Positions 1-64,000 of a stretch of DNA of 64,000 nt are shown one piece after another (positions within the stretch are counted from its first letter, which is position 1; each line of letters opens with the position of its first letter). The notes beneath the pieces are model-generated. The model worked only from the letters and a program-made list of their open reading frames with translations. It had not been told where the DNA came from and did not search any database. Origin of the DNA: a virus (lineage: Duplodnaviria; Caudoviricetes); IMG/VR virus record IMGVR_UViG_3300021255_004427, positions 128,001 to 192,000 of that record; one strand, 5' to 3'. The translations under genes were made by a program, and so were the position numbers.

Positions 1-1
1 A

Positions 2-145
2 AATCCTGACCGCGAACTTGAAGTATCAAAACCTGCTGCGCTAAATTACATTGCCACGAACACAAAAACAGTGTTTATTAAAATTCCTGTAGAAACAGCT
101 ATTATAGCTATTACGCCAAATATTTCAACGGAAACGATTAGTTAA
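2..145 (+). CDS. 3' end of a gene truncated by the window edge (hypothetical)
   Basis: Open frame NPDRELEV...TETIS* ending in TAA at 143-145, followed by a terminator hairpin. Confidence 0.6.
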   Translation, partial: NPDRELEVSKPAALNYIATNTKTVFIKIPVETAIIAITPNISTETIS

Positions 146-149
146 CTCC

Positions 150-181
150 AATACCGCCCGCGATAAGCAGGCGGTATTTTT
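150..181 (+). terminator. Intrinsic terminator
   Basis: aataccgcc...ggcggtatt stem followed by a T-run. Confidence 0.8.
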
Positions 182-227
182 ATCTTGTATATAGTCAGAA
201 AAATTTTAACATTTTGAAAAAATAGTA

Positions 228-287
228 TTGCCAAAATGAGACCGTTGTGATAATATGTAAGTAGAACGTAAGAAGTATGTAAGAAGT
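228..287 (+). promoter_or_regulatory. SigA-type promoter followed by three phased GTAAG(A/T)AG repeats
   Basis: TTGCCA(228)-17 bp-TAATAT(251). Repeats start at 257, 268 and 279 (11-bp period). Confidence 0.7.
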
Positions 288-304
288 GAAAGGGGATAAA
301 GAAG

Positions 305-970
305 ATGCAGGTCACGGATGCGAATTTTTTCTACAAGAACTACGTCGGGTATTATCCGGATGAAGATTGGATGTTTGAATCTACACAAGGCATGATTGAA
401 CATTACGTTGAGTCTGGTCTGAAAGAAAAGCTATTGGATATATACGAAGCATGTGCCGGGGATGGTGTCCTTGCTGCAGATAATATCCCGTATGAATTGT
501 GGCAGGATGGGAATATCCTTATTCCCGGCAGGTTCTATTTACACCCCGAGCTGACATTAATGCAGCGAGCACCGGAAATAAATATTTTTACCGGCGAAGC
601 GGTAGTAAGGCCTCATTATCGGGAAATAAGGGAACTGTACACGCTAAACGACGTCTTACTGTATGCAGGGAAGATGCTGCGCAGAGATACATTGCTTAAA
701 GACGAAAAACAAGATATCGGCGCCGTAAAACATTTACTTAAGCGATATGCAAGACAACAGGAAGAACTTGGCATTATGGCGCTGGATATGATTCTTTACC
801 TCATACGCCATCATAAAGGCGAAAGGATAGAGCTCCTTAACATATCTCAGGATGAAGATATTGTAGCACAGCAGGTAAGAGCGTACGCAGAAAAGCTAAA
901 GACAATGGGCAGACACAAGATAATTTGGAGGGGAAATATAAAATGCTGTCGGAAGGATTCATTGAAGTAG
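305..970 (+). CDS. Hypothetical protein, first gene of the replication operon
   Basis: 221 aa ORF with AGGGG RBS, overlapping the primase start. No recognisable motif. Confidence 0.75.
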   Translation: MQVTDANFFYKNYVGYYPDEDWMFESTQGMIEHYVESGLKEKLLDIYEACAGDGVLAADNIPYELWQDGNILIPGRFYLHPELTLMQRAPEINIFTGEAVVRPHYREIRELYTLNDVLLYAGKMLRRDTLLKDEKQDIGAVKHLLKRYARQQEELGIMALDMILYLIRHHKGERIELLNISQDEDIVAQQVRAYAEKLKTMGRHKIIWRGNIKCCRKDSLK

Positions 971-2004
971 GTGGAAAGTGTGGCAACTACTTCACAAGAA
1001 ATATGGTTTACCCGCTGAATAATCGGCAAAAAGCTTTTGCCGACCTTAAAAAGAAAACAGGCGGCAGGGATATGTATTACTGCACGTATGTATTCGACAA
1101 TAAGACCCGTGAAAAAGGGACAAGGTTCTTTTCGCCTCTCTATTTCGACATTGATGGGGATATTCAGACTGACGAGGGCTTTGAACGGGTAAGGCTGGCA
1201 GCGCTATCCCTTGCGACAATTCTTAATATAGAACTGAGGCTGAACGTAAATGAAATGAAGTTCTATTTTTCTGGCGGAAAAGGCTTTCATGTTTTTATTG
1301 ACCCTCGTATTCTGGGGGTAAAACCAAGCACAAAACTTCCGGCATTATACAAGCTGTATGTATCTTACTTAAGCCGTAAGATAGAAAACGGCGCGCTACT
1401 GGACACAAGAATATATGACAGTCGCCGCCTGATTCGTTTCCCGAATACGATAAATGACAAAACCGGCTTATATAAAATTCCGATAACATACAACCAACTT
1501 CGGACGCTTACAAGGGAGCAACTTTTCAGCTTAGCGAAAAACCCTCAGCAGGAATATGTTACTTCGGTAAAATTCAATCAGGAGGCGGCAAGCCGCTTTG
1601 TAGATAAGCTCCGCGAAATGGCGCAGGAACAGGCACAGCCAACAAGTAGTAATATACATATACCAAGCAGCGCTCAAAAATTGCCGTTATGTGTAAAGCA
1701 TCTGCTCTCGACAACAGTAGACAAAGGCGGCAGGAACAATACACTCGCATTGATAGCGTCCCTTCTTGTTCAGAATGGTTATGTAGGGGATGTCGCAATC
1801 AGTATACTACAGGATTGGAATATGGGCAACGCTGAGCCGCTTACTGACCATGAACTTATCACGACATATAACAGCGCTGAACGAATGGCAAGAGCGGGCA
1901 GGGGATATGGATGTTCTTCTATAAGACAACAGGGGGCTTTTGCTCCAAGGGAAGTTTGTCCAAAATGTAAGATTTTTAAATGTAAACACGGGGCGGGGAG
2001 ATAA
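925..2004 (+). CDS. Archaeo-eukaryotic-type primase (prim-pol) with PriCT-like C-terminus
   Basis: AEP motifs YFDID, FSGGKGFHVF and DTRIYDSRRLIRFP. C-terminal LPLC..GGRNNTL..WN..N.EPL region with a Cys cluster. Confidence 0.85.
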   Translation: MEGKYKMLSEGFIEVGGKCGNYFTRNMVYPLNNRQKAFADLKKKTGGRDMYYCTYVFDNKTREKGTRFFSPLYFDIDGDIQTDEGFERVRLAALSLATILNIELRLNVNEMKFYFSGGKGFHVFIDPRILGVKPSTKLPALYKLYVSYLSRKIENGALLDTRIYDSRRLIRFPNTINDKTGLYKIPITYNQLRTLTREQLFSLAKNPQQEYVTSVKFNQEAASRFVDKLREMAQEQAQPTSSNIHIPSSAQKLPLCVKHLLSTTVDKGGRNNTLALIASLLVQNGYVGDVAISILQDWNMGNAEPLTDHELITTYNSAERMARAGRGYGCSSIRQQGAFAPREVCPKCKIFKCKHGAGR

Positions 2005-3168
2005 ATGGACGAGAAAGAGATTTTAGAGAAAAACATACCGGAAGAAAATAGCGATAAAAATACAGAGAAACAGCCTGTAGCAGACCTTAGTTTCCTTGAC
2101 GATGCGTTTGACGAAGAGCTGAATGTACATGAGGCACAGGAAGTCGGTGTATCGGATAAATATGCTGTAGCGCCGATAGATGTATTCGAAGCATCCAGAC
2201 AGTACATCGATGACTTTGAAAACGCCTGCCAGAACGAAGGCACTGGATATGAGGCGCCGAATTTTCCTATCTGGTCAGAAAAGATGGAGGGGCTTATGAA
2301 TGGCTTCTATATCTTTGCCGGATATTCGAACTCAGGGAAAAGCGCTACGTGCATGAACTTAGCTATGGATTATGCGCTCAATGAAGATAACCACCTGTAT
2401 CTTATCTATTATTCGTTGGACGATACCAAGGAGGATATCTATTCCCGCATTATCGCTATGAAGTACCGTTTACCGATTTCCGTAATCCGCAAACCGAAGC
2501 GTTACGAGAAGATGATCGAAGAAGGCAAGGAAAATACGGCACTTTATCAGAAGCAGCTTGACTTGCGCAAAAAGGCCGTTGAGGACATTAAGAAGTTCTC
2601 TCATAAGTTCATGGTTAAAGATGGCGAAGAGATTGATTGTATCGAAAAGATGCTCAACCATGCTAAGATGGTAAAGAGCTACTTACAGACCCGCGACCCG
2701 CAGGCAAATATTCTGGTTGTGATAGACTCTTTGATGGATATCAATATTGACTCGCAGAACTATCGAGAAGAAAAAGACCGCAATACGGCAATATCTAAGC
2801 TGGTTAAGAAGTATGCCACGACAGAGCTTAAATGCCCTATATTTGGTACAGCCCATGTACGTAAAAATTCTGGCCGTCGTATTACGATTAGTGACCTTAA
2901 AGAATCTGGGCGCTACGAATATGATGCTCGCGCGGTCTTCCTGATTACGAATGATGTTTCCCGTAACGGGCAAAATGCAGAGATTTACTTTACGCAAGGC
3001 AATGATGATATTACAAAGCATCCGGTGCTTGAAATCTATTGGTCCAAAAATAAAACATCTTCATTCAAGGAAAGAACGTATTGTTATTTCAGCCCTGAAA
3101 CTTCTCTGGCTATTGAGGTAAAAAAAGAACAGGCAGAAGAATACGATTCTATTATTTATGCCGAGTAA
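2005..3168 (+). CDS. DnaB-like (SF4) replicative helicase
   Basis: Walker A AGYSNSGKS, YYSLDD, Walker B VVIDSL, DLKESGRYEYDA and KNK motifs. Abuts the primase. Confidence 0.85.
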   Translation: MDEKEILEKNIPEENSDKNTEKQPVADLSFLDDAFDEELNVHEAQEVGVSDKYAVAPIDVFEASRQYIDDFENACQNEGTGYEAPNFPIWSEKMEGLMNGFYIFAGYSNSGKSATCMNLAMDYALNEDNHLYLIYYSLDDTKEDIYSRIIAMKYRLPISVIRKPKRYEKMIEEGKENTALYQKQLDLRKKAVEDIKKFSHKFMVKDGEEIDCIEKMLNHAKMVKSYLQTRDPQANILVVIDSLMDINIDSQNYREEKDRNTAISKLVKKYATTELKCPIFGTAHVRKNSGRRITISDLKESGRYEYDARAVFLITNDVSRNGQNAEIYFTQGNDDITKHPVLEIYWSKNKTSSFKERTYCYFSPETSLAIEVKKEQAEEYDSIIYAE

Positions 3169-3172
3169 CGAC

Positions 3173-3206
3173 AATCCGCCGAACACATTCGTGCCGGCGG
3201 ATTTTT
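3173..3206 (+). terminator. Intrinsic terminator
   Basis: aatccgcc...ggcggatt followed by a T-run. Confidence 0.7.
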
Positions 3207-3221
3207 GCGTGTTTTACCTTG

Positions 3222-3290
3222 CTTCTTACCTACTTCTTAAATACTTCTTACATATTTTATATTGACAAATATGTAAGAAGTAGATATAAT
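3222..3290 (+). promoter_or_regulatory. Consensus SigA promoter whose -35 box sits inside a 16-bp perfect inverted repeat (operator)
   Basis: TTGACA(3262)-17 bp-TATAAT(3285). Arms tacttcttacatattt (3242-3257) and aaatatgtaagaagta (3267-3282). cttctta at 3222, 3233 and 3244. Confidence 0.9.
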
Positions 3291-3347
3291 AAGAGTATAG
3301 AAAAGAAACTAAATACAGAGAATAAAAACGTAGAAAGGAAGACGTTT

Positions 3348-4094
3348 TTGGCTATGAATACGCTCGTAGTTAAAGAGATCCCAATGATAGTCATGGGAGA
3401 AACACCGCTGATTAACAGCAGTGAGCTGGCCAGAATCTTCGGTAAAAAACACGGCAACTTTGTTAACGCCACTAAGATTTACCTCGACTCTCTTCCGATT
3501 GCCAGGAAACATATTAAGCCTTCTGAAGACAACGATAGCTATATGTTCGACTTGCAGGGGTTCACATCAATTACCCCATATATCGTAGGCAGTGAAAAGA
3601 GCAAAGCGATGAAGATTGCAGAGGCTTTCGAAGAAGCATACCGACAGATTTCCCGTAACCGCGAAAACGAAGCAACGGATCGGCTAAGAAAAGCCGCAAT
3701 GCAGTTTAAGGAAGAGCGCGATGACGCCGCAGAAAAGGTAAAAACGTTGGATGCGCTCTGCAACACAAGAGATTATTATTCGTTTTCCGATGCAGCTAAG
3801 TTAATCGGTATCCCACGCAAACGACTTATCCGCGCTTTGGAAGAACATGAATACATCATTCGCAAAGCAAGAGCCGGCCGCTACAAACAGACGACACTGA
3901 TGCCAAAAGCCAAATATATGGCAGACGGACAGGGCGAAGGGCTGTTTGTGCTGAAGCAACTGAAGTTTGGTCCAGCATGGAAAAATGAAAAAGGCGAAAC
4001 CTGCCAAAGCATGGTGCTTCACCCATATCTTACTGAAAAGGGTGTGGCAAGAATGCATGTGCTTCTAAAGAAGTGGGGTGAGCTCGCTGCGTGA
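3348..4094 (+). CDS. Phage antirepressor (Rha-like N-terminus, ANT/KilA-C-like C-terminus)
   Basis: SSELARIFGKKHGNF (Rha-like), YSFSDAAKLIGI..RLIRALEEHEYI and LTEKG (ANT-like). The start was moved to the TTG behind a GAAAGGA RBS, downstream of the promoter. Confidence 0.8.
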   Translation: MAMNTLVVKEIPMIVMGETPLINSSELARIFGKKHGNFVNATKIYLDSLPIARKHIKPSEDNDSYMFDLQGFTSITPYIVGSEKSKAMKIAEAFEEAYRQISRNRENEATDRLRKAAMQFKEERDDAAEKVKTLDALCNTRDYYSFSDAAKLIGIPRKRLIRALEEHEYIIRKARAGRYKQTTLMPKAKYMADGQGEGLFVLKQLKFGPAWKNEKGETCQSMVLHPYLTEKGVARMHVLLKKWGELAA

Positions 4095-4317
4095 GATAAA
4101 AACGTGGAATTCTCCACTGGGGGCTAGAATACATTGCCCGAACTTTGATCCGTGTCCACTTTGTTATGGCTGCCGCAATTATACGGAGAAAGCTGTCCGC
4201 TGTGACCGCTGCGCTGAAGATGATAAAAAGCGCAATGTATGTAATACAATAAGCCATACTGAAAAAGCGCTGAGTATGATGATTAGGCAAACCACTGTAA
4301 AAATATACGAGGAATAA
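4078..4317 (+). CDS. Small Cys-rich (Zn-binding) hypothetical protein
   Basis: CPNFDPCPLCYGC...CDRC...C. Fills the gap in the operon, start uncertain. Confidence 0.6.
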   Translation: MSSLREIKTWNSPLGARIHCPNFDPCPLCYGCRNYTEKAVRCDRCAEDDKKRNVCNTISHTEKALSMMIRQTTVKIYEE

Positions 4318-4321
4318 TAAA

Positions 4322-4984
4322 TTGGAAGATTATAGAATTAATAAAATATATACGAATCCAGAGGATATGTATGCGTGGCAGGGAAAAATCAAAGACCACG
4401 TAAATACAGACGAAAGCGACGGAGTTACTATTCTGGCTCCGGAAGGATACGGCAAGACCTATTTCTGCCGTGATATGATTAATGAATGGCTGGAAATGCT
4501 TGCTCCGGGTGCAAATATCCTGTATTATTCGCCCAAACATGATGCTTGTGACAGGATGGCCGTAACATGCGCTTTTATTCAGCAAGGGCATATGACCAAA
4601 GATTATACGATAACCAACGATGCTCAGCAGACGATTGTTATCCCTGTAACTGCACAGCAGCTAAAAGATGTGCTTTCGTCGGCAATGAGGTTCGACCTTA
4701 TCATTATCGATGATGCAGATATAATGGGGAACGCCGCTCTCCACTCTATTATCCTGAAGGGTATGCTTGACGACGCAAAGCTGGTCATCGTCGGCACATC
4801 CCATGAGAATGAAGAAATTCAGCTCAGTAAGAGTATCTGGAAATGGCTTCTCAATCATCCGTGCTATACAGCATTTGAGGTTGTTAAACCGAGTTTACTC
4901 CCGCAGGAAGAAGAAGCAGGGAAAACCATGATTGACCACCTGATAAGTATTCTTCATCCCATGAAGTATCATTATGTAGCGTAA
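4322..4984 (+). CDS. Single-domain P-loop NTPase (terminase-ATPase/helicase-like)
   Basis: APEGYGKT Walker A, LIIIDDAD Walker B-like, IVGT motif III-like. Confidence 0.6.
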   Translation: MEDYRINKIYTNPEDMYAWQGKIKDHVNTDESDGVTILAPEGYGKTYFCRDMINEWLEMLAPGANILYYSPKHDACDRMAVTCAFIQQGHMTKDYTITNDAQQTIVIPVTAQQLKDVLSSAMRFDLIIIDDADIMGNAALHSIILKGMLDDAKLVIVGTSHENEEIQLSKSIWKWLLNHPCYTAFEVVKPSLLPQEEEAGKTMIDHLISILHPMKYHYVA

Positions 4985-5006
4985 AGGAAAGCAGGTAAAC
5001 CAAAGT

Positions 5007-5309
5007 ATGACAAAAATCATTCCTATCGGAGAAAAGCTTCTGATTAAACCGGAAGTAAAAAACGATAAGCAGACAGCTTCCGGTATTGTAATTCCCGAAA
5101 CATCCGTGGATAAGCCGCAGATTGGCGAAGTAGTGGCTGCTGGCGAAGGCCGCATCCTGGAAAATGGCACAATGATGCCGCTTACGGTTAAAGTCGGCGA
5201 CCGAGTTCTTTTCCGCAAATTCGCAGGAACAGAAATTAAAATCGACAAGGAAGACGATGTTCTTCTGCTGGTAACAGAACGCGATATTCTGGGTATCATC
5301 CAGAAATAA
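5007..5309 (+). CDS. groES: Co-chaperonin GroES (Cpn10)
   Basis: PIGEKLLIK, TASGIVIP, GEVVAAGEG, VKVGDRVLF..FAGTEIK, ERDILGII. Confidence 0.95.
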   Translation: MTKIIPIGEKLLIKPEVKNDKQTASGIVIPETSVDKPQIGEVVAAGEGRILENGTMMPLTVKVGDRVLFRKFAGTEIKIDKEDDVLLLVTERDILGIIQK

Positions 5310-5366
5310 TGCAGATTTAGGCCGCCCATAGCGGGCGGCTGACAATCTAACCGGAGGAAAATAATT

Positions 5367-5942
5367 TTGCAATCTAATAATCAAAACATCAATCATCTCG
5401 AATTTTGGGCCAACCAGAAAGATATTTTGACGGGCACCTTGAACGCGATGCAGACTGAAAGACTGGAGAACGCTGTAAAGAAGCTCTATTATCCTGAATT
5501 GCAGCAGTTTGTTGTTCTGGTTCTGACCCGTAAGGTTGAAGAAGATGGCGAAATCGAAGATGCCTTGGGCGCATTTGAGTTAGGCGTAAGATACTTTACC
5601 GAGCGCGGGTATTACTACGAAATGGCCCCCAATAAGCAGACGTGCACATTCTTAGCGTCACTCCTTCTGCATAACGTATACTTCAATCACCATATCCATA
5701 ACGCTTTTGATTGGCTCAGAGTTTTCAAACTCCGTGACGAAACCGAAGGCCTGGCTTATGCGCTTTATGAAATAATGGAATATAATGACCGCGGCATGTT
5801 TGAATTTGTATATCAGAATGTTGAAGCTCAGCTGGGCGAAGCAATGCCAACACCGGGCAACCGTCCGGTTCGCGGTCAGAATACGGAGCATTTCTGGAAC
5901 GTGCTCTGGTTCTATTATCATGGCACACATTCGAAATGGTAA
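5367..5942 (+). CDS. Hypothetical protein, possibly a degenerate HD-domain fold
   Basis: 191 aa with GGAGG RBS. ASLLLHNV resembles AxLLHD, with D replaced by N. Confidence 0.6.
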   Translation: MQSNNQNINHLEFWANQKDILTGTLNAMQTERLENAVKKLYYPELQQFVVLVLTRKVEEDGEIEDALGAFELGVRYFTERGYYYEMAPNKQTCTFLASLLLHNVYFNHHIHNAFDWLRVFKLRDETEGLAYALYEIMEYNDRGMFEFVYQNVEAQLGEAMPTPGNRPVRGQNTEHFWNVLWFYYHGTHSKW

Positions 5943-6664
5943 TTGAAATAACAGAAGAACAGCTTTTTGATTACATGAACTGTCCGGTGCGGTATGCCAT
6001 AAAATATGGCAAGAATCATATCAAAGTACCGCCGCAGATAACTTTTCCAAAGCTGTTAAATCAGGTTGTGTATGGATTTTGTCAGTCGCTAAAGGACGGC
6101 ATTGTGCTGCCGCCCGATAAAATAAAGCGAAAATGGGACACGGTTTGTAAAAATCATCCCGACAAAATCACCCAGGATAAAATCCGTGAAGGATTCGGGG
6201 CTCTGTATAGGTTTTATGAGTATGCAGAGGAAAACCAAATACTGGTTGCGGATATTGGTTCTCCCTATATCCTTCGCGTTAAAGATGGAGACGACACATA
6301 CATTTATAACGGAACATTGGGGATAATCCTGTCTAACAAAGATGGTGAGCCGGAAAATTTCAAAACAGATTTTTCCAGCAGGTTTCCAGAGCAAAGCAAA
6401 CTGGATATGAATCTCAAGACCACGCTTGACCATGTAGGTTTTTATAAACTCTACAATTTGCCACTGAGTGGAACCCGGGTTCACCATGTAAAAAAGAGCC
6501 GGGATTTTTATACCACCCGCGATATTCCAAGCTCAACAAAAAGAGTAAGGACAATAATCGCTAATGTCTGTAAGTCAATAAGACATAATATCTGGTATCC
6601 TCACGAGACCCCGTTGTGTTCTTCCTGTGAAGTAAGAGATTTTTGTATGATGTATGGCTCCTGA
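5936..6664 (+). CDS. Cas4/AddB-like PD-(D/E)XK-fold protein with an Fe-S cysteine staple, active site apparently degenerate
   Basis: N-terminal CP..Y and C-terminal WYP....CSSC..RDFC. GTLGII and ENFKT stand where GxID and DYKT are expected. Confidence 0.7.
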   Translation: MVIEITEEQLFDYMNCPVRYAIKYGKNHIKVPPQITFPKLLNQVVYGFCQSLKDGIVLPPDKIKRKWDTVCKNHPDKITQDKIREGFGALYRFYEYAEENQILVADIGSPYILRVKDGDDTYIYNGTLGIILSNKDGEPENFKTDFSSRFPEQSKLDMNLKTTLDHVGFYKLYNLPLSGTRVHHVKKSRDFYTTRDIPSSTKRVRTIIANVCKSIRHNIWYPHETPLCSSCEVRDFCMMYGS

Positions 6665-6700
6665 TATAGAGCTAAGTAGTTTTTGTTAACGAGGTATAAG

Positions 6701-6862
6701 ATGCTTAATTTAACCGAAAGAGTCGGCGCAGAGCCGAAAGTCACAAAAGGTGGTCTTCCCGGTGTATCGGTAAGCATCGGAGGGGCAATCCCCTTTGATG
6801 ATGATGTACCGCCCACGCAGCCGAAAAAGAAAACCGCCAAAAGCGAAGATAAGAAGGCGTGA
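6701..6862 (+). CDS. Small 53-aa protein not in the ORF track
   Basis: GAGGT RBS and ATG at 6701: MLNLTERVGAEPKVTKGGLPGVSVSIGGAIPFDDDVPPTQPKKKTAKSEDKKA*. Ends 4 nt before the next ATG. Confidence 0.65.
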   Translation: MLNLTERVGAEPKVTKGGLPGVSVSIGGAIPFDDDVPPTQPKKKTAKSEDKKA

Positions 6863-6866
6863 CAAA

Positions 6867-7463
6867 ATGCCAATAATTCGCAGGCGAAAAACAGCGGTAA
6901 AACCTAAAACCGCAAGTAAGAGGACTTACGAGATTGATGGAAAGGTATATACAAGCAAATCCCTGAGAGACTATCATGTAGAGCTAAATGAATATGTAAA
7001 GTCAGGGCTGATAAAATCCTTTGAATTGCCCGAAGGGAAACTCACAAAGTCTAAATTCCATTCCATCAAAGCGGTTATCAATGGTATCGAGTTTGATTCA
7101 CTTAATGAATCTCGGTACTATATCCATGTTCTGGAGGAAGTAAAGGCCGGCAATATTAAGTCTTACGAACTTCAGAAAGCGTACGAAATTGTACCCGCCC
7201 ATATCCGGCGCGGCAAAAAAGTACGCAAAATGGAATACCTGGCAGACTTTGTTTGTCAGATGGCAGACGGCACAGAAAAGGTAATCGACGTGAAAGGGCT
7301 AGAAACGGATGTATTCAAGATGAAGAAAAAACTTGTTGAATATCTTTATCCGAATGTCGAAGTCGAATGTGTCCGTTATGTCGCAAAAGAAAAAGCGTGG
7401 CTTACAACAAAGGAATGTAAAGCACGCAAGAAGCTGGCATCCAAGGAGAGGAAGTCAGCCTAA
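6867..7463 (+). CDS. DUF1064-family PD-(D/E)XK endonuclease
   Basis: SKFHS.K..INGIEFDS..E..YY, ELQ..YEI, YLADF, VIDVKG..T.VF..KKKL. Start reassigned to ATG 6867. Confidence 0.8.
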   Translation: MPIIRRRKTAVKPKTASKRTYEIDGKVYTSKSLRDYHVELNEYVKSGLIKSFELPEGKLTKSKFHSIKAVINGIEFDSLNESRYYIHVLEEVKAGNIKSYELQKAYEIVPAHIRRGKKVRKMEYLADFVCQMADGTEKVIDVKGLETDVFKMKKKLVEYLYPNVEVECVRYVAKEKAWLTTKECKARKKLASKERKSA

Positions 7464-7476
7464 AACTAAAGAAACT

Positions 7477-8517
7477 GTGTGGATAATCTTCTGTGATTGG
7501 AAAATAACCAATAGAAAGAAGACTACCACCATAAAAAAGAGAAAGAAACTTTCTGAAGACGTCATTGTGCGAGACGCCGATAAGACCCAGATTTTTGAAA
7601 ATGGTTTTGTAACCATAAGAACTGTTTTTAAGGAAGAAGCAGATTATCTCTGGGATTTGTATCAGCACGAAGATGAATGGCGCGAGATTGACGAACTTGT
7701 GCACCAGTATCAAGGACAGTTTGAGGAGGGTGCTACGGAAGAAGCTCGCCGCATCGCAAATGAAGCGGGTACGGAACTCTTGAACAGATTCCAGCCGCTG
7801 TTTAAAAAATACGTGATACTTCTTAAAAATGGCCAGATCAATTTCCATAACAGTGAGCAGCGTCAGTTTGTTCGTCTGTTTATCCAGGAATTGCATTTAC
7901 AAAAGGCTCTGAGCCGAAAAAATCCTGGCCGGGATTATCAGGAACAGATTACAGCCCGGTTTAATTTCTTAATCGAGGGCTACGGACACCAAGATGAAGA
8001 CGAAATCTACGATGATATGCGGGTTATCTTCTTCATGCTTGTTAAACGATACAAAGATGTTGGCCGCAGTTTTTGCTGCTACGTCTACAACGTGTTTAAA
8101 TACGAAGTTTGCCGTCATATTCAAAAGTATCAGCGCAACCCGGCAAACTTTCATTATAAAATTGCAGAACTCGAGGATAACTGTAAAACAGTCATGGATG
8201 ACTATTCTTCTATCGAAGATGTTATGTATGAAGATGATCAGGGGCTTCCGGATATGACCTGGATTCGCGGAGATACATGCTCGGAAATCTTCCAGCAGTT
8301 TACGGACGAAGAACGCCTGATATTCTCGAAGTATTATCTGCAGGATTGGAACGATAGTCAGATTGCTCAGCTTCTCGGCATGCACATTAACACGGCAAAC
8401 CAGAGAAGGAAGAGTATCACCAGACGTTTGTGTAAAACACTTGGCCTGGATCCAAAGGACATTGTTCGGCATCGCAAATCCGGTAAAAGAGCTATCCTTA
8501 ATACCGAGGTAGCATAA
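7477..8517 (+). CDS. Phage-encoded sigma70-family RNA polymerase sigma factor (start uncertain)
   Basis: Region 2-like LLNRFQPLFKKY...EDEIYDD....F..LVKRY.....F..YV. Region 4 HTH FTDEERLIFSKYYLQDWNDSQIAQLLGMHINTANQRR. Confidence 0.75.
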   Translation: MWIIFCDWKITNRKKTTTIKKRKKLSEDVIVRDADKTQIFENGFVTIRTVFKEEADYLWDLYQHEDEWREIDELVHQYQGQFEEGATEEARRIANEAGTELLNRFQPLFKKYVILLKNGQINFHNSEQRQFVRLFIQELHLQKALSRKNPGRDYQEQITARFNFLIEGYGHQDEDEIYDDMRVIFFMLVKRYKDVGRSFCCYVYNVFKYEVCRHIQKYQRNPANFHYKIAELEDNCKTVMDDYSSIEDVMYEDDQGLPDMTWIRGDTCSEIFQQFTDEERLIFSKYYLQDWNDSQIAQLLGMHINTANQRRKSITRRLCKTLGLDPKDIVRHRKSGKRAILNTEVA

Positions 8518-8558
8518 AGCGGGGGCGTCACAGCCCCTAATTTTTTGGAGGAAAAAAC

Positions 8559-9116
8559 ATGAATAAAACAAAAATCGGTGCAATTGTAATAACTGTATTA
8601 CTGGCATTATTTCTTGTGGGGAATTTTAACTCCCTCACCAATAAGGATGTAGAGGTTCAGACGGCGGCAGCACAGATTGATGTGCAGCTGCAGCGCCGTG
8701 CAGAACTTATCCCAAATCTCGTAAACACGGTTAAGGGATATGCTTCTCACGAAAAAGAAACGCTGACGGCTATTACAGAAGCTCGTGCAAAGTTGCAAGA
8801 CCCGAATGCTACGCTTAAAGATAAAGCACATGCAGATGGTGAACTCACCAGTGCTCTTAATCGGCTGATGATGGTACAGGAAAATTACCCGAACCTCAAG
8901 GCAGATGCACACTTCACTGAACTTATGCGTGAGCTTGCTGGTACGGAAAACCGCGTAACAGTAGCCCGCACCCGTTATAATAAAGCGGTGGCAGAATACA
9001 ACACTTCTGTTCGCACTTTCCCTGGTAATATTTGCGCCGGCGTTTTTGGATTCTATCAGGCCGAGCCGATTGAAGCAACGGAAGCTGAAAAGAAGAATCC
9101 CGAAGTTAAATTCTAA
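8559..9116 (+). CDS. lemA: LemA family protein
   Basis: N-terminal TM helix, QLQRRAELIPNLVNTVKGYASHE, ENYPNLKAD, ENRVTVARTRYN, FPGN. Confidence 0.95.
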   Translation: MNKTKIGAIVITVLLALFLVGNFNSLTNKDVEVQTAAAQIDVQLQRRAELIPNLVNTVKGYASHEKETLTAITEARAKLQDPNATLKDKAHADGELTSALNRLMMVQENYPNLKADAHFTELMRELAGTENRVTVARTRYNKAVAEYNTSVRTFPGNICAGVFGFYQAEPIEATEAEKKNPEVKF

Positions 9117-9140
9117 ACCCATTGAAGGTGGCGAGATAAT

Positions 9141-10016
9141 ATGCGAAAAGAGATTATAAGCGCCATTCTTGTGGCTATCGCGTTAATTGTGATGGCCACA
9201 GGTGGCTCTTTTTGTCAGGCAGGCTCTATCCATGATGAAGCACCCGCCCGCCTTGTCGATACGACAAAGACGCTGACGGTAGAAGAAAAAGCCAAGATTA
9301 ACGACCAGCTCGAAGCACTCCATAATGCAGGGAAGGCCGAAATGGTTGTTGTCATGGTTCCCGACCTTGAAGGAAAAACCGTGGAGGAATTCTCCATGGA
9401 TATTGCAGAACGCTGGAAGGTCGGGAAAAAGGGAGAAGATAACGGCCTCCTTCTTGTGATTGCAAAAGATGAACACAAAATGCGTCTTGAGGTTGGCCGT
9501 GGTCTGGAAGGAAGTATTACAGATGGTATGGCCGGCGAAATAATCGACCGGATGAAACCACAGCTCCGAAACAATGATTTCGCAGGAGCAATCCTTAGTG
9601 CAACAGCAGATGTGGAATTAAAGATTGACGGCAAGGAAATCGAGCATAAAGGTGTAGATGGCCTTATCGATACGATATGCGATATTATCATTGTGCTCGC
9701 TTGCATTTATGCAGTGCTGATTTTCTTTACATGGTTGTACGAGGCACATAGAGCGAAATATCGGTACGGATTTATTAACAAAAGCTACGCTTATCGCTTC
9801 TTCTCGATTACCGTGTTCCTGTGGGCTGTTGAAAGCGTTTTTGAAGCAACGTTCGATATACTTATCACCATACCGCTCGATTGCTTAGGCGGTGAAAGTA
9901 GCGGCGGATATTCCGGCGGCTCAAGCTCATTTGATTCAGGCAGCTCATTTGATTCGGGCGGCTCATTTGATTCGGGCGGCTCATTTGATGGCGGCGGCTC
10001 TTCCGGTGATTGGTAA
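9141..10016 (+). CDS. TPM-domain (YgcG/DUF477-like) membrane protein
   Basis: Signal peptide, WKVGKKGEDNGLLLVIA...RLEVGRGLEG.ITD, TM helices, Gly/Ser tail ending GGGSSGDW. Usual LemA operon partner. Confidence 0.9.
   Translation: MRKEIISAILVAIALIVMATGGSFCQAGSIHDEAPARLVDTTKTLTVEEKAKINDQLEALHNAGKAEMVVVMVPDLEGKTVEEFSMDIAERWKVGKKGEDNGLLLVIAKDEHKMRLEVGRGLEGSITDGMAGEIIDRMKPQLRNNDFAGAILSATADVELKIDGKEIEHKGVDGLIDTICDIIIVLACIYAVLIFFTWLYEAHRAKYRYGFINKSYAYRFFSITVFLWAVESVFEATFDILITIPLDCLGGESSGGYSGGSSSFDSGSSFDSGGSFDSGGSFDGGGSSGDW
9924..9995 (+). repeat. In-frame tandem repeat, 4 x 18 bp
   Basis: (a/g)gctcatttgattc(a/g)ggc units encoding (S/G)SFD(S/G)G. Confidence 0.9.
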
Positions 10017-10027
10017 AACGTATTTTG

Positions 10028-10054
10028 TAGAGGGCGAAAAGCCCTCTATTTTTT
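10028..10054 (+). terminator. Intrinsic terminator
   Basis: tagagggc-gaaaa-gccctcta followed by T6. Confidence 0.9.
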
Positions 10055-10066
10055 CCCTCTAAACTC

Positions 10067-10105
10067 TTGACTTTTTATCTTGATAGGTGTATACTTTAAT
10101 CAAGA
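10067..10105 (+). promoter_or_regulatory. SigA promoter with an overlapping inverted repeat
   Basis: TTGACT(10067)-17 bp-TATACT(10090) with the TG extension. tcttgat...atcaaga arms flank the -10 box. Confidence 0.8.
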
Positions 10106-10121
10106 AAGGAGATGAAGGGTA

Positions 10122-10529
10122 TTGAGAGATGGACATTACACCAAGGCCGACATAACCGAATTGAATGTATATAAAGAACCCGGTCGGGTGCAAGTCGCGG
10201 TTGCAACATTAAAAAACGGCGCAAAAATATTGAGTAATGGTTTTGATATCGAAATAACCGAAAATCCAAAAGCCTTTAGTGAAAAACAGGTCTATACGAA
10301 CTATAAAAAATGCAAAGTTCCAGACCTGTACGCTACAGTAGCAGAAATTGTCTATAAAAAGGCGTATGGGCACGGTGGTTATCGACCTGGCGCCGGCAGG
10401 AAAAAAGACGAGAGTAAAGCGGAACGGTCTCCACGCACGTTTAGACTGACAGGTATAGAATACCAGAAAGTAAAAACGTTCATTGAAGAGATGCGCAAGG
10501 AAGGCAAGGAAAGTGAGGAAGAGTCATGA
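10122..10529 (+). CDS. Putative DNA-binding protein
   Basis: GHGGYRPGAGRK motif followed by a ribbon-helix-like RTFRLT..EY..VK.FI segment. Confidence 0.65.
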   Translation: MRDGHYTKADITELNVYKEPGRVQVAVATLKNGAKILSNGFDIEITENPKAFSEKQVYTNYKKCKVPDLYATVAEIVYKKAYGHGGYRPGAGRKKDESKAERSPRTFRLTGIEYQKVKTFIEEMRKEGKESEEES

Positions 10530-11125
10530 GGATTTTAGCGAAGATATTGTTTTCCGTAACAATTGGTCTGGCGATTATCTTATCATCTGTATCGGTAAGC
10601 GAAGCTAAGTATATGGGGATAGTTTTTAAGCAGGATGCAAAAGGCTTCACGTTTAATACCGCTAGTAATAGAGAGTGGCTAAAGAATCATATCCAAAGCA
10701 AACTTAAAGAGCACGGCGAGTATTGGACAATTGAATGGAAAGACGCAAATAGTTTGACCGGATGGCAGTATACTGACGAACTGGCCAGAGCTGCAGCGAA
10801 TTGGGATCCAAACGCTTACGGACTTGTTGTTATTATAGATGAATGCTTCATTAATCATACGGACTTTAGTCATTGGCGCACGGGCCATGTTGACCTAAAG
10901 GACCCGTTCGTGGGTGTAAATCTTTGGCTTTATCGTGGTGACGGCGAGCCGGTGCATCTTGCAGGATGCAGCAAACACCTGACAAACAGGCAGGAGAGCG
11001 ACGAAAAGCTATTCAATTATCTTTTCCGCAAATGCTCTGTGCAGAACTGGGATGATTTCATTATGAAAACACTTTTCCCCGTTCAGGAAAAACCAAAAGG
11101 GAATTACTTTGAAGACTATATGTAA
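10526..11125 (+). CDS. Exported hypothetical protein
   Basis: Signal peptide ending SEA, ATGA coupling to the upstream gene. Confidence 0.7.
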   Translation: MRILAKILFSVTIGLAIILSSVSVSEAKYMGIVFKQDAKGFTFNTASNREWLKNHIQSKLKEHGEYWTIEWKDANSLTGWQYTDELARAAANWDPNAYGLVVIIDECFINHTDFSHWRTGHVDLKDPFVGVNLWLYRGDGEPVHLAGCSKHLTNRQESDEKLFNYLFRKCSVQNWDDFIMKTLFPVQEKPKGNYFEDYM

Positions 11126-11127
11126 GG

Positions 11128-12870
11128 ATGTGGATAGATTTGGTTAACAAATATATAAAGAGAACCCCACCGGAAAGCGCAGGTTTTACATTGCAGGATG
11201 TGCAGGAAATTTCTGCAGAGAGCAATATCCCGCAGGTATTAGTGGCTGCTCTGGCCAACAGAGGGTTTTCTCCAAAGGAGGCTAGAGATATTCTTCTGCA
11301 GGATATTCCTGCGGAAGAACTAATCTCAAAGCCGTTAAATGGGGCTGAAAAAGCCGCAGATGGAATTCTTGCCCATATAAACAGGGGCGATGCTATAGGA
11401 ATTTTTGCTGACTATGATTGCGACGGCGTAACTTCCGGCTTCGTGATGTACGAGGGCCTTAATGAAATAATAAAACACCTTGACTCGGCAAGTAAGGTTG
11501 GCGTATACTATCCTCAAAGAAGTGAAGGGTATGGTCTTAATATTGAATATTGTAAGAAGGCTGTAGCCAATAAGGTAGGGCTTGTAGTAACTGTAGATAA
11601 TGGCATTACAGTAAAAGAGCAATGTGCCTTCTTACAAGAAAATGGTGTCGATATTGTTGTAACCGACCATCATGAGCCAATTAAAACAAAGCTTCCTGAT
11701 TGCACAATCGTAGATCCGTGTTATTCTGATACTGACCGCAGCTATATGGCGGGTGTCGCAGTCGCCTTTAACGTAATCCAGACTATGGCAAACAAAGTAA
11801 ATTGCAAGTTGGATACGGGCAGACTCTATCCGGCAGTAGCTATCGGAACTATCTCAGACTGCATGCCGATGTGCTATGAAAATTCAGCTTATGTAAAAAT
11901 CGGCCTCGGATTAATCAATAAAGGCGAAGCGGGAAAATTCCTCGCAATGATTAAGGGAGATAATCCCTTAACCTATACACCTACTGACATATCTTTTACA
12001 ATTGCGCCCATGATAAATGCCGCTTCCCGCATGGGGGATACAAGAATCGGCGCGGTTGGTTTTATTTCCGATGACGACAAAGTAATTTCGTCAGCAATAA
12101 GCAGTTTGCAGGAACTTAACAAAAATCGTAAAGACGTAACCGATATGGCAAGAAAAGCGGTGTCACATCTGGATCCGGGAGAAAACAAAATCGTTTGCTT
12201 CGATGGCAAAGATTTTGGTAAGGGGGTTCACGGCATTATCGCTGGCGAAATCTCTAAACGCTTTGTCGACTACCCTGCATTTGTTTATATAGTAAAGGAA
12301 GCCAACGGGAAAAAGGTCATGGCCGGGTCTATCCGTTGTGGTAATCCCGGAGTCAATTGCATAGAGATATTTAATAAGCTTAAGAAGCAGGGCGTCGTTA
12401 AGATGGTGGCAGGACATTCCTCCGCATGTGTTCTGGAAGTCTATTCAGACCGAAAAGAGGAGTTCCTTGCAGGATTCAACTCTCTGTACAGCTCAATGGA
12501 AATTCCGCCCGCAATAATGGGATTGGACGCATCCTTAACCATAAAACAGGCAACGGACAACGCGACGCTTATTGCGCTCAATAAAATTCCATTCACTGTA
12601 CAAGAAGAACCACTCTTCGGCATCTCCAATGTAATGATTAATGAGGTGTACAGATCCAGAAACAATCCGGACAATATCCGCTTCACGTTGGCAGATAATA
12701 CCGGCTATAAACAGGCTTGGGCCTGGAAGTTTGCTTCCCGCTACAAAGAACTCGGTGAACCCAACGAAGTACACCTTGTATGTACGATAACTCAGGACTT
12801 TATGAACAAACGCTCGCCTAAGGCTGCGATTAAGATAGTGGATATGATTCCGGTCAAAAGAACGGCTTAA
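11128..12870 (+). CDS. recJ: RecJ-like ssDNA exonuclease (DHH family)
   Basis: DYDCDG, EGYG, TVDNG, TDHH, GTISD, P.INAASRM, GSIR and AGH motifs. Confidence 0.93.
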   Translation: MWIDLVNKYIKRTPPESAGFTLQDVQEISAESNIPQVLVAALANRGFSPKEARDILLQDIPAEELISKPLNGAEKAADGILAHINRGDAIGIFADYDCDGVTSGFVMYEGLNEIIKHLDSASKVGVYYPQRSEGYGLNIEYCKKAVANKVGLVVTVDNGITVKEQCAFLQENGVDIVVTDHHEPIKTKLPDCTIVDPCYSDTDRSYMAGVAVAFNVIQTMANKVNCKLDTGRLYPAVAIGTISDCMPMCYENSAYVKIGLGLINKGEAGKFLAMIKGDNPLTYTPTDISFTIAPMINAASRMGDTRIGAVGFISDDDKVISSAISSLQELNKNRKDVTDMARKAVSHLDPGENKIVCFDGKDFGKGVHGIIAGEISKRFVDYPAFVYIVKEANGKKVMAGSIRCGNPGVNCIEIFNKLKKQGVVKMVAGHSSACVLEVYSDRKEEFLAGFNSLYSSMEIPPAIMGLDASLTIKQATDNATLIALNKIPFTVQEEPLFGISNVMINEVYRSRNNPDNIRFTLADNTGYKQAWAWKFASRYKELGEPNEVHLVCTITQDFMNKRSPKAAIKIVDMIPVKRTA

Positions 12871-12899
12871 TATCCGGAAAAACTAAGGGGGATATTATT

Positions 12900-15800
12900 T
12901 TGGCACTAAATGAATTAATTTGCGAAATAGCAGGAGAAGATCCGCGTAAGGAGATTGCCGCTCAGTTTGCGGGCGGCAATGCAGATTTTGTTCACTGCCA
13001 CCTGCATACAATTTATTCAACACTCGATGGTTTGTGTAAGCCGGATGTACTTGCAAAACGAGCAAAAGAACTGGGGTTCAAAGCTGTTGCTGTAACAGAC
13101 CACGGTCATAGTGGTGGGGCGCTGGCCTTCCAACAGGCGATGAAAAAGCAGGGAATTAAATCTCTGCTTGGGGCAGAGCTGTACTACACGCCGGATATGA
13201 AAATTGCGGCCATGGAAAAAGAAGACCGTGATGCCTGGGCTTTGCGTGAACTTCTTAAAGATAAAGAAGCAAGATGTATTTGCAACTGGGACATCACCAA
13301 GAAAAAAAGTGATAGAAAATCCAGGGACGAATATATGGCAATGCTTCTTGAAACTATCGAAGACCAGACACAGCGCGACATCAAAAACGTTACGATTGAA
13401 AATATACGCAAGGTGTTTGGTAAAGATGAGATGTCCGCATTCAAGCGTCTTAACAAAGACATCTTTGATGAGTTTGCCTATGATATGCGCCAGTATCATT
13501 TAATCGTGATTGCCATGAACCAGACAGGCTGGAAAAATCTGGTAGCTATCCAGTCGATTGCTTCCAGAGAGTGCCAGTATAATAACCGCGCGCTGACTGA
13601 TCTCAATCTCCTGAAGAAATATAACGAGGGCCTTATCATCTGTACAGCATGTGTCGGATCGATCTTCAGTCGTTATGTGCAAAAGCGCAGACCTGACCTT
13701 GCAGAAGAGGCGCTGCTCGAATTTAAGGAAGTATTCGGCGACAGATTTTATCTCGAAATCCAGCCCATAACCATTCCGCAGCAGATGATGACAAACCCCT
13801 TCTATATGGAAATGGCCAAGAAGCACGACATTAAGACCATCGCCACAACCGATACGCATTACGTTTTTAAGGAAGATCACGAAGTTCATGATGCTTATAT
13901 GTGTATCAGCACAGGTCGTTATCTGGACGATACAATCGATAGAGAGCGCTGGGAAGCCGCGCATAAAAGCGGAAAATCAGAATACAAGGAACGTATGAAG
14001 TATACCAACGACTATTGGTTCCGCGATGTAAACGAAATGATAGATGCCTTCTTAACTCAAGAAGACTATGGTAAAAACTTCTTCTCTGAAGAAAATAAAC
14101 TGTCTATCGAAGAATATCGCAGATACTGGATTGCTGCTATGAAAGAAACGGTAAGCTTAGCAAATCGCGTTGAAGATAACATTCTTATCGGTTCGGCGAC
14201 AACACTTTATCCAAAAGTTAAAAACATCCCCCAAGGTTTTACCTCTGATAGCTGGCTCACCGCACAGGCTGTAAATGGTTTGGTAAAATATGCCGACAAG
14301 ATGAAGAAGGCCGGCACGCCAATCGACTTCAAGGCTTATTCTGACCGTCTTTTTGATGAATTGGCCGTTATTAAGACAAAGCATTATGCAGACTACTTCC
14401 TTGGTGTTCAGGAATACACCAACTGGGCTAACTCTATTAATCCAGAGACTGGTTTGCCGTTCTGCTGTTCGGGGCCGGGAAGAGGATCTGCCGGGGCAAG
14501 CCTGGTACTGTTCTGTATCGGTATCACCCACAATATAGACCCTGTAAAATACGACTTAATGTTTTCTCGTTTTCTAACCATGGATAGAAACGAGCCGCCA
14601 GATATCGATTTGGATTTTAGCTGGAAACACCGGCCACTTGTTATCCACCATCTTGAAGAAGTATACGGCGAAGACCATGTGTGTCATATTGGTGCATGGA
14701 CAACAGAATCTATCTATACAGGCATTAAAGACTTTGCGCGCGTACTTGCAAAACCGGTAAGCGTCGCAGATAAAATCAATAAAGAGCTGCAGGCGATTTG
14801 CAACAAAGATCCTAAAGCATGTTTCAAGATGTTCGATGACATGAAGGAGTCCAATCCTGATGGGTATAAACGTTTTAAGGCTCTTGAGGAAAGCGAACCG
14901 CAAGTGTTTAAATATGCAAGACAATGCGAAGGTGTTATCCGCCAATGGACAACTCACGCATCTGGCGTTATTGCATGTCCGGAAACCCTTATCGGCTTAA
15001 TTCCTACTAGATATGATAAGAGCGAAAATACCACAGTTGCCTTGTTTAGCGGAGTGGAATGTGAAAAAGCTGGGCTTATCAAATTTGATGTCCTTGGTCT
15101 AAAGACGCTTGATATTGTAGAAGGGACATTATTATCCATCGGCAAGGATTTCGAATGGCTTTATAATACTGTTACAATGGACGATAAGAAAGCTTTTAAG
15201 ATGATTTGTGAAGGCAAGACGGAAGCCATGTTCCAAATTGAGTCCGATATGATGAAGGGGCTGGTAAAAAACATTCAGCCAACAAGCATAGAAGACCTTT
15301 CCGCTCTTGTGGCGATCGGTCGACCGGGGCCACTATCAGTAGGTGTAGATAAAGACTATGCCGATTGGAAAAAGCACCCTGAAAATATAAAAGAATATTT
15401 GCCAAATATTCAAGATTTTCTTGTCCGTTCTCATGGAACAATTGTCTACCAAGAACAGTTGATGCAGATATCTATGCGCTGTTTTGGTTTTAATCAGGCC
15501 CAGTCCGATAGCATAATGAGGAAAATTTTGGGCAAGAAAAAGGTAGAGCAGCTTCCTATGCTACGCCGCATTATGATATATGGAATGAAATCCGGCAAGG
15601 GGCCGGACGGATGGAGAGAAAATGAAGATTCTGTATGGTATGACGAAGATGGCCATTATGGTGATCCGATTTGTGGCGGCATTGCATTGGGGTATAATAA
15701 AGAACAAATCGAAAAGTTCTTTAATGATATCCAAGGGTTTGCCTCATATTGTTTTAACCTTGGGCACTCGTTGGCGTATGGGTATATCGCACTACTTTCT

Positions 15801-16661
15801 GCATACCTTAAAGCACACTATCCGTCCCAGTTTATGGCCTCTGTAATCTCTATGGCCAACGACGACGACAAGAAAGAGAAGTACATGAAGACTTGTGAAG
15901 ACCTCGGTATCAAAATCACACCGCCGGATGTCAATCTCTCTAAAGAAGGCTTTACTGCAACGAGCGACAAAACTATCTCCTATGGTCTTTCCTCTATAAA
16001 AGGAATTAAACAGACAGCAGATATTATTGCCAATGCGCCTTATAAAGACCTCAAAGATGCGTACGAGCGTATTCCGAAGAAGTCCTTTAATAAGAAAGTG
16101 GCGGAAGGGTTAATCAAGGCCGGCGCCTTTGATTTTGCGAATAAAAACCGAAAAGAGCTTCTGAACGAATATATCACGCTTTCCAATCAGGGAAAGACGA
16201 AGAGCCAGCAGCGTGAGCTTTTGGAAAACACCACGTACGACAAAATGGATTGTATGCAGATGGAAGTAGAAACGCTTGGCCGTTCTATCACATACGAACC
16301 TGCATGGAAAGGCGCTCTTGCCGGGGAACGTCTCTCTGGTAATTGCACACTCAAGAGCATTAAGCACCATATTACAAAATCTACCAAGAAACGTATGGCC
16401 ATGCTCACTGTAATCAATGAGACTTATGCGATTGAAGCGTTGCTTTTCCCGAAAGAATATCCTAAATACGTTAATCTCTTGAATAACTACGAGGATGGAC
16501 AACTGGTGTATATTGAAGGTGCGATGGATAAAGAAGGCAAGAAGCTCATTATCAATAGCATCAGCGCACCGCAGATTGAGAATCAGGAGCCGGAAAAAGC
16601 TGTTAACAATACCGGCATGCCAGTATTCAACTTTGACCCATTCGACTTCAATGCTGCGTAA
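12900..16661 (+). CDS. dnaE: DNA polymerase III alpha subunit (family C, DnaE) with PHP domain
   Basis: HCHLHT.YS.LDG, TDHG, GPGRGSAG.SLV, PPDIDLDF, HASGV, KFDVLGL, YQEQLMQ, FN..H..AY and a C-terminal OB fold. Confidence 0.96.
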   Translation: MALNELICEIAGEDPRKEIAAQFAGGNADFVHCHLHTIYSTLDGLCKPDVLAKRAKELGFKAVAVTDHGHSGGALAFQQAMKKQGIKSLLGAELYYTPDMKIAAMEKEDRDAWALRELLKDKEARCICNWDITKKKSDRKSRDEYMAMLLETIEDQTQRDIKNVTIENIRKVFGKDEMSAFKRLNKDIFDEFAYDMRQYHLIVIAMNQTGWKNLVAIQSIASRECQYNNRALTDLNLLKKYNEGLIICTACVGSIFSRYVQKRRPDLAEEALLEFKEVFGDRFYLEIQPITIPQQMMTNPFYMEMAKKHDIKTIATTDTHYVFKEDHEVHDAYMCISTGRYLDDTIDRERWEAAHKSGKSEYKERMKYTNDYWFRDVNEMIDAFLTQEDYGKNFFSEENKLSIEEYRRYWIAAMKETVSLANRVEDNILIGSATTLYPKVKNIPQGFTSDSWLTAQAVNGLVKYADKMKKAGTPIDFKAYSDRLFDELAVIKTKHYADYFLGVQEYTNWANSINPETGLPFCCSGPGRGSAGASLVLFCIGITHNIDPVKYDLMFSRFLTMDRNEPPDIDLDFSWKHRPLVIHHLEEVYGEDHVCHIGAWTTESIYTGIKDFARVLAKPVSVADKINKELQAICNKDPKACFKMFDDMKESNPDGYKRFKALEESEPQVFKYARQCEGVIRQWTTHASGVIACPETLIGLIPTRYDKSENTTVALFSGVECEKAGLIKFDVLGLKTLDIVEGTLLSIGKDFEWLYNTVTMDDKKAFKMICEGKTEAMFQIESDMMKGLVKNIQPTSIEDLSALVAIGRPGPLSVGVDKDYADWKKHPENIKEYLPNIQDFLVRSHGTIVYQEQLMQISMRCFGFNQAQSDSIMRKILGKKKVEQLPMLRRIMIYGMKSGKGPDGWRENEDSVWYDEDGHYGDPICGGIALGYNKEQIEKFFNDIQGFASYCFNLGHSLAYGYIALLSAYLKAHYPSQFMASVISMANDDDKKEKYMKTCEDLGIKITPPDVNLSKEGFTATSDKTISYGLSSIKGIKQTADIIANAPYKDLKDAYERIPKKSFNKKVAEGLIKAGAFDFANKNRKELLNEYITLSNQGKTKSQQRELLENTTYDKMDCMQMEVETLGRSITYEPAWKGALAGERLSGNCTLKSIKHHITKSTKKRMAMLTVINETYAIEALLFPKEYPKYVNLLNNYEDGQLVYIEGAMDKEGKKLIINSISAPQIENQEPEKAVNNTGMPVFNFDPFDFNAA

Positions 16662-16675
16662 TCGCCTCAAAAGCA

Positions 16676-16683
16676 GGTAATAT
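16676..16683 (+). promoter_or_regulatory. Putative phage late-promoter -10 element GGTAATAT
   Basis: The same (G/C)GTAAT(A/G)T motif occurs in intergenic DNA at 17072, 17382, 20643, 32579, 34086, 37015 and 41302. Confidence 0.55.
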
Positions 16684-16730
16684 AGGAATCGTACCCGTCA
16701 AGTTAACCTGTCTAGCAGAAAGGAAAATGC

Positions 16731-17012
16731 ATGATGGAAAAAACGAATCAGGTAACGATTCAGAAATCTATCGAAGCTTCTCTCAAGGTTCTTGAGACTG
16801 TAGGTGACCCCACGGTTGTGAGTGAAGCCAAGAAGATTGAGGCGAATGTCAACAAAATGGTTGATATTAACCGCCCGATGGTAGAGGCTTACGCTGAAGA
16901 GCTGAAAGCTTTTGACCAGAGCCTTGTTGCTAAGTATGGCATGAAGGCGGCCCGTGTTATTGAAGCTGCAATTCTTGTAGCACTGGCAGTAAAAAATTTT
17001 TATCTGGGCTGA
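16731..17012 (+). CDS. Hypothetical protein with a C-terminal hydrophobic helix
   Basis: AAAGGA RBS, 93 aa, followed by a terminator. Confidence 0.75.
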   Translation: MMEKTNQVTIQKSIEASLKVLETVGDPTVVSEAKKIEANVNKMVDINRPMVEAYAEELKAFDQSLVAKYGMKAARVIEAAILVALAVKNFYLG

Positions 17013-17028
17013 TCTGCCCAAAGAAACC

Positions 17029-17053
17029 AGACCGGAGCAATCCGGTCTTTTTT
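17029..17053 (+). terminator. Intrinsic terminator
   Basis: agaccgga-gcaa-tccggtct followed by a T-run. Confidence 0.9.
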
Positions 17054-17101
17054 CTATGCTGCAAAACGGGCGGTAATATCTGATAGAAAGGCGGTGGGAA
17101 A

Positions 17102-17323
17102 ATGAGGCCAACAATTCTTAGTGATAACCCATATATCCGTGAGAACCGAGAACTGATTAACAGAATTCGCGAGATTTGCCATGCGGGCGGCGATACGGGG
17201 CGCGCTCTTTATGAACAGATTCCGGAATTTGAACACAGTGAGGGACCGAACGGCGAATGGATATACTTAAAACCCGTCAAGGACGGTTTTTATGGGTGGG
17301 CTATTCCGGACTGGGGAGAATAA
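17102..17323 (+). CDS. Hypothetical protein
   Basis: 73 aa ORF with RBS, preceded by GGTAATAT. Confidence 0.65.
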   Translation: MRPTILSDNPYIRENRELINRIREICHAGGDTGRALYEQIPEFEHSEGPNGEWIYLKPVKDGFYGWAIPDWGE

Positions 17324-17453
17324 TTTGTAGCAATTTTCCAGAAAAACTTTTATCAGCCATGTTTATATGGAAAAGACCTTCCGTAATGTCGGTGTGAGAT
17401 TGAGCAAAACAGTATACTTCTCTTTCTAACGCATCTTCACTTACAGGAAAGAG

Positions 17454-17729
17454 GTGGCAAAAGTTTTGTTTAAGCAACTTCTTAAAATGCTTTTTTGTGA
17501 AAACGAAGAAGCTAGTTTGTCCAAGGTGCTTACGGCCTTATATTTTTTGCTGTTTGCGGGCGTAAGCATCTATCTCGTAGTCTTCAATATTCATTGGCAG
17601 AGCTATGAGATTTTCGCAGCCTTTGCCGGCGGTGGTGGCGCTGTTGCACAGGTTTCGCACAAATTCATAAACAGCAAGTACAATTCGGTTCCGGGCGGTT
17701 TTGAGTCGAATCAGGTCGACCGGAAGTAA
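17454..17729 (+). CDS. Holin-like small membrane protein
   Basis: 91 aa with two hydrophobic segments and a charged C-terminus. Confidence 0.55.
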   Translation: MAKVLFKQLLKMLFCENEEASLSKVLTALYFLLFAGVSIYLVVFNIHWQSYEIFAAFAGGGGAVAQVSHKFINSKYNSVPGGFESNQVDRK

Positions 17730-17748
17730 ACCGAGAAGGATTTTTAAC

Positions 17749-18147
17749 ATGAGAACTGAATTTTGGAATGAGCTCGAAGAAATCGCGCTCGAAGCCAAGG
17801 AAGCTCTCTGGTGTCAGGCTGAGACGGAAGATGTGGATATTACAATCAGCGTCTTCCGTCAAAGTACTATTTTTGAAGACTATCATATTGTAATCGATGA
17901 AGAAGCGAAGCTTATCGTCGTGGACGAGAACTTTAAAAACAGTGGCGCCGATATTCGAGTGGCAGTCATATCTGACCATGGCGATATTAACGAAGACCAG
18001 ATGCAGACATTGGCTGGGGCACTCGCCGTACTGGTAGATGTGCTCGATATTGAATTTGACGATGGGCATATTTTCCTGCCAGACTGTTTATCTACGGAAG
18101 AAGTTCTGGAGATAACAGAATGGTATTTGGAAAATGGTTTTGAATAA
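17749..18147 (+). CDS. Acidic, catalytically degenerate paralog of the amidase endolysin at 41362
   Basis: Collinear similarity blocks with 41362..41976 (see findings). Catalytic His motifs are absent. ATG at 17749 behind AAGGA. Confidence 0.7.
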   Translation: MRTEFWNELEEIALEAKEALWCQAETEDVDITISVFRQSTIFEDYHIVIDEEAKLIVVDENFKNSGADIRVAVISDHGDINEDQMQTLAGALAVLVDVLDIEFDDGHIFLPDCLSTEEVLEITEWYLENGFE

Positions 18148-18170
18148 GCCGCTTTTTGGAGGGGCACATA

Positions 18171-18368
18171 ATGGCAGTAAAAACGATTGAGGTTGTAAGC
18201 GACCGCCCGCTTAGCTCCGTAGAAATGGCAAAGATCCAGGGTATCCTGGTAGAATCAAAATGCGAATACGAATCTCTCAGAAACTCTATTGATGGAGTAA
18301 CCGGTTTTGACGGCGGAGTAATTACAATCGGCTCCGGCATTGGCTACAGATCATATATTGAAGTTTGA
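18171..18368 (+). CDS. Hypothetical protein
   Basis: GGAGG RBS, ATG at 18171, 65 aa. Confidence 0.65.
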   Translation: MAVKTIEVVSDRPLSSVEMAKIQGILVESKCEYESLRNSIDGVTGFDGGVITIGSGIGYRSYIEV

Positions 18369-18376
18369 GAGCATAC

Positions 18377-18420
18377 AAAAAGAGCGGCGGCCCATTAAGT
18401 AAATAGGCGCCACTCTTTTT
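18377..18420. terminator. Bidirectional terminator-like hairpin
   Basis: aaaaagag(c)ggcg...cgcc(a)ctcttttt with A and T runs on both sides. Confidence 0.7.
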
Positions 18421-18564
18421 GCGTAGTAGAGCTAAAGTAGTTTTCAAGGAGGAAATAAACGCTTGTCTTAAAGACACTCGCACCTCCAATATTACCGGGA
18501 TTTTCTCTTTTGATACCGGATAGCAACAAAGCATGTAAGGAAATATTTTTTAGAGGTAACACGA

Positions 18565-19065
18565 ATGGCTGTAAAAAGCATATACAAAGAGCTTTTAGAT
18601 ATGGCTCAGGATTCTCAAGTTAATGACGATATGGATATTGATATAATGGAGCCTTTTTTGGGCGACATGGCAGATATCATGTCCAACTACGATGAAAGCG
18701 AAAGTAAAATTGCCTACTTACCAATAAAAAGGCATTACATTGAACAAAATGGCTTAAGATATGATATTAGCGGCATTCTCTCTTATGCAGTTAGAGATGG
18801 AATACCGAAAAACATTCTTGATGAATATATAGATGGGGAGTTCTTTAATGATTATCCCGTAGCGGTTTCTTTTCTTATGCGGCGGGATGACTACATAAAA
18901 ATGCAGCGGGAAACATTCACCAATGGCCTTTACAATATCCTGCGATTCAGCCGGGGGATGCATAATGTATTTTCAGCCGGCCATATCGTAACGGTATATG
19001 GTGACTCGGAAAATGTAACAGTTATTGCCGGCTTTAGTAAAGAAGGGGACGAGTTAGATGATTGA
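18565..19065 (+). CDS. Hypothetical protein
   Basis: GAGGT RBS, 166 aa. Confidence 0.75.
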   Translation: MAVKSIYKELLDMAQDSQVNDDMDIDIMEPFLGDMADIMSNYDESESKIAYLPIKRHYIEQNGLRYDISGILSYAVRDGIPKNILDEYIDGEFFNDYPVAVSFLMRRDDYIKMQRETFTNGLYNILRFSRGMHNVFSAGHIVTVYGDSENVTVIAGFSKEGDELDD

Positions 19066-19360
19066 TTATATTAAGAGCGCAAAAAGACTGGCCACCGAAA
19101 ACGATAATACGTTACATATGCATATTGAATGTGTAGACAACGGATATATACTACATTCTCGGAATAAGTTTTTTGACTCGGATGAACTGCGAAAAATCAC
19201 CGACGGTAATATACAGGTAAAAATGTTAAATCCTTTTCATCCGTATGAATCAGACTGGTTTATTCCTGCACCTGGTAGTGAAGCAAGGAAACTAATTCTG
19301 GAGTCAAATTTATACCTCTTGTTTCTGAAAATCTTAGGGAAAACGGAAAACAGGGCGTAA
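19058..19360 (+). CDS. Hypothetical protein
   Basis: 100 aa, overlaps the upstream stop. Confidence 0.7.
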   Translation: MIDYIKSAKRLATENDNTLHMHIECVDNGYILHSRNKFFDSDELRKITDGNIQVKMLNPFHPYESDWFIPAPGSEARKLILESNLYLLFLKILGKTENRA

Positions 19361-19416
19361 TAACCCGAACAGTAGAGTAGCAGTAATAGGCCGGAGGGCC
19401 TTGGAGGAAAAGACTT

Positions 19417-20610
19417 TTGGAAATTAAAAAGGAATATAACCAGTCTCTTGAAGAGACGTACGATGATTGGAAGTATCGCATTATCCTTGGAAAAAGAGAC
19501 GGTAAGGTAGATATGAGCTGGGATGAAATCATCTCTATGCTTGGCCTTACCTGTTCCAATGATTATTTACGCAAAATAGCCGCGGGCATTGAGGGGTATC
19601 GCAATTATTTGCGAAATAGAAATGAAGAGACCTTAGAGAATGCACCGCAGTCCGCCATTGATGCTATTGACGATAAAGAGTTCCAGCTCCGCCGCCAAAA
19701 GATGCGTATGCAGGATCAGAAGCGCGAGCTTAATAAGAAACTTCGTGAATGGGCGCGGGCTGAACATATTCAGGAAGAGTTTATTAAGGCTGTTAAAGAC
19801 CTGCCAAAACTTCCCGAAGTTAATCCCATTAATAAGATTAATGGCGATAAAGAAGGCATACTGATGCTTTCCGACTGGCATGCCGGTATGGTGTCAGACA
19901 ATGCGTGCAATATATTTAATACCCGCGTTCTGCAGGAAAGAGTACAGACGCTGGTGGATAAGACCATAGAGGCATGTGTCTGTCATAATATCAGTAAGGT
20001 ACATATTTTCTGTCTCGGCGATATGGTCAACGGACTTATCCATGTGACCACACGCATTAACAACGAGGAAGACGTTGTTAAACAGAGCATGTTGGTGGCC
20101 GAACTTATCTGTAAGGTAATCAATGAGCTGTTGGAAGTGGCAGATGTTGAATTGTACTGGAGTCGTGGCAATCATGACCGCGTAGTAGCTAATAAAAAAG
20201 AGTCAATCTGTACCGAGAGCTTTGCGGATATGATTCTCTGGTATATCAAAGCAAGGCTTGAAAATACAGACGGGCTTTCCTTCCATGAAAATGAGGTGGA
20301 TGATGAGATTGTCGTGGCAGACGTACTGGGTAACACTATATTCGCTGCCCATGGCCATAAAGATAAACCGACAAAAGCCGTGGAAAATCTTTCACTTCTC
20401 TTAAAGAAGTTCCCGGACATGGTTTTATTGGGTCATTTTCATAGCGCAGCAGAACGAGAAGTGCAGGGCGCGGAAGTTATTGTAAATGGTTCGCTCTGCG
20501 GAACGGATGGGTACGCATTTAGTTTGCGGTGTACAAGTCACCCGGTTCAGAAGTTCTTAGTAATGAGCGAGCAAGGGCGAGAATGTACATATAATATTCG
20601 CCTCGATTAA
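19417..20610 (+). CDS. Calcineurin-like metallophosphoesterase with an N-terminal HTH/coiled-coil
   Basis: SDWH, GDMVNG, GNHD, AHGH and GHFH motifs. Confidence 0.9.
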   Translation: MEIKKEYNQSLEETYDDWKYRIILGKRDGKVDMSWDEIISMLGLTCSNDYLRKIAAGIEGYRNYLRNRNEETLENAPQSAIDAIDDKEFQLRRQKMRMQDQKRELNKKLREWARAEHIQEEFIKAVKDLPKLPEVNPINKINGDKEGILMLSDWHAGMVSDNACNIFNTRVLQERVQTLVDKTIEACVCHNISKVHIFCLGDMVNGLIHVTTRINNEEDVVKQSMLVAELICKVINELLEVADVELYWSRGNHDRVVANKKESICTESFADMILWYIKARLENTDGLSFHENEVDDEIVVADVLGNTIFAAHGHKDKPTKAVENLSLLLKKFPDMVLLGHFHSAAEREVQGAEVIVNGSLCGTDGYAFSLRCTSHPVQKFLVMSEQGRECTYNIRLD

Positions 20611-20768
20611 CAATACATAACACATCATAGCTCGTCGGCAGCGGTAATATTGCTCATGAAATAACATACTTCAAAATATGTTAGGGGCTAAGGCTAGAGC
20701 GAGGGGCATAAGCCTTGTGCAAGAAAACACTCCAGAGAATAACACGATATGTAAGGGTGTGTGATTTT

Positions 20769-21173
20769 ATGGAGCTTGAAGCGGTTGGGCAGATAGTTGG
20801 CGTACTTGGATTTTTGGGAACCGTATTTGGCTTTCTGTTTAAGACATACGGGAAAATCCGGGACTATCTGAACACACAGAACAATTTTCAGGAGCGACTG
20901 GAAAACAAGACTGTTGAAATGAAAGATACTATGGCTGGCCTAAAAGAGGACGTTGCCAAAATTCGAGAGTCGGATATGGTCCAGTCGGAAGGATTGCAAT
21001 GTGTGCTCAGAGAACAGTTGCTTAAAAACATGGAGCCGTGCATAATTAACGGTAAGGCGGACGACCATACACGAGAGAATGTTGAGCATATGTATGTTGC
21101 TTATCGGGCTCTTGGCGGCAACGGTATGATCGAAGCAATGTATAAGCAGTTTGGCAAGCTTCCGCCCGCTTAA
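20769..21173 (+). CDS. Phage membrane protein (holin-associated type)
   Basis: N-terminal TM helix, coiled coil and Y..Y.ALGGNG....MY.....LP C-terminus common in phage lysis/tail regions. Confidence 0.65.
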   Translation: MELEAVGQIVGVLGFLGTVFGFLFKTYGKIRDYLNTQNNFQERLENKTVEMKDTMAGLKEDVAKIRESDMVQSEGLQCVLREQLLKNMEPCIINGKADDHTRENVEHMYVAYRALGGNGMIEAMYKQFGKLPPA

Positions 21174-21383
21174 AAAATGGCGTTCGTAATTCGAGCGTCG
21201 CAAAATATTATACCAAATAAAAATAAGGCAGGATATATGCCTTATTTTTTTATGCTATGAGCGCCATAAAACAGCATAAGTAGGCTGTAATAAGCGGACT
21301 GTAAGACTATTAATAAGCATAACTATAATACACACAGATAAAATGCTATAAAACGTAGGAGCTGTAGGAGGAATCCGTAAACA

Positions 21384-22370
21384 ATGTCAATGACAAGTAT
21401 TAAGCAAATAAATGGCGGCAAAGAACTTCAAGGCGATGTTCACGCCCTGTTAAATATAGTTGGAAAAGATAAGGAAGCGTTCTTTAATGAAATACTGAAC
21501 TGGCTTTTGTCGGAAGCGCCGCAGGATTTTAATCCAGAAATTCTTAAGAGCAGCAAGCTGGTTAAGCTGGTTAGTTCGGCAGTAATGGTAAATAATGAAG
21601 AGCCTGAAAAACCATATCTTAGCTTTGTGGAAGAAAATAATGAACCATTTACGCTAAAAACTAACGGTAAAAACTGGGATGGTGCCTTAGAATACTCGAC
21701 AGACACAGAAAATTGGTCAGAATGGGACGGTACTGAGGTTAGTTCTTCTAATGACGGAAAATTGTATTTAAGAGGAACGGGCAATACTGTAATTTCGCAA
21801 GGCTTACCATTTATTTTTACGGATAATAAGAGAATCCAATGTTTTGGTAATATAGAAAACTTGTTGGACTATCAAGCTGTTATAGTAGGTAATCACCCAA
21901 CAATGAGTCAAAGTTGCTTTGACTCATTGTTCTGCGGGTCGTGCCTTATTACAGCGCCAGAATTGCCATCAACAGATTTAGCTTCAAACTGTTATAGTTT
22001 TATGTTCTATGAATGCACACTCCTTGAAAAAGCGCCGCAATTACCTGCTATAAATCTACAAGATTATTGTTATGCTGTTATGTTCCAAAATTGCACCGCT
22101 CTTAAAGAAGCTCCTGAGTTACCTGCAACAGAGATGCATGAACTCTGCTATGGAAATATGTTTGCAGATTGTACATCTCTTATTAAACCACCAACTCAAC
22201 TTCCTGCGTCGGCATTGGCGTCAAACTGCTATAACAGCATGTTCAGAAACTGCACTTCTCTTGCGGGTAGTATTCATTGCCCTGCTTCTACTGCATCAGA
22301 TCCTAACAGACTTGATGCTAGTACAGATAATTTACCCGCTAATACTGCTACCGTAGTATATGACTTGTAA
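21384..22370 (+). CDS. Virion fibre/adhesin-like protein with LPAxxLxxxCYxxMF repeats
   Basis: N-terminus shared with 34185 and 37120. Repeat domain and C-terminus (PANTATVVYDL) shared with 35941. Confidence 0.75.
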   Translation: MSMTSIKQINGGKELQGDVHALLNIVGKDKEAFFNEILNWLLSEAPQDFNPEILKSSKLVKLVSSAVMVNNEEPEKPYLSFVEENNEPFTLKTNGKNWDGALEYSTDTENWSEWDGTEVSSSNDGKLYLRGTGNTVISQGLPFIFTDNKRIQCFGNIENLLDYQAVIVGNHPTMSQSCFDSLFCGSCLITAPELPSTDLASNCYSFMFYECTLLEKAPQLPAINLQDYCYAVMFQNCTALKEAPELPATEMHELCYGNMFADCTSLIKPPTQLPASALASNCYNSMFRNCTSLAGSIHCPASTASDPNRLDASTDNLPANTATVVYDL

Positions 22371-22388
22371 ACAAAGGAGTATTTTTAT

Positions 22389-24566
22389 ATGCTTTCACTA
22401 GCTCAGACCATAAAAGATTTAAAAAATAATATAGTAAATATCTTAAACACCATGGCACCTAAAACATATGTCGACAAAAAGGTAGCTGATTTGGTTAATG
22501 GAGCGCCGGCACAATTAGACACCCTGCAGGAATTATCCAAGGCTCTTAACAATGACAAAGATTTTGGAGCAACTGTTAATAACGCCATTGCTAAGAAACT
22601 GGATTCAGCTGGCGGCACCATTACAGGTAACTTAACGGTAAAAGGTACTTTGACGGCTAAAGCGTCCACGGCCGGTACAGCAGATAGAGCCTTAAAAGCT
22701 GATACATGTACGGGTAACGCAGCTACAGCTTCCAGCGTGTCCTGGTCCGGCATAACAAATAAGCCGACCAGTTTTACTCCGACGATTGCAGCAGAAGTAG
22801 CAGGAACAGCCCCCGCTGCTGGCCAAATCGTGAGAGTAAATAGTCTCGGTGCTCTGATTACCAATGATTTGCTGAAAACGGTGCGCGCTGCAGGAACCGA
22901 TGCTGATATCAGTAAGTTAGTTGCTGAACCTATTTCCATGAAGGAAATGTTTTCAAACTGGCAGAGAATCAGCTGCGCGGCAAATGGCCAGAATCAAAAC
23001 TCGAACAGCAGTGACCAAACCACAGCCCGTGCTTGTTACTATTATGACGACAACACCAGAACCATTGTGTGCCCCAATAACTCTGACCCGTTCTCGGCAT
23101 TTGTTAGCTCAGACAGTTATGCTCCGGATTATCGAATAAAATACCAACTTACAGGACGCGACGGTGATGACGACGGTCTCTGTTTTATAGCAGGATTTAT
23201 GGTGGATAAAGCTGGTAAGTTCCATACACTTACGGTTTGGCGTATGGGCGACAATGAAACGCAAGCTCCTGACCCGATTTCAGACTACAAGGCATCGTCC
23301 CATCAGGCTCGTTTTGCTATTTGCTACGATGTATACGCCGCCTGGATGCCGCAAAGTCCCAATGGAATCGTATTAGCGCGCACGGTTGCGCCACTTAAAA
23401 CCGACTGGTATACGAAAACATGTCTTTGCGAAGTTCAAAAAACTTCCACGCAAATTATTGCGAAAACGGCAGATGTCAACTCCACTGACATGAAGTACAC
23501 GTTAACATTCACTTTGCCTTCTTCAAAACCCGCCGACTGGTCACAAGAAGCTTATGATAACATTAAATTCATGATGCAGAATTCTTCTCAAATCGGTTTT
23601 GGTACGCAATCTAATCCATGTTCATTTAAGATTTTGGAACAGACTGGGTCAATTACGGCTATTACAGTATACAACGTAAACACTGGTAAAAAGCTTACGT
23701 ATATGAACGGAGCAAAGCAGAGCGAAGTTGATGACAGCAATGTTCTAACTCCTGGATGTTTCTTGTATTCCACGATTACTAAGAAGTTGTTCTACGTTAA
23801 GAATAAGGATATGGTAGTTCTTATCGACAACGGCGGAGAAGATATCCTAACTAACAAAAATATCGTTAAAAACGGTACGCCGACAAAAGATGTCTCGTTA
23901 AGGTACGAGACGGAAAACGGTAAAAACGTCGTAATTCCTTACGTAGATGGAGTAAAAGTACCGTTATCTGCGAATACTTGGGATTCCATTACAGGTAAAC
24001 CATCAACATTCGCACCATCCAGTCATAGTCATGGTTGGGGAGAGATTAGCAATAAACCGGCACAAGCAACGAGATGGCCGACTTGGGGCGAGGTATCAGA
24101 AAAGCCTACCTCCTTTACGCCTGCTGCACATAGCCATGGATGGGATTCTATTACAGGCAAACCATCGACTTTTGCGCCCTCCGGCCATAGTCATGCATGG
24201 GATTCCATTACGGGTAAGCCGTCAACATTTACGCCATCTAGCCATAACCATGCGTGGAGTAATATCACTGGCGCACCGGCCACGGCTACGCGTTGGCCGA
24301 CCTGGGATGAAATAACAGGCAAACCCGCTACCTTCCCGTCTAGTGGTGGCGGTACAGCGTCCAGTGTGGCATGGAATAATATTACAGGTAAACCATCAAC
24401 TTTTGCACCGTCCAGCCATGGTCATGCATGGGGAGAGATTAGTGGAGCTCCGGCGCAGGCGACCAGATGGCCGACATGGAGCGAAGTTTCCAGTAAACCC
24501 GGAAGGATCGTTACCGTTGCATCTTGGGATGCTAGTACGGGCGTTCTTCAGTTAAAAACCGTGTAA
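22389..24566 (+). CDS. Tail fibre protein
   Basis: LVNGAPAQLDTLQELSKALNND motif, KLDSAGGTITGNL, GNAATAS, and multiple WxxITGKPSTFxPSxHxH and TRWPTW repeats. Confidence 0.9.
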   Translation: MLSLAQTIKDLKNNIVNILNTMAPKTYVDKKVADLVNGAPAQLDTLQELSKALNNDKDFGATVNNAIAKKLDSAGGTITGNLTVKGTLTAKASTAGTADRALKADTCTGNAATASSVSWSGITNKPTSFTPTIAAEVAGTAPAAGQIVRVNSLGALITNDLLKTVRAAGTDADISKLVAEPISMKEMFSNWQRISCAANGQNQNSNSSDQTTARACYYYDDNTRTIVCPNNSDPFSAFVSSDSYAPDYRIKYQLTGRDGDDDGLCFIAGFMVDKAGKFHTLTVWRMGDNETQAPDPISDYKASSHQARFAICYDVYAAWMPQSPNGIVLARTVAPLKTDWYTKTCLCEVQKTSTQIIAKTADVNSTDMKYTLTFTLPSSKPADWSQEAYDNIKFMMQNSSQIGFGTQSNPCSFKILEQTGSITAITVYNVNTGKKLTYMNGAKQSEVDDSNVLTPGCFLYSTITKKLFYVKNKDMVVLIDNGGEDILTNKNIVKNGTPTKDVSLRYETENGKNVVIPYVDGVKVPLSANTWDSITGKPSTFAPSSHSHGWGEISNKPAQATRWPTWGEVSEKPTSFTPAAHSHGWDSITGKPSTFAPSGHSHAWDSITGKPSTFTPSSHNHAWSNITGAPATATRWPTWDEITGKPATFPSSGGGTASSVAWNNITGKPSTFAPSSHGHAWGEISGAPAQATRWPTWSEVSSKPGRIVTVASWDASTGVLQLKTV
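23977..24500 (+). repeat. Degenerate in-frame tail-fibre repeats
   Basis: Repeated tgggattc.attac.gg.aa.cc.tc.ac.tt and tggccgac.tgg units. Confidence 0.85.
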
Positions 24567-24578
24567 AGGATGTAGTCT

Positions 24579-25247
24579 ATGTCTCTTATTATTTCTGACG
24601 GCGAGCCAAAAGATATACAACTAAATGGAACCGCCGTAAAAGAAGTTTGGTTTGATGGCAAAAAAGTTTGGCCTATCTTTGCCGTTATTATAGATGAATA
24701 CACTGTAACTGGCACTCTTATCACGAAAGACTATTGGTACACTACAATCGAAGAATGCTCCGGAGAATGTTATCAAGATCCTCACGGCAGTATGTCAGAC
24801 CGGAACTGCGACTGTTATGGCAGAGAAGGATATGAGCTTGCTACCTGCTATAGGCTGGAGCTCACATTTAGTGGCAAGATAGATCACCTTCCGATAAAAT
24901 ATATTTCCAAATCTGGGGCTACAGTAATCATAGAGGCTAATAAGCTAAAGCACGACAAAGATAAGAATACCTACACCCATGAGTTCGATACTATGGATAC
25001 CCTTGAAGAAATTCAATCCATATATCCAGATACGGGCGTAACAGACTATAGCATTATTAAGTCCTGCGATATTACGGAACAAAAATATGAGGCACCAGAA
25101 CTAGATTGTGATTGTGGTGAAGAAAACTGTGAAAACGACTGTATAAATTGTGTGAGTGATGACTGCCTTAGTGATATGGGTGACTGCGATTGTGCGGATT
25201 GTTCCGACTGTGATATGGACTGTGATATGGACTGTGGTTTGGATTAA
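24579..25247 (+). CDS. Fibre-associated protein with a Cys/Asp-rich C-terminal tail (candidate radical SAM substrate)
   Basis: N-terminal IQLNGTAVKEVWFDGKKVWP motif. The last 47 aa hold 12 Cys, each preceded by D or N. 12-bp tandem gactgtgatatg at 25206-25241. Confidence 0.75.
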   Translation: MSLIISDGEPKDIQLNGTAVKEVWFDGKKVWPIFAVIIDEYTVTGTLITKDYWYTTIEECSGECYQDPHGSMSDRNCDCYGREGYELATCYRLELTFSGKIDHLPIKYISKSGATVIIEANKLKHDKDKNTYTHEFDTMDTLEEIQSIYPDTGVTDYSIIKSCDITEQKYEAPELDCDCGEENCENDCINCVSDDCLSDMGDCDCADCSDCDMDCDMDCGLD

Positions 25248-25261
25248 TATAAGGAGCCGAT

Positions 25262-26290
25262 ATGATAATAAAAAGAATATTTCTTATGCTTGGCCCGAAA
25301 TGCAACCTTCAATGCAAGTATTGCTTGCAGCATGACATGGTGGATCATGACAGTACCATAGTCAAGCCGGAAGTGAAAGAATGGATACAAAGCAAGGTGC
25401 CGACAGATTTTGACGCACCTTTAACCATTACGTTTTACGGTGGCGAGCCGTTGGTCTATTGGGGCGCTATTAAAGATGTCGTGCAGAGTATTACCGGTAA
25501 CGTCAACTACGGCATAATTTCTAATGGCAAGCTCATGACTCCCGATAAAGTCGACTTTATTAACGATTACGATATCGGCGTGGCAATCTCGTGGGATGGC
25601 GCTAACGTAGAAGAAACCCGTGGCTATGATGCTGTCAAAAGCAACCCAAATATCTTAGATATTAAACGGCTAAGCTTTTCAGCAGTGCTTAGCTCGCATA
25701 CTTATCCGAGAGATTTTTTAGACGAACTTGATCCGATCATGGGAACGTATAGACGAATTCATGGAAATTCTCCTGGGGTTAATATAGATACGATAATGGA
25801 CTTTGGTAATTGTGGTGAATTACGCGAGATGGATTGCTCAAAAATTGAAGAGCAAATGCGTTACATAATTCAAAACAAAAAAAATAATTCAGCCTATTAT
25901 CGTATCGTTAACCGCTGGCAGAAGCGATATGTCTTTTACCGCAAATACGTAGACAAGACGCCTCTTTGCGGTAACGGCTATGCCGTATGGAACGTAGACG
26001 TTAACGGCGATGTATATCGTTGCCATAACTGCGGCGAAAAAGTCGGCACAATATTTGAACCTCCTGAAGTCGTGCTGGACAGGGTAAAGAAAATGGATCC
26101 AACATACAAAAACTATCAGGAAAAATGCAAAGATTGTCCGGCACAGCCTCTATGCCGCAGCGGCTGCCCGCTAATAGATTCTCAAGGAAGAGAAGACTAC
26201 TACTGCGACATTAAAAAGGCATTCTTATATCCTTTAATCGAAGATATGAATGTGCCTAAAGAAACAGGAAGGATAATACATATTGGATAA
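25262..26290 (+). CDS. Radical SAM enzyme with a SPASM domain
   Basis: CNLQCKYC (CX3CX2C), FYGGEPL, SNGKL, ISWDG. SPASM cysteines CGNG..GDVYRCHNC..CKDC.....CRSGC...YYC. Confidence 0.93.
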   Translation: MIIKRIFLMLGPKCNLQCKYCLQHDMVDHDSTIVKPEVKEWIQSKVPTDFDAPLTITFYGGEPLVYWGAIKDVVQSITGNVNYGIISNGKLMTPDKVDFINDYDIGVAISWDGANVEETRGYDAVKSNPNILDIKRLSFSAVLSSHTYPRDFLDELDPIMGTYRRIHGNSPGVNIDTIMDFGNCGELREMDCSKIEEQMRYIIQNKKNNSAYYRIVNRWQKRYVFYRKYVDKTPLCGNGYAVWNVDVNGDVYRCHNCGEKVGTIFEPPEVVLDRVKKMDPTYKNYQEKCKDCPAQPLCRSGCPLIDSQGREDYYCDIKKAFLYPLIEDMNVPKETGRIIHIG

Positions 26291-27038
26291 TAGTATAGTT
26301 AGAAAGCAATCCGCTTATGTACCGCAAGAGCAACTCATCTTAGGCAATGTGCTTGGAAGTGCACACTATGGACTTGCGGATGAATGGTCTGATCAGGACG
26401 TATGCTATCTACTGATGCCGTCTAAGCAAGACTTAATCCGCGGACGAAAACCTCAGCGCCTGTTGTTTATGGATCAGTGCGACGTCAGTATGTTTGACAT
26501 TCGCAGCCTTATGTTCTTTATCGCTGAAGGCGATATTAATAAACTAGGACTGCTCTTTAACGATGACTGTATGTATGTAGCTCCCCAGTTTAAGGATTTT
26601 GTTGACCAGCTTGTTGCGCGGCGAGAAGATTTAATCAATACTATATCGCCGTCCATACATGCTTGGGCTTTAAATATGTTTGAGTATAAATTGGGACAAA
26701 TCCATTACTACAAGGACACCGAAGAGAAATACAAGCAGTTCGGTTACAATACGAAGAATGTGGCGCAGGCTATTTATTATATCCGTATAGCCATGCAGTA
26801 TTTCATCAACCGTAACTACAGCGTAGAAAATCCTATGCTAAAAGCCTATGATTGCTCCGGCTTTCGCGATGAAATCCTAGATATCAAACACGGTAAGTAC
26901 TCGGAAGAGGAGGCTGTAGCTATAGCTGAAGCAGAATACGCGAAATTAATCGGCATTACTAACTTAGGAAGAAACCATAACGTAGGTTGGGTTAATCAGC
27001 TGGTTTACGACGAAATAGAAAAAATGTTAGGAACGTGA
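26283..27038 (+). CDS. Pol-beta superfamily nucleotidyltransferase (RlaP/PF10127-like)
   Basis: GSAHYGLADEWSDQD (GS..YG...SDxD), YNTKN and ILDIKHGKY motifs. Confidence 0.8.
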   Translation: MDNSIVRKQSAYVPQEQLILGNVLGSAHYGLADEWSDQDVCYLLMPSKQDLIRGRKPQRLLFMDQCDVSMFDIRSLMFFIAEGDINKLGLLFNDDCMYVAPQFKDFVDQLVARREDLINTISPSIHAWALNMFEYKLGQIHYYKDTEEKYKQFGYNTKNVAQAIYYIRIAMQYFINRNYSVENPMLKAYDCSGFRDEILDIKHGKYSEEEAVAIAEAEYAKLIGITNLGRNHNVGWVNQLVYDEIEKMLGT

Positions 27039-27044
27039 CGAATC

Positions 27045-27563
27045 ATGCTAACCTTACCTCAGATAATAAAAGACTTATTATCTAAAGCTAAAACCATTAG
27101 TAATAATATCACAGAAACTTATATTAAGAATTTAATCACTACGGAAATAGAGCGCTCTATTTCTTCTTCTACTGATGGGCCATTATATTTAGCTATTAAA
27201 AACGCGGCTTTTACCAACCTTCCTCCCAAAATTGGTTATGGCAAAGAAAAGACGCTTACAATCACCCCCGTCGGTGGACAGTTAAAAGTAAATATCCCCT
27301 CACAGGCAATATACTTAGGTGGATTCGGCAGTATTATCCCCGCGCAAACAATAAGCCTGCCAGCTAATCAGGATAATTACATTTATGTAGTCCGCGACGC
27401 CGCCGACTATACAAAAGTAAGCTTTGAGATTTACGACCACTTACTTGGCGGAAAAGATAAAGATATCCACTTTACCCGTATTCTTTGCGCCCGCTTTAAG
27501 ACGGATGGTTCTAAGGTTATTGAACAGGAGGCGTTCGAGACAGCGAACTATTCCTGTTTTTAA
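27045..27563 (+). CDS. Virion protein, minimal member of the NLPPKIGY paralog family
   Basis: Shares N-terminal and C-terminal blocks with 27585 and 30134. Confidence 0.75.
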   Translation: MLTLPQIIKDLLSKAKTISNNITETYIKNLITTEIERSISSSTDGPLYLAIKNAAFTNLPPKIGYGKEKTLTITPVGGQLKVNIPSQAIYLGGFGSIIPAQTISLPANQDNYIYVVRDAADYTKVSFEIYDHLLGGKDKDIHFTRILCARFKTDGSKVIEQEAFETANYSCF

Positions 27564-27584
27564 TAATATACATGGAGAGATTTT

Positions 27585-30137
27585 ATGTTAACGCTACCAT
27601 TAACCTTAAAAGATTTAAAGAATTCTATAGGAACAGCGTACACTACGGTTACAAACGCCACCTTCCTAAATCGCATTAAAAATCGCATTAAGGAATCCAT
27701 CAACACGAATTCCTCATCTGGTGAAATATACAATGCTGTTAAGGATGCAGCGTTTACAAATTTGCCGCCCAAAATCGGCTATCTCGACGAAAAGACTGTC
27801 CCGATGTACGCTGCTTACAATATGAGCAACATGGCCGTGACCGACTTACCCTGTTGGATTACTTCGGACTTGGAAGGGAGAGAGATTACCTATTTTAGAG
27901 CGTCTCAGGACGGAGCGCATGGCCTTCAGATATATCGCGCCTTTAGAAGTAACTTATCTGACACGAACGGCTATACTGTAGAAAATCAGCCACTAGCAAT
28001 AACGATTGATGGCGTAGATACAAAGTTTAATCGTGTATATGGTATCTCTAACGATTATATTGTCTTACAGGCAGAAAATGGAAAACGCTACCATTTTGCT
28101 ACTTACTATTCTTCCAATACGGACAACTGGAAGTTAATGCGAGAGGTTACTCATTTTAATAGCTACGGCGATGTAATGGATATACTTTGGTTCGATTCGG
28201 TAAAAAGATACCTTGTTGTATGCCAAACTGGACAGGGAATGGTATATCTCGTTGCAGATGAAAATCTGAACGAAATGTATCGCGATATGGTCTTTGACTT
28301 TACGAAGTTTCACCATAGCGGCAAACCAACTTGGACGTATCATTATAGCACGTATGGCAATACGGCTTCTGCAGCATATATACCAGACCAGAACCGGCTG
28401 GCAACCGTATTCCGAATGGATGCGAATGTCAGAGAAAACGGCTTTGTCATTTACAACTCGGATATGGCGCATCATCCATTGTATTGTAATACCATCAGTA
28501 ATTTTACCCCAGACAAACTACTGACGAATCATTACTTCGCTACGGCGCAGTGGGATACCCCGTTAGCCACTTATTACGATGCGGCAAAGTGGGATTGGTG
28601 GGGCGACAATACGGTTAAGATGGCTACGGGATTAACCAGTCGTGGCACAGAATACTGTCAATATGACTCGCTGAATAAAATGTTTTATTACACACATGGT
28701 GTTCGCGACTGGGCCGGCGTATATATCAAGCGTATCGCCGTTGAAAACCTAAGTTCAAGGGCTGGCACTCGTTTTTTGGATGACAACGCTGGACAAGGAT
28801 GGAACTGGCAAACGCCAGACACTTCTCCGTGGGCCAAGCAAACATATGCCCCTTCCGTGATGTATGACTCTATCGTTTTGCGTGCGCAGTCTAACAAGTA
28901 CGGCGGTGCGTGGAATAATATTATTATTGCGCCGGAGGCGACATCCAACGCAAATATACTGGCTGTTACGGCAGGCTCGTGGGCTGTAGGTGGTGGCGAT
29001 ATAACAAATATTGACTGGGCCGCTGGGTATGGGCGTTATTCCTGCACGAAGGAAAACTTCAATACTAAAGATGGCGTGTCATGGTATCAAATTCTGGAAG
29101 AGAATGGATACTACAATGTTTACCGTCTGGATTATAAAGCTCGTAAGGATCAGGTTGGCAATACTTACAACGACAATGTGTATCGTCCCGCAAGCCCTAT
29201 AGCTAAATTTAAAAAGACTCTTAACTTTGTTGGAGGCATAACGTCATTTGGTTCTTGGGCTTTTAGAAGCGCATCTTTTGGCGGCGGTAATAAGCTCATC
29301 ATCTTCGGGCGCATTTCAAGCAATTATAAATGTGTGAAGAATAGTGAAGACAAGTACGTTCCGCAAGACGAGAACGCTATGCCAGCCTATTATATTATCT
29401 CGGAAGATGGAAACTATTACAAGGTAGATTTACCGCAAAACATGCGCGACTGGTATTTATCTGAAGCAAGTGACCGATGGCCATATATCCGAAATCCAGA
29501 TTGGGTTAATCGCACGCCCTTCTTGGATAGTGATGGTCTGACGCTCTATTATAATAGTCATGAGTTCTATCATGGTAATGGCGATTACTGCTTCGCTGGT
29601 TGGAGAGTAATTTTTTCTTCCGACCTTAAGACTGCCACGAAAGTTGATTCTGTAGCTGCAGGTGATGGCACATGGTGTGGCATCGAAGTTCTTGGTTGGA
29701 ATAAGCGCTTCGGTTATTACCGTACCCGCACCAGAAACCGTACAGGCTCTTTAATTGATACCAGTGCTACAAACCCGGTTAATGTTATTAATCTTGGTGG
29801 CGACGTAAAAACATATACCATTAATAATAGTGGCTCGGTAGGTCTAATTGCTTATATTCAGGCAACGCCTATTTATCTCGGCGGCTATTACAGCGTGCTG
29901 CCCGCTACGGAAGTATACTTAAAAGCCAATAGCGATAATTACATTTACTTATCCAGAGATAAATTGGACTACCAGAAGATAAACGTAGAGAATTACGACC
30001 ATTTGCTAGGGGCGCAGAATAATGATATGGGCATTAACTTCTCCCGTATCCTTATCTCGAAGATAACTACGGATAATAAAAGTGCTACGAGTCAGGAGTA
30101 TTTTAATATCGATTATTATGGAGCAAGCAAGTCATGA
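27585..30137 (+). CDS. Large virion/receptor-binding-like protein (NLPPKIGY family with an aromatic-rich beta insert)
   Basis: 850 aa. Termini match 27045, and the centre is rich in W/Y/N/G. Confidence 0.75.
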   Translation: MLTLPLTLKDLKNSIGTAYTTVTNATFLNRIKNRIKESINTNSSSGEIYNAVKDAAFTNLPPKIGYLDEKTVPMYAAYNMSNMAVTDLPCWITSDLEGREITYFRASQDGAHGLQIYRAFRSNLSDTNGYTVENQPLAITIDGVDTKFNRVYGISNDYIVLQAENGKRYHFATYYSSNTDNWKLMREVTHFNSYGDVMDILWFDSVKRYLVVCQTGQGMVYLVADENLNEMYRDMVFDFTKFHHSGKPTWTYHYSTYGNTASAAYIPDQNRLATVFRMDANVRENGFVIYNSDMAHHPLYCNTISNFTPDKLLTNHYFATAQWDTPLATYYDAAKWDWWGDNTVKMATGLTSRGTEYCQYDSLNKMFYYTHGVRDWAGVYIKRIAVENLSSRAGTRFLDDNAGQGWNWQTPDTSPWAKQTYAPSVMYDSIVLRAQSNKYGGAWNNIIIAPEATSNANILAVTAGSWAVGGGDITNIDWAAGYGRYSCTKENFNTKDGVSWYQILEENGYYNVYRLDYKARKDQVGNTYNDNVYRPASPIAKFKKTLNFVGGITSFGSWAFRSASFGGGNKLIIFGRISSNYKCVKNSEDKYVPQDENAMPAYYIISEDGNYYKVDLPQNMRDWYLSEASDRWPYIRNPDWVNRTPFLDSDGLTLYYNSHEFYHGNGDYCFAGWRVIFSSDLKTATKVDSVAAGDGTWCGIEVLGWNKRFGYYRTRTRNRTGSLIDTSATNPVNVINLGGDVKTYTINNSGSVGLIAYIQATPIYLGGYYSVLPATEVYLKANSDNYIYLSRDKLDYQKINVENYDHLLGAQNNDMGINFSRILISKITTDNKSATSQEYFNIDYYGASKS

Positions 30138-32533
30138 TGTCACTAGCACAAACAATAAAGCATTTAAAAAATACGATAACGAATTATACTAACTTTATCA
30201 ATAGCAAGTCTATCGAGAACTTCGCTACCACTAAGATAGTCAATTATATTAACGGAACTGAAGGCGGCGCAAAATCTATCCGCAATATGATTAAAAATAG
30301 AACGTTTAAAAATTTGCCGCCGAAAATTGGCTACTTCAATGAAACCACCGTACCGTTAATTGCTAACTTCAATATGTCGATTAACGCGGATGCTCCGTGG
30401 GTAATTTCGGACGACCAAGGACGAGAGCTAATGTATTTCCCTGCGAAGGGGAGTCCTACGGACTCGGTTAAGGTATTCAGAGCATACCGCATGAGCACAG
30501 GTTCAGGCTTCATCTATGAAAACGAACCGATAATTCCAGGCTACCTTGAAAACGACGGCAAATATCTAACCAACATACGTGGACTAGGCAATCAATACAT
30601 GGTTGCTATCACAACGGGCGGAAGGGTTCATATCATTAATACTTTTGGTGAGCCGGATACATGGACGTTAGAAGCAGATATTACCGATTTATACAACTCT
30701 GTTCCAGATATTCGCCTGAGCGTTATCTACTTTAAGGAATATGGTACGATTTACATTCCCGGCACTGTAGGAGATGGCCATAATATTGGAGGCCGATTAT
30801 ACAAGGTATCTACTGGCGAGCTAATAAAGACAGATAAAATCTTTGATTTTGTACAGGTAATTGGAGAGCAAAACTCAAACATAAAAACGATGTATGCTGA
30901 AATAGGAGACGCTGCCGCGGTTTATAACGAAGCAACGAGCGAAATGGCTTGGCTTGGACGTAGCTATATTCAATGGTACAACTCGGATAACTCGGTAAGT
31001 GCAAATTATCATTCCATGTTAGTGCTGTGCGACTGCCCCAAAGAGCATTTTATGGATGGACGAGAGACGTTAGTTAATAAAATACCAAACAGCGAATATA
31101 AAATACAAGCGCACAAAAGAGGGTTATGCCCGCGAGGAGATAGCGGAATGAGGCACGCTACGTACGACTCGATGGAAAAGGTAATTCGAACCGTTTATCG
31201 ATATCAGAGTTCAGATTCAATTGATTTGTTTACCAGAAGTGCTACATCTTCAGTAAGTCATGCCTGTGATTACTTCTTAGGCGGACTTGTCACATCTGGT
31301 ATTCAAAGCTCTGATGCTGCGCCATGGGCTAAACGAATGATGCAGCCTGTGGTTTATAACGACGATACATATTTGTATGGCATAAGTAAGAAATATGGCG
31401 GACAGCGTATCCATGTGGATTTTGTGACAGACGGCAACGGATTGTGCAATATAACAGCGGGAACGTGGTGGCTGTCCGGGTCGTATGGGGATTGTGGAGA
31501 CTTGTCCTTACCTCTGATCTCTTGTGTTAAAACAGAGGACTCGTCTAAATTTTATTACACCGACGACAGCAATATTGTAAGGGAAGTACGTACAGAAAGC
31601 TTTACCGCTGACGACTACGCACGAAACGGTAGACGGTATTTAGTTAATACCGACATTAAGGCCCCATCGATTCCAACGGGTTATTTCATTAAATCGAGGA
31701 TGTATAATCCTAAGTGGAATAAATGGTTCTTTATATCCGAAAAGAGTGGTACAGCTTTAGTTGGTGATACTTTCCTATTAGAATACGATATCGCAACTGG
31801 AGCATGGACTGAACATTGGGATGAACGACCACAGTCGTGGCTGGATGCTGCGCAAGCCTCTTTAGGCAGCTTGGGTAATCGTTCGGGATGCAGCGTATCG
31901 TCAAATGCATTCATTGATGATGATGGTACCATGTATTTTAAAATATGTTTTAATTACATCGGTGGAGCAGGAGATGCGCACCTAATAAAATTGACTCGCA
32001 CTGGAACTAACTATACGATGACGCCAGTTGGCGGCGCGGTAATGTCCGGCACTTACGCTTCCAACCATCATATGTTTGGCTGGAATAACAAGTATCATTA
32101 CTTCTTTGCGTGGGGGTCAGTAGTAGGAACTACGGAATCTCGAATTTATTCTACTAGGCATTGGGGAGATTCACCAGACAAGCCTAACGGCGCAAAGTCA
32201 TTATTTGAAGACGGTGATTACTATACTTGGCGTTTTGTATGTGCCAGCGCTACTGGTATGGTTTGCTATCTGCAGGATACTCCGGTATTCTTAGGCGGTT
32301 ATTTTTCTACGGTTCCCGCTAAGGAAATTCCACTTAAACCGAATTCTGCTAACTATATCTATTTCCATAGAAATAGTGATGATTACAAGGTAGTAGACGT
32401 AGAGGTAACACAGTCGCCGCGAAATGATGTGGACGGTTTTAACCGTATCTACCTTACCAAGGTGGTAACCAACGCTGACGGTCCTGTATCACAAGAATAT
32501 AATCAGATAGATAATTATCATAAGAAAAAGTAA
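30134..32533 (+). CDS. Large virion/receptor-binding-like protein (paralog of 27585)
   Basis: 799 aa with NLPPKIGY..E.TVP, GRE..YF.A, D..PWAK and LGGY.S..PA motifs shared with 27585. Confidence 0.75.
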   Translation: MMSLAQTIKHLKNTITNYTNFINSKSIENFATTKIVNYINGTEGGAKSIRNMIKNRTFKNLPPKIGYFNETTVPLIANFNMSINADAPWVISDDQGRELMYFPAKGSPTDSVKVFRAYRMSTGSGFIYENEPIIPGYLENDGKYLTNIRGLGNQYMVAITTGGRVHIINTFGEPDTWTLEADITDLYNSVPDIRLSVIYFKEYGTIYIPGTVGDGHNIGGRLYKVSTGELIKTDKIFDFVQVIGEQNSNIKTMYAEIGDAAAVYNEATSEMAWLGRSYIQWYNSDNSVSANYHSMLVLCDCPKEHFMDGRETLVNKIPNSEYKIQAHKRGLCPRGDSGMRHATYDSMEKVIRTVYRYQSSDSIDLFTRSATSSVSHACDYFLGGLVTSGIQSSDAAPWAKRMMQPVVYNDDTYLYGISKKYGGQRIHVDFVTDGNGLCNITAGTWWLSGSYGDCGDLSLPLISCVKTEDSSKFYYTDDSNIVREVRTESFTADDYARNGRRYLVNTDIKAPSIPTGYFIKSRMYNPKWNKWFFISEKSGTALVGDTFLLEYDIATGAWTEHWDERPQSWLDAAQASLGSLGNRSGCSVSSNAFIDDDGTMYFKICFNYIGGAGDAHLIKLTRTGTNYTMTPVGGAVMSGTYASNHHMFGWNNKYHYFFAWGSVVGTTESRIYSTRHWGDSPDKPNGAKSLFEDGDYYTWRFVCASATGMVCYLQDTPVFLGGYFSTVPAKEIPLKPNSANYIYFHRNSDDYKVVDVEVTQSPRNDVDGFNRIYLTKVVTNADGPVSQEYNQIDNYHKKK

Positions 32534-32553
32534 AGTTTTGACATCTAGTCACC

Positions 32554-32586
32554 GATGTAACCAAATCTCAAACACAAAGGTAATAT
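32554..32586 (+). promoter_or_regulatory. Putative late promoter GATGTA-N19-GGTAATAT
   Basis: Same two boxes and same spacing as at 34061 and 36990. Confidence 0.65.
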
Positions 32587-32664
32587 ACCCCTTAGATGGG
32601 TACGACAAAATGGGCGGTCGTTTTTGGCCGCCATTGTTATGTCTGAAGAAAGGAAAAGGTAATC

Positions 32665-33336
32665 ATGGATACTAAAACCTACAACGTAAATCTTAAAGCT
32701 AAGAAAACTTCTTGGGGAGGGCTTGCTTTTAACTTAAGTAAAAACGGAAAATTACTGGGCGGAGTTAATAAGCCTATGGACAGTGAAATGGCTTTGATTT
32801 TGACTAATGAAAAACATTTAATGGATCAATTTTATAATCCGTACGAAAATTTGGAATATATTCCAGATGAATTTATCCTTGCGCCAGACTTAACTACTTG
32901 CCAAGAAATGTTTGCGTACGGAACAAGTTTAAAATCAATCAATTTATCTTTATTTGACACGTCTAATATGACAAGCTTATATTGGATGTTTGCATGGTGT
33001 GAATCTCTATTAGAAGTAGATGTAAGTAGCTTTAACACAAGCAAGGTAACACATTTCGGCGGAGTTTTTATGAATTGTCACGCCTTAAAATCGTTAGACC
33101 TAACCAGTTGGGATACATCAAATGGAAAGTTTTTTAGTAATATGTTTAGTCAATGCTACGAGTTAGAAGAGATTAAAGGAGTCATAGATATAACCAAAGC
33201 AGGCACTGGTTTTAGCGGAATGTTTGGAAACTGCGATAAGTTAAAACAGATTAAAATAAAAGCTACGCCAGACCAGCAACGATATTTCCGTAGCACAGCT
33301 GAGCTTAACTCCAGTACTGAAGTTATCTTTGTGTAA
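32665..33336 (+). CDS. BspA/DUF285-like leucine-rich repeat protein
   Basis: LxxLDLSxFDTSxVTxMxxMFxxC-type repeats. Confidence 0.85.
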   Translation: MDTKTYNVNLKAKKTSWGGLAFNLSKNGKLLGGVNKPMDSEMALILTNEKHLMDQFYNPYENLEYIPDEFILAPDLTTCQEMFAYGTSLKSINLSLFDTSNMTSLYWMFAWCESLLEVDVSSFNTSKVTHFGGVFMNCHALKSLDLTSWDTSNGKFFSNMFSQCYELEEIKGVIDITKAGTGFSGMFGNCDKLKQIKIKATPDQQRYFRSTAELNSSTEVIFV

Positions 33337-33370
33337 CTCTTACACTTAAAGAAAGGGTAGATTAAATACT

Positions 33371-34048
33371 ATGGACAATAAAACCTACGAAGTAAAATTA
33401 AAAGCTCTCAAGACCAATCCTGAAATTAATTGCCAGTTAAACGCTATGAGAGGAAAAAAGAAAGTAAGCGTCTTAAACAAGAAGATGGAAACAGATTTGG
33501 AGAGTATTTTCTTGACGGATACTAATCATATCGTTGCCAAAATACTTACAGGTAAAAGTTCGTACACAGGTACAGCATTTGATGTTAGATTTCGTTCCAC
33601 TTCTAACTTAACTAATTTAAGTTGTGCATTTAAAGCATGTACACAGGTTAAACAAATTGATGTAAGTGGAATAGATGTTTCAAATGTCAAAACGTTGGAA
33701 TATACATTCGGTTATTGCCGTAAGTTAAAATCTATCGATTTATCTAATTGGAATACGTCTGCGGTAACCAATTTTCATTGTATGTTTTCTAATTGCTTGG
33801 CTCTTGAACGAGTTGATGGAGTAATCGATATGACATCCATGCCTCGTTCCATAAATAACGATACGATTGGTTTCTTTGAAGTTATGTTCGACTCTAATGC
33901 TACAAATCTTCGCGGCGTAAAATTGAAAAATGTTCCGGATAACTTCATGGAAAATGTTACCATTCGTCGTGGAAGCAGTCCGACCATACATCCGGGATAC
34001 CGCTGGTGCGGTTTTAACTCCCCTGACCAATTCGAAATAGTTTCCTGA
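33371..34048 (+). CDS. BspA/DUF285-like leucine-rich repeat protein
   Basis: LKSIDLSNWNTSAVTNFHCMFSNC repeats. N-terminus paralogous to 32665. Confidence 0.85.
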   Translation: MDNKTYEVKLKALKTNPEINCQLNAMRGKKKVSVLNKKMETDLESIFLTDTNHIVAKILTGKSSYTGTAFDVRFRSTSNLTNLSCAFKACTQVKQIDVSGIDVSNVKTLEYTFGYCRKLKSIDLSNWNTSAVTNFHCMFSNCLALERVDGVIDMTSMPRSINNDTIGFFEVMFDSNATNLRGVKLKNVPDNFMENVTIRRGSSPTIHPGYRWCGFNSPDQFEIVS

Positions 34049-34105
34049 GTTCTACGTACTGATGTAGCTGAACTTCGTATCCATAGGTAATATGTCCCAT
34101 GTAAG
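34041..34105 (+). promoter_or_regulatory. Putative late promoter region, duplicated at 36970-37034
   Basis: tttcctg.gttctacg....gatgtagct.a......tatcca.aggtaat.......atgtaag present in both copies. Confidence 0.7.
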
Positions 34106-34184
34106 GTGGCGCGAGGCGGCCATGTTCTTGCCGCCCGCACTATCTCTCACACATAAAACTTTATTTTCAAAGGAGAAATGAGAA

Positions 34185-35174
34185 ATGTCTCTTACAAACC
34201 TCTCTCAGATTAAAGGTCTGAAAAATCTTCGCGGCGATGTAGACTTGCTCTTAAAGTCCTATGATGCTGCAAAAGTTGTAACTCAAATCGCTAAAGCAGA
34301 GGGCGAAGGCAACTACAATGTTGAGGAACTGCTCGAAGCATTGAAGTCCAAACTGGACGCTATCGCTGGCACAGGTGAAGGCCAGTCTCTCGACGCCCTC
34401 AAAAAGGCTATTGACGACCTGAAGAATAAGCCTATTAAAGCTTACACGGGCAACGCCGAAGAACCGGTAAAAGAGTATAAGCTCTTCGAACTGCCGGAAG
34501 ATGCTCTCCTTAAGAGTGACGAGCTGGACATCACGGCTTATCAGAATGCCTTGGATGCACTGGTAGCTAAGCTGGCCGCCAATAAAGACCTTATCAATGC
34601 GGTTAAGGAACTGGTCGGCGAGCAGAGCGCTCAGGAACAGATTGCTGCCGCCATTAAGGCTATGGAAGATGCCTTAGCTCTTAAGGCTGACCAGGCCGAC
34701 GTAGACAAGACCAGCGCTGCCGCTCAGGTACTTGATACTAAGGTTAAGGCTCTCGAAGAAGGTGCTGTGGCTGAAGTTCAGGACGTAGTAGCCCTGGGCG
34801 ACCTTCAGGTAGCTCTCCCGATGACTAAGGAAGCTAACGACCGTCTGGTTCGTGTTTACGTTAACGGCGCTGTTTACTACGAAGGTGACGATTTCACCGT
34901 TGACCGCCAGAAAAAGGAAGTTAACTGGACGCTGACTGACTTCGAACTGACCAAGGCTATCGCCTCCAAGGTAACGGTTAAGTATTACGCTCCGTTGGGT
35001 TTGGGCGAAGAACCGTTTGACCCGTCGCTTATTCAGCTTGATGACTCTAAGATTGTCTTGACCCGTGAAGAGCCGGAAAAGAGCTTTAATGTAACCATCC
35101 CGGCCGACTGTACGCTGGAAGTAGTTCCGTCCGACCCGGAAGCTGTTGAAGTAACGGTAACGGAAGTAAAGTAA
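34185..35174 (+). CDS. Abundant virion fibre/decoration-like protein (paralog of 37120)
   Basis: MSLTNLSQIKG..LLKSYDAAKV N-terminus, coiled coil, VYVNG..YYEGDDFTVD Ig-like domain, strong codon bias. Confidence 0.75.
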   Translation: MSLTNLSQIKGLKNLRGDVDLLLKSYDAAKVVTQIAKAEGEGNYNVEELLEALKSKLDAIAGTGEGQSLDALKKAIDDLKNKPIKAYTGNAEEPVKEYKLFELPEDALLKSDELDITAYQNALDALVAKLAANKDLINAVKELVGEQSAQEQIAAAIKAMEDALALKADQADVDKTSAAAQVLDTKVKALEEGAVAEVQDVVALGDLQVALPMTKEANDRLVRVYVNGAVYYEGDDFTVDRQKKEVNWTLTDFELTKAIASKVTVKYYAPLGLGEEPFDPSLIQLDDSKIVLTREEPEKSFNVTIPADCTLEVVPSDPEAVEVTVTEVK

Positions 35175-35251
35175 GCAAAATAAAGTTGGCGGCGCCCTGA
35201 AAACAGGGCGTCCAAGCCAACTTAAAGTGTATTTCATTAGAAGGTGAATGA

Positions 35252-35926
35252 ATGGACTTCAGGAAGTTTTCAATAAAAACCAAGAGGATCTCAAAAGACG
35301 AAAAAGAAATCGGTATAAGCCTCAATGCATACAGGGAAGGTAAGATTGTTTCAAAGACAGGCTTAGATGTAGAAGTTTGTAACACTATTTTCTTTACGGA
35401 CACCTGTCACAGCTTCCAGTACAATAATATATATTCTCTTGAGGAACTAAAGGTTCTCACTAGCATACCTAAATATAGAGTGAGTCCTAAGATTAAGGAC
35501 GTTTCTTATATGTTCGGCAACTGCCGCAGCGTAGAGTCGATAGACACGTCTGCTTTTTATGGCATCCAGCCGAAGGACATGACGGGGATGTTCTTTTTCT
35601 GTCAAAATCTCAAATATCTAGACTTGACAGGGATAGATTTCTCCCAAGTCACGAGTTATAGAGTAATGTTTCATAGCTGCACTTCATTGCAGCGAATAGA
35701 CGGAGTGTTTGACTTATCAAATATCAAGAGCAATGACGATCTTGAAAATCTAAACAATATGTTCAAGAAATGCCCGTCTACGCTAAAAGTGAAGTTAAGA
35801 AATATTCCAAGCAATTTCTATACCGCTATTAAACCTAAGAGAACAAGTGATTTTGGCAATGTGGTAGCGATGCCTTGTTCTCAGCGTATGGGATTGAAGC
35901 CTGAGCAGATAGAGATTGTTGAATAA
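35252..35926 (+). CDS. BspA/DUF285-like leucine-rich repeat protein
   Basis: LKYLDLTGIDFSQVTSYRVMFHSC repeats. C-terminus VKLRNIP...QIEIVE matches 33371. Confidence 0.85.
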   Translation: MDFRKFSIKTKRISKDEKEIGISLNAYREGKIVSKTGLDVEVCNTIFFTDTCHSFQYNNIYSLEELKVLTSIPKYRVSPKIKDVSYMFGNCRSVESIDTSAFYGIQPKDMTGMFFFCQNLKYLDLTGIDFSQVTSYRVMFHSCTSLQRIDGVFDLSNIKSNDDLENLNNMFKKCPSTLKVKLRNIPSNFYTAIKPKRTSDFGNVVAMPCSQRMGLKPEQIEIVE

Positions 35927-35940
35927 TAACGGAGAACATA

Positions 35941-36957
35941 TTGACCATGAACAGACTCAAGACTTATGAGGTATTATTAAGGGCGTTAGATAATACCTCC
36001 CTAGCCACAATTGATATTAGTGTAAACAAAAAAGGAAAAAATATTTTCCAACGCACCAAGGGCGTAGAGGCAAATGGATTCCCTGTGCCTTACCTTAGTT
36101 TTATAGAAGAAAACAAGAGCCCATTTACGTTAAAGACAACGAATACTCAAAAAAACTGGAATGGAAAATTAGAATATTCTACGGACAAGAAGATATGGAA
36201 CGAATGGAACGGAGAGGAGATTTCTTCTTCTGATAACGGCGAATTATTTTTGCGAGGAGAAAACAATTCTCACATTGTAGACGCAGCAAAAAAAGCATCA
36301 GAGCAACCATTCGTGTTCAGTGACAACAATCGAATACAATGCATCGGAAACATCGAAACGTTACTTGACTGTAAAATGGTAATGAATGGGGAGCATCCGC
36401 GTATGGATGACAGGTGTTTTAGTGCGCTTTTCTACAAAGCAAAATCATTGACATCCGTATATGAATTAGAATTACCTGCAAAGCAATTGACGTACGCATG
36501 CTATAATGCTATGTTTTGCGACACATCAATCACGAAAACACCAAAAGAATTACCTGCCATTTCTTTAGCAGAAGGTTGTTACAGTGCTATGTTTCAAGGC
36601 TGTGCAGATTTAATTGAAGCGCCAAAAACACTACCTGCGAAACAAACTTTTACATATAGCTATTCCAGTATGTTTTCCCAGTGCAGCGCCTTGGTTAGTG
36701 CGCCCGAAATATTAGCTACGTCTATGGGAGTAGGTTGCTGTAACGCCATGTTTAGCGAGTGCGATTCGCTTATTACACCTCCTTCTAAGTTGCCTGCAAC
36801 TAACCTGGGAAAAGGATGTTATACAGGCATGTTCATTGGGAGCTATAAGTTAAATGGAACAATCCACTGTCCTACATCTACGGCCAATGACCCCAACAGA
36901 CTTGACATTAACGTCGATATTCCAGCTAATACAGCTACCGTAGTATATGACTTATAA
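35941..36957 (+). CDS. Adhesin-like repeat protein (N-terminus of the LRR family, body paralogous to 21384)
   Basis: KTYEVLLRAL N-terminus, YLSFIEEN.PFTLKT, LPAxxLxxxCYxxMF repeats, PANTATVVYDL end. Confidence 0.8.
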   Translation: MTMNRLKTYEVLLRALDNTSLATIDISVNKKGKNIFQRTKGVEANGFPVPYLSFIEENKSPFTLKTTNTQKNWNGKLEYSTDKKIWNEWNGEEISSSDNGELFLRGENNSHIVDAAKKASEQPFVFSDNNRIQCIGNIETLLDCKMVMNGEHPRMDDRCFSALFYKAKSLTSVYELELPAKQLTYACYNAMFCDTSITKTPKELPAISLAEGCYSAMFQGCADLIEAPKTLPAKQTFTYSYSSMFSQCSALVSAPEILATSMGVGCCNAMFSECDSLITPPSKLPATNLGKGCYTGMFIGSYKLNGTIHCPTSTANDPNRLDINVDIPANTATVVYDL

Positions 36958-36969
36958 TCCCTAAAATAC

Positions 36970-37034
36970 TTTCCTGTGTTCTACGGTTAGATGTAGCTAA
37001 TCTCGCTATCCACAGGTAATGTATACGATGTAAG
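36970..37034 (+). promoter_or_regulatory. Putative late promoter region (second copy)
   Basis: GATGTA at 36990 and GGTAATGT at 37015. Confidence 0.7.
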
Positions 37035-37119
37035 AGTAAAGCTCAGACGGTCTGTTTTAAAAAGGCCGCCGACGCTGTCTCTTAGTTAAATTTCTATACT
37101 ATAAAAGGAGAAATGTGTA

Positions 37120-38631
37120 ATGTCTCTTACGAATCTTGCACAAATTAAGGGTGGTCTTCAGCTCCAGGCTGACGTACAGGCGCTTCTGAAGTCCTACGAT
37201 GCTGCCAAGGTTTTGACGCAGATTGCTAAGGCTGTAGATGAAGGCGAAGAAGCCTCCAACTACAATGCCGAGGAACTGCTGGCAGAACTCAAGGCTAAGG
37301 TAGACGCCATCGCCGGCGAAGGCACTGAAGGCGAAGGTGTATCCCTGGCATCCCTGGCTGCCGCTATCGATGCTCTTAAGGACAAGAAGCTCAAGGATAT
37401 GGTCCGCGTTGAGTTCGGTATCGCATCCGGCGTAGCTACTCTTCCGGCTGATTTCGACGCTAAGGTTCCCGCTTGCGACAAGACGAAGGCTCTGCCGGTT
37501 TACACGGCTGACAACGAAGTCGTATTCAACGAGAACGGCGAACAGCTGACCATCGTTCCGGAAACGGGCGTACTGAACGGCGTTCCTTCCGTAGTAGACG
37601 CTGAAGCATCTGCTAAGGCTGAAGACGGCAAAGTTGTCTACAAGGCAATGGGCGACTTCACGGGTAAGATTTTCCCTGTGGGCGAATGGAAGCTGGCCGA
37701 CCTGCCGACCGAAGCTCTTCTCGACAACAACGAGATGCAGCTCGTTGCTTACAAGACGGCTCTCGATAAGCTGGTAGTTGACCTGACCCGCGATGAAGAC
37801 CTCATCAACCAGGTTAAGGAACTGGTAGGCGAAAAGGCTGTTAAGGATCAGCTCGATGCTGCTCTGGAAGCCGTTAACGAAGCTATCGCCGGCAAGGCTG
37901 AAAAGGCCGCTCTGGACGAAGTAGACGAAACAGTTAAGGCTATCGATGAACGCGTTAAGGCCATCGAAGACGTACAGGAAGAGATGGTTTCCGATAAGGT
38001 TGCCGTTTCCGGCCCCGTTACCGAATTCGCCCTGTCCAAGAAGCCGAACGCTAAGCTGGTCGAAATGGTTATCAACCACCTCGTATACCGCGAAGGCGAA
38101 GACTTTACGGTTGACCGCGAAGCTCAGAAGGCAGTCTGGACACTGACGGCTGCTAATGATGGCTTCGATATCGATGCTGACCTGACGGACGCTGTTCGTA
38201 TCAACTATTTTTTTAAGGCCGCCGGTGAGGCCGTAACACCTGCACCGGCTCCTGCGGAAAACCCGACGGATGCTCCTGCTGGCGAAGGCTGGGAGGCAGT
38301 TGTAAACGTTCCTAAGGCTGCAACGACCCTCGACCTCCAGAAGGTTTTGACGGCTGAACAGCTCGCGGATATTACTGACGAAAACGCTGCCGGCCCGGAA
38401 TCTGATGGCGTAGGCCGTAAGATTCGTTGCTATGTAAACGGTGTAGAACTCAAATGGGACTACGAAAACACTGGCGATGAAGAAGTAGAGGCTGCTCTCG
38501 TAGCTTCTGGCCTGACCAAGGGTAAGGAATTCGTATTCGGTACTTACGAACTGGATAGCTCGAAGATCCTGAACTTCAGCTGCGGTTGGAGCGAAACCGG
38601 CTGCGACGTAAAAATCGTTTACCAGCCGTAA
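37120..38631 (+). CDS. Abundant virion fibre/decoration-like protein
   Basis: Paralog of 34185 with an internal insertion and an extra C-terminal domain after a PAPAP linker. Strong codon bias. Confidence 0.8.
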   Translation: MSLTNLAQIKGGLQLQADVQALLKSYDAAKVLTQIAKAVDEGEEASNYNAEELLAELKAKVDAIAGEGTEGEGVSLASLAAAIDALKDKKLKDMVRVEFGIASGVATLPADFDAKVPACDKTKALPVYTADNEVVFNENGEQLTIVPETGVLNGVPSVVDAEASAKAEDGKVVYKAMGDFTGKIFPVGEWKLADLPTEALLDNNEMQLVAYKTALDKLVVDLTRDEDLINQVKELVGEKAVKDQLDAALEAVNEAIAGKAEKAALDEVDETVKAIDERVKAIEDVQEEMVSDKVAVSGPVTEFALSKKPNAKLVEMVINHLVYREGEDFTVDREAQKAVWTLTAANDGFDIDADLTDAVRINYFFKAAGEAVTPAPAPAENPTDAPAGEGWEAVVNVPKAATTLDLQKVLTAEQLADITDENAAGPESDGVGRKIRCYVNGVELKWDYENTGDEEVEAALVASGLTKGKEFVFGTYELDSSKILNFSCGWSETGCDVKIVYQP

Positions 38632-38646
38632 AACTAAATGCAGGTT

Positions 38647-38679
38647 AATAGAGTGCCCTGCCATGGGGCGCTCTATTTT
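38647..38679 (+). terminator. Intrinsic terminator
   Basis: aatagagtgccc...gggcgctctatt followed by a T-run. Confidence 0.8.
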
Positions 38680-38705
38680 ATCTTCTTTTTAGTAAAGGAG
38701 TAAAA

Positions 38706-39242
38706 ATGGCATACGATAAAACAAATGATTTGTTTCCAATTCAGAATGATGTTTTGACGACACTTCTGACAAATAATACGAAAATCTCCAAGTTAAATGG
38801 CCTAAAAACTGATGGCAAATCCATTGTTAAAGCGATTAACGAATTGTTGGGTAAGTTAAATACCGCCCTCAGCCAGGTAACTACAGCCAGTCAGGAAGCT
38901 AATGAGGCAAAGGACGGCGTGGCTGGGGTTAAAACGGAAGTTCAGACAATGGTTACTGAAATCGTAACCCAGAAGATGACCGAAATTGTCTCTGGTGGCA
39001 TTCAGAACGATGAATTTACTTGCGAGGACAATCAGACGGTATTTAAATTATCCAAGGCACCTATCGATAAAGACAATATCTTGTTCTATATTAATGGGGT
39101 AAAGTACAGGAAAGTTGATTGTCGTTATGACGAATCGACAAATACTGTTGAGTGGGTTAATACGGACATTGATGAAAATCATCCGCATCCGTTCTACTTA
39201 AAAAACACAGATGTCGTGTCAGCCGTATATATGAGTAAGTAA
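38706..39242 (+). CDS. Fibre-associated structural protein
   Basis: LKTDGKSIVKAINEL fibre motif. C-terminal FKLS..P.....FYINGV domain resembles 34185 and 37120. Confidence 0.7.
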   Translation: MAYDKTNDLFPIQNDVLTTLLTNNTKISKLNGLKTDGKSIVKAINELLGKLNTALSQVTTASQEANEAKDGVAGVKTEVQTMVTEIVTQKMTEIVSGGIQNDEFTCEDNQTVFKLSKAPIDKDNILFYINGVKYRKVDCRYDESTNTVEWVNTDIDENHPHPFYLKNTDVVSAVYMSK

Positions 39243-39259
39243 TTGGAGGTTTTTACAAT

Positions 39260-40834
39260 ATGCTTTTAGATGCTAAGCAAATGGATCCTAAATTTGAGCT
39301 TTGGTATAAAGAGTTCATGAGAACTCGTTTTCCTGAAATCGTTGATTATGAGTTGGTCTTTAACGATAATGGATATGTGGCGGAACAGGACGAAAAAGGC
39401 CGCTACGTTGTAAATATGGATAAGGGTGTTAATCTATCGATAGATAAACTCCCACAAAAAGTTAACGCATTCTATAAGAACAAGGCTGCCGGAGAACTGA
39501 ATATCCATTGGGATGCAGCTGTTCGCAACTATAACCCAAACAAGAGTGGCGAGCAGGTTTTGCGCGCAGGCCTCGAAGTGGGCGTATATAATCCCATGAA
39601 CTTGACTCCGGAACTGGTTATGCTTATTGCCCGTAGCGAAAAGATTTCCTTGCAAAACTGGTGGAAGAATAGCGCCAAAGTTAAGGAAGTAAGCTATCTT
39701 AATGGCACGAAGGCAGAAGACTTCGCTGTTTTGGAAGATTACTATATCACCGATATGACCCACGCTTTTGCTGGTGCAAGTGAAGTAGAAAGCCTTCCTG
39801 AACTGGCTACCGAGAAAGATAATTCTCTTACCAGCCTGGCTTACGCCTTCGATGGCTGCGCAAAGCTGAAGGCTGTTCCGTCTATCGCAACCGTCGGCGT
39901 AACCGATATTGAAGGCGCATTCCGTGGATGCGAATCCCTGACGGATCTAAGCGGTATGGATTTGAGCAATAGCTATATGATTGCTCACGCATTCAGTGGC
40001 TGTAAAAACCTGAAGAAGCTCCCGAATCTATCTGGTTTAGCTACGGCAACTCCGAGCAGCTTTGTCGACGCATTCCGTGGTTGCTCCAGCCTTCCTGCAG
40101 TGTTCCCTTATACGATTAACGTATCCAGCGTAACAAACCGCAATAACTTTGGCGGCATGTTTGAGGGCAGTTCCGTCAAGGAAATCACTGTTCGTTACGA
40201 CGGTGAAACTATTCCTGAATACATTTGCCCGCTCTTTATGGGTAACGCATTGGAAAAAATCACCATCGTGAATGCTCAGGGCGAAGTTCGTGAAGTCCGT
40301 ACCCAGGCAAATAACCCGTCTATGATTTCTTACTTAGCTGCAGGAGACAGCAAACTGATTGTTCCGGCAGGCGTTTCTTCCATGAAGGTTGCTCTGGTAT
40401 CTGGCGTAAGCTATAGTTATAGCACAGTAGATATCAAACACATCGCCGTTAAAAATAATCCGTCCTCGATTAAGCGCGGCGAAGAAGAAGTAATCACTTC
40501 AAACAAGGCAGCTGGAGAACGCGGTCATTACTTCGACTACATGGGTAGCCAGGAACAGCATGGTGGTTTCCCGGCCATGTTTGATGCTCAATACGAAGAC
40601 TATAGCAATGGCCAGGTTTATTGCTGCGGCGTAGGCGGCGGCAAACAGCTCACCAAGTATTGCCATGCTTGGGGCGCATTGGAAAACAGCTTCGTACAGG
40701 ATACGGTAGCAGTTACTCCGGGTGAAGAACTGACGATTAGCGTCGGCAATGGTAGTGCTTCTGGTGACTGCACGTTCAATAAGAAACCGGGCAATGGCTT
40801 GTATAATGGCTACGTTTTAGTAGAGTTCCAGTAA
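39260..40834 (+). CDS. Virion protein with BspA/DUF285-like repeats and a Gly-rich C-terminal domain
   Basis: AFxGCxxLxxLP repeats, LIVPAGVSSMKVALV and VTPGEELTISVGNG...NGYVLVEF. Confidence 0.8.
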   Translation: MLLDAKQMDPKFELWYKEFMRTRFPEIVDYELVFNDNGYVAEQDEKGRYVVNMDKGVNLSIDKLPQKVNAFYKNKAAGELNIHWDAAVRNYNPNKSGEQVLRAGLEVGVYNPMNLTPELVMLIARSEKISLQNWWKNSAKVKEVSYLNGTKAEDFAVLEDYYITDMTHAFAGASEVESLPELATEKDNSLTSLAYAFDGCAKLKAVPSIATVGVTDIEGAFRGCESLTDLSGMDLSNSYMIAHAFSGCKNLKKLPNLSGLATATPSSFVDAFRGCSSLPAVFPYTINVSSVTNRNNFGGMFEGSSVKEITVRYDGETIPEYICPLFMGNALEKITIVNAQGEVREVRTQANNPSMISYLAAGDSKLIVPAGVSSMKVALVSGVSYSYSTVDIKHIAVKNNPSSIKRGEEEVITSNKAAGERGHYFDYMGSQEQHGGFPAMFDAQYEDYSNGQVYCCGVGGGKQLTKYCHAWGALENSFVQDTVAVTPGEELTISVGNGSASGDCTFNKKPGNGLYNGYVLVEFQ

Positions 40835-40857
40835 GCACTTGCGAAAATAGTACATTT

Positions 40858-40886
40858 TTGCATAAACATCCTTTTTATGGTATACT
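40858..40886 (+). promoter_or_regulatory. SigA promoter inside the late region
   Basis: TTGCAT-17 bp-TATACT with the TG extension. Confidence 0.75.
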
Positions 40887-40920
40887 ATTTCGGTATATTT
40901 ACAGAGAGGATGTTTTTGTT

Positions 40921-41142
40921 TTGGCAAAGAAGATCAACTATGACGAAAAAATTGCGACATTGGAGCAGAAAATCGAAAAGAAGGCTGCTCAAATTTCTGC
41001 CCTAAAAAACGAGCTCAAAAAGTTGGAAGCAGAAAGCCGCAAGGAAAAATATGAAAGCATTATCGAATTTATCGATAACAAAAAGTTGCCGCTGGATCAA
41101 GTCATGACAGCTCTTGAGATGGTAGCGGAAGATAACAAATAA
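40921..41142 (+). CDS. Small coiled-coil protein in its own transcription unit
   Basis: GAGAGGA RBS and TTG start at 40921 (MAKKINYDEKI...). Own promoter, and terminator at about 41151-41195. Confidence 0.75.
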   Translation: MAKKINYDEKIATLEQKIEKKAAQISALKNELKKLEAESRKEKYESIIEFIDNKKLPLDQVMTALEMVAEDNK

Positions 41143-41211
41143 CTGTATAGAAGAAGTCTGTGATTGGTTTTATCCTTTCGCGGGCTTCTTTTTTATTAAT
41201 TGCCGCTTTTC

Positions 41212-41247
41212 TAACTGTGGGTAAACAGTAAGACAATAGCACAGTTA
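41212..41247 (+). repeat. 36-bp site A (inverted partner of site B at 50808)
   Basis: taactgtgggtaaacagtaagacaatagcacagtta, 32/36 identical to the reverse complement of 50808-50843. Confidence 0.85.
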
Positions 41248-41361
41248 CGATTCGAGACCGTAAAGTCAAATGCTCAACACAAAATAGCGTATCCACTTCA
41301 AGGTAATGTAACCAACGAAGAGCGGAATAGGCCGCTCTGGTATTAAGAAAGGCGGTTTTTA

Positions 41362-41976
41362 ATGTCTCACGTAGTAAGTAAATATGAACTGCAGCATGTA
41401 ACCGTGGATGAGCTCCGTCAGATGGCATCTGATTACCGGGAAAGCATCTGGGCACAGGCACAGTCTGCCGGCCATGAACCGAAGATCTACCTCCACTGGA
41501 CGGCTGGCCACTTTGGTCAGTTTTGGGATGATTATCATGTCCAGATAGATGAAGATGGTGAAATCTATGTCTATGGTGCTCTGGATGATGTTTTGGCCCA
41601 TACTTGGCGCCGTAATACCGGTGCTATCGGTGTAACGCTCTTGTGTGGTTACCAGGCCAATACTTCCGACCTTGGTCCAGAAGCTCCGACCGAAGCACAG
41701 ATTGAATCCATGGCTCGTGCCGTAGAAGCATTGGCTGATGGCCTGTGGCTGACTATCAGCAAAGAATTCGTCGCTACCCATGGCGAGGCAGCAGACAACG
41801 AATGCAATGACTGGTGTCATGAAGAGTATGGCCCGAAGTCAACCTGTGAACGCTGGGATTTGGAATACCTGCAGACAGATGAAAGCCCGAAATTCAATCC
41901 CTGGGCAGAAGATGGTTCCCGCGGCGGCGACGTAATCCGTGGTAAGGCTAACTGGTATCGCAATCAGCGCGGTTAA
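41362..41976 (+). CDS. N-acetylmuramoyl-L-alanine amidase (Amidase_2-like endolysin)
   Basis: IYLHWTAG, YH..ID.DG.I, AHTWRRNTGAIG, PT.AQI and THGE motifs. Confidence 0.88.
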   Translation: MSHVVSKYELQHVTVDELRQMASDYRESIWAQAQSAGHEPKIYLHWTAGHFGQFWDDYHVQIDEDGEIYVYGALDDVLAHTWRRNTGAIGVTLLCGYQANTSDLGPEAPTEAQIESMARAVEALADGLWLTISKEFVATHGEAADNECNDWCHEEYGPKSTCERWDLEYLQTDESPKFNPWAEDGSRGGDVIRGKANWYRNQRG

Positions 41977-41990
41977 GAGAGGTAAACAAT

Positions 41991-42593
41991 ATGTCAGTAT
42001 TTGACCTTTCCCATTGGCAACCGGCAAACCGTATCGAAGAGCTGGTCGAAGGCGGAAATTGCGACGGCGTTATCCTGAAGCTTGGGGAACGCAATGTAAA
42101 AACCGGTGAAATTGAACTTGATCCGATGTTTATCACTCATGTAAACGAGGCGGTCCGTTTTGGCCTGCCCTATGGTATCTATATCATGGGCCGTGCAAAT
42201 AATGAAAATGAAGCTTTGGAAGAAGCTCAATGGGTAAACGATCGTGTAGCTGAACTCCTGAACGGACAGGAACCTGCACTGGGCACATGGTTTGACCTGG
42301 AACGGCCAGAAGTAAAACGGGATGGCGTTTATGAAGATTATCGTTTTGCAATTCTCCACTTAAGTGATTGGTGGGGTGGCAGCCATAAAATCGGTATCTA
42401 CGCATCCTACTTATACTTTGAGGGCTATCTGGATATCGGTAATATGGCGGCAAACAGCATCCCCGTCTGGAATGCCCAGTATGGTTTTGTAGATTCCATG
42501 CGCCAAAACTATCCATATATCAAAACAGTCTTGTGGCAGTTTACGAAAAACGACGATTATCAGGATGAGAATGTGTGGTACGGCTGGTATTAA
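41991..42593 (+). CDS. GH25 muramidase endolysin
   Basis: FDLSHWQ, VILKLG, YGIY, WFDLE (DxE), GIYAS, VWNAQY and LWQFT. Confidence 0.9.
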   Translation: MSVFDLSHWQPANRIEELVEGGNCDGVILKLGERNVKTGEIELDPMFITHVNEAVRFGLPYGIYIMGRANNENEALEEAQWVNDRVAELLNGQEPALGTWFDLERPEVKRDGVYEDYRFAILHLSDWWGGSHKIGIYASYLYFEGYLDIGNMAANSIPVWNAQYGFVDSMRQNYPYIKTVLWQFTKNDDYQDENVWYGWY

Positions 42594-42660
42594 GCCGCCC
42601 GCAAAATAATATAAGTGCCCCTAAGTGGGCGCTTATTTTGTAAAGAAAGGAAAAACAAGT

Positions 42661-43218
42661 ATGGATTTTCTAAAGAAACACAGTAAGACTATCATGGCCA
42701 TAATCATTGTAGTATTAATAGCTGCGCTCATAAGGTTAACTTTTTTTAAAAAAATACCCGAGCCGGAAATAGTAACCGTACCCGAGGTATCCCAAAAAAA
42801 TCTCCAACAGTATTTCCCTATGGAGACAAAAGCTACTGTGAAAGATATGACGCACCAAATCCAGCGTGCAAAAGAAACTCAGACTCCGCAATACCGCTAT
42901 TATACCGCGACACAGCAAGAGGCGGATAATAAGGCCAAAGAGTATGGTAATGTGCAGAAGGCAGACAAAATCGTAAAAGAGACACATAAAGTTGAAGTCA
43001 AGGATGATAACGGCAATAAGACCCATGTTATCGAAAATGACTACTATGCGATTAATCTCGAACGAAAACACCGCATTAAAACCGGCGCGGCAATGATTGA
43101 TCATGACGCTTATGTTACGGTCGGATATCAAAACCGGAATGTGGAATACAAGGCCTACTACGCACCTACAGCCAATAAGGCGGGAGTTGGTGTAGAGGTT
43201 ACAATTGCAAAATGGTGA
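42661..43218 (+). CDS. Lysis-cassette envelope protein, spanin candidate
   Basis: N-terminal TM helix, polar stalk and four C-terminal amphipathic strands ending in Trp. Confidence 0.55.
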   Translation: MDFLKKHSKTIMAIIIVVLIAALIRLTFFKKIPEPEIVTVPEVSQKNLQQYFPMETKATVKDMTHQIQRAKETQTPQYRYYTATQQEADNKAKEYGNVQKADKIVKETHKVEVKDDNGNKTHVIENDYYAINLERKHRIKTGAAMIDHDAYVTVGYQNRNVEYKAYYAPTANKAGVGVEVTIAKW

Positions 43219-43230
43219 GGAAAGAATACT

Positions 43231-43794
43231 ATGCTTAGAAGAATACCAGGATTAAGTAAAATGTTTAACGGCGGGACGCGTACAGTGGGTGATATGCCAA
43301 ACCTTTTCCAGTTTCCGGAGTATGCGCCAGGAGACGCATTAAAACAGTATAAAGGTGGCGGCTCGTATCTGTTTAACGCTAAACTGAGGGAAGGGATTCC
43401 TCTCGACGCACAGGACAAGGCACTACAAAGAGGCTTAGATCGTGACCTGAACGCTCTACCAGACTATCAGGAGCCGACATTCAGGTCGTATGATTTCCTT
43501 GATCAGGAAAGTTTAAGCGAATTTTTAGAGCAGCATAAACCCGGCCATATGGTGCAGTATCCTGCTTACACATCATCCGCCAAAAGTCCTAATGCATACT
43601 ACGCTCCGAACGGAACGGGCATGCAGGCACTGATGAAAATTAATGGCAAACATGGAAAAGACTTAGCACACGTAGAATCCGCCTCAAACAATGAGCAGGA
43701 AGTGCTGTTTGGACGAAAATCTATGTTCAGGGTTAATAATATTGGGTATTCCCCTGAGATGAAGACTTATTTTGGCGAAATGGACGAAATATAA
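43231..43794 (+). CDS. Stand-alone ADP-ribosyltransferase (VIP2/Alt-like, R-S-E clade)
   Basis: Y...SY..N..LR, TFRS (Arg), YPAYTSSA (STS-like) and NEQEVLF.R...FRV (ExE). Confidence 0.88.
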   Translation: MLRRIPGLSKMFNGGTRTVGDMPNLFQFPEYAPGDALKQYKGGGSYLFNAKLREGIPLDAQDKALQRGLDRDLNALPDYQEPTFRSYDFLDQESLSEFLEQHKPGHMVQYPAYTSSAKSPNAYYAPNGTGMQALMKINGKHGKDLAHVESASNNEQEVLFGRKSMFRVNNIGYSPEMKTYFGEMDEI

Positions 43795-44780
43795 TCCGCC
43801 ACCAAACTTTTATACTTGTCAAGAACAGAGCATGATATATGGCTAGGTATCTCGTATTGTGCTCCAAATATATTACCCGCAATGGAGGCAACGGTATCGC
43901 TGTCTCCATTTATATTTGCGGCGCGATTTATACAAGTATATATCCTATCGCCTGAGAGTATATGATAGAGAGCGAGGCCCAAAGCATTTGGTCCAATCCA
44001 GGCATCTCCAAAAGCGCCATAAAAAGTACGAAACGCAGATGTGCCTTTAGTATCGGCACACGTTATGGCGTTGTATACGTAGTTATACGTTTCATTGAGG
44101 GGAAGCGTCATAAGTTCTCCAATACGTTCAAGATAGGACTTGTAAAATTCCAGGGCTGATAACAGAGCCGTTTTTACATCCATGTTATCACGAAGCAAGA
44201 AAAAGATAATTAGCGAAAATACGCCCGCGCTGCGCCATGCTTCTTTATGACCATGCGTAATTGCCGCGCACCGCATGGATAACTCAAAAACATATTCCGG
44301 CGGCTCGTTAATCAGAAAGCCGAACGGGGCAGAGCGCATAACGGTGCCATTCCCCAGACTTTCGTTATACTGCTTATTAAGTGTCCCCATGCAACCGGAG
44401 CGCAGAGAGTCAATACAGGCATGGCCAGGAGCCCGCATAACATATAAATCATCTATTTTCCATAGCTCGCCTACGTGGGCTATTTTTTCGTCTATGGCTC
44501 CGGGGCCATACTGCGTATTAAACCAACGGAGATATGATTCGTACATAATTTGCACACGCTCATCCATCGATTTACCCTGACTGAGTGCTAACCCCTCAAG
44601 CGTAAACAATGTCATCTGGGTATCATCTGTGATGGCATCTCCTGGATTTAGCTCCTGCTTACCCTGCTCGCCATATTGCGATCTGATTTCGTCCAGGGAC
44701 ATCATTTCTAGGTCAGAACCAAAGGCATCTCCATAGGCCCCGTATAAAATACATCGATACATTCTATCCTGTTTAGTCAC
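43767..44780 (-). CDS. ADP-ribosylglycohydrolase (DraG/ARH/Tri1 family)
   Basis: GDAFG..LE, ITDDTQMT, GNGTVMRSAP, ITHGH and NGDSDTVASIAG.I.GA. Confidence 0.95.
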   Translation of the reverse strand: MTKQDRMYRCILYGAYGDAFGSDLEMMSLDEIRSQYGEQGKQELNPGDAITDDTQMTLFTLEGLALSQGKSMDERVQIMYESYLRWFNTQYGPGAIDEKIAHVGELWKIDDLYVMRAPGHACIDSLRSGCMGTLNKQYNESLGNGTVMRSAPFGFLINEPPEYVFELSMRCAAITHGHKEAWRSAGVFSLIIFFLLRDNMDVKTALLSALEFYKSYLERIGELMTLPLNETYNYVYNAITCADTKGTSAFRTFYGAFGDAWIGPNALGLALYHILSGDRIYTCINRAANINGDSDTVASIAGNIFGAQYEIPSHISCSVLDKYKSLVADYISSISPK

Positions 44781-44825
44781 CTTACCACCGCCCTTCTAAG
44801 CTACACGCTTGCCTGATTTAAAATA

Positions 44826-44834
44826 ATTATATCA
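44826..44834 (-). promoter_or_regulatory. Extended -10 SigA promoter for the ARH gene
   Basis: Minus strand reads TGaTATAAT about 46 nt upstream of the GTG, just downstream of a terminator hairpin (about 44846-44879). Confidence 0.6.
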
Positions 44835-44899
44835 CGCTGAAAGAGAAAACAAAAGCACCGGGGCTTTGCCCCGGCGCTTCCGTATTGTGAGTATGTGGT

Positions 44900-45145
44900 T
44901 CAGATGTAGACATCCTGTCTGTAAAGATCCTCTTGTCCAAATGGGTCGGCAATGCCATTTTCTTCCAATTGTTCCAGGCGGCACATATTCTTGTAGCGCA
45001 AATCCTGGTTCTCTAAGAGCAGCTGTGTTATATCCTCCCGTTCCCTGAGAGTCAGGTAACGGAATGTGTCAGCCACGAGCAAGCGAATATCTTCTGTTGA
45101 CAACTGTGTAATTAGGTCCATAATCTTCTCTCTGGAGTCCTGCAC
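44900..45145 (-). CDS. Small hypothetical protein divergent from the repressor
   Basis: GGAGGGA RBS and GTG at 45145, 81 aa. Confidence 0.65.
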   Translation of the reverse strand: MQDSREKIMDLITQLSTEDIRLLVADTFRYLTLREREDITQLLLENQDLRYKNMCRLEQLEENGIADPFGQEDLYRQDVYI

Positions 45146-45337
45146 AAAAATCCCTCCGTTTGTGCGCATGGCGCGGGTTAGCGCTATTGCGTAATCGAAT
45201 TTAGCAACTCGGCGAAGGCTATATATGTGAAATCGGATTACACATATATGGTAGCACGTCTGCGCCAAAAAATCAATGTGTAACTTGCGGAAAACGATTA
45301 AACAAACAAAACTGTCACCCCTTTTTCGATAATAAGC

Positions 45338-45444
45338 TTGCAGTGTGCGCCACCGTATGCTAAAATGAAATCAACTTCAAAATAACATGCGAATATGCAA
45401 CAGCTTGCATAACTGATTGTAACTTGTTGCATGAGATTTGTCAA
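45338..45444. promoter_or_regulatory. Face-to-face SigA promoters with two palindromic operators
   Basis: + strand TTGCAG(45338)-17-TAAAAT(45361). - strand TTGACA(45444)-17-TACAAT(45421-45416). Operators atgcaa-cagc-ttgcat (45395) and ttgtaa-cttg-ttgcat (45417). Confidence 0.75.
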
Positions 45445-45458
45445 TAGGGGGTGAAACC

Positions 45459-45872
45459 TTGAATTTTGCAGAAAAATTAAAAGCGCTCCGAAAGAAGAAG
45501 GGGTGGACGCAAAGGGAGGTAGCAGAAAAAATTGGTGTTTCTCCGAGAACTTACGCGTCTTATGAATTGGAGGGGCGAGAACCGAAAGATATAGACAAAT
45601 ATTATGCCCTGGCCGAAACATTCGGAGTTTCAAGAGATTACTTTATAGAAGCGTCTAAAAATATTACAAGAATTAATATTGTCGATATGTTTCATGGAAT
45701 AGGGGGTACATCCGATAGAGATAGAAATCATAAAATAGCAAAAAATCTCACAAGCGAACTTGTAACACTCTTCATGGAGCGGCGTTTAAGCTCTACAGTT
45801 CGCGATGAAATAGCTAAAAGAGTTATGGACGCATATTGGGAAGCCAGAAAGGAGGACGAGTCATGCTTATAG
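45459..45872 (+). CDS. Xre/Cro-CI family HTH repressor
   Basis: FAEKLKALRKKKGWTQREVAEKIGVSPRTYASYELEGREP...LAETFGVSRDYF. Confidence 0.92.
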   Translation: MNFAEKLKALRKKKGWTQREVAEKIGVSPRTYASYELEGREPKDIDKYYALAETFGVSRDYFIEASKNITRINIVDMFHGIGGTSDRDRNHKIAKNLTSELVTLFMERRLSSTVRDEIAKRVMDAYWEARKEDESCL

Positions 45873-46339
45873 ATGATTATAAAAAACTCTTAAAAAGTTT
45901 TTACATTGACTATTTTATGCATGTAAGAACATCCATGCGCGAAGCGTTTAGCGAGCTTAAAATGAAGACCCAGATAACACTTGAAAAAAATAGGGTTGAC
46001 CAAAATGAGCTTATGCGTAAAATGGCTACAGGCGAAATGCTTAGCGAAGAGCAAGAAAAAGCAATGAAAGAAATTCTGAATATTGTAAATAAAACCGATG
46101 AGACAAAAATGATCGATATTTGGATTCTTGTAAGAAAGAGGAAAAAAGTTAAGAAATTAAATTTTATAACATATATTGGGTATGGAGAAGAGGCAGTAAA
46201 CGAAGCAAAAAACATTCTTGGGGATAATGCGGAAATTGTAAGAAAAGATGGAACTACGTATATAAAAAACAAAAAAACTAATGAAACAATATATGTTTAT
46301 CCGTTGCGGGAAGTCGTTTGCCCCTTTGAAAATAAATAG
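45863..46339 (+). CDS. Hypothetical protein
   Basis: AAGGAGG RBS and ATG at 45863, AT-rich. Confidence 0.75.
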   Translation: MLIDDYKKLLKSFYIDYFMHVRTSMREAFSELKMKTQITLEKNRVDQNELMRKMATGEMLSEEQEKAMKEILNIVNKTDETKMIDIWILVRKRKKVKKLNFITYIGYGEEAVNEAKNILGDNAEIVRKDGTTYIKNKKTNETIYVYPLREVVCPFENK

Positions 46340-46650
46340 AAGTCGCCCCCACTTCAAACGCGAAGCGTTAAGTGGGGGCGCTCGGTAAAACATAGATATG
46401 ATGAAATGGTCAGGTAAAAAATCTTACAGCCAGTATCGCGGCAGTCATTAAGACCAGGTAAACGAGCAGTGCAGTGGAAAGATCGGAGTCACTTCTTGCA
46501 TCCTTAAAAGTGATTGATGTTATCAACCATAATATAATCACTTCTACAAAGATGAAAGAGAAAATGCCGAAAGGAAGAGAGGCGGCATTTTTCTCTCTAA
46601 TCTAAAGAGGCTGATAATTAAGAAAAAGGAGAATAGTATAAAAAGAGATA

Positions 46651-46714
46651 ATATTGTAAATATATCCAACTGTGGTTAACGACAATTACACACAGTTGGA
46701 TATATTTACAATAT
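46651..46714. repeat. Perfect 24-bp inverted repeat (site C) upstream of the recombinase
   Basis: atattgtaaatatatccaactgtg-16 bp-cacagttggatatatttacaatat. Confidence 0.95.
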
Positions 46715-46766
46715 GAAAACCATATACGGCTTTCAAGATGCATACCCCTTCAAAATGCAGAATATT

Positions 46767-46795
46767 TTGCTATTGCCTACTACTTGTAGTATAAT
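46767..46795 (+). promoter_or_regulatory. SigA promoter of the recombinase gene
   Basis: TTGCTA-17 bp-TATAAT. Confidence 0.75.
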
Positions 46796-46816
46796 ATTTT
46801 AAAGGTGGTGATTTGT

Positions 46817-47803
46817 ATGGCCAGCATAGCTCCAGTACAAACTGAATTGGGATTTAAAACTCCCATGGATGAGAACCTGGTAACTCCAGATTACTTTGTG
46901 GCTTATTACCTGCAGTTCTTGCCGCGTTATATTGCTAACGGGCGCCCTACTGATGATACGCTGCGGGATTACAAAATTCATATAGACAGCTTTTTAAGAT
47001 GGTGCGATGAACATAACCGGCATCCGTTATCCATTCATGATTACCAAATGCGTATGTATATGGAATGGATGGTAAACCGCGAATACACCGATAACACCAT
47101 CGCTATTAAACTGTCGGCAATTCGAGGGTTTTATCAGGCGGCGCTAAAAATCGGCCTCATAGAATTAAACCCGTGCGAAGATTTAAAAGCTGATAGAAAG
47201 CTTGTCTGGGATGAGAAATTCCGCTTTTATTCTACGGAGCAAATAGAGATAATGAATGACTATATCAAAAATACCGCAATAAATGATTTTATTCGCTATA
47301 GAGATATGGCCATATTGTATCTGATGGGTGTTGAAGGTTTGCGCAACGTAGAAGTTCACCGCCTTTGCGATGAAGATATTAACTGGGAATACGGTTCTAT
47401 ACTTATCAGAGGTAAGGAGCATGGCGGAATTATTTACCCATCTGAAGAAACTCTGGAGGTTCTCAGACGCTATATAGAAGCGCGGCCAGAAAATAAAAAA
47501 GAGGGGGCTTTCACCCCCACTATCACATCTGACCATCGTCATAAATACAGAAGAATCTCTAGAAATGGTATACGCAATATCATGAATCGGATACTCGAAG
47601 GCTGCCAATTAAAACATCCAGGATACTCCTGCCATATTCTGCGACATAGCTGCGGTACAAACCTTTATAATGAGACGAAAGACTTGCGGCTTGTGCAAGA
47701 ACAACTTCGCCATAATGATCCGCAGATGACGGCCAGATATAGCCATGTTCATGAGCGTATGACCAGAAGGGCGACTTCTCGGTTGGCGCCGGAGATAGAT
47801 TAA
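46817..47803 (+). CDS. Tyrosine recombinase (XerC/D-like integrase or resolvase)
   Basis: SAM-like N-domain, GLRNVEV (R), RGK (K), HILRHS (HxxR), LRHND (H) and TARY (Y). No obvious N-terminal arm-binding domain. Confidence 0.95.
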   Translation: MASIAPVQTELGFKTPMDENLVTPDYFVAYYLQFLPRYIANGRPTDDTLRDYKIHIDSFLRWCDEHNRHPLSIHDYQMRMYMEWMVNREYTDNTIAIKLSAIRGFYQAALKIGLIELNPCEDLKADRKLVWDEKFRFYSTEQIEIMNDYIKNTAINDFIRYRDMAILYLMGVEGLRNVEVHRLCDEDINWEYGSILIRGKEHGGIIYPSEETLEVLRRYIEARPENKKEGAFTPTITSDHRHKYRRISRNGIRNIMNRILEGCQLKHPGYSCHILRHSCGTNLYNETKDLRLVQEQLRHNDPQMTARYSHVHERMTRRATSRLAPEID

Positions 47804-47828
47804 CTAATAGGATTGGAGGAAAACGGAA

Positions 47829-48230
47829 ATGAAGTATATTTTAGAAATCGAATCCCATAAAGACCCGGAAGAAATTGAATGGCTGCGCAAATATATCGGT
47901 AGGGAAAACGTTTTTTGTTTTGATGACGACACTATATATGGAAACGACTATAATACTAAGGATTTTTCCGAACAATTTGGATATCCTAACGGAAGGAAAG
48001 GCTTAAAATGTACAGCGAAACTGATTAGAGTTGGTCGTACGGAAAATATTGATCACTGGTTTGCTATTTTGTGGAATGAATATCGGACTATAATCAAATT
48101 TGAAATAGATACAACAAAAACTGCCAGCCGATACAAACCTAGCAGTTATGGTTGGTATGAAGACGAATACGCAGTCTATCGAGGTCGCTCTGCAGACGGG
48201 AGTGGCTTTACAGGTAATCCATTCATTTAG
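47829..48230 (+). CDS. Hypothetical protein
   Basis: GGAGG RBS, 133 aa, last + strand gene before the strand switch. Confidence 0.75.
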   Translation: MKYILEIESHKDPEEIEWLRKYIGRENVFCFDDDTIYGNDYNTKDFSEQFGYPNGRKGLKCTAKLIRVGRTENIDHWFAILWNEYRTIIKFEIDTTKTASRYKPSSYGWYEDEYAVYRGRSADGSGFTGNPFI

Positions 48231-48232
48231 AA

Positions 48233-48263
48233 CAAAAAAGCGAGCGTTATCCGCTCGCTTTTT
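48233..48263. terminator. Bidirectional terminator at the convergence point
   Basis: aaaaaagcgagcg-ttatc-cgctcgcttttt. Confidence 0.9.
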
Positions 48264-48264
48264 C

Positions 48265-49983
48265 TTATTCGAGTCGCCCCTTAATCTGTGCATCCAACAG
48301 GTCAAGGTTGTAATACGACGTATAAAGAACCTTACCATTTTCCGGTGTGTTTGCTGAAGCCTTCATCGTGCAGGCGTGAGAAACATTATTGGTGTTGATA
48401 ACGAGAAGGTCAACATCGTTAAGCTTCTGTGTATCGAAGCTCTTACCGTTTCCTATATCCTTAAACTTTGGATGACGGGCGATTACTTTTGCACGCCAGC
48501 TATCTGTTCCGCCGGCCACAGCAATCTTGAGATTAATGTTGGCAAAAGTGTCTTCTTCTGCTGCTACAGGCTTCTTCTCAGTAACAACAACAGACTCCTC
48601 TTCAATATCCTGCACAGACAGTGCCTCAAGCTCTTTTGTCTTTTTGCGCAGTTCCTCGCGGAGCTCGGAGATTTTATCCGACAGGGCAATCTTTTCACTG
48701 ATCGCGTCCTGATATTTACGAACATAATCTTCTTTCTGCTTGGAAAGCTCGTCAAACTTACTTCTCAGATTACTGTAATCTGTAGAGAGCTTAACCAGTT
48801 CTTTATTCTGCTTCCGGTTTGCACCATTTACTGAGCGTTTCTGATTGGCTACGCTTTTAGATAAAACATCTTGCGACTTTAAAAGCTCTTCAATTTTATT
48901 AGAAAGAGTATTATTTTTACGAGCCAGGTCTGTTTTTTCCGCTTTTAATACGGAAAATTCATTATTTCGAATGGCAATCTCTCGTTCAAGATTTGTTACT
49001 TTGTCCGAGAGGCTCGTTATCTTACTATTGTTCTTTGTGATAACATCCTTAAGTTTCTGGATCTTGTTCAGATTCCGTTCAGCTTCGTACCGGTAATACC
49101 ATATTGGCTTGAGCTGCGGATGAATATGCGCAGCAACGTATTCCACGGCTGTACTATATGTAAAATCATCTTTTTCCCATTCGCTAACAAAAGGATCTGA
49201 AGGAACAGACATTACGAGCTCTTTTTTTATGAGCTCAAGGGTTTTGTTGATGTCATCAGTGTTGATAATACCATCCATAATATCGGTGGCACATTTGCAG
49301 ACTTCTTCGTAAAAATCATTTTCGTTTTCTAACGAATAAATACATTCCGTAGCGACTCTCATTTCAATTGCGCGAGTTAAAGAATCTATATGTATATGCC
49401 TTCGATTGTAAAAACTGATTATATCGTAAACTAAAGCAAAGCAAAATAAATCCTTTTCTGCAGAAATAAAATACTGATCATGGTCTTGTAACAATGTGGA
49501 ATATTTTTCCTCAATTTCTTCCAAGCCATTATAAGGAGGAAGCTCGCTAATATGCTCATTAACGATGTGTTCAAATTGGCGCTCTTCTTTTGTTCCGTCA
49601 ATATCAAACATCAATTGCCATATCTGATAAACAAATGCTAATCGTATGCACTTTAAAACATCGGGAAGTTGACAACTGTCATTTTGATCGAGGAGCCCCA
49701 TAGCAAGAAGTGTATAATATGCACCTTGAATGCGGCAATGTAAAAAGAAGTTTGGCGTGCGCTCAAAATACTCTTTCTTAATGGTATCCTCGTTTGCGTT
49801 TAAAAGCTCGAGAAGTTCGTCTGTTTTTCCGCTTTTTTCTAGCTCTATGGCCTGTTGTAAAATTTTAAAAGAACGCCCCTTGCTAATGTCTGGTATGAGC
49901 TTATCTTTTAGTCTGTTTGAATTGTTCTGATAAATATCTGTTAATATTGGTGCAGATCTAATGCTATATTCCATGTTAACCAC
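48265..49983 (-). CDS. Coiled-coil protein with a C-terminal DUF2325-like domain
   Basis: Long heptad region, IAVAGG...W and DLLVINTNNVSH. Confidence 0.75.
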   Translation of the reverse strand: MVNMEYSIRSAPILTDIYQNNSNRLKDKLIPDISKGRSFKILQQAIELEKSGKTDELLELLNANEDTIKKEYFERTPNFFLHCRIQGAYYTLLAMGLLDQNDSCQLPDVLKCIRLAFVYQIWQLMFDIDGTKEERQFEHIVNEHISELPPYNGLEEIEEKYSTLLQDHDQYFISAEKDLFCFALVYDIISFYNRRHIHIDSLTRAIEMRVATECIYSLENENDFYEEVCKCATDIMDGIINTDDINKTLELIKKELVMSVPSDPFVSEWEKDDFTYSTAVEYVAAHIHPQLKPIWYYRYEAERNLNKIQKLKDVITKNNSKITSLSDKVTNLEREIAIRNNEFSVLKAEKTDLARKNNTLSNKIEELLKSQDVLSKSVANQKRSVNGANRKQNKELVKLSTDYSNLRSKFDELSKQKEDYVRKYQDAISEKIALSDKISELREELRKKTKELEALSVQDIEEESVVVTEKKPVAAEEDTFANINLKIAVAGGTDSWRAKVIARHPKFKDIGNGKSFDTQKLNDVDLLVINTNNVSHACTMKASANTPENGKVLYTSYYNLDLLDAQIKGRLE

Positions 49984-50206
49984 CTCTAACCTATACTCAA
50001 CTTAAATTATACATAAAATAAGAATAAAAAATCAAGCAAAATATTCAAAAATCAAAAATAACCGCTCTGGGAAACCCGTAGAGCGGTTATAGACATTTAG
50101 GCATATAATTATATACAAAAAGTTTTTCGTGGGCATTGTGGGCGAATCTGAGGGGCAGATTTTTCGTCCCTCATCCAAAATATCGAAAAACGGAAAGTGA
50201 CCGGGG

Positions 50207-50671
50207 TTATGCCGCACTCTTCCCTGTTTGCAATGACACTTTGTCCTGGCCATAATCAATATAGCCAATCTTTGGTCCAAGCTGATCCTGCCATGCTCTT
50301 ATGAATGAACGTGTCGCAACGAAGCTGGAGCCGATTCTTGCCGATGCCTGTCCAACAGTCAGCTTCTCACCCATAATAAGATCGTAGAGAATTTTCCACT
50401 TCTGCTCGCGAGATTTCTGTTCTGCTGCCAGTTTAGATTCGTTGAAGTCCGCTTTTGTGTCTACGAGGCGATATACCTTCTTAACATTATCTACGACCCA
50501 TCCTTTTGATTTGAATGTGCGCTGGATTTCTCCGCTTTTTAGCGGTTCGCCATCGTACGTAGCAATTTCGCCGGCACGACGTTTAAATTTCTTCGGGTTC
50601 TTTACTTCAGGATGGCGCTCGCACCAGTCCATTTCAGCCTTCTTAGTCCAAAAGTATGTTGTTGCTGCCAA
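50207..50671 (-). CDS. Hypothetical basic protein with a possible C-terminal HTH
   Basis: GGAGG RBS, LTVGQASARIGSS. Confidence 0.7.
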   Translation of the reverse strand: MAATTYFWTKKAEMDWCERHPEVKNPKKFKRRAGEIATYDGEPLKSGEIQRTFKSKGWVVDNVKKVYRLVDTKADFNESKLAAEQKSREQKWKILYDLIMGEKLTVGQASARIGSSFVATRSFIRAWQDQLGPKIGYIDYGQDKVSLQTGKSAA

Positions 50672-50715
50672 TATTAAATTCCTCCAATCATAAACAATTG
50701 TATGTGTATAATAAA

Positions 50716-50787
50716 CTACTTACGAATAACAATGGGGTCTGCCCCACTTCTTAAATGTATTTTACTACTTACTTATCTAAAAATCAA
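50716..50787 (-). promoter_or_regulatory. SigA promoter with GTAAG(A/T)AG operator copies
   Basis: TTGATT(50787)-17-TAAAAT(50764). Motif copies at 50765, 50746 and 50716. Confidence 0.7.
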
Positions 50788-50807
50788 GTATGTAGCGGAG
50801 TTTTCTT

Positions 50808-50843
50808 TAACTGTGTCATTGTATCACTGTTTACCCACAGTTA
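50808..50843 (-). repeat. 36-bp site B (inverted partner of site A)
   Basis: Minus strand reads taactgtgggtaaacagtgatacaatgacacagtta. Confidence 0.85.
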
Positions 50844-50892
50844 ACCTATAAAAAATAAAGCCGCCCACGAGGGGCGACCACTGAAGATATTT

Positions 50893-53800
50893 TTATTGCA
50901 TGCAAAGCTGCATGACCTTATTGCTTGCTTCATTTGCCTTTTGCTGATATTCTTTGTACTGGGCATACTCTTGCGGCCTATTCTGCGCCGCCCACTGAAT
51001 AACCCATGTTTTGCCAGATGCGTTAGGATCGTTCTGAATTGCAGACTCCCAACCGGCGAATAGAGTATCTGCTTTTTTCGTGTAATCATCCATGATTTTT
51101 TCGTACTGTTTTATCTGAGCGCGCTTTTCTTTTTCAGCTGCTTCATTGAAAACAGGTTCAGGGTTAACACCCTTATTATTTGTCTTTTCTATCTGCTTAC
51201 CTACAGATGTCTCTTTTGATACATTTATCGAGTTTAACAGCTTCCATACAGTTTTGGGGTCTACAAACGAGCCGTTTTTATCTTGCACGCGTAAAATGAA
51301 ATTATCATTGCACGTCGCGCAGATTTCCCCTTTGCTTATGTTTTGCTTGTTAGCGTCTTTGCTGAGTTTGTCTTCGCTAAGCCCTGCGAAGATGTATGTG
51401 TAACCAGAATGTCTGCTTGTCATCTTAATGTACTTGCCAATAGCCTCATCAGATAATATTCCGGCTCCATCACAATCTTCTGGTGCATGAACACTAATTT
51501 CCGCACTGCACTTGAATACCAACGCATTAGATACGACTCCTACGCCAGAACCAGCATTTGCAACGCCAAAATCTTGAATCCAGTATACGTTATTCAAATC
51601 TTTTGTTGGTATTGGGAAATCCATACCTTCTTCTTGATTTGCAAGCTGTGACAATCCAGTATTTGCAGCATCGATAATCTGGTAGGCCTGAACGACAGCT
51701 GGGAAAAATTCCGGATCGCTGCTCGCCTCTTCGAGGGCTTTTCTCCATTCCCAGTTATACATGCGGGTACTGTTATTGTTCCCGTTGCTACTGTTACTAC
51801 TGTCGTCATTGTTCATGGGGGCGCTCATAAGTTTAGCCAGCCCATCGCTCCATTTTTTATATGCCGTAACAGGCGCAATGGAATTCCCATTAAAGGTATA
51901 TTGCTCTGAGAGCTTTTTTAGCTCTTTAACGCCGGCCTCTATCTGTCCTTCTATTGCGCCGCTATTCGTACCGAATAATCCTTGGGCGGGGTCACCATTA
52001 CTGATAACCGCAATAACTGCCATCGCGAGAAGTGGGTCGATTTTATTTTCGCCGGCAATACGTTGAAGCGTTTGCTCATATCCATTGAGCTTCAGATTTT
52101 TAACAGCTTCTTCCGCCCTTGCCTTACCATTGGATAAACCTGCAGATATTGATTCTTTTGCTTTTGGCCACCAAATCTTCATCTCTTGCTTCTTTTTATC
52201 ACCAGTAGTATTTGAAGAACTGTTATTGCCAGTTCCACTATTGTCTTTTGGGTCGTATTTCCCAGCAAGAACATCATCCATGAACTGCTTGTGTCCATCA
52301 ATAGATGATTTATAATCACCTGGATTAATAGAAACTGTAGGTGTAAGACCGGATGAGCCTGGTCCATTTGCCAGCTGGTAAGAGGATAACTTTTCCGGAG
52401 ATTTGTCATCGGAATTAATATCCTGCCGCCAGTTAATCTGCGGCTTTTGCTGCTCTACCGGAGTGAGCTTCCATCCCATCTTGACACCATCATCCCACTG
52501 ATCTTTAAATGGACGTTCGTTCTGGTCTCTCGTGCTAGTAGTCTTATAGTTAAGCTGATAATCCAGTTTTTTATCATGCATTTGTTCGATGCGCAGGAAG
52601 TTTATGTAGTCTTCCATATTCATCATACCAGCCTGAATATCGTCCTGAATATTGGCAAGGTTGGCGCCGACCTCATTAAGAATATCGTATGTGGCTCCAA
52701 TGATAGGCTCGTAACGCGAACAGGAAAGGCATTGATCAAGCTGCATAACTTGCCCATCTTCCAGAAGATTATCTTTTAAACACCGGATACATACGTATTT
52801 GGAGCGATGGTCTGTTCCTCCCCAATAGACACAATTGACGTGCATTCTCTTACCAATTGCAAAAGTGTATCTGAGTACGGTCGACAACACGTTTTCTAAC
52901 TTAACAAGGCGCTTCTCGGTAAAATCTGATAATGTCAATATTGCCGAGGCGAGTTCTTTTGTTTCCATGTGATCTCTCGTATATGGAAGTCTGTACTGTT
53001 TTACTCGAGGCGCGTGGTTTTCCAATTCTTCTATTTTAAGATCGACGGGGAATGGGTCATTATTATTTAACGGTTTTCCTGCGCTGGGCACTTTGACCTC
53101 GCTAATGGAATTTTGTGGATCAAACGGTCTTTGCGCAAGTTTTTGTGCCTGATCTGTTGTAAACGCATTACCATTAATCCCCATTAAGTCCTGCATGGTT
53201 TGACTGGTCATAATACCGTAGTCGCCAGTCTGGTCCATATTATTCATACCATTAACGGCAGTGGTTTCTACAACAGTGTTAGGGATATTCCCCTGCACGT
53301 AAACAAAGTCTGGATAAACCGGTTCGCAGTACGTTTTTCCTTTTGGATTAATCTCCACCCAGCCAACATGATCGGCTATGTTATTATTTGCCGGCCCGAG
53401 GGCTTTATTCATTGCTCCGCCCGCAGGATTTGTGCCGCCTTCAGCCTGAGACTGTGCATTGAAGTTTGGCTTGATGCCATCATGGGAGGTTGTCGGTATC
53501 CACCAATCGCATACGCCGCCGTCTGCAAGTACGGTTTCCAAATCCCAATGGTAATCATCACCATTTTTATTGCGTGAGCCTCCCTGGTTTGGGTCATTAA
53601 TTATAAGCCCCTGGTTATCCAGCTTTGCATAAACAATATAATGGCCGCCGCCAGTAAAGAGTCCATCACCATGGGCTGCAATAACAGGAAATCCTGCTTT
53701 CAATGCTTCTCTTACAGGGGCCGGATCATTTACATATTTGAATTCTACGCCGTATGACGGGCCTCTGTCCTGAAATGCGGTATGGTCTGTGCCCTGTCCT

Positions 53801-54072
53801 AACACTCTATGGCCAGACTGAACAAAATCATCTGCAACCATGTCCGGCGTTACGTTTTTCCCGTACCATGCACATACCATAGCAAAGGAGGTTGGGCCGC
53901 AGCCGGAAGTACAAACTGTAGACCCATCACTACCATAAGGATGGTCCGCCCAGCGTTTATCCCACTGATGGTACAGGGGAACTCCCGACGAATTTCCCTG
54001 TGAACTAGGGGCATTGGTGTTTTGCTTATTGTCTTCTGGCTTGGTAGATGTATTATTATTCGTATCCGGCAA
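50893..54072 (-). CDS. Large virion/tail-hub-like protein: C39-like peptidase plus degenerate SLT-like and M23-like domains
   Basis: YHQWD.RW...Y, SGCGPTS.AMV, GHYIV and NDP (C39_2). IDPLLAMAVIAVISNGDP (SLT-like). VHAPEDC..GKYIKM....YTYIFAGL (M23-like). Confidence 0.75.
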   Translation of the reverse strand: MPDTNNNTSTKPEDNKQNTNAPSSQGNSSGVPLYHQWDKRWADHPYGSDGSTVCTSGCGPTSFAMVCAWYGKNVTPDMVADDFVQSGHRVLGQGTDHTAFQDRGPSYGVEFKYVNDPAPVREALKAGFPVIAAHGDGLFTGGGHYIVYAKLDNQGLIINDPNQGGSRNKNGDDYHWDLETVLADGGVCDWWIPTTSHDGIKPNFNAQSQAEGGTNPAGGAMNKALGPANNNIADHVGWVEINPKGKTYCEPVYPDFVYVQGNIPNTVVETTAVNGMNNMDQTGDYGIMTSQTMQDLMGINGNAFTTDQAQKLAQRPFDPQNSISEVKVPSAGKPLNNNDPFPVDLKIEELENHAPRVKQYRLPYTRDHMETKELASAILTLSDFTEKRLVKLENVLSTVLRYTFAIGKRMHVNCVYWGGTDHRSKYVCIRCLKDNLLEDGQVMQLDQCLSCSRYEPIIGATYDILNEVGANLANIQDDIQAGMMNMEDYINFLRIEQMHDKKLDYQLNYKTTSTRDQNERPFKDQWDDGVKMGWKLTPVEQQKPQINWRQDINSDDKSPEKLSSYQLANGPGSSGLTPTVSINPGDYKSSIDGHKQFMDDVLAGKYDPKDNSGTGNNSSSNTTGDKKKQEMKIWWPKAKESISAGLSNGKARAEEAVKNLKLNGYEQTLQRIAGENKIDPLLAMAVIAVISNGDPAQGLFGTNSGAIEGQIEAGVKELKKLSEQYTFNGNSIAPVTAYKKWSDGLAKLMSAPMNNDDSSNSSNGNNNSTRMYNWEWRKALEEASSDPEFFPAVVQAYQIIDAANTGLSQLANQEEGMDFPIPTKDLNNVYWIQDFGVANAGSGVGVVSNALVFKCSAEISVHAPEDCDGAGILSDEAIGKYIKMTSRHSGYTYIFAGLSEDKLSKDANKQNISKGEICATCNDNFILRVQDKNGSFVDPKTVWKLLNSINVSKETSVGKQIEKTNNKGVNPEPVFNEAAEKEKRAQIKQYEKIMDDYTKKADTLFAGWESAIQNDPNASGKTWVIQWAAQNRPQEYAQYKEYQQKANEASNKVMQLCMQ

Positions 54073-54360
54073 TTAAAACGCCTCCTCAATCTCACGGTCA
54101 AGGAGTGTTTCTGCCTGATAAGAACGGGTTGCCTCTCTCATAGCTTCTTCATATTCGCGCTGGCTTTCCATTTTCTCCAAGTGGGAATAATCCCATTCCG
54201 CCCGCCGCTTAGCTTCTTTCATTTCTTTATATGTCTTTCTTGATACAACCAGACCATCCGTATCATCACGATAATAGAACTGACCATACGTGATATACTC
54301 ACCTGTAATATGGTCACGTTCCCAAGTAAATGGCTGATCAACCTGATAAAGTCTTAGCAT
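54073..54360 (-). CDS. Hypothetical protein
   Basis: AAAGGA RBS, 95 aa, abuts the next gene. Confidence 0.75.
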   Translation of the reverse strand: MLRLYQVDQPFTWERDHITGEYITYGQFYYRDDTDGLVVSRKTYKEMKEAKRRAEWDYSHLEKMESQREYEEAMREATRSYQAETLLDREIEEAF

Positions 54361-54494
54361 GCGTTATTATCCTTTCTCTAGCTACGAATTTTAGAGGCTG
54401 CTAAAAGTCTCCAGAATTTGCTTGTGTCTTACGTACGTTCCGGTATTACGCCGCCCGCACAAGTAGGACACAAGCAAACAAGCAGATTTTTAGG

Positions 54495-55700
54495 TTAGGA
54501 TGCCTTAAAATTATAAACGGGTTTAATAATCTCTAAAATATCCGCGGTATCCTTTACATCTTCCAGGATGTTATCGATACTTTTATAAGCCATAGGAGCT
54601 TCATCCAATGTGCCCTCATTTACAGATGTCGTATAGATGCCGTTATTCTCCATGGTCTTTTTATACTCGTCCATACTGAGTTTTTCGCGGGCGGCCTTAC
54701 GTGACATTATACGGCCAGCGCCATGCGGTGCAGAATAGTTCCACTCCTCAACACCTTTGCCTATGCCGATAATGCAGCCATCCCGCATATTCATCGGGAT
54801 AAGGACCTTTTCTCCCTTGCGGGCCGAAATTGCGCCTTTACGGAGTATCATCTCATCCACGTTGATATAGTTGTGGATTGTGGAGAACTGCTCCTCTACA
54901 GTATACCTGCAATGCTTCACAATGATTTCTGCCATCAGCTTGCGGCTCTCGTCAGCAAACTCCTGACAGATTACAATATCGTGCAAATAGTCATTCATAT
55001 ACTCGCCGTAAAGATAGGCTAGGTCGTCAGGAATATCGGACTTATGTTTCTGCCAGGTGAGTTCCTTTAGTGCACCCTGAATCTCCTGACGCCGCCCCTG
55101 CTCTTTATACGTGCGAATGAGTTCGTCGCGGGCCTTGATGTATTCTTCCTTCCCTTGATGCAGTTCAATGGCAAGATTCTGATAGTATTCTGCCACCTGT
55201 TTGCCTAAATTACGGCTGCCGGAATGAATAATAAGATAGTATTCCCCAGAGGAACTTTTGTCCAGCTCTACGAAATGATTGCCTCCTCCCAGTGTACCTA
55301 GACTTCTTTCCAGACGTTTAGTGTCCCGCAGATTACGGAAGCACTTGAGTCGGGTCAGGTCAAATCGCTTCTGCCTGCCGTCCCAGACATTAAATCCGGA
55401 CGGAATGTAATGACAGGCTTCGTCCAGTGTTGAGAAGTCAATGATTTTATCCTTGAGCTTGCTGGTAAGCATTCCACAGCCGATGTCTACTCCAACTAAA
55501 TTAGCACAAACCTTGTCCGTAATGGTCATGGTCGTTCCAATTGTGCAGCCAGCCCCGGCATGAACATCCGGCATGATGCGTATTTTGCTGCCGCGAGTAA
55601 GCTCGTAATCACACATGCGTTTTATCTGTTCTCTTGCCTCATCCTCAATAATGGATGCGTAAGAGACAGCTTCGCCAATTTTACCCTTAATAAGTTCCAA
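54495..55700 (-). CDS. rtcB: RtcB family RNA 3'-phosphate/5'-OH ligase
   Basis: MPDVHAG.GCTIG, VGVDIGCG, GTLGGGNHFVE, IHSGSR, HNY, RKGA, HGAGR and DEAP.AYK. Confidence 0.96.
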   Translation of the reverse strand: MELIKGKIGEAVSYASIIEDEAREQIKRMCDYELTRGSKIRIMPDVHAGAGCTIGTTMTITDKVCANLVGVDIGCGMLTSKLKDKIIDFSTLDEACHYIPSGFNVWDGRQKRFDLTRLKCFRNLRDTKRLERSLGTLGGGNHFVELDKSSSGEYYLIIHSGSRNLGKQVAEYYQNLAIELHQGKEEYIKARDELIRTYKEQGRRQEIQGALKELTWQKHKSDIPDDLAYLYGEYMNDYLHDIVICQEFADESRKLMAEIIVKHCRYTVEEQFSTIHNYINVDEMILRKGAISARKGEKVLIPMNMRDGCIIGIGKGVEEWNYSAPHGAGRIMSRKAAREKLSMDEYKKTMENNGIYTTSVNEGTLDEAPMAYKSIDNILEDVKDTADILEIIKPVYNFKAS

Positions 55701-55793
55701 GATAAATCCCTCCTGCTGAAAATATGGTTAAAGCCCTCTAGCATCCGCCCGCATTGCTGCAGGCGGATATACAAAGCTTTAACAGCCTTATGG

Positions 55794-58700
55794 TCAAGCG
55801 ATGAGAGATACGCAGTTGTCGACAGGAATCTGCACAAACTGGAGCTTGGGGCGTTCGCTAAACTGCAAACGCTTTTCTGCCAGCTTAAGAATCTTGTCCT
55901 TTGCTACTTCCGTCCCATCTTTAGGAGAATTCCCTGCTTCAGAATCCTTGGTAAGGCTGAAGTTATTGGTATCTACCTTGATATGCTCGTTATTCACGAT
56001 ACTCTTGGCGATCTTCATTGTGATATCTGTATCCTCGGTCATGGACTGCAGTGCAGATTCGGAGAAGTCGCCTTCGATAGACTTGGATGCCGTAAGCTTC
56101 TGACTGATGGCGCCCAGGATGTCCTCCTGAACCGAATTCTCATAGTACATGAAGTATACGGATACGGGATGTTCCTGATTGATACGATTTGAACGCTGGG
56201 AAGCCTGACGGATTTTAGTGAGTTCCGTGCCGGTTTCATAGAAGATAATCGTCGTGTAATCCAAAAGATTTACACCGACATCCACTTCAGCCGGGTTCAT
56301 AATAACCGCATCTACCTCACCTTCTTTGGCGAGATTGGTTAACCACTTCTGACGTTTTGCCGGAGCCATCTTCGGCATGACAATGGCGTTAACATCATTA
56401 TCACGAAGAAGTTCGGATAAACGAGAGGCAATATTAAGCGACTGGGAAAACTCAACATAGATGAGCATCTTCTCGCCTTCATCCTTATGCTTCTTGGCAA
56501 TGCGGATAAGTTCAGTCTCTTTATTGCGGATTGTCTTATCCGAGAGTTCTATGGACTCACCGTTATCAACACGGCGAGTATCAAGGCCGAACGGCTGGTC
56601 AAGGAACATATTCGCGGTAAGAACAGCGTGTTTTACTGCCCGGCGCGTCTGATTGCGCACACCGCCGTTTGCGGTAGTCACCAATTCGCTTACTCTTTCC
56701 AGGATAGAATTATAAGCCGTGGCCAGCTCGTCATCCATCTTGACGCCAACCGGTGTTTCCGTATACTCGCAAAGGTCTTCGCGGATATCTTCCTTCTTAA
56801 CAGCTACAAGATTATTGATGAGGAAGTCCGCAACAAGTACCTGGGAAATCCCCGGCAATTCTTTGCGCTCCTTTTTCTTTCTTATGCCGTTAAGAGACTG
56901 CCGCCCGCGACTATCCGTAAACAGTGTCCCTGTATGAATTTCCTTGCGTTCGACAACGCCATAATCGTTATTGAACTTCGTGATATCGTCATGAGTGTAT
57001 CCACGTTCGAGCATCTTCTTTGTCTGAGTACGGAAAAGCAAGTGGAACAAACCTTTGGCATAACCATTGGAAAGTGTACCGGTCAGACAAATCGTCTTCC
57101 AACAAGCGCCGATAACCGTACCAAATGCTTCGCCGCGCTTCGAGTCAGAAGCAAGCTGATGCACTTCATCGCAAATAAGATAATCAAAGCAATGGTTCAT
57201 GTGCTTGCGGATATAATGCGCAATAGAGTAACGGCGCGGATAAATACTGGAGGAGCCGTGCGCTTCATAATCCAGAATAGCCTTGAGCTGTTTATTAAGT
57301 GTACTGCTCCAGGTGCGTGGCGCGTGTTCATCGATGTTTGCCTGTGCCATCTCGAGCTCTTCTTTGTAAGAAGCGATATTCTTACGCTGAATCCAGCCGA
57401 GCCCTTGAACATTCACCCAATTCATTTCACTTACCCAGCCGTTTTTGGCAATAATGCTTTCCGGCTCTTCTTTAACGCGACGCGCCACAGTCCACAGATG
57501 AGCTCCGCAGCCACTTGCCACCAATCCTCTTTCATTGATAACTCTGACGCATTTAGCGTTGTTATTGTTTTTGGAAAAGAAGTCGCGATGACTGGAAAGA
57601 TCACTTGCTTCGGCATTACCGCCATTAAGCGTACGCTTTTCGGTTGTTATGATCGGGCGGCCACAATGCGGACATACATAACATTTACGATAGTTATCCC
57701 AAACAACACCAGGGCGCTCTTCGTAGCTGCTTTTAATCGTGTTTTCCGACATTACGATCCAGAGCGGGCGGAGACGCAATGGGCTCTTGATAAACTTTGT
57801 TGCCTCTAAAAATTCTTTGAGATCGGATACGACGCGGACGTCGGCCAGCGGGTTTAAACCATGAATAGTTTCGACCCATTCCGGAATAGTTTTTGACGGA
57901 ACCATCACTAGAGCAGAATAATTAGCCTTACGTGCATGGGAAGATACTACGCCAATGGCCATAGTGGTTTTTCCCGATCCGGTCTGCCCGGAGATAATAA
58001 CATTATCCTGAGTATCCAGACTGGTTACTGCAGACTGGATAACTTCCTTCTGCACGCGATACGGCACAAAGTCTTTGGAATAATACGTTGCTACTTCAAA
58101 GAAGTCATCGACCTTCTTGCTGAACTTCATTGTGTTGGGGTCAAACAACGGCTTAAATTCCTCCTGTGCACGGTTAGCCAGTGTCTGGCCAAAGGCTTCT
58201 TGATAAGAATCAATACCCGTTACCTTGAGAAGTTCCGGGCTGGAAGAGTTGCAGCCGTCTATGGAAATCAAACCGCTCTTCAAACCATCAGTAATCCATG
58301 AGCGAATATCATGTTCGCGAATCTGATATGCAATGATGGTGCGGAAACCATAATGATTGAATACATCTTCCTGCATATTAAAGCTGGAAGAATAAAACAT
58401 GCTATGGTTGCGAAGAGATTCCCTTGCGATATACTCAGACCATTCCTTAAGTACAGGGATGGTTGTATTATCTACGATAGCTTCATATATGGCATCAGAT
58501 ACGCTCTGGGGGATAATATCCGGCGTATAAACGCTTTCGATATTGAAATCGGATCTGGAGAATGTATTGTAGATTGCTGCTACACCGCTCATGCCCTCCA
58601 GAGCTTTCTTACGGGAAAATACGAGATGAACGAAACCATCACGGCCCTTGTAGGATTGAACGTCCATAACGTGTTTATCAAAACCAATGCGGGGACCGTT

Positions 58701-58955
58701 ACTTCTGATAACCAAATACCGGTAAGCATTAAAAGCATGAGATACGGTTTTCGCATCGGCACCTCGGAGCAAAACCGAGAAAAACATCAGGCTTTCAAAC
58801 TGACGGCAAACACTAATAGCGTCCGAATAGCCGTTAATGATAATAGGGTCTCCTCCTCTATCACTAGCTAAAGAAATACTGCAAGATGTTAACATATTCG
58901 ATATCCATCCTTTCCTTTTTGCCGCCAATTTGACCAAGCGGCTTTTAACTGGCAA
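55794..58955 (-). CDS. Superfamily 2 (SNF2-like) helicase/translocase with a Zn-ribbon insert
   Basis: GQTGSGKT, DEVH, LTGT, VGVNL and QASQRSNRINQ. CPHCG insert. Confidence 0.9.
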   Translation of the reverse strand: MPVKSRLVKLAAKRKGWISNMLTSCSISLASDRGGDPIIINGYSDAISVCRQFESLMFFSVLLRGADAKTVSHAFNAYRYLVIRSNGPRIGFDKHVMDVQSYKGRDGFVHLVFSRKKALEGMSGVAAIYNTFSRSDFNIESVYTPDIIPQSVSDAIYEAIVDNTTIPVLKEWSEYIARESLRNHSMFYSSSFNMQEDVFNHYGFRTIIAYQIREHDIRSWITDGLKSGLISIDGCNSSSPELLKVTGIDSYQEAFGQTLANRAQEEFKPLFDPNTMKFSKKVDDFFEVATYYSKDFVPYRVQKEVIQSAVTSLDTQDNVIISGQTGSGKTTMAIGVVSSHARKANYSALVMVPSKTIPEWVETIHGLNPLADVRVVSDLKEFLEATKFIKSPLRLRPLWIVMSENTIKSSYEERPGVVWDNYRKCYVCPHCGRPIITTEKRTLNGGNAEASDLSSHRDFFSKNNNNAKCVRVINERGLVASGCGAHLWTVARRVKEEPESIIAKNGWVSEMNWVNVQGLGWIQRKNIASYKEELEMAQANIDEHAPRTWSSTLNKQLKAILDYEAHGSSSIYPRRYSIAHYIRKHMNHCFDYLICDEVHQLASDSKRGEAFGTVIGACWKTICLTGTLSNGYAKGLFHLLFRTQTKKMLERGYTHDDITKFNNDYGVVERKEIHTGTLFTDSRGRQSLNGIRKKKERKELPGISQVLVADFLINNLVAVKKEDIREDLCEYTETPVGVKMDDELATAYNSILERVSELVTTANGGVRNQTRRAVKHAVLTANMFLDQPFGLDTRRVDNGESIELSDKTIRNKETELIRIAKKHKDEGEKMLIYVEFSQSLNIASRLSELLRDNDVNAIVMPKMAPAKRQKWLTNLAKEGEVDAVIMNPAEVDVGVNLLDYTTIIFYETGTELTKIRQASQRSNRINQEHPVSVYFMYYENSVQEDILGAISQKLTASKSIEGDFSESALQSMTEDTDITMKIAKSIVNNEHIKVDTNNFSLTKDSEAGNSPKDGTEVAKDKILKLAEKRLQFSERPKLQFVQIPVDNCVSLIA

Positions 58956-60444
58956 CGGCTATACTTTTATACACGCCGTCTCCAGAGAAAACATTTATTT
59001 CGATAAGATTATTCTCAATAGTTGTGGTCGTTTCCGTAGCGTTATCCGGGTCGGAATAATCGTTCTGCACGGTGCTCACATGCCCCTTATACACCCGCCC
59101 GCGGATAACATGCTTATGGCCATTTCCTTCGTCGATAATTCCGTCCAGTTTTCCGGAAGCAATCATCTGGCCAATCTGCCCCTTCTTCAATGGGAGCAAT
59201 GGTTTAATCTTTGTCTTTGGCGGAGTTTTATAGACTCCGTGAATATTGGATTCACTGAGCACGATTTCCAAAATGGCCTTATCCATCATGCTGCCCGTAA
59301 CGAGATGAAGCTCCCCTTTGTCATTCGACGGGATGGTTTTTATCGCTTCGGCGATCATATCGTCCGTAATCTCTTCTACGGGTTTGATGTTCATAAGGGC
59401 TTTGAAGTTTTCTTCCCGCTCTTCCTCTGTCATGTTCTGCGTATATCGCAGGGCCACCAAGGTATACTGTGCTTTAAAAACAGGGTCGGGTAACTTCAGG
59501 CTCCATAAGAATTTGTGCGTAGAACGCAAGGCCAGAATCTCTTTGGACCGCCACATAAAATCAGGGACCAACGCGAGAATAAGCCCGCCTTCTCGCATAT
59601 ATTTACCAATGCGGGACATATCCTTGTTGAAGTCACTGGGTTTTACTACTTCTGTCGTGCGGGATTCATCGTGATAGCATAACTTCTCAGTAAAACGGTG
59701 CACAGCAATATCCAGAGAATGGTTGGAAAAACGGAAGGATTCTGTCGGGCCGATAGCAACCTTAGTAAAACACTTGCGTACATCCAGGTCAATTCGATCC
59801 CCTTCATTGCTGTGATACGTAGCATACAGCCGTTGCGGTACTGCGCCTTCTTCTGAGGTTTCCATCCCTTTAATCTCTTTGGATAAGCCGACCATATACT
59901 CAATGTTCGACAATAGAATGTTATGTGTGCGCTGGCCAATAACTTTCTTTATAACAGACTTGATAATATCCTTACCGGCATCATGTCCAAAACGAGGCTC
60001 GTCTTCATGTTTGTAGTTCGGGCAGAGGTAAACCCGGCACTGCATAAAATCACGAGATTCTTCTTTGTCATTGCGAGAATTGCGGCGTATCTGGTAGGTG
60101 ATATCATCTTCTTTTTCCGCAACAGTATCCATGAACGATTTGAACATGTCCAGAACAAAATCGTCCATTTCCTTGAGTTTCTTTAAATCGCAAATACTCT
60201 TCGCGCCTTTAATTAGGCGATTCGCAAGCCCCTCAAGCGTTGCCACATCTTCGCTGACAGAATATAAACACTTGATTTCATCCATGGCTTTGGATATGTC
60301 GTGTTCCTGCAGCAATATGTCTTTATATTTGCGGGCGGCAAGTTCTTCGTTGTTCGGTGCTTTAAGTACTGCTTTTACATCACTGATAACAATCTGCATT
60401 TTATCTGCCAAAATATGCCCCGCCGTAGATTCGTGGTAAGCCAA
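58945..60444 (-). CDS. Methyltransferase-fold protein (DUF6094-like) with degenerate motifs
   Basis: YMREGGLILALVP and PLLPLKKGQIG..IASG.LDG..HVIRG.V.K C-terminus. No recognisable GxG or NPPY motif. Confidence 0.6.
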   Translation of the reverse strand: MAYHESTAGHILADKMQIVISDVKAVLKAPNNEELAARKYKDILLQEHDISKAMDEIKCLYSVSEDVATLEGLANRLIKGAKSICDLKKLKEMDDFVLDMFKSFMDTVAEKEDDITYQIRRNSRNDKEESRDFMQCRVYLCPNYKHEDEPRFGHDAGKDIIKSVIKKVIGQRTHNILLSNIEYMVGLSKEIKGMETSEEGAVPQRLYATYHSNEGDRIDLDVRKCFTKVAIGPTESFRFSNHSLDIAVHRFTEKLCYHDESRTTEVVKPSDFNKDMSRIGKYMREGGLILALVPDFMWRSKEILALRSTHKFLWSLKLPDPVFKAQYTLVALRYTQNMTEEEREENFKALMNIKPVEEITDDMIAEAIKTIPSNDKGELHLVTGSMMDKAILEIVLSESNIHGVYKTPPKTKIKPLLPLKKGQIGQMIASGKLDGIIDEGNGHKHVIRGRVYKGHVSTVQNDYSDPDNATETTTTIENNLIEINVFSGDGVYKSIAVAS

Positions 60445-60504
60445 CTATATCACTCCTTTTACTTTCGATAATAATGGGCAGAAGACACCCTCTGCCCAGT
60501 TTTC

Positions 60505-61344
60505 TTAGCTCGCTTTCTTGCGACGCTGTTCGTAGTTCTGTTTTATTTCCTGCTGTTTCTCAGGGGACAATGCGCGGTATCTGTCTCCCACAGGAAGGTC
60601 TAGTTCGCTTCTGGGGATATACACCTTATTTTCACGAGACAAACGGATAGTATCCAAATGCTTTGCTGTATGCGAGATACGTTCCATCTGCTCGCGAATA
60701 ACCCCGGCCAATGTTGCCAACGGCTTTAAGTCTTCCTGTGCGTTCTTAAATGCCTGCCGTTTTACTTCTAAATGATGGCCAAGTTGGTAAAGCTTAAAAC
60801 CTTCATAAGCATTGCGCTTGGGCATCCGAAGTTCATGCAGGAAATCCTGTAACTCCCTGTCTGCTTCAGACACCTTGGAAGAACAGTATGAATACTGCGC
60901 TTCTACATTTTCCATCATTTCAATGAAGTCTTTTAGAACTTTTCGATAGCCCAGTATAGGGGCCATTTTGGGGTTATTGACGATGTAATATTCCGGATTT
61001 TCCTGCTCAGCGGTAAAACGATACTGGGCAAGCCCGGATTTTTTAGCCTGAGCCTTTACCGAAAGCTTCGGCGACGGTTTTTCTTGCTGCGGCCCTGTTT
61101 TTTCTGCAGGCATCACAGTATTTGTCTGGATAACCTTAAATGTGGTTTCTGGTCTTGTTTCAGCCGCTTTCTGCATGCGTTCATCCAGAGATATGTTGCT
61201 GTCCGCTGCAACCTGCTCTCTATTTTTTGCTTCCATCTCTTTGATCTTGTCAAAGAGTTGGTCCGTGCTGGAACGGCACGCTTTTGATCCATTGTTTGCT
61301 AACAGCTTTTTTACATCTAACCTACGTTTCTTTCCGTATTTCAT
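60505..61344 (-). CDS. Hypothetical coiled-coil protein
   Basis: GGAGG RBS, 279 aa. Confidence 0.75.
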   Translation of the reverse strand: MKYGKKRRLDVKKLLANNGSKACRSSTDQLFDKIKEMEAKNREQVAADSNISLDERMQKAAETRPETTFKVIQTNTVMPAEKTGPQQEKPSPKLSVKAQAKKSGLAQYRFTAEQENPEYYIVNNPKMAPILGYRKVLKDFIEMMENVEAQYSYCSSKVSEADRELQDFLHELRMPKRNAYEGFKLYQLGHHLEVKRQAFKNAQEDLKPLATLAGVIREQMERISHTAKHLDTIRLSRENKVYIPRSELDLPVGDRYRALSPEKQQEIKQNYEQRRKKAS

Positions 61345-61406
61345 GGGGGCATTTACCCCTCCCTTCTTTGGATAGGTTGAATTTATTTGTGCTCTACCTG
61401 TCCTTT

Positions 61407-61448
61407 ATTTTATCACAAAACATGTAAGAAGTAAACACTACTTACATG
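61407..61448 (-). promoter_or_regulatory. SigA promoter with an inverted-repeat operator over the -35 box
   Basis: TTTACT(61435)-17-TAAAAT(61412) with TG extension. catgtaagaagt-aaac-actacttacatg (61421-61448). Confidence 0.75.
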
Positions 61449-61630
61449 ATTTTAACTACGCCGGGAATATTAAGTAGTTCGGCGATGCGCTCTTTTTCAT
61501 GCTCGTGGCGGCATTTTCCACATACATATCCATAGGTTACAAAATCTGTGCCCTGGATTTGGTTTTCTTCCGTTGCTTCAATTTCTTTCCCGCAGATCTT
61601 ACATTTGCAAATCATAGCTTTGTCTGTCAT
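61442..61630 (-). CDS. Small Zn-finger protein
   Basis: CKICG...CGKC. Confidence 0.65.
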   Translation of the reverse strand: MTDKAMICKCKICGKEIEATEENQIQGTDFVTYGYVCGKCRHEHEKERIAELLNIPGVVKIM

Positions 61631-61647
61631 AAAAATCATCCCTTCTT

Positions 61648-61935
61648 TTATAAACTTTCTCTTTTTAAGGCCACGCCGCGCCGGCCCAACTTGATACCGT
61701 ATTGAATGCAGTCTTCCGCAAACAACTTGAATGCGTCCTCGAATGCATCTACAATTATGTCTTTCTCTTCTTCGCTAAAATCCGGAAGCATACGAATTAT
61801 GTTGATGAGGCCGTCCTTGGACTGTACTGATAATGGCGACAACGCCTTATTGATATCAATATTTTCCACAGCTTCCTCCTGTGGCCGAAAGGCCACTATA
61901 CGTTTTCTAAATTCCTCAATGGGTAAAAGTTCCAC
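61648..61935 (-). CDS. Hypothetical protein
   Basis: Start moved to the GTG after GGAAGGA, downstream of a terminator-like hairpin (about 61959-61988). Confidence 0.6.
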   Translation of the reverse strand: MELLPIEEFRKRIVAFRPQEEAVENIDINKALSPLSVQSKDGLINIIRMLPDFSEEEKDIIVDAFEDAFKLFAEDCIQYGIKLGRRGVALKRESL

Positions 61936-61993
61936 CAATCCTTCCACCTGCCCTAAATAAAAAATAAGCCGCCCAGAAACGGGCGGCCGGTTA

Positions 61994-62683
61994 TTATGCT
62001 GCGGCAATCTCCGCGGCATGGTCTTTCAGATCATGGGCCAGGATTAGCTGAGCCCAGGACTCAAACTTATTAAAATTGCGTAACAGATCTTTTGGGGTCA
62101 TCCATATACCAGCAAGGGTATCTGTCTCCCGAATTGACACCTTACCGCACTCATCTGCATCGATAACCATGTTATATACCAGACCGAAGTGATCCGGCGT
62201 GGTGCTCTTAAGATCGCGCACTGTGCCGTGCTCAATTATCTTAATTGCGGTCTTCGGAATATTGTCCAGAACGAGTTCTTCATTCAGCTCACGATTAAGG
62301 CTGTTAAGCATCATGCTCTGAACACCGCTGCGGTTGTCATCGCAGGGATTGACATGACCGCCAAAGCCTAAAGACATTTTGCCTTCCAGTCTTTTATCAC
62401 CCTTAAGACGCTGGGAGACAAAATACTCGCCCTTCGTGTTGGATACGAGAACATACGGGATGGCCTGTACAACGCCAATGTTGCCTTCAGCATCAGCTCG
62501 CTCGATAAACTTACCGTAAGGCAAAACCGCGCAGAACACGGACTTGGGAGTCTGTTTTTTGTTCCACGCGGTGAAACCATCATCTATAATCCCCGTCTGG
62601 GGGAACGGCACGACGTATACACGCTCATTGCCGTATTTTTCCTTTAGCTCTTCGTACCTTTGCTGTGTAATGTCCTTACGCAT
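61994..62683 (-). CDS. Nudix-family phosphoesterase (COG4112-like)
   Basis: QAIPYVLV, SLGFGGHVN, RELNEEL, HFGLVY and FESWAQL. Confidence 0.85.
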   Translation of the reverse strand: MRKDITQQRYEELKEKYGNERVYVVPFPQTGIIDDGFTAWNKKQTPKSVFCAVLPYGKFIERADAEGNIGVVQAIPYVLVSNTKGEYFVSQRLKGDKRLEGKMSLGFGGHVNPCDDNRSGVQSMMLNSLNRELNEELVLDNIPKTAIKIIEHGTVRDLKSTTPDHFGLVYNMVIDADECGKVSIRETDTLAGIWMTPKDLLRNFNKFESWAQLILAHDLKDHAAEIAAA

Positions 62684-62946
62684 CAGTCGAACTTCAGCTG
62701 GGACTTGAAACCGAGCTTGTTCGTCTCAGCAATTTCGATAGCTTCGCCGGTCTGCGGGTTGCGGCCGGTACGTGCATTGGTGTGCTTCTTGAAGAACTTA
62801 CCATAGCCGATAAAACGCACTTCTTCGCCCGCTTCTACCTTTTCTGCAATAGTCTTCCAGAATGCATTCAGAACGGCCTTGGTATCCTTCGTGCATACAC
62901 CCGTGTTTTCAGCAATCTGGCTAGTGAGTTCATTAATTCCGATCAT
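62683..62946 (-). CDS. hup: HU family DNA-binding protein
   Basis: GEEVRFIGYGKF.....ARTGRNPQTGEAIEI.....FK. Confidence 0.93.
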   Translation of the reverse strand: MIGINELTSQIAENTGVCTKDTKAVLNAFWKTIAEKVEAGEEVRFIGYGKFFKKHTNARTGRNPQTGEAIEIAETNKLGFKSQLKFD

Positions 62947-62975
62947 TTTTACATTTTCCTCTCTTGATTGAAAAA

Positions 62976-63347
62976 TTACTTTAAGAAATAGCTGGTAGCA
63001 AAACGTACCTTGCTGGGCTTAATCTTAAGTTTAGCCCCCAAGCACTGCAGCAAGCAGTCCGAACAAACTGGGTCGTACCGATGCGGAAGCTCCATAGCTT
63101 TGCGGACAAAACCGCAATCGCTTTTTGCATTAAGCCGGTAGTATGATTTTGGCGGCTCAAAATACTTCCAGACACAATCCAGTTGTACCTTGCGTCCCGT
63201 TGCGACATGCACGAACGTAGCTCCATTAGCGCTATCCCGGCGAAATACATCCGATGGTTCATCCATCAGAGCCCGCCGGAGGTCGCCACAGTCCGCGCCA
63301 TCTATGTTGCGATTGCCGTATTCTGCGATAAGGTCAATGGTTTCCAT
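62976..63347 (-). CDS. Hypothetical Cys-containing protein
   Basis: 123 aa in the operon, CSDC motif. Confidence 0.65.
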   Translation of the reverse strand: METIDLIAEYGNRNIDGADCGDLRRALMDEPSDVFRRDSANGATFVHVATGRKVQLDCVWKYFEPPKSYYRLNAKSDCGFVRKAMELPHRYDPVCSDCLLQCLGAKLKIKPSKVRFATSYFLK

Positions 63348-63359
63348 ACAGACACCACC

Positions 63360-63773
63360 TTAATCATCGCAGTTATGGCAGATAAAAGTGTTTGAGGTTT
63401 CACCCGTGAACGGGTCAAGCATGGTTGTGAGATCACCACAATTGCCACAAACCTTCTGCCCGCATTCGCCGCAGGTATAGATATTTTCGCTTTCCTTGCC
63501 GCAGATTGAACATACACCTTTTTCACTTGCCGGCTTCTCATCATCCTCTGTATCTTTATTGACCAGACGAGAGAGCTCATTAAGTGAAAGTTCCGGGTGC
63601 TCATCCTTGACAACGGGCTTTGCCGTTTCGTTTTGCGTTTTGCTATTCTCTTTACTCAGGCACATGCGACAGTTAAATTCTAACTGCCCCAGCTGCGCCA
63701 GCGTTTGGAAATGCTGGACATATCTGCAAACCTGATTATGTAGACATACCCTGCAATCTTTCGCTTCTGACAT
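63360..63773 (-). CDS. Zn-finger protein
   Basis: CRVC.H..VC, CSICG, CGECG..VCGNC and CHNC. Confidence 0.75.
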   Translation of the reverse strand: MSEAKDCRVCLHNQVCRYVQHFQTLAQLGQLEFNCRMCLSKENSKTQNETAKPVVKDEHPELSLNELSRLVNKDTEDDEKPASEKGVCSICGKESENIYTCGECGQKVCGNCGDLTTMLDPFTGETSNTFICHNCDD

Positions 63774-63814
63774 AATATTAACACCTTCTTACATCTTTTG
63801 TCAAGAAAAATTAG

Positions 63815-64000
63815 TTAAGCTGTCCACAGACCGAATCTCTTACTGACAAATTGTTTGGCAATAAAAGCTTCGTCCGGGTCATCTATGGATTCCAAAATGC
63901 GGCGGATACCAGGCATAGCAGCTTGTTGCTTGGCCATGATGGCCGCATCCACACCATCTATGATATCCTTTAGTGCATAATGCGAATAAGACATTGTATG
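63815..64000 (-). CDS. 3' end of a gene truncated by the window edge
   Basis: Open frame ...SYSHYALKDIIDG...RFGLWTA*. Confidence 0.6.
   Translation of the reverse strand, partial: HTMSYSHYALKDIIDGVDAAIMAKQQAAMPGIRRILESIDDPDEAFIAKQFVSKRFGLWTA

Follow-up and report, generated by a model that had tools for sequence, protein, structure and literature searches.

Radical SAM (rSAM) enzymes are known to cross-link secreted peptides and only a handful of cellular proteins. The maturase PapB joins Cys to Asp or Glu (PMC9413430, PMC12373016), and thioethers are introduced into whole proteins by rSAM/SPASM enzymes, as seen for QhpD acting on QhpC and CrpC acting on CrpA (PMC13692751). Our literature search found no paper on rSAM cross-linking of a virus particle. 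Small genes directly after a long fibre gene encode T4 gp38 and lambda Tfa, and to our knowledge neither of these gene-after-fibre proteins needs an rSAM enzyme.

The locus studied here lies in a gut phage with a genome of 224,101 bp, of which the window is the stretch of 64,000 nucleotides that was analysed (positions 128,001 to 192,000 of IMG/VR record IMGVR_UViG_3300021255_004427). A tail fibre gene is followed by a gene for a 222-aa Cys-rich protein and then by an rSAM/SPASM gene, and the original prediction was that the enzyme cross-links its Cys-rich neighbour as part of the virion. Our study observed the pairing of the two genes, its conservation, their joint divergence and their link to fibre genes. 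That the enzyme modifies the Cys-rich segments of a fibre-docked protein is the reading we lean towards, with reservations, as the enzyme's action, the type of bond, the presence of the protein in the virion and the benefit to the phage are all inferred.

Results

Gene order and operon

The ORFs matched the gene order and spacing that had been read from the sequence, from the fibre gene to the overlapping nucleotidyltransferase gene (Table 1), and the sequence observation behind the original prediction was borne out in every detail. The tail fibre carries repeated HxH and GKP units, and its C-terminal end is kept in sister phages, whose fibre versions are 594 aa and 340 aa in length. The gap between the 222-aa ORF and the rSAM gene contains AAGGAG. 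The three downstream fibre paralogues have an N-terminal tag in common with the tail fibre, and the sole strong terminator-like site on the + strand was found at 32613-32632; a promoter scan returned sites no more numerous than in shuffled sequence. The whole genome contains one rSAM gene and one dense (D/N)C protein, and these are the two genes that lie 14 nt apart.

Table 1. Features of the fibre operon, with positions counted from the first nucleotide of the window
Feature	Position	Strand	Details
Tail fibre, 725 aa	22389..24566	+	PHROG tail-fibre families, down to E 6e-43
Candidate substrate, 222 aa	24579..25247	+	12-nt gap after tail fibre
N-terminal tag, ~34 aa	24579..24680	+	98% nucleotide identity to sister phage
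Internal Cys-rich loop, residues 59-90	24753..24848	+	Cys 60, 64, 77, 79, 90; between two beta strands
C-terminal (D/N)C tail, 47 aa	25104..25244	+	12 Cys, 18 acidic, 0 basic residues; end C-G-L-D
12-bp tandem repeat GACTGTGATATG, codes D-C-D-M	25206..25236	+	2.6 copies, TRF score 62, 100% matches
Radical SAM/SPASM enzyme, 342 aa	25262..26290	+	14-nt gap after 222-aa ORF
Pol-beta-type nucleotidyltransferase, 251 aa	26283..27038	+	8-nt overlap with rSAM gene
Three further fibre paralogues, 172, 850 and 799 aa	27045..32533	+	Paralogy by BLASTP; last genes of operon

The Cys-rich partner protein

The 222-aa protein has 18 Cys in total. In its C-terminal tail every Cys (12/12) is preceded by Asp or Asn, as had been claimed, and 0 of 200,000 shuffles of the tail reached 12 [DN]C dipeptides. 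The several CxxD and CxxxD spacings that had been noticed amount to seven CxxD/E and four CxxxD/E, and the PapB-type CX3D/E pattern fits only 4 of the 12 tail Cys. The 12-bp tandem duplication reported for the tail is real and was recovered by TRF; it is one unit shorter in P0078, a metagenomic homologue of 98% identity. Tail length differs among homologues; in related families, 44 of the 68 distinct tails have C-[GS]-D-D as their final residues.

The tail had been put forward as the target segment. The tail is present as described; an internal (D/N/E)C loop (residues 59-90) had been overlooked, and it is kept more consistently, occurring in all nine aligned homologues, including two that have the rSAM gene and lack a Cys-rich tail. 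Of the two candidate targets, this loop is therefore the better conserved.

After its N-terminal tag, the protein is predicted to have an Ig-like beta-sandwich core and two disordered (D/N/E)C-rich segments. In an AF2 model, pLDDT was ~80 in the core, which spans residues 39-55 and 85-169, and <50 in residues 59-82 and 173-222. Searches with this model using Foldseek against PDB and BFVD, and using VIA-align against 48,161 chains (best Z 4.8), returned only generic Ig-like beta-sandwich matches. These weak matches allow no family to be assigned and are no evidence of a new fold. As the beta-sandwich has no significant structural relative, calling the protein an 'adhesin' rests on gene position alone. 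The 222-aa protein matched no family in Pfam, PHROG or NCBIfam, and the Cys-rich parts of six Cys-tailed proteins of other clades likewise matched no curated family in these three collections. A tblastn search of the 222-aa protein against 50,697 GenBank phage records gave no match.

The radical SAM/SPASM enzyme

The claim of an intact CX3CX2C and SPASM enzyme without an N-terminal RRE held. The CX3CX2C motif comprises Cys14, Cys18 and Cys21. Among 31 homologues Cys18 and Cys21 do not vary and Cys14 is conserved to at least 90%, and the seven-Cys SPASM motif (C236-x12-G249-x4-C254, C289-x2-C292-x5-C298-x3-C302, C315) is invariant throughout the same set. Membership of the superfamily is indicated by PF04055 (Radical_SAM; 38.4 bits, cut-off 29.5) and of the SPASM group by TIGR04085 (40.5 bits, cut-off 27). 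No RRE lies ahead of the rSAM core, as the motif starts from residue 14 and no PqqD/RRE Pfam match was found. A viperin-like or nucleotide-modifying role was rejected on account of the full SPASM domain and a score of 46.6 bits against 180.

The nearest relatives of the enzyme are all maturases of Cys peptides or Cys proteins (PapB, QhpD, CcpM, SCIFF, CteB). The top NCBIfam match was PapB (NF047865; 88.7 bits, E 4e-25), of which the enzyme is a non-member at a cut-off of 340, and the family scores for QhpD (61 bits, cut-off 453) and the anaerobic sulfatase maturase (anSME) family TIGR03942 (51.1 bits, cut-off 349) were also not met; TIGR04463 was not among the best 25 matches. The rSAM profile matched CteB (5wgg) at E 1e-31, aligned from CteB residue 95 onward. 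Relatives in 50,697 GenBank phage records show only 22-32% identity, and phage rSAM maturases are annotated as hypothetical, sulfatase maturases or 'antibiotic synthesis' genes. Co-folding of the enzyme (with three 4Fe-4S clusters and SAM) with partner residues 160-222 gave a score of 0.01 and a mark of 0.32, which speaks neither for binding nor against it.

As the scores lie far under every curated family cut-off, the type of reaction is extrapolated. The same low scores are compatible with a different chemistry on the same substrate, such as sactionine links (S to C-alpha), anSME-type oxidation of Cys to formylglycine, C-C cross-links, or bonds between chains that lock a fibre trimer. This alternative also draws on anSME 4k37, which is among the best PDB matches of the rSAM profile (E 6e-19), on the invariant [DN]C dipeptide, which follows no known donor-acceptor spacing, and on the sister clade, which has CQxCQx repeats. 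We regard it as unlikely, however, given that the best sequence matches (PapB, QhpD, SCIFF and CteB) are thioether formers. For formylglycine in particular, the anSME target motif is C/S-x-P/A-x-R, and it is missing from the 222-aa partner as read from its sequence.

Conservation and joint divergence of the pair

The pairing was defined as an rSAM/SPASM gene within ~3 kb of a fibre-module protein whose C-terminus has (D/N)C repeats closing in acidic/Gly residues, which this phage satisfies with its 14-nt gap, 12/12 [DN]C and C-G-L-D end. The original prediction would have been refuted by homologous rSAM genes lacking a Cys-rich neighbour. This was not the outcome, as a (D/N)C-tailed ORF lies ≤3 kb from the rSAM gene in 47 of 52 distinct loci (homologues of 190-300 bits), and several loci scored as exceptions have Cys-dense neighbours nonetheless. 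Across ORFs, [DN]C tails were found in 90/656 near an rSAM gene vs 0/989 far from one. Examined from the partner side, where distant homologues share 27-34% identity over the BLASTP-aligned part, the rSAM gene is directly downstream in all four Cys-bearing homologues with contigs examined. One Cys-less homologue (L171) lies beside an rSAM copy without CX3CX2C, and another (L169) has no rSAM gene downstream on a contig of only 1.6 kb. Two close homologues (L007 and L089) keep the rSAM gene in the absence of a Cys-rich tail, which indicates that the tail is not the sole target and may not be obligatory.

The same two-gene combination turned up in dozens of related phages and prophages, which makes it probable that a component of the fibre is chemically modified by these viruses. 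Two more remote loci were set aside as too distant, both with an rSAM gene ~24% identical and in the tail module: Achromobacter phage JWF, with no clear Cys tail, and Ralstonia phage RSP15, in which a fragment of a side fibre ends in no more than a short N-C-Q-C.

Comparison with the sister phage L001 revealed that the tag (the first ~100 nt of the partner gene) retains 98% nucleotide identity, the partner body falls to 26-67% and the rSAM gene to 57-78%, and identity returns to 94-100% from ~26750 onward. The partner body and the enzyme therefore diverge together in sister phages, and the tag is conserved, as are the flanks at 95-100%. An rSAM tree gave 98% SH-aLRT support for the clade of the studied phage; the partner label required one change on this tree, and 0 of 500 shuffles were equally clustered. 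This was a quick tree, in which the branch uniting the partner-label rows has weak support (60), the automatic partner labels are rough and some loci labelled 'none' are merely incomplete. Within these bounds, partner type tracks the rSAM tree.

A further possibility is that metal binding (Zn, Fe, Fe-S) or disulfide formation is all that the Cys/Asp segments do, with the rSAM target elsewhere, either in the large fibre or in a small molecule made with the nucleotidyltransferase. The alternation of Cys with Asp/Asn and the absence of any basic residue resemble metal-binding sequences, the HxH repeats already in the tail fibre are like the metal-binding ones of T4 gp37, and in a 41%-identical homologue (L005) the rSAM gene sits between fibres with no Cys-rich neighbour within 6 kb. 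This explanation seems quite unlikely to us, as it leaves the near-obligate co-occurrence, joint loss and joint divergence unexplained. The nucleotidyltransferase itself has a match to phrog_388 (E 1.5e-14), the motif G[GS]-x9-13-D-x-[DE] in the form of an invariant G25-S26 and D37/D39, an AF2 pLDDT of 85.7 and a fold similar to kanamycin nucleotidyltransferase ANT(4') and Hailong HalB (Foldseek E ~1e-4, TM 0.36-0.43); it is a non-member of Pfam RlaP (18 bits, cut-off 23). It lies beside the rSAM gene only in the clade of the studied phage, and most clades with the pairing lack it, which counts against this explanation.

The N-terminal tag and the link to fibres

The 222-aa protein had been called fibre-associated on the basis of its N-terminus, and this was supported by the occurrence of the tag on other post-fibre proteins and by a tailed protein that matches tail-fibre families. 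The same tag is present on the unrelated small proteins P0102, P0105 and P0108 and on Cys-less homologues downstream of fibre genes. A 463-aa protein of a related lineage has the same type of tail at its end and matches tail-fibre PHROGs, and in a large sister clade the rSAM gene is directly downstream of a tail-fibre gene. The tag probably serves to dock the protein to the fibre or virion. Membership of the 222-aa protein in the virion rests on positional and modular evidence only, and there is no proteomic evidence for it.

The layout is RiPP-like in that the N-terminus is conserved, the Cys-rich C-terminus varies and an rSAM gene lies alongside; CrpA and CrpB share it (PMC13692751). The protein could be read as a large RiPP-like precursor or effector outside the virion, with the N-terminal part as leader and a modified Cys end freed at lysis to act in a bacteriocin-like or metal-scavenging manner. 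We consider this very unlikely. The operon neighbours (fibres and nucleotidyltransferase) gave no peptidase or ABC transporter match in Pfam or PHROG, and the classical criteria for a RiPP cluster are unmet, as the 222-aa partner has a folded core and no leader protease or exporter is nearby. The gene also lies between fibre genes of one operon, and the relative's tail is carried on the protein matching tail-fibre PHROGs. A role of the N-terminus as RiPP leader was rejected, as the tag keeps 98% identity where the enzyme has dropped to 71%; its presence on Cys-less proteins without an rSAM gene is likewise a poor fit to a leader that is read by an enzyme.

Discussion

Under our preferred reading, in which the enzyme modifies the Cys-rich segments of a fibre-docked protein, the 222-aa product would be a small fibre-associated protein docked through its ~34-residue tag. 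The RRE-less rSAM/SPASM enzyme would act on the loop and the tail in the cytoplasm of the anaerobic host, before or during fibre assembly, and the most likely reaction would be the formation of intramolecular thioether bridges from Cys-S to an Asp/Asn side-chain carbon (ranthionine-type). Such bridging could draw a floppy segment together into a tight knot that resists proteases, and enzyme and target may evolve as a single exchangeable cassette in the host-range region. Thioether chemistry is assumed here by analogy, and there is no biochemical or proteomic evidence for it at all. More generally, and only tentatively, it is possible that RRE-less rSAM/SPASM enzymes recognize, as a follower and not a leader, an (N/D)C ladder at the C-terminus that closes in acidic/Gly residues, and covalently staple it on fibre-tip proteins, possibly between chains, in a widespread and undescribed virion-maturation step of phages of anaerobes, with enzyme and target swapped together as a host-range cassette.

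If true, a virus particle would for the first time be seen to undergo RiPP-type radical chemistry, possibly with a new donor-acceptor geometry (Cys to adjacent Asp/Asn), and many gut-phage fibre tips would carry covalent staples that are invisible to structure prediction. Proper folding of these fibres would require anaerobic, Fe-S-competent cells, a point of importance when receptor-binding proteins are expressed, and the enzymes would form a large natural RRE-less set with compact C-terminal tags for protein stapling. Related prophages occur in hosts that have been cultured, namely Acidaminococcus fermentans WCA-389-WT-5B, Megasphaera sueciensis TMW 2.2488 and Acidaminococcus massiliensis Marseille-P2828, so the question is directly testable.

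Among described systems, T4 gp38 and lambda Tfa resemble the 222-aa protein in combining a conserved attachment part with hypervariable segments, although no sequence or fold similarity to it was found. CteB, which acts on CteA (SCIFF; 5wgg/5why), is the best solved relative of the enzyme, with both the rSAM core and SPASM covered, but its leader-binding N-terminal RRE is missing here. NxxcB of streptococci forms a thioether from Cys to an upstream Asn of NxxcA, and (D/N)C runs necessarily hold N-x-x-C, whereas NxxcA is a short quorum-regulated peptide (PMC9389541). QhpD/QhpC and CrpC/CrpA of Methanococcus voltae share with this locus a whole-protein substrate that has a conserved N-terminal part and an acidic Cys-rich C-terminal part (PMC13692751); they differ in being cellular, the substrate being an enzyme subunit in the first and a protein whose role is unknown in the second, and in that both enzymes use an RRE. 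PapB/PapA (freyrasin) is similar in that an rSAM/SPASM gene adjoins a Cys- and Asp-rich substrate; here, the candidate substrate is 222 aa long and has a folded domain and an invariant [DN]C dipeptide, and the pair, without protease or exporter, is phage-borne and set within a fibre operon.

Conservation of the enzyme and its Cys-rich neighbour

The original prediction held that a radical SAM/SPASM enzyme (rSAM) cross-links the cysteines of an adjacent 222-aa protein (the partner), and our study found such a neighbour to be conserved. Homologues of the enzyme in the protein database numbered 77, graded from 95 % down to 24 % identity, and 168 loci were retrieved from IMG/VR and GTDB genomes for comparison. 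An ORF counted as a (D/N)C-tailed neighbour if it was 60 aa or longer, lay no more than 3 kb from the rSAM on its strand, and had a minimum of 4 Cys and 3 [DN]C among its 45 C-terminal residues. One was present at 47 of the 52 loci with distinct rSAM homologues (190–300 bits), and at these loci 90 of 656 ORFs near the rSAM had such a tail, versus 0 of 989 farther off. Several apparent exceptions have Cys-dense neighbours anyway, with either CQxCQ repeats or a 672-aa protein bearing a terminal N-C/D-C run; locus L005 (41 % identity) has no Cys-rich neighbour within 6 kb of the rSAM. An ending of C-[GS]-D-D a few residues from the C-terminus, which lies outside the selection rule, was seen in 44 of 68 distinct tails; the window protein ends in C-G-L-D.

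The N-terminal parts of tailed partners vary from clade to clade. Within the window's clade the partner measures 180–220 aa and its gene precedes that of the enzyme; in other clades the tail sits on 210–460-aa proteins. A large prophage clade of Acidaminococcaceae/Veillonellaceae has the rSAM immediately 3' of a ~500-aa fibre gene, with up to three small proteins of 16–21 Cys around it. The fibre context is reinforced by the annotation, as a similar tail occurs on a 463-aa protein with many tail-fibre PHROG matches, and the large sister clade has a tail-fibre gene just before the rSAM. On a quick ML tree the window enzyme falls in a clade supported at 98 % (SH-aLRT), every member of which has a window-type partner or, at locus L012, a 454-aa tailed protein.

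Searching from the partner, an exhaustive profile search returned 28 relatives. In the contigs of four Cys-bearing relatives (27–34 % identity over the part aligned by BLASTP), an rSAM homologue 46–56 % identical to that of the window was immediately downstream in all four. At locus L169, on a contig of only 1.6 kb, the fibre and a Cys-less homologue are followed by a gene for a 77-aa protein, not an rSAM. At locus L171 a Cys-less homologue adjoins a 307-aa rSAM homologue that retains the SPASM cysteines and is without CX3CX2C and the GGEP motif; just upstream are a 61-aa mini-protein, consisting only of the N-terminal tag and an acidic D-C tail, and a 107-aa N-terminal piece of an rSAM that includes CX3CX2C. 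This natural ‘broken’ cassette looks like the product of a recombination or duplication, with an inactive enzyme remaining next to a partner without Cys. These partner-side and Cys-less cases agree in direction, though they are few.

Some retrieved loci showed further arrangements. The L171 order (4476–7621) is fibre, 61-aa protein, 107-aa fragment, Cys-less double-domain homologue, 307-aa rSAM homologue and nucleotidyltransferase. At L091 (4048–7373) and ~40 similar prophage loci (L014–L047, L090–L102; Acidaminococcus, Megasphaera, Succiniclasticum) the rSAM is directly 3' of a tail fibre, and the small proteins carry 16–21 Cys in CQxCQx repeats, with N-C/D-C runs and S-D-D or G-D-D at the end; they matched no curated family. 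In a 52 %-identity relative (L007:4743–5045, L008:4683–5349) an opposite-strand small HTH gene, joined in L008 by a RelE-like gene, splits the otherwise tight fibre–partner junction. The ‘side tail fiber fragment’ ORF048 of Ralstonia phage RSP15 (L173:2236–3108) has a C-terminal N-C-Q-C-G-N and stands two genes ahead of a distant rSAM/SPASM homologue (24 % identity), and this cultured phage may be a remote example of the same theme.

Genomic setting

The source is a single phage contig of 224,101 bp, of which the window is 128001–192000, encoding a DNA polymerase, a RecJ-like exonuclease, helicases and numerous fibre genes. Nearest named genome matches were mostly Negativicutes (Selenomonadales, Acidaminococcus, Megasphaera, Succiniclasticum, Phascolarctobacterium), with a minority from Elusimicrobiota, Ruminococcus and Lachnospiraceae, and therefore suggest an anaerobic gut bacterium as host. 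The cassette lies in a plus-strand gene run without a convincing internal terminator.

Features of the gene run and its surroundings
Feature	Position	Strand	Remarks
328-aa leucine-rich-type repeat protein	21384–22370	+	first of run, 5' of tail fibre
725-aa tail fibre	22389–24566	+	second in run
Gap, fibre to partner			12 nt
222-aa Cys-rich partner	24579–25247	+	between tail fibre and rSAM
Gap, partner to rSAM			14 nt, includes AAGGAG
342-aa rSAM/SPASM enzyme	25262–26290	+	directly 3' of partner
251-aa nucleotidyltransferase	26283–27038	+	8-nt overlap with rSAM gene
Three further fibre paralogues	starts 27045, 27585, 30134	+	end of run; N-terminal tag common with 725-aa fibre
Gene run	~21384–32533	+	
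Terminator-like site	32613		strong
Leucine-rich-type repeat protein	32665–33336		
Leucine-rich-type repeat protein	35941–36957		
Leucine-rich-type repeat protein	39260–40834		in all four such proteins: Cys in each repeat; phrog_9915

The four fibre-type genes open with a common ~15-residue tag (M-L/M-S/T-L ... K-D/H-L), and a 172-aa fibre-type protein resembles a minimal head-plus-tail form of the 850-aa one (46–49 % identity at both ends). The C-terminal third of the 725-aa fibre comprises about nine repeats with HxH and GKP motifs. In the tip of T4 gp37, HxH repeats are metal-binding. Sister phages have fibre versions of 594 aa and 340 aa, with fewer repeats or a different middle domain. The 328-aa member of the repeat proteins around the fibre genes is among the most variable genes across sister phages (55–67 % identity).

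The partner protein

The tail matched its earlier description: all 12 Cys in the last 47 residues follow Asp or Asn (equalled by 0 of 200,000 tail shuffles), and the 12-bp tandem repeat is exact (2.6 copies, unit coding D-C-D-M). These 47 residues also include 18 acidic ones and lack basic residues altogether. The 12-bp repeat is polymorphic: one unit is missing from a metagenomic protein of 98 % identity. No other ORF genome-wide has a dense (D/N)C region. The original focus on the tail alone was too narrow, since an internal Cys loop was kept in 9/9 aligned homologues whereas the tail was absent from two, both retaining the enzyme. An AlphaFold2 model from nine sequences gave a beta-sandwich core (residues 39–55 and 85–169, pLDDT ~80), and its low-confidence segments, 59–82 and 173–222, coincide exactly with the two Cys-rich parts. 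Fold searches with this model found nothing beyond generic Ig-like matches.

In two sister phages from IMG/VR (184 and 211 kb) the neighbouring proteins match those of the window at 93–99 % identity, against only 60 % for the partner and 71 % for the rSAM. In a 100-nt sliding window against one of them (L001), nucleotide identity was 98 % over the tag (the partner gene's opening 100 nt), 26–67 % over the remainder of that gene, 57–78 % over the rSAM, 80–88 % at the nucleotidyltransferase start and 94–100 % from ~26750 onward. Partner body and enzyme are thus swapped, or evolve, jointly; the tag remains with the conserved fibre end. Unrelated small proteins and Cys-less homologues also begin with the tag, which, with its 98 % conservation, argues for a putative docking piece on fibre or virion and not a leader that the enzyme recognises.

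The enzyme and its proposed chemistry

The predicted CX3CX2C motif and SPASM domain are intact (Cys14/18/21; C236...G249...C254 / C289, C292, C298, C302 / C315), and across 31 homologues all these residues are invariant except C14 (≥90 %). The protein begins at the rSAM core, and its profile matches CteB, a SCIFF maturase of solved structure, from residue 95 of the latter onward only; it therefore has no RRE, as had been proposed. It is the only rSAM in the whole genome. The nearest families (PapB, QhpD, CcpM, SCIFF/CteB and anSME) all have peptides or proteins with Cys as their substrates. None of their curated cut-offs was reached, so the enzyme is, judged by profile scores, a member of an uncurated SPASM family; PHROG 1802 labels it merely ‘radical SAM domain-containing protein’.

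The catalytic residues of the adjacent nucleotidyltransferase are intact, and its fold is like that of kanamycin nucleotidyltransferase ANT(4') or the Hailong defence enzyme HalB (TM 0.36–0.43). It lies beside the rSAM in the window's clade only and so falls outside the core pairing. At locus L177 its gene is placed 5' of the partner and not 3' of the rSAM, and the cassette there is followed by lysis genes (XhlA-like, amidase).

We consider it fairly probable that the enzyme acts on the partner as its substrate. The proposed product is a thioether between Cys sulfur and a carbon in the side chain of one of the abundant Asp/Asn residues. This is the best-supported reading of the chemistry by analogy, although the type of bond is inferred. 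PapB forms thioethers between Cys and Asp/Glu (PMC9413430), NxxcB a Cys–Asn thioether (PMC9389541), and QhpD and CrpC modify whole proteins in this way (PMC13692751). The [DN]C dipeptide is invariant, with no unique fit to any described donor–acceptor spacing.

Full-text literature searches found no paper in which Cys-rich fibre proteins of phages are tied to radical SAM enzymes, the nearest published concept being thioether cross-linking of a protein in a methanogen (PMC13692751, 2026). We rate RiPP-type rSAM/SPASM maturation as the known part of this system, and an RRE-less, phage-borne form directed at a fibre-module protein as the new part.

Follow-up and report, generated by a model that had tools for sequence, protein, structure and literature searches.

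Two short sequences, A and B, lie in inverted orientation at the ends of a 9.6-kb block in the window analysed here (the whole 64,000-nt stretch, positions 128,001 to 192,000 of a Caudoviricetes genome), and the question that they raise is whether the block between them is flipped by recombination, as was the main inference of a preliminary description of this DNA, or whether they serve some other end. The sequences, coordinates and degree of identity given there check out exactly, and in a repeat search A and B are the longest inverted pair of the window (36-nt arms, 89% complementary). The first 18 nt of site A occur twice in the window when up to 3 mismatches are allowed, with 0.02 occurrences expected by chance. 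For the pattern AACTGTG-N(10–30)-CACAGTT there are three matches in the window (0.00 expected). When AACTGTG-N-CACAGTT is sought across the whole 224,101-bp genome, a scan for further copies that had been proposed earlier, the same three are the only ones: A, B and a palindrome, C, within the block. The 224-kb genome holds no pair of the A/B type besides A and B.

A lies on the + and B on the − strand, with identical outer arms that each face their own genome arm. The centres, AGTAAGA in A and AGTGATA in B, differ at 2 positions. A second phage lineage, its recombinase 80% identical to that of the first, carries the counterparts A′ and B′, whose centres (ACAAAGCG and ACCGAAG respectively) differ in length as well as in sequence. 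A/A′ and B/B′ are conserved islands within intergenic DNA that is otherwise unalignable between the two lineages, and both arms are retained in every copy. The ACTGT-GGGTAA-ACAGT mini-palindrome described earlier for A and B is present in sequence as stated, but this inner element is not conserved in lineage 2.

Recombination of A with B to invert the 9.6-kb block, whether as a phase switch or as a device for reorienting replication forks in the manner of Flp/FRT, is quite improbable. The arrangement invites the idea, with inverted sites, a recombinase in between and shared arms, and in lineage 1 with just the 2 central differences between partners; inversion of modules is known from inversely oriented pdif sites (PMC13141974). 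However, the block has one and the same orientation, and no inverted junction, in all the assemblies that span a junction (lineage 1, about 9; lineage 2, about 8; from different samples), these being consensus assemblies that a minor inverted form could escape. This comparison of relatives had been put forward as a check, and it goes against the inference. A pattern scan of metagenome contigs yielded only two contigs, both short and with their junctions in the parental form (matches to a 17-mer among viral contigs that fell in unrelated coding DNA, L001 and L004–L006, were discarded as chance). In pdif sites, the best-studied natural case, inversion requires identical or near-identical spacers (PMC13141974), and partner sites share a spacer neither in lineage 1 nor in lineage 2. 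The visible promoters had been placed inside the block, and promoter-like elements are indeed found inward of both sites; since all of them would move with the block, its inversion would connect no gene to another promoter and change no expression. The present orientation leaves every block gene co-directional with its genome arm, and A and B are far from the origin, unlike the geometry of Flp/FRT amplification. With one orientation only in these assemblies and unlike centres, the inference of an invertible segment is not supported.

The tyrosine recombinase reported to lie between A and B is indeed there. It joins a Pfam Phage_integrase domain (PF00589) to a SAM-like N-terminal domain (PF02899), its catalytic set is complete in alignment (R180, K204, H277, R280, H303 and Y312), and its sequence matches in the PDB are XerD, XerA, XerC-like and XerH proteins; with the R-K-H-R-H/W-Y set and the two-domain architecture it is a Xer-like tyrosine recombinase. 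It is the sole PF00589 match of the genome, no serine recombinase was found in the phage genome, and a protein search against phages with the recombinase gave no match. About 110 bp upstream of its gene is site C, an imperfect palindrome beside a recombinase gene as in modules of the XerS/difSL kind, for which a centre of 6–11 bp is expected. (A protelomerase acting on the 64-bp palindrome was considered and rejected, since the 330-aa enzyme is Xer-like and the palindrome has an asymmetric centre.) The kinship proposed earlier between A/B and this inverted repeat is borne out by their common outer ends AACTGTG...CACAGTT, which genome-wide are unique to A, B and C. A match of 11 of 12 positions between the A/B and C arms has by itself no significance across the window, where chance would yield about 0.6 matches of this quality. 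The earlier linking of A and B to the tyrosine recombinase is supported, and the arms of the sites suggest, as their candidate binder, the Xer-like recombinase itself. Arm-to-arm spacing is 4 bp longer in A/B than in C, a difference in geometry that a single protein may be unable to accommodate.

Homologues of the recombinase in Selenomonadaceae nearly always have a 12-6-12 palindrome 100–250 bp upstream, with arms that vary in step with the lineage of the recombinase both on chromosomes and on the megaplasmid pSRC1. For the chromosomal homologues of S. ruminantium (66% identity) the upstream arms are identical to those of site C and the spacer is different. The homologues are found at convergent strand switches (at 35 loci, the left side is 71% + coding and the right 76% − coding). 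The S. ruminantium genomes encode no protein that scores above the cut-off for the XerD equivalog, and the best two XerD-like matches of strain HD4 are the two members of this recombinase family. The Selenomonadaceae module is, to judge by this arrangement, a terminus module of the XerS/difSL-like "gene-next-to-site" type. One core site suffices in all bacterial relatives examined, and no flanking extra sites lie within 10 kb of the module at bacterial termini.

The outer 14-mer of A and B has a single occurrence in 262 Selenomonadaceae genomes. That copy, in S. ruminantium HD4, has the polarity of site B; a recombinase homologue of 71% identity, the closest among bacteria, lies 73 bp away, and the recombinase gene is the only gene that the locus and the phage have in common. 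The sole site beside this homologue is of the A/B type, a hint that sites of this class may be genuine points of crossover; no second one lies within 10 kb. (One extra genome-wide match to the A/B pattern in HD4 was judged chance, being inside a coding ORF.)

The genome in which the sites are found has a Rep_3 initiator (Rep3_N above cut-off), 4.5 copies of a 22-bp iteron and DnaA boxes, at about 60.6 kb, and partition genes (the ParA match has an E value of 1e-36, and that to ParB_N is weak and under the cut-off). With this gene content the 224-kb genome is a phage-plasmid of the P1 type. On a 224-kb circle the point opposite the origin is at about 172.7 kb, within the A–B block at 169.2–178.8 kb, a placement that depends on an uncertain genome length (the scaffold of a relative is 243.8 kb, and CheckV puts the completeness of this record at 95%). 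The GC skew, a check also suggested earlier, has its cumulative maximum at 176 kb, within the block, a signal confounded by gene orientation and transcription.

Table 1. Sites, genes and signals at and within the borders of the A–B block (positions in the window)
Feature	Position	Strand	Remarks
Intrinsic terminator of the + (structural) arm	41149..41199	+	14 nt before A; −24.7 kcal/mol, z −5.8, U-run
Site A, dif-like	41212..41247	+	14-bp outer arm AACTGTGGGTAAAC, variable centre, inner arm with CACAGTT end
AGGTAATGT late-type promoter-like motif and hairpin	41301..41338	+	between A and the lysis genes; in lineage 2, AGGTAATAT
Lysis cassette	41362..43218	+	Amidase_2, GH25 and a 197-aa membrane protein; first genes inside A
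HTH_3 (Xre/cI-type) repressor candidate	45438..45872	+	
Site C, near-perfect palindrome, 64 bp	46651..46714		29-nt arms, 93% complementary, 6-nt centre
Site C core, 12-6-12 dif/lox-like	46668..46697		arms AACTGTGGTTAA and AACTGTGTGTAA, spacer CGACAA
Xer-like tyrosine recombinase	46817..47803	+	ORF start possibly 46805
154-aa protein, C-terminal HTH-like segment	50207..50671	−	first gene inside B; alternative candidate binder
Sigma-70-like promoter TTGATT-17-TAAAAT	50759..50787	−	20 nt inside B; upstream of the 154-aa, 82-aa and 572-aa protein genes
Site B, mirror copy of A	50808..50843	−	32/36 identical to A; outer arm toward the right genome arm
Intrinsic terminator of the − arm	50859..50879	−	terminator-like hairpin just before B

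The block holds what had been listed for it, namely Amidase_2, GH25, an ADP-ribosyltransferase, an ADP-ribosylglycohydrolase, HTH_3 and the Phage_integrase-family recombinase. It is present in every relative examined, and its content is mosaic between and within lineages with conserved flanks. A nucleotide search of GenBank phages with the block gave no match, and alignment of the 572-aa protein, for which no informative family was found, led among wider phage relatives to the same two lineages only.

The reading favoured here, which is given an even chance of being right, is that A and B are mirror-oriented cognate sites of the phage's Xer-type recombinase which mark the borders of the terminus block and do not cross with each other. 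The sole recombinase is a Xer-type gene-next-to-site module of the kind that Selenomonadaceae replicons appear to bear at their termini, and site C would be its dif/lox-like core site, at which replicon dimers would be resolved. A and B belong with C as two further sites of this recombinase family; one stands at each border of the terminus/maintenance block, in mirror arrangement, and turns its conserved 14-bp arm to the incoming genome arm. Membership of the site family, conservation, position and the lack of inversion are what the sequences show, whereas binding by the recombinase and a boundary role are inferred. As the central regions of A and B are kept different, A would not recombine with B, and the block would not be a switch. 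Most likely, recombinase bound to A and B would form a polar protein-DNA boundary or accessory sites, and such boundaries would keep whatever converges on the terminus (be it forks, translocases, SMC or transcriptional read-through) within the block in which C lies. Barrier, accessory site and sister-site resolution are all roles that A and B may have. The fuller proposal is that the phage-plasmid makes a terminus architecture of its own, in which one Xer-type recombinase is both dimer resolvase at C and, on the non-crossing mirror sites A and B, a polar barrier or unloading station that keeps forks, translocases/SMC or read-through polymerases inside a 10-kb terminus block. This self-contained viral equivalent of dif combined with XDS or Ter is possible but tentative.

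If correct, the favoured reading removes a tempting false positive and leaves no evidence of a phase-variable lysis/lysogeny block. It would also mean that a previously uncharacterised single-recombinase Xer-like system, apparently the main dif machinery of Selenomonadaceae replicons (megaplasmids included), has been captured by a rumen jumbo phage-plasmid, with the arms of host chromosomal sites and different spacers. Specificity would be shared in this way and fusion with the host chromosome avoided. The conserved border pair would then be a compact system for asking about structural, non-recombinational roles of Xer proteins, as with XerD/XDS.

Phage-plasmid P1 has its own tyrosine recombinase, Cre, and an adjacent palindromic loxP at which dimers are resolved; the likeness is of a plasmid-prophage with its own simple tyrosine recombinase and an adjoining palindromic site. 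To our knowledge P1 has a single loxP, and no extra inverted pair at the borders of a terminus block. In the XerS/difSL system of streptococci and lactococci, the gene for a single recombinase adjoins a dif-like site at the terminus, and unusually long central regions are tolerated, that of difSL being 11 bp (PMC5357621). The phage module is like it in its one Xer-type recombinase, in the gene being adjacent to a dif-like site and, probably, in being a single module at the terminus. It differs in that the sequence families are unlike and that a host genome has several paralogous recombinase/site modules, which megaplasmids and the phage carry as well. We know of no flanking mirror sites in XerS systems. 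XerD/XDS sites in the B. subtilis terminus were reportedly described by Karaboja et al. in 2021. As presented in two papers, these are Xer binding sites near dif that act without crossover in SMC unloading (PMC11894783, PMC11840125). Non-recombining Xer sites around dif are the closest analogy for A and B, with the difference that XDS sites are chromosomal, several and dispersed, in a host with two recombinases.

On Acinetobacter Rep_3 plasmids, inversely oriented pdif sites (11-6-11, served by host XerC/XerD) bracket modules, which get shuffled, with inversion or deletion when spacers match (PMC13141974). A and B likewise are inversely oriented Xer sites bracketing gene modules on a Rep_3 replicon, but their spacers differ and no rearrangement is seen. 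Whereas pdif/dif modules are mobile and bounded by 28-bp sites in alternating orientation, A/B-type sites are of 34–36 bp, have a centre longer than that of 11-6-11 sites and go with another recombinase family, and no module movement was found. Polar Ter-like sites, the alternative offered in the preliminary description, come closer to what the data favour. As in Tus/Ter and RTP/Ter, A (+) and B (−) are asymmetric mirror sites on both sides of the probable terminus. However, the phage genome has no match to Tus (PF05472) or RTP (PF02334), and the arms resemble recombinase sites, not Ter sites. In Tn5401, described by Baum in 1995, TnpI is said to act at a core site that precedes its gene and to have further binding motifs in both terminal inverted repeats, which is like the present combination of a tyrosine recombinase, an upstream core site and additional candidate binding motifs in both inverted ends. 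The A–B block differs in carrying a phage lysis cassette and in having neither transposase nor target duplication in its flanks, and a transposon was rejected, the 572-aa protein offering no informative family. Integration of an IMEX-like kind is also not supported, the spacers of phage and host being mismatched and the block being flanked by phage genes only.

The different centres and inverted orientation of A and B would make them heterospecific, and they could then be active crossover sites that each recombine only with their own sister copy (A x A, B x B), on a replicon dimer or a co-infecting genome. The HD4 locus, the retention of both arms, the mosaic block within conserved flanks and the long central regions known in XerS/difSL all fit this. 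It would provide redundant dimer resolution, or exchange of the 9.6-kb cassette between related phages, with no intramolecular inversion or deletion. It is unlikely, however: homologous recombination alone accounts for phage mosaicism, the bacterial relatives manage with one core site such as C, and nothing in this reading explains why the two lineages alike keep the sites strictly mirrored at the two borders. A function of A and B as hairpins in RNA or single-stranded DNA, for instance as a terminator-proximal RNA element, is most improbable. The outer arms of 7–8 nt are able to pair, and in B′ a C>G change in one arm is matched by G>C in the other, but in the HD4 copy the covarying position is a C-C mismatch. 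Folding is weak (−8 to −10.5 kcal/mol, loops of 18–21 nt) and varies from copy to copy, and an Rfam search gave no match. Each site had been placed directly after a terminator, which is so for A and B but not for A′; this lies directly after a stop codon, with no terminator, so that a terminator ahead of the site is not a conserved arrangement.

Rather improbable too is the proposal that A and B are operators of another protein (the HTH_3 repressor, the 154-aa HTH-like protein or a host factor) by which the inward promoters are controlled or insulated, their likeness to C being partial convergence. The HD4 co-occurrence ties the 14-mer to the recombinase gene alone, extra copies at other promoters are absent genome-wide, and the two promoters differ in type and in distance from the site. 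Yet a transcriptional role via another protein is possible, in that A and B precede different types of promoter. Each is followed, after 20–55 nt, by a conserved promoter-like element with the direction of the site, and these inward promoters serve the lysis genes at A and the 154/572-aa operon at B. The arms contain the DnaA-box-like TGTGGnTAA. The 154-aa protein, the first encoded inside B, gave no family match and is conserved in both lineages, and lineage 2 keeps the promoter inside B at identical spacing to B′.

The virus record, of which the window is bases 128001-192000, comprises 224,101 bp, and in this whole genome the pattern AACTGTG-N(8-40)-CACAGTT has 3 matches only, which are sites A, B and C. 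A and B, whose sequences and coordinates are exactly those of the preliminary description, are the longest inverted pair found in a repeat search of the window (36 nt, 89%), and the 18-mer they have in common has no further copy there with up to 3 mismatches allowed (0.02 expected). A terminator hairpin does lie ahead of each in the window genome, and the orientation of each is that of the genes immediately inside it. The content ascribed to the block is borne out by Pfam: Amidase_2, GH25, ADP-ribosyltransferase, ADP-ribosylglycohydrolase, an HTH_3 protein and a Phage_integrase-family protein. Site C precedes the recombinase gene by ~110 bp.

Sites and plasmid-type features (window numbering; positions in kb are those of the whole genome)
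Feature	Position	Strand	Remarks
Site A	41212-41247	+	precedes lysis cassette
Site B	50808-50843	-	precedes operon of 154-aa, 82-aa and 572-aa genes
Site C	46651-46714		core of this 64-bp near-perfect palindrome; 29-nt arms, 6-nt centre
First gene inside site B	50207-50671	-	154 aa; C-terminal helix-turn-helix-like segment; Ala-Ala end
ParA	35.8-36.4 kb		E 1e-36
ParB_N	next to ParA		weak match
Rep3_N protein	59.9-60.3 kb
Iterons	~60.6 kb		22 bp, 4.5 copies; tandem DnaA box

The window's phage belongs to lineage 1 (also L007, L018-L020 and L123-L125; recombinase 99-100% identical to that of the window), and its sister, lineage 2, comprises L008-L012 and L022-L026 (80% identical). In both, the lysis genes are preceded by a + site and the 149/154-aa gene by a - site, with a C-type site in between. 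A/A' and B/B' are conserved islands within intergenic DNA that is otherwise largely unalignable between the lineages, which argues for these sites being functional. (The 154-aa protein itself is kept in both lineages and is without a family match.)

The catalytic set of the recombinase is complete (R180, K204, H277, R280, H303, Y312), its nearest solved structures are XerD, XerA, an XerC-like protein and XerH, and it is the sole tyrosine recombinase of a genome in which no serine recombinase was found. Nearly all its relatives are from Selenomonadaceae, often several per genome, and one is on the 285-kb megaplasmid pSRC1. Scanning of the upstream DNA of ~75 homologues revealed for many a 12-6-12 palindrome 100-250 bp ahead of the start codon, with arms that vary with recombinase lineage and spacers that are often purine-rich (CAGGAA or GGGGAA type). 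Coding strands converge at the homologues: in the 35 loci having sufficient flank, left coding DNA is 71% + and right 76% -, with 18 loci above 0.6 on both flanks and none below 0.4 on both. No protein in 3 S. ruminantium genomes is above the XerD equivalog cut-off, and the two top XerD-like matches in strain HD4 are its two members of the phage recombinase's family. Adjacent sites, strand convergence and XerD-like ranking, taken together, describe the family as a probable single-recombinase terminus module with the gene next to its site, an arrangement known for XerS/difSL and large plasmids (PMC5357621). The core module probably belongs with single-recombinase Xer systems and Cre/lox-type plasmid-prophage resolution; a narrow literature search found no description of it for Selenomonadaceae or phage-plasmids.

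With its Rep3_N protein, iterons and DnaA box, ParA and weakly matched ParB_N, the genome is that of a phage-plasmid. The antipode of the iterons on a 224-kb circle, ~172.7 kb, falls within the A-B block (169.2-178.8 kb); a 9.6-kb block would cover that point by chance with a probability of ~4%. Since a related scaffold is 243.8 kb and CheckV completeness of the record is 95%, the block is best described as roughly opposite the origin iterons, within about 10 kb. Two long gene arms converge at it, and the cumulative GC skew maximum, which gene orientation alone could yield, is in it at 176 kb. The genome encodes no homologue of Tus or RTP. Two close relatives lie on contigs longer than the 224-kb record, L018 on a JGI contig of 326,679 bp and L124 on an ENA scaffold of 243,798 bp; the genome may in truth exceed the record in size, or these contigs may be concatemeric or include other DNA.

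The outer arm shared by A and B (14 bp, AACTGTGGGTAAAC) has a single match in 262 Selenomonadaceae genomes. The match is in S. ruminantium HD4, where the recombinase's closest bacterial homologue (71% identity) has its stop codon 73 bp before it. This copy is part of a two-armed site of the long type, like A and B, and its conserved arm points away from the gene, as at site B. Besides the recombinase gene no homology was found between the HD4 locus and the phage, so the link is of gene with site and not of a larger common fragment. At S. ruminantium chromosomal homologues (66% identity, adjoining rpsO-pnp) both 12-bp site arms are identical to those of site C, whereas the spacers are TGGAAA there, CGACAA in the window phage and CGTTAA in lineage 2. 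The A/B arm matches the C arm at 11/12 positions, which alone has ~0.6 expected by chance in the window; the probable kinship of A, B and C rests on the agreement at both ends in combination with the palindromic layout and with the independent co-occurrence in HD4.

It had been proposed that A and B cross to invert the block, with polar Ter-like sites as the alternative. Every junction-spanning assembly has the same flanks and gene order, and no inverted junction was found in ~9 lineage 1 and ~8 lineage 2 assemblies from different samples, though consensus assemblies hide minor forms. The variable portion of A/B-type sites is their centres, AGTAAGA in A vs AGTGATA in B for lineage 1 (14-bp left arm, 13-bp right arm), and ACAAAGCG in A' vs ACCGAAG in B' for lineage 2, where both length and sequence differ. 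Canonical tyrosine recombination requires matching crossover regions. In the natural pdif system the inversions found were confined to site pairs whose spacers were identical or differed at one position (PMC13141974). The promoter-like elements noticed earlier are indeed inside A and B, i.e. within the block, so inversion would alter no promoter-gene connection. With one orientation, unmatched centres and unchanged promoter-gene connections, true inversion via A and B is unlikely, though conceivable in lineage 1. A and B as operators of another protein, controlling the inward promoters, is a doubtful reading; such elements are present, and the HD4 arm copy is beside a recombinase gene. Likewise doubtful, if slightly less so, is that they are active sites, heterospecific through their differing centres, each recombining solely with sister copies to give extra resolution or cassette exchange. 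That they act as a nucleic-acid hairpin is highly improbable: predicted folding is weak and varies between the copies, and Rfam yields no match.

To the following reading as a whole we would give an even chance. Site C and the recombinase would be the dimer-resolution module of the phage-plasmid, functionally analogous to XerS/difSL and to Cre/loxP in P1. A and B would be additional sites of C's family maintained incapable of mutual crossing. They would stand as a mirror pair at the edges of the block, invariant arms facing out, and the recombinase would bind them without strand exchange. Such binding is the simplest reading of a conserved pair with one site per border, fixed polarity and free centres. 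Recombinase bound there may, we infer, serve as an accessory element or a polar boundary where processes converge on the terminus, candidates being replication forks, translocases of the FtsK type, SMC complexes that load at the partition site and phage-polymerase read-through. A precedent, as summarized in papers citing it (PMC11894783, PMC11840125), is XerD/XDS of B. subtilis, with non-recombining Xer sites around dif. No described system could be matched to a core site flanked by a conserved mirror pair of additional sites that are incompatible with each other: pdif modules, Ter traps, Tn5401 end sites and, as those summaries present them, XDS sites each have one aspect in common with the A/B arrangement and differ in others.

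In lineage 2 (L008:7272-8178) C' and the recombinase are separated by four small - strand genes and a tail-fibre 'head' gene whose homologue is at window 36001-36960, a notable cargo insertion beside a core site. Six independent contigs (L009, L010, L012-L015) stop 200-320 bp right of C', within the start of this 'head' gene, probably through an assembly break at its repeated N-terminal docking tag. A small coiled-coil gene is just outside A in the window (40858-41142) and its homologue (L008:5165-5365) is inside the lineage 2 block, after the lysis genes, so gene order near site A has been reshuffled. An exact third copy of the 14-bp outer arm, at G000:C1:96166-96179 (outside the window, in a + strand coding region) and also at G264:C1:88059-88072, is missing from lineage 2; a degenerate CAAT...ATAGTT follows at about the right distance, and the copy is probably a chance match or a remnant.

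The C-terminal ~100 residues of the recombinase family occur as stand-alone fragments in several Selenomonas genomes (L103, L104, L105, L108; L028:11522-11743). At two homologue loci (L032:9926 and L117:2940, both -) the arm recurs a third time, ~40-50 bp from the 12-6-12 core towards the gene, much like an additional arm of FRT type or a site for autoregulation. DnaA-box-like sequence recurs in the site family (L028:9673-9690; L110:2324-2346): many arms include TGTGGnTAA and some a perfect TGTGGATAA; a perfect DnaA box is at most 4 nt after the S. ruminantium chromosomal sites, and two copies of TGTGGATAACTG stand in tandem at the phage origin. In HD4 a perfect 14-7-14 palindrome (L027:9468-9502) precedes the recombinase homologue by ~530 bp, and the 8 bp at either end of it are those of loxP (ATAACTTC...GAAGTTAT).

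Follow-up and report, generated by a model that had tools for sequence, protein, structure and literature searches.

Experimental proof that phages carry ADP-ribosylating toxins together with hydrolase antidotes is recent; it came from the Bxa/BAH/Bsi system of a Bacteroides stercoris prophage, where a MuF polymorphic toxin is accompanied by two immunity proteins (Alexei et al., 2024, PMC11699363). In that work Bxa acts against bacteria, and BAH, an ARH1-like protein encoded next to it, neutralizes it by hydrolysis alone and did not co-purify with it (PMC11699363). A related arrangement is Tre1/Tri1 of Serratia proteamaculans, in which a T6SS ADP-ribosyltransferase (ART) effector is paired with a bifunctional immunity protein (reviewed in PMC8120803). 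Predicted pairs of an ART and an ADP-ribosylglycohydrolase (ART-ARG) in Aeromonas phages have been read as macromolecule-modifying toxin-antitoxin systems (Iyer, Burroughs, Anand and Aravind, 2022, PMC9503650). Given these three precedents, the pairing of an ART with an ADP-ribosylglycohydrolase (ARH) in a phage is not new. The locus would apply a known toxin-antidote principle and does not overturn current understanding; what is new is the absence of a MuF carrier, the place in a lysis row and the convergent overlap of the two genes. The locus extends the theme to a toxin that has no carrier, to a position in the lysis row, and to a large, uncultured phage whose replication genes are of plasmid type.

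Several further systems bear on the comparison. Orphan Tri1-like ARHs that protect without a toxin are part of the Tre1/Tri1 logic, and PDB entries 6DRE and 6DRH belong to that pair. DraT and DraG reversibly ADP-ribosylate nitrogenase reductase on arginine and form a metabolic regulator with one defined target in diazotrophs. The R-S-E ARTs of phage T4 (Alt, ModA and ModB) act on arginines of host proteins; Alt is packaged into the head via a targeting sequence, and T4 is not known to have a paired ARH. MuF polymorphic toxins are reportedly the class that Jamet set out in 2017.

The locus lies in a window of 64,000 nucleotides (positions 128,001 to 192,000 of IMG/VR record IMGVR_UViG_3300021255_004427; coordinates below are those of the window), and the source record is 224 kb of an uncultured phage. 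A megablast search with 41300-45300 against GenBank phages gave no match, so there is no cultured close relative, and IMG/VR holds a single near-identical contig. The carrier is a large phage, probably temperate or plasmid-like. On the + strand, Pfam and PHROG matches identify an Amidase_2 gene (41362-41976) and a GH25 gene (41991-42593), followed by a 197-aa membrane protein (42625-43218; Pfam/PHROG searches and ORF list) and by the stand-alone R-S-ExE ART (43231-43794; PF03496). Gaps within this tight row are 12-31 nt, and the ART comes last, spaced 12 nt from the preceding gene and with its own Shine-Dalgarno sequence. The DraG/Tri1-type ARH of 337 aa is encoded on the - strand (43767-44780; PF03747), from a GTG start that coincides with an ATG in the related locus L005. 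Both genes are intact. Coordinates, Pfam matches and motifs agree with the original prediction of a 187-aa R-S-E ART, last in the + row behind amidase, GH25 and its spanin candidate (the membrane protein), that converges with a full DraG/ARH hydrolase; its description of the two as a linked writer-eraser pair with matching chemistry also holds, for an ExE ART and a DraG-type ARH. We propose that the ART is a toxin whose enzymatic antidote is the ARH and that the two travel as an accessory cassette open to exchange. We consider this reading probable, and toxin-immunity is the best fit among the options that the original prediction had listed; its host-type promoter, packaged ART, lysis timer and antisense cross-regulation are conjectures.

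The ART scores 26.1 bits against PF03496 (curated cut-off 23.4; E 6.2e-6), or 24.3 bits in the genome-wide search, and its TFRS, YTSSA and EQE line up with the R, STS and ExE signatures found in ExoT and Tre1. R85, S115, E155 and E157 are invariant in a 5-sequence family alignment; in an 18-sequence alignment S115, E155 and E157 are again invariant and R85 is nearly so. For the AF2 model (pLDDT 85.3), the best solved fold found by Foldseek is Tre1 (6drh/6dre; E 4e-11, rmsd 2.0-2.1 Å, 24% identity), among matches to Tre1, C3, ExoS/T and Vis at E 1e-10 to 1e-9. The protein, which has the Tre1/C3/ExoS fold, is predicted to be an arginine-directed mono-ADP-ribosyltransferase; arginine as the acceptor and dependence on NAD are suggested by the ExE motif together with the DraG-type partner, and the enzyme may be toxic. 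Where the gene is kept it is under strong purifying selection (dN/dS of 0.027 between the window and L035).

Judged by sequence, the closest relatives of the ART are the toxin tips of MuF head proteins. Its match to phrog_595 falls near the C-terminal end of that profile (positions 360-497 of 513, E 2e-14), tblastn finds the minor head proteins of phiCD24-1, Lj771 and DLP4, IMG/VR homologues carry the ART domain at the C-terminus of 400-1000-aa ORFs, and the proteins P0128 and P0130 combine PF04233 with PF03496. The same kind of domain is fused to a MuF head protein in other phages and stands alone here. The 187 aa comprise the ART domain alone, with no extra domain by Pfam and no recognizable trafficking, packaging or secretion domain, and a search for the MuF domain PF04233 over the whole 224-kb record found none. 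An ART without a delivery domain, in a genome without MuF, is an observation that counts against the toxin-antidote reading.

The ARH matches PF03747 over residues 10-309 (167 bits, E 8.9e-49). Its metal-site and catalytic signatures (GDAFG..E25; TDDT, with D52, D53 and T54; H176; GDSDT, with D293 and D295) are complete, and D18, E25, D52, D53, T54, H176, D293 and D295 are invariant among 20 homologues, including those from loci that lack an ART. Sequence matches in the PDB are 2cwc, DraG (2woe, E 2.5e-9) and Tri1 (6dre_A, E 4e-7). Residue 76 of Tri1 aligns to residue 11 of the ARH, which therefore begins ~65 residues later than Tri1; the ARH fold begins near residue 10 and has no N-terminal plug for the ART active site. 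Because it is missing this plug of Tri1, the ARH most likely acts as an enzyme, like BAH. Prediction of an ARH-ART complex, rated by the tool as weak support, gave a median score of 0.32 (runs of 0.27, 0.62 and 0.32) against 0.00 for the best of 3 controls, with partner pLDDT of at least 78 and contacts agreeing in at least 48%. When the tool was calibrated, 58 of 80 solved complexes attained its mark, as did 2 of 110 mismatched pairs, and scores of 0.60 or less comprised 7 of the 80 solved complexes as well as both passing mismatches. Since a like complex, Tre1-Tri1, is already solved and the score may reflect memory of it, we give the score no weight on binding.

Purifying selection also acts on the ARH, with a dN/dS of 0.075 between the window and L035. 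Relaxed selection was considered for the comparison with L005, where the whole-gene value is 0.31, and was rejected as analysis by halves shows a mosaic gene. The C-terminal half evolves ~7-fold faster than the N-terminal half, which has a dN of 0.08, with dS saturated, in comparisons with ART-less or decayed loci. The contrast between a conserved catalytic N-half and a hypervariable C-half offers a way to test how specificity arises in such hydrolases.

Set beside Bxa/BAH by description, the locus shares a phage-borne R-S-E-type ART of the MuF-toxin-tip family with an adjacent ARH, and the ARH is likewise without an occluding extension. However, the ART is a stand-alone protein with no MuF carrier, it lies behind endolysins and not in the packaging module, and the two genes are convergent and overlapping with no evident small second immunity gene like Bsi. 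Relative to MuF polymorphic toxins as a class, homology to the C-terminal toxin domain is present and the N-terminal PF04233 carrier is absent; in that class the immunity gene sits directly downstream and co-directional, whereas here it is convergent. Tre1/Tri1 offers the same combination of an R-S-ExE ART and an adjacent DraG-like eraser, with Tre1 as the top fold and Tri1 as a sequence match, but the ART is only 24% identical to Tre1, the N-terminal plug of Tri1 is missing, and the context is a phage lysis row with no PAAR or T6SS module. DraT/DraG comprises the same two enzyme classes, and DraG is a significant match of the ARH; unlike that system, the locus has no link to nitrogenase, and its ART is dispensable and subject to decay. 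No targeting sequence like that of Alt was identified in the ART. The likeness to the predicted Aeromonas ART-ARG pairs lies in the type of pair, and the phage group differs. Nor is this the type II toxin-antitoxin operon, which is co-transcribed from one autoregulated promoter, as the genes are convergent, the ART belongs to the lysis row, and the ARH is preceded by a terminator and an upstream region of its own.

The reading frames overlap over 28 bp (43767-43794), with the ART ending in ...FGEMDEI and the ARH in ...YISSISPK. An overlap of this length is also present in L035 and in the ENA contigs ERZ1029116/ERZ1029112, where it is known from gene coordinates only and where the ART is only 56% identical, and it persists as a remnant in L006-L011, in which the ART has decayed. 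This recurrence indicates that the overlap is more than chance. As the original prediction held, the ARH is preceded by an extended -10-like element, TGATATAAT (44834-44826, - strand, read directly from the sequence), 45 nt before its start and just after a terminator-like hairpin of 16 pairs and a T run (44883-44849, - strand) at which the - strand gene upstream ends, set apart from the ARH. Relatives have differing AT-rich stretches before the ARH, with no sequence likeness to one another, and the element is not kept there; it is thus a consensus match only, and a putative promoter. The genes are convergent and do not form an operon, which is unusual for toxin-immunity and toxin-antitoxin pairs and counts against the toxin-antidote reading.

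Relatives of the locus differ in how the two genes are arranged. They are convergent in the window, L003 and L035 as well as in ERZ1029116/ERZ1029112 (each with the 28-bp overlap), in L012/L013 (4 bp) and in L128 (10 bp), divergent in L014, and co-directional in L126/L127, the only case so arranged; the pairs in L014 and L126 stand outside lysis rows. Adjacency therefore recurs in three orientations and down to 31% ART identity. Other relatives lack a working ART. The amidase, GH25 and membrane-protein row is also present in L005, minus the ART, and the ARH there is intact. Only 12 codons of the ART are left in L011 and 41 in L010, both with an intact ARH, while L006-L009 have, next to an open ARH, an ART pseudogene with two stops and with a deletion of 41 codons in which the catalytic Arg is lost. 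Throughout L005-L011 the ARH is open and keeps its catalytic residues. In total, four ARH lineages have no working ART, and ART-less ARHs are intact in both phage and Rep3 plasmid-like contexts. The relatives thus form a natural loss series (intact, pseudogene, stub, clean deletion) in which the antidote is always kept, and are compact comparative evidence that the pair follows a toxin-antidote logic and that phages and plasmids carry orphan immunity genes.

Conversely, an ARH adjoins the stand-alone ART in each of the six lineages of this subfamily whose context is known, in a sample of short contigs where most relatives were found via the ARH, a bias that weighs against the toxin-antidote reading. 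The linkage is asymmetric: a stand-alone ART of this subfamily was never found without an ARH, and an ARH can be an orphan. The original prediction had proposed a survey of co-occurrence, with independent occurrence of the two genes counting against a pair; the ARH does occur without an ART (L005, L010 and L011, and the pseudogene loci L006-L009), while no stand-alone ART of the subfamily was found without an ARH. This asymmetry supports toxin-antidote logic instead of refuting the pairing. A more distant stand-alone ART, that of L027/L028, is 30% identical and lacks an ARH within 5 kb, which counts against the toxin-antidote reading. A tblastn search of phages with ART and ARH gave distant matches only and no record with both. 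Scanning GTDB genomes with the ART alignment recovered only MuF-type or giant-protein relatives at 30-34% identity, none with an ARH within 5 kb, and gave no host assignment.

In the toxin-antidote reading, the ART would be transcribed with the endolysin row and would presumably be made late. The ARH would be transcribed on the opposite strand from its own upstream region, and by stripping ADP-ribose it would shield the carrier cell from leaky or incoming ART. The ART might act in the producing cell, on release at lysis or after delivery by the virion; here, as for the target proteins and the timing of expression, we infer beyond what the genes display.

The same layout could be expected of a regulatory writer-eraser switch on phage or host proteins, like T4 Alt/ModA/ModB or DraT/DraG, with a late ART that reprograms or shuts a host process around lysis, an ARH that times or resets it, and neither acting as a conflict toxin. 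The closely spaced ART with its own Shine-Dalgarno sequence at the end of the endolysin row, the separately promoted ARH on the other strand, a convergent overlap conserved in several lineages that could couple expression, and an R-S-ExE plus DraG-type chemistry that matches DraT/DraG (PMC8120803) all fit such a switch. However, the ART is dispensable, as seen from its repeated decay and from the L005 backbone (flanks 97-99.7% identical) that goes without it; mutual dependence would cost both parts, yet the ARH is always kept, and L014 and L126 have the pair away from lysis rows and in different orientations. The likeness to Alt/ModA/ModB drawn in the original prediction stands at the level of the R-S-E class and does not extend to the family, since no Alt/Mod family is found among the PHROG matches of the locus. 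We regard a switch as unlikely.

It is similarly doubtful that the ARH is a protective or counter-defense gene in its own right, erasing ADP-ribosylation by ARTs of the host, of competing phages or of plasmids, with the ART a secondary passenger in some lineages. An ART of this family is missing near the ARH at ~70 of 79 IMG/VR loci, and most phage ARH loci thus being without one indicates that ARHs have ART-independent roles, a point that also counts against the toxin-antidote reading. The ARH stays intact and under purifying selection without an ART in phage and Rep3 plasmid-like contexts, its fast C-terminal half is as an arms race predicts, and orphan antitoxin-like enzymes are documented as phage counter-defenses (PMC11825919). 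Against this, ART remnants at the 3' end of the ARH in L006-L011 show that the pair is ancestral there and that the ART was lost, not gained, and every stand-alone ART of the subfamily adjoins an ARH. Counter-defense is moreover compatible with the toxin-antidote reading, because an orphan immunity gene is a leftover of a toxin-immunity system. Finally, the region is a recombination hot spot, mosaic relative to L005 and L035, where two unrelated accessory genes could adjoin by chance, but the two genes adjoin in six lineages and in three orientations, with ART identity as low as 31%, and their activities are complementary; chance is therefore extremely improbable, and the levels of divergence exclude a single recent transfer.

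A more specific proposal, to which we give only a small chance, is that the ART and the fast-evolving C-half of the ARH form a polymorphic, recombining cassette for phage-versus-phage exclusion by reversible ADP-ribosylation. Recombination would then use the lysis genes and the conserved N-half of the ARH as handles, and each ARH C-half would recognize either the ART it is paired with or what that ART produces. The late, carrier-less ART would enter virions or be set free at lysis, expression of the two genes would be coupled through their conserved convergent overlap, and resident or orphan ARHs would decide which competing jumbo phages or plasmids establish.

Returning to the toxin-antidote cassette, its exchange is visible in the comparison with L005, where blastn finds no DNA counterpart for 43220-44238, a segment with the ART and the 3' half of the ARH; this is a swapped or indel unit. 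The rest of the hypervariable block (44900-46339) contains orf122 (44900-45268, - strand), an HTH_3 regulator (45438-45872, + strand) and orf167 (+ strand), and is 36-65% identical to L005 between flanks of 97-99.7%. We considered orf122, upstream of the ARH, as a second, Bsi-like immunity gene or cassette member and rejected it for want of support: a strong terminator lies between orf122 and the ARH, orf122 is only 50% conserved in L005, and searches of the other loci, among them L035, did not find it. The phage also carries plasmid-type replication genes.

The window makes up bases 128001-192000 of a linear IMG/VR virus record of 224 kb that is 95% complete. A tight row of plus-strand genes begins with Amidase_2 (41362-41976) and GH25 (41991-42593), continues with an N-terminally anchored membrane protein of 197 aa (42625-43218; phrog_10797) and leads, 12 nt past the latter gene and behind a GAGGA Shine-Dalgarno, to the 187-aa ORF of the ADP-ribosyltransferase (ART; 43231-43794). 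Convergent on this ORF is that of the 337-aa ADP-ribosylhydrolase (ARH; 43767-44780, minus strand), which overlaps it by 28 bp and starts with a GTG at a position that is ATG in the relative L005. Upstream of the ARH ORF, also on the minus strand, is TGATATAAT (44834-44826), before which a terminator hairpin of 16 pairs (44883-44849, minus strand) closes the preceding gene. Both ORFs, the 28-bp overlap and TGATATAAT lie where the original prediction had placed them. The sole terminator-like site for the plus-strand transcript (44462-44483) falls within the ARH gene. At least one relative can do without the membrane protein, described earlier as a spanin candidate: it is mostly deleted in the close relative L035, where the called 214-aa product (L035:2793-3555) is its fragment fused in frame to ART.

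ART matches the PF03496 profile with a score over the curated cut-off. A stronger match is to the C-terminal 140 positions of phrog_595, a family annotated as 'head maturation protease/minor head protein' in which the proteins bear toxin tips. In alignments with ExoT and Tre1, the TFRS, YTSSA and EQE of ART fall on the R, STS and ExE motifs, and they are conserved in 18 ART relatives. The AlphaFold2 model (pLDDT 85.3, disordered at residues 1-18) has Tre1 as its nearest solved structure (6drh/6dre, E 4e-11, rmsd 2.0-2.1 A over 153 columns, 24% identity), followed by C3, ExoS/T and Vis. Where ART is retained, it is under strong purifying selection: the genes of the window and L035 differ at 89 nucleotides, yet their proteins differ at only 13 amino acids (dN/dS 0.027). 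ARH matches PF03747 (E 9e-49) as well as the sequences of a Thermus ARH, DraG and Tri1, and has all of the metal-site residues. Unlike Tri1, which plugs Tre1 with an N-terminal extension of ~65 residues, ARH has no counterpart of this extension (PMC8120803).

Relatives of both proteins were drawn from a metagenome protein collection, IMG/VR and GTDB genomes. Within this subfamily, the ARTs that stand alone (31-93% identity) form six lineages, and an ARH adjoins in 6/6. Specifically, the two genes are convergent with a 28-bp overlap both in the lineage of the window, L003 and L035 and in that of two ENA contigs (ART 56%, ARH 62% identical), convergent with overlaps of 10 bp in L128 and 4 bp in L012/L013, divergent in L014, and co-directional with ART leading in L126/L127. 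The 198-aa ART ORF of L012/L013 is intact and was missed by the gene caller; it is uncalled in the source annotation of L012 (L012:5812-6408, minus strand), and surveys of called proteins will therefore undercount ART-ARH pairs. Near a more distant stand-alone ART (L027/L028, 30% identity) ARH was not found within 5 kb.

The relatives also include a series of ART losses. In L005 ART is absent and the same lysis row leads directly into ARH, and in L006-L009 ART is interrupted by two in-frame stops and has lost 41 codons, among them that of the catalytic Arg. Remnants of 12 codons in L011 and 41 codons in L010 overlap the ARH 3' end. The ART remnants in L006-L011 show that the pair is ancestral there. 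In all of these loci ARH remains open with no catalytic residue lost, and its N-terminal half has a dN of 0.08-0.10 with dS saturated. In this subfamily, ART is thus not kept without ARH and ARH survives alone, as one would expect if the two were a toxin and its antidote.

We consider it probable that ART and ARH are a toxin with an enzymatic antidote, like Tre1/Tri1 or Bxa/BAH. That the two enzymes instead form a regulatory switch is unlikely, and it is just as doubtful that ARH came first as a counter-defence gene; the repeated loss of ART alone argues against both of these readings, as do the ART remnants with their proof of an ancestral pair. For a toxin with its antidote, the ExE motif and the DraG-type partner suggest that the acceptor would be arginine, and the place in the lysis row suggests that ART would be made late. 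The separate upstream region of ARH suggests that it would be expressed independently, perhaps in the carrier state, and the retention of orphan ARHs suggests that these may protect against ARTs from elsewhere. The convergent overlap is conserved; that it couples expression by transcriptional interference is speculation.

Pairing of a phage ART toxin with an ARH is already known. Bxa is an antibacterial MuF-ART of a prophage, and the adjoining ARH1-like BAH neutralises it by hydrolysis alone, with the small binding protein Bsi alongside (PMC11699363). Tre1/Tri1 is the T6SS counterpart (PMC8120803), and ART-ARG pairs of Aeromonas phages are predicted toxin-antitoxin systems (PMC9503650). What sets the window apart is that its ART is carrier-less and sits behind endolysins, the convergent overlap is conserved, its relatives present a clear natural series of ART losses, and ARH evolves at two speeds. 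More remote ART relatives (30-36% identity) are either C-terminal domains of MuF-type proteins of 400-1000 aa or modules within giant proteins of 2250-2688 aa, and none of either kind has ARH within 5 kb. Of the MuF-type proteins, P0128 and P0130 carry PF04233 together with PF03496. These relatives without ARH presumably use small non-enzymatic immunity proteins, which have been described for MuF toxins (PMC5576092). Of 79 further phage ARH loci from IMG/VR, ~7 are immediately preceded by a co-directional ART-family domain, which in some cases forms the end of a ~1000-aa protein. The linkage therefore recurs in phages as a minority arrangement for both families. A profile search of the window's own genome found neither a MuF gene nor a further gene with PF03496. 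The giant IMG/VR ORFs with an embedded ART domain are L032:2337-10400 (2688 aa) and L033:3-6752 (2250 aa); L032 and a near-identical relative of the window come from the same sample, 3300021426.

Across all lineage pairs, ARH residues 1-180 are 84-95% identical and residues 181-330 only 29-56%, with a dN of ~0.08 in the first half versus 0.5-0.7 in the second and dS saturated in both. The invariant GDSDT metal site sits within the fast half, and recombination breakpoints fall inside the gene (43770-44780, minus strand). The difference in speed may stem from the swapping of cassettes, from diversifying selection that acts on a recognition surface, or from the two together. Relative to L005, the backbone is nearly identical in amino-acid sequence (integrase 99.7%, orf572 97%, orf133 98.5%, orf94 98%, GH25 99%), and between these flanks is a hypervariable block at 43220-46500 (membrane protein 78%, variable at its C-terminus; ARH 65%, orf122 50%, HTH regulator 65%, orf167 36%), which by sequence resembles an immunity-region swap. 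The segment 43220-44238, with ART and the ARH 3' half, has no DNA counterpart in L005 and the ARH 5' half is 93.5% identical, so the ART indel belongs to a recombinational swap, one breakpoint of which falls within the ARH gene. Against L035 the mosaic runs in the opposite sense (dS 0.24 in the ARH C-half, 1.41 in its N-half and 1.34 in ART).

In other relatives ARH, with or without ART remnants, adjoins Rep3-type initiators, ParA, a resolvase and Fic. The window's record has its own Rep3-type plasmid-like replication initiator (G000:C1:59857-60297, minus strand), and an integrase-family recombinase and the HTH regulator lie 0.7-2 kb from ARH. Thus, the cassette belongs to an accessory 'immunity-region' type of DNA, which plasmids have in common with large temperate or plasmid-like phages; the Rep3 gene in the phage and the neighbours of related cassettes suggest that the phage either has a phage-plasmid lifestyle or undergoes exchange with plasmids. 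An inverted repeat pair of 36 nt (89% complementary; 41212-41247 and 50808-50843) brackets a 9.6-kb block with the lysis genes, ART/ARH, the HTH regulator and the tyrosine recombinase. L005 has the two outer sites as well, and a 29-nt palindrome with the related core AACTGTGG lies upstream of the recombinase (46651-46714). Perhaps the block can be inverted or excised, or its repeats are a set of recombinase sites. Just beyond it is a 1059-aa protein whose N-terminal domain is Peptidase_C39-like (50896-54072, minus strand). Between orf122 (minus strand) and the HTH regulator (plus strand), two near-consensus sigma-70-like promoters (11/12 matches) face each other at 45097-45444 in what looks like a small genetic switch, the plus-strand promoter being within orf122, ~310 nt upstream of the HTH start.
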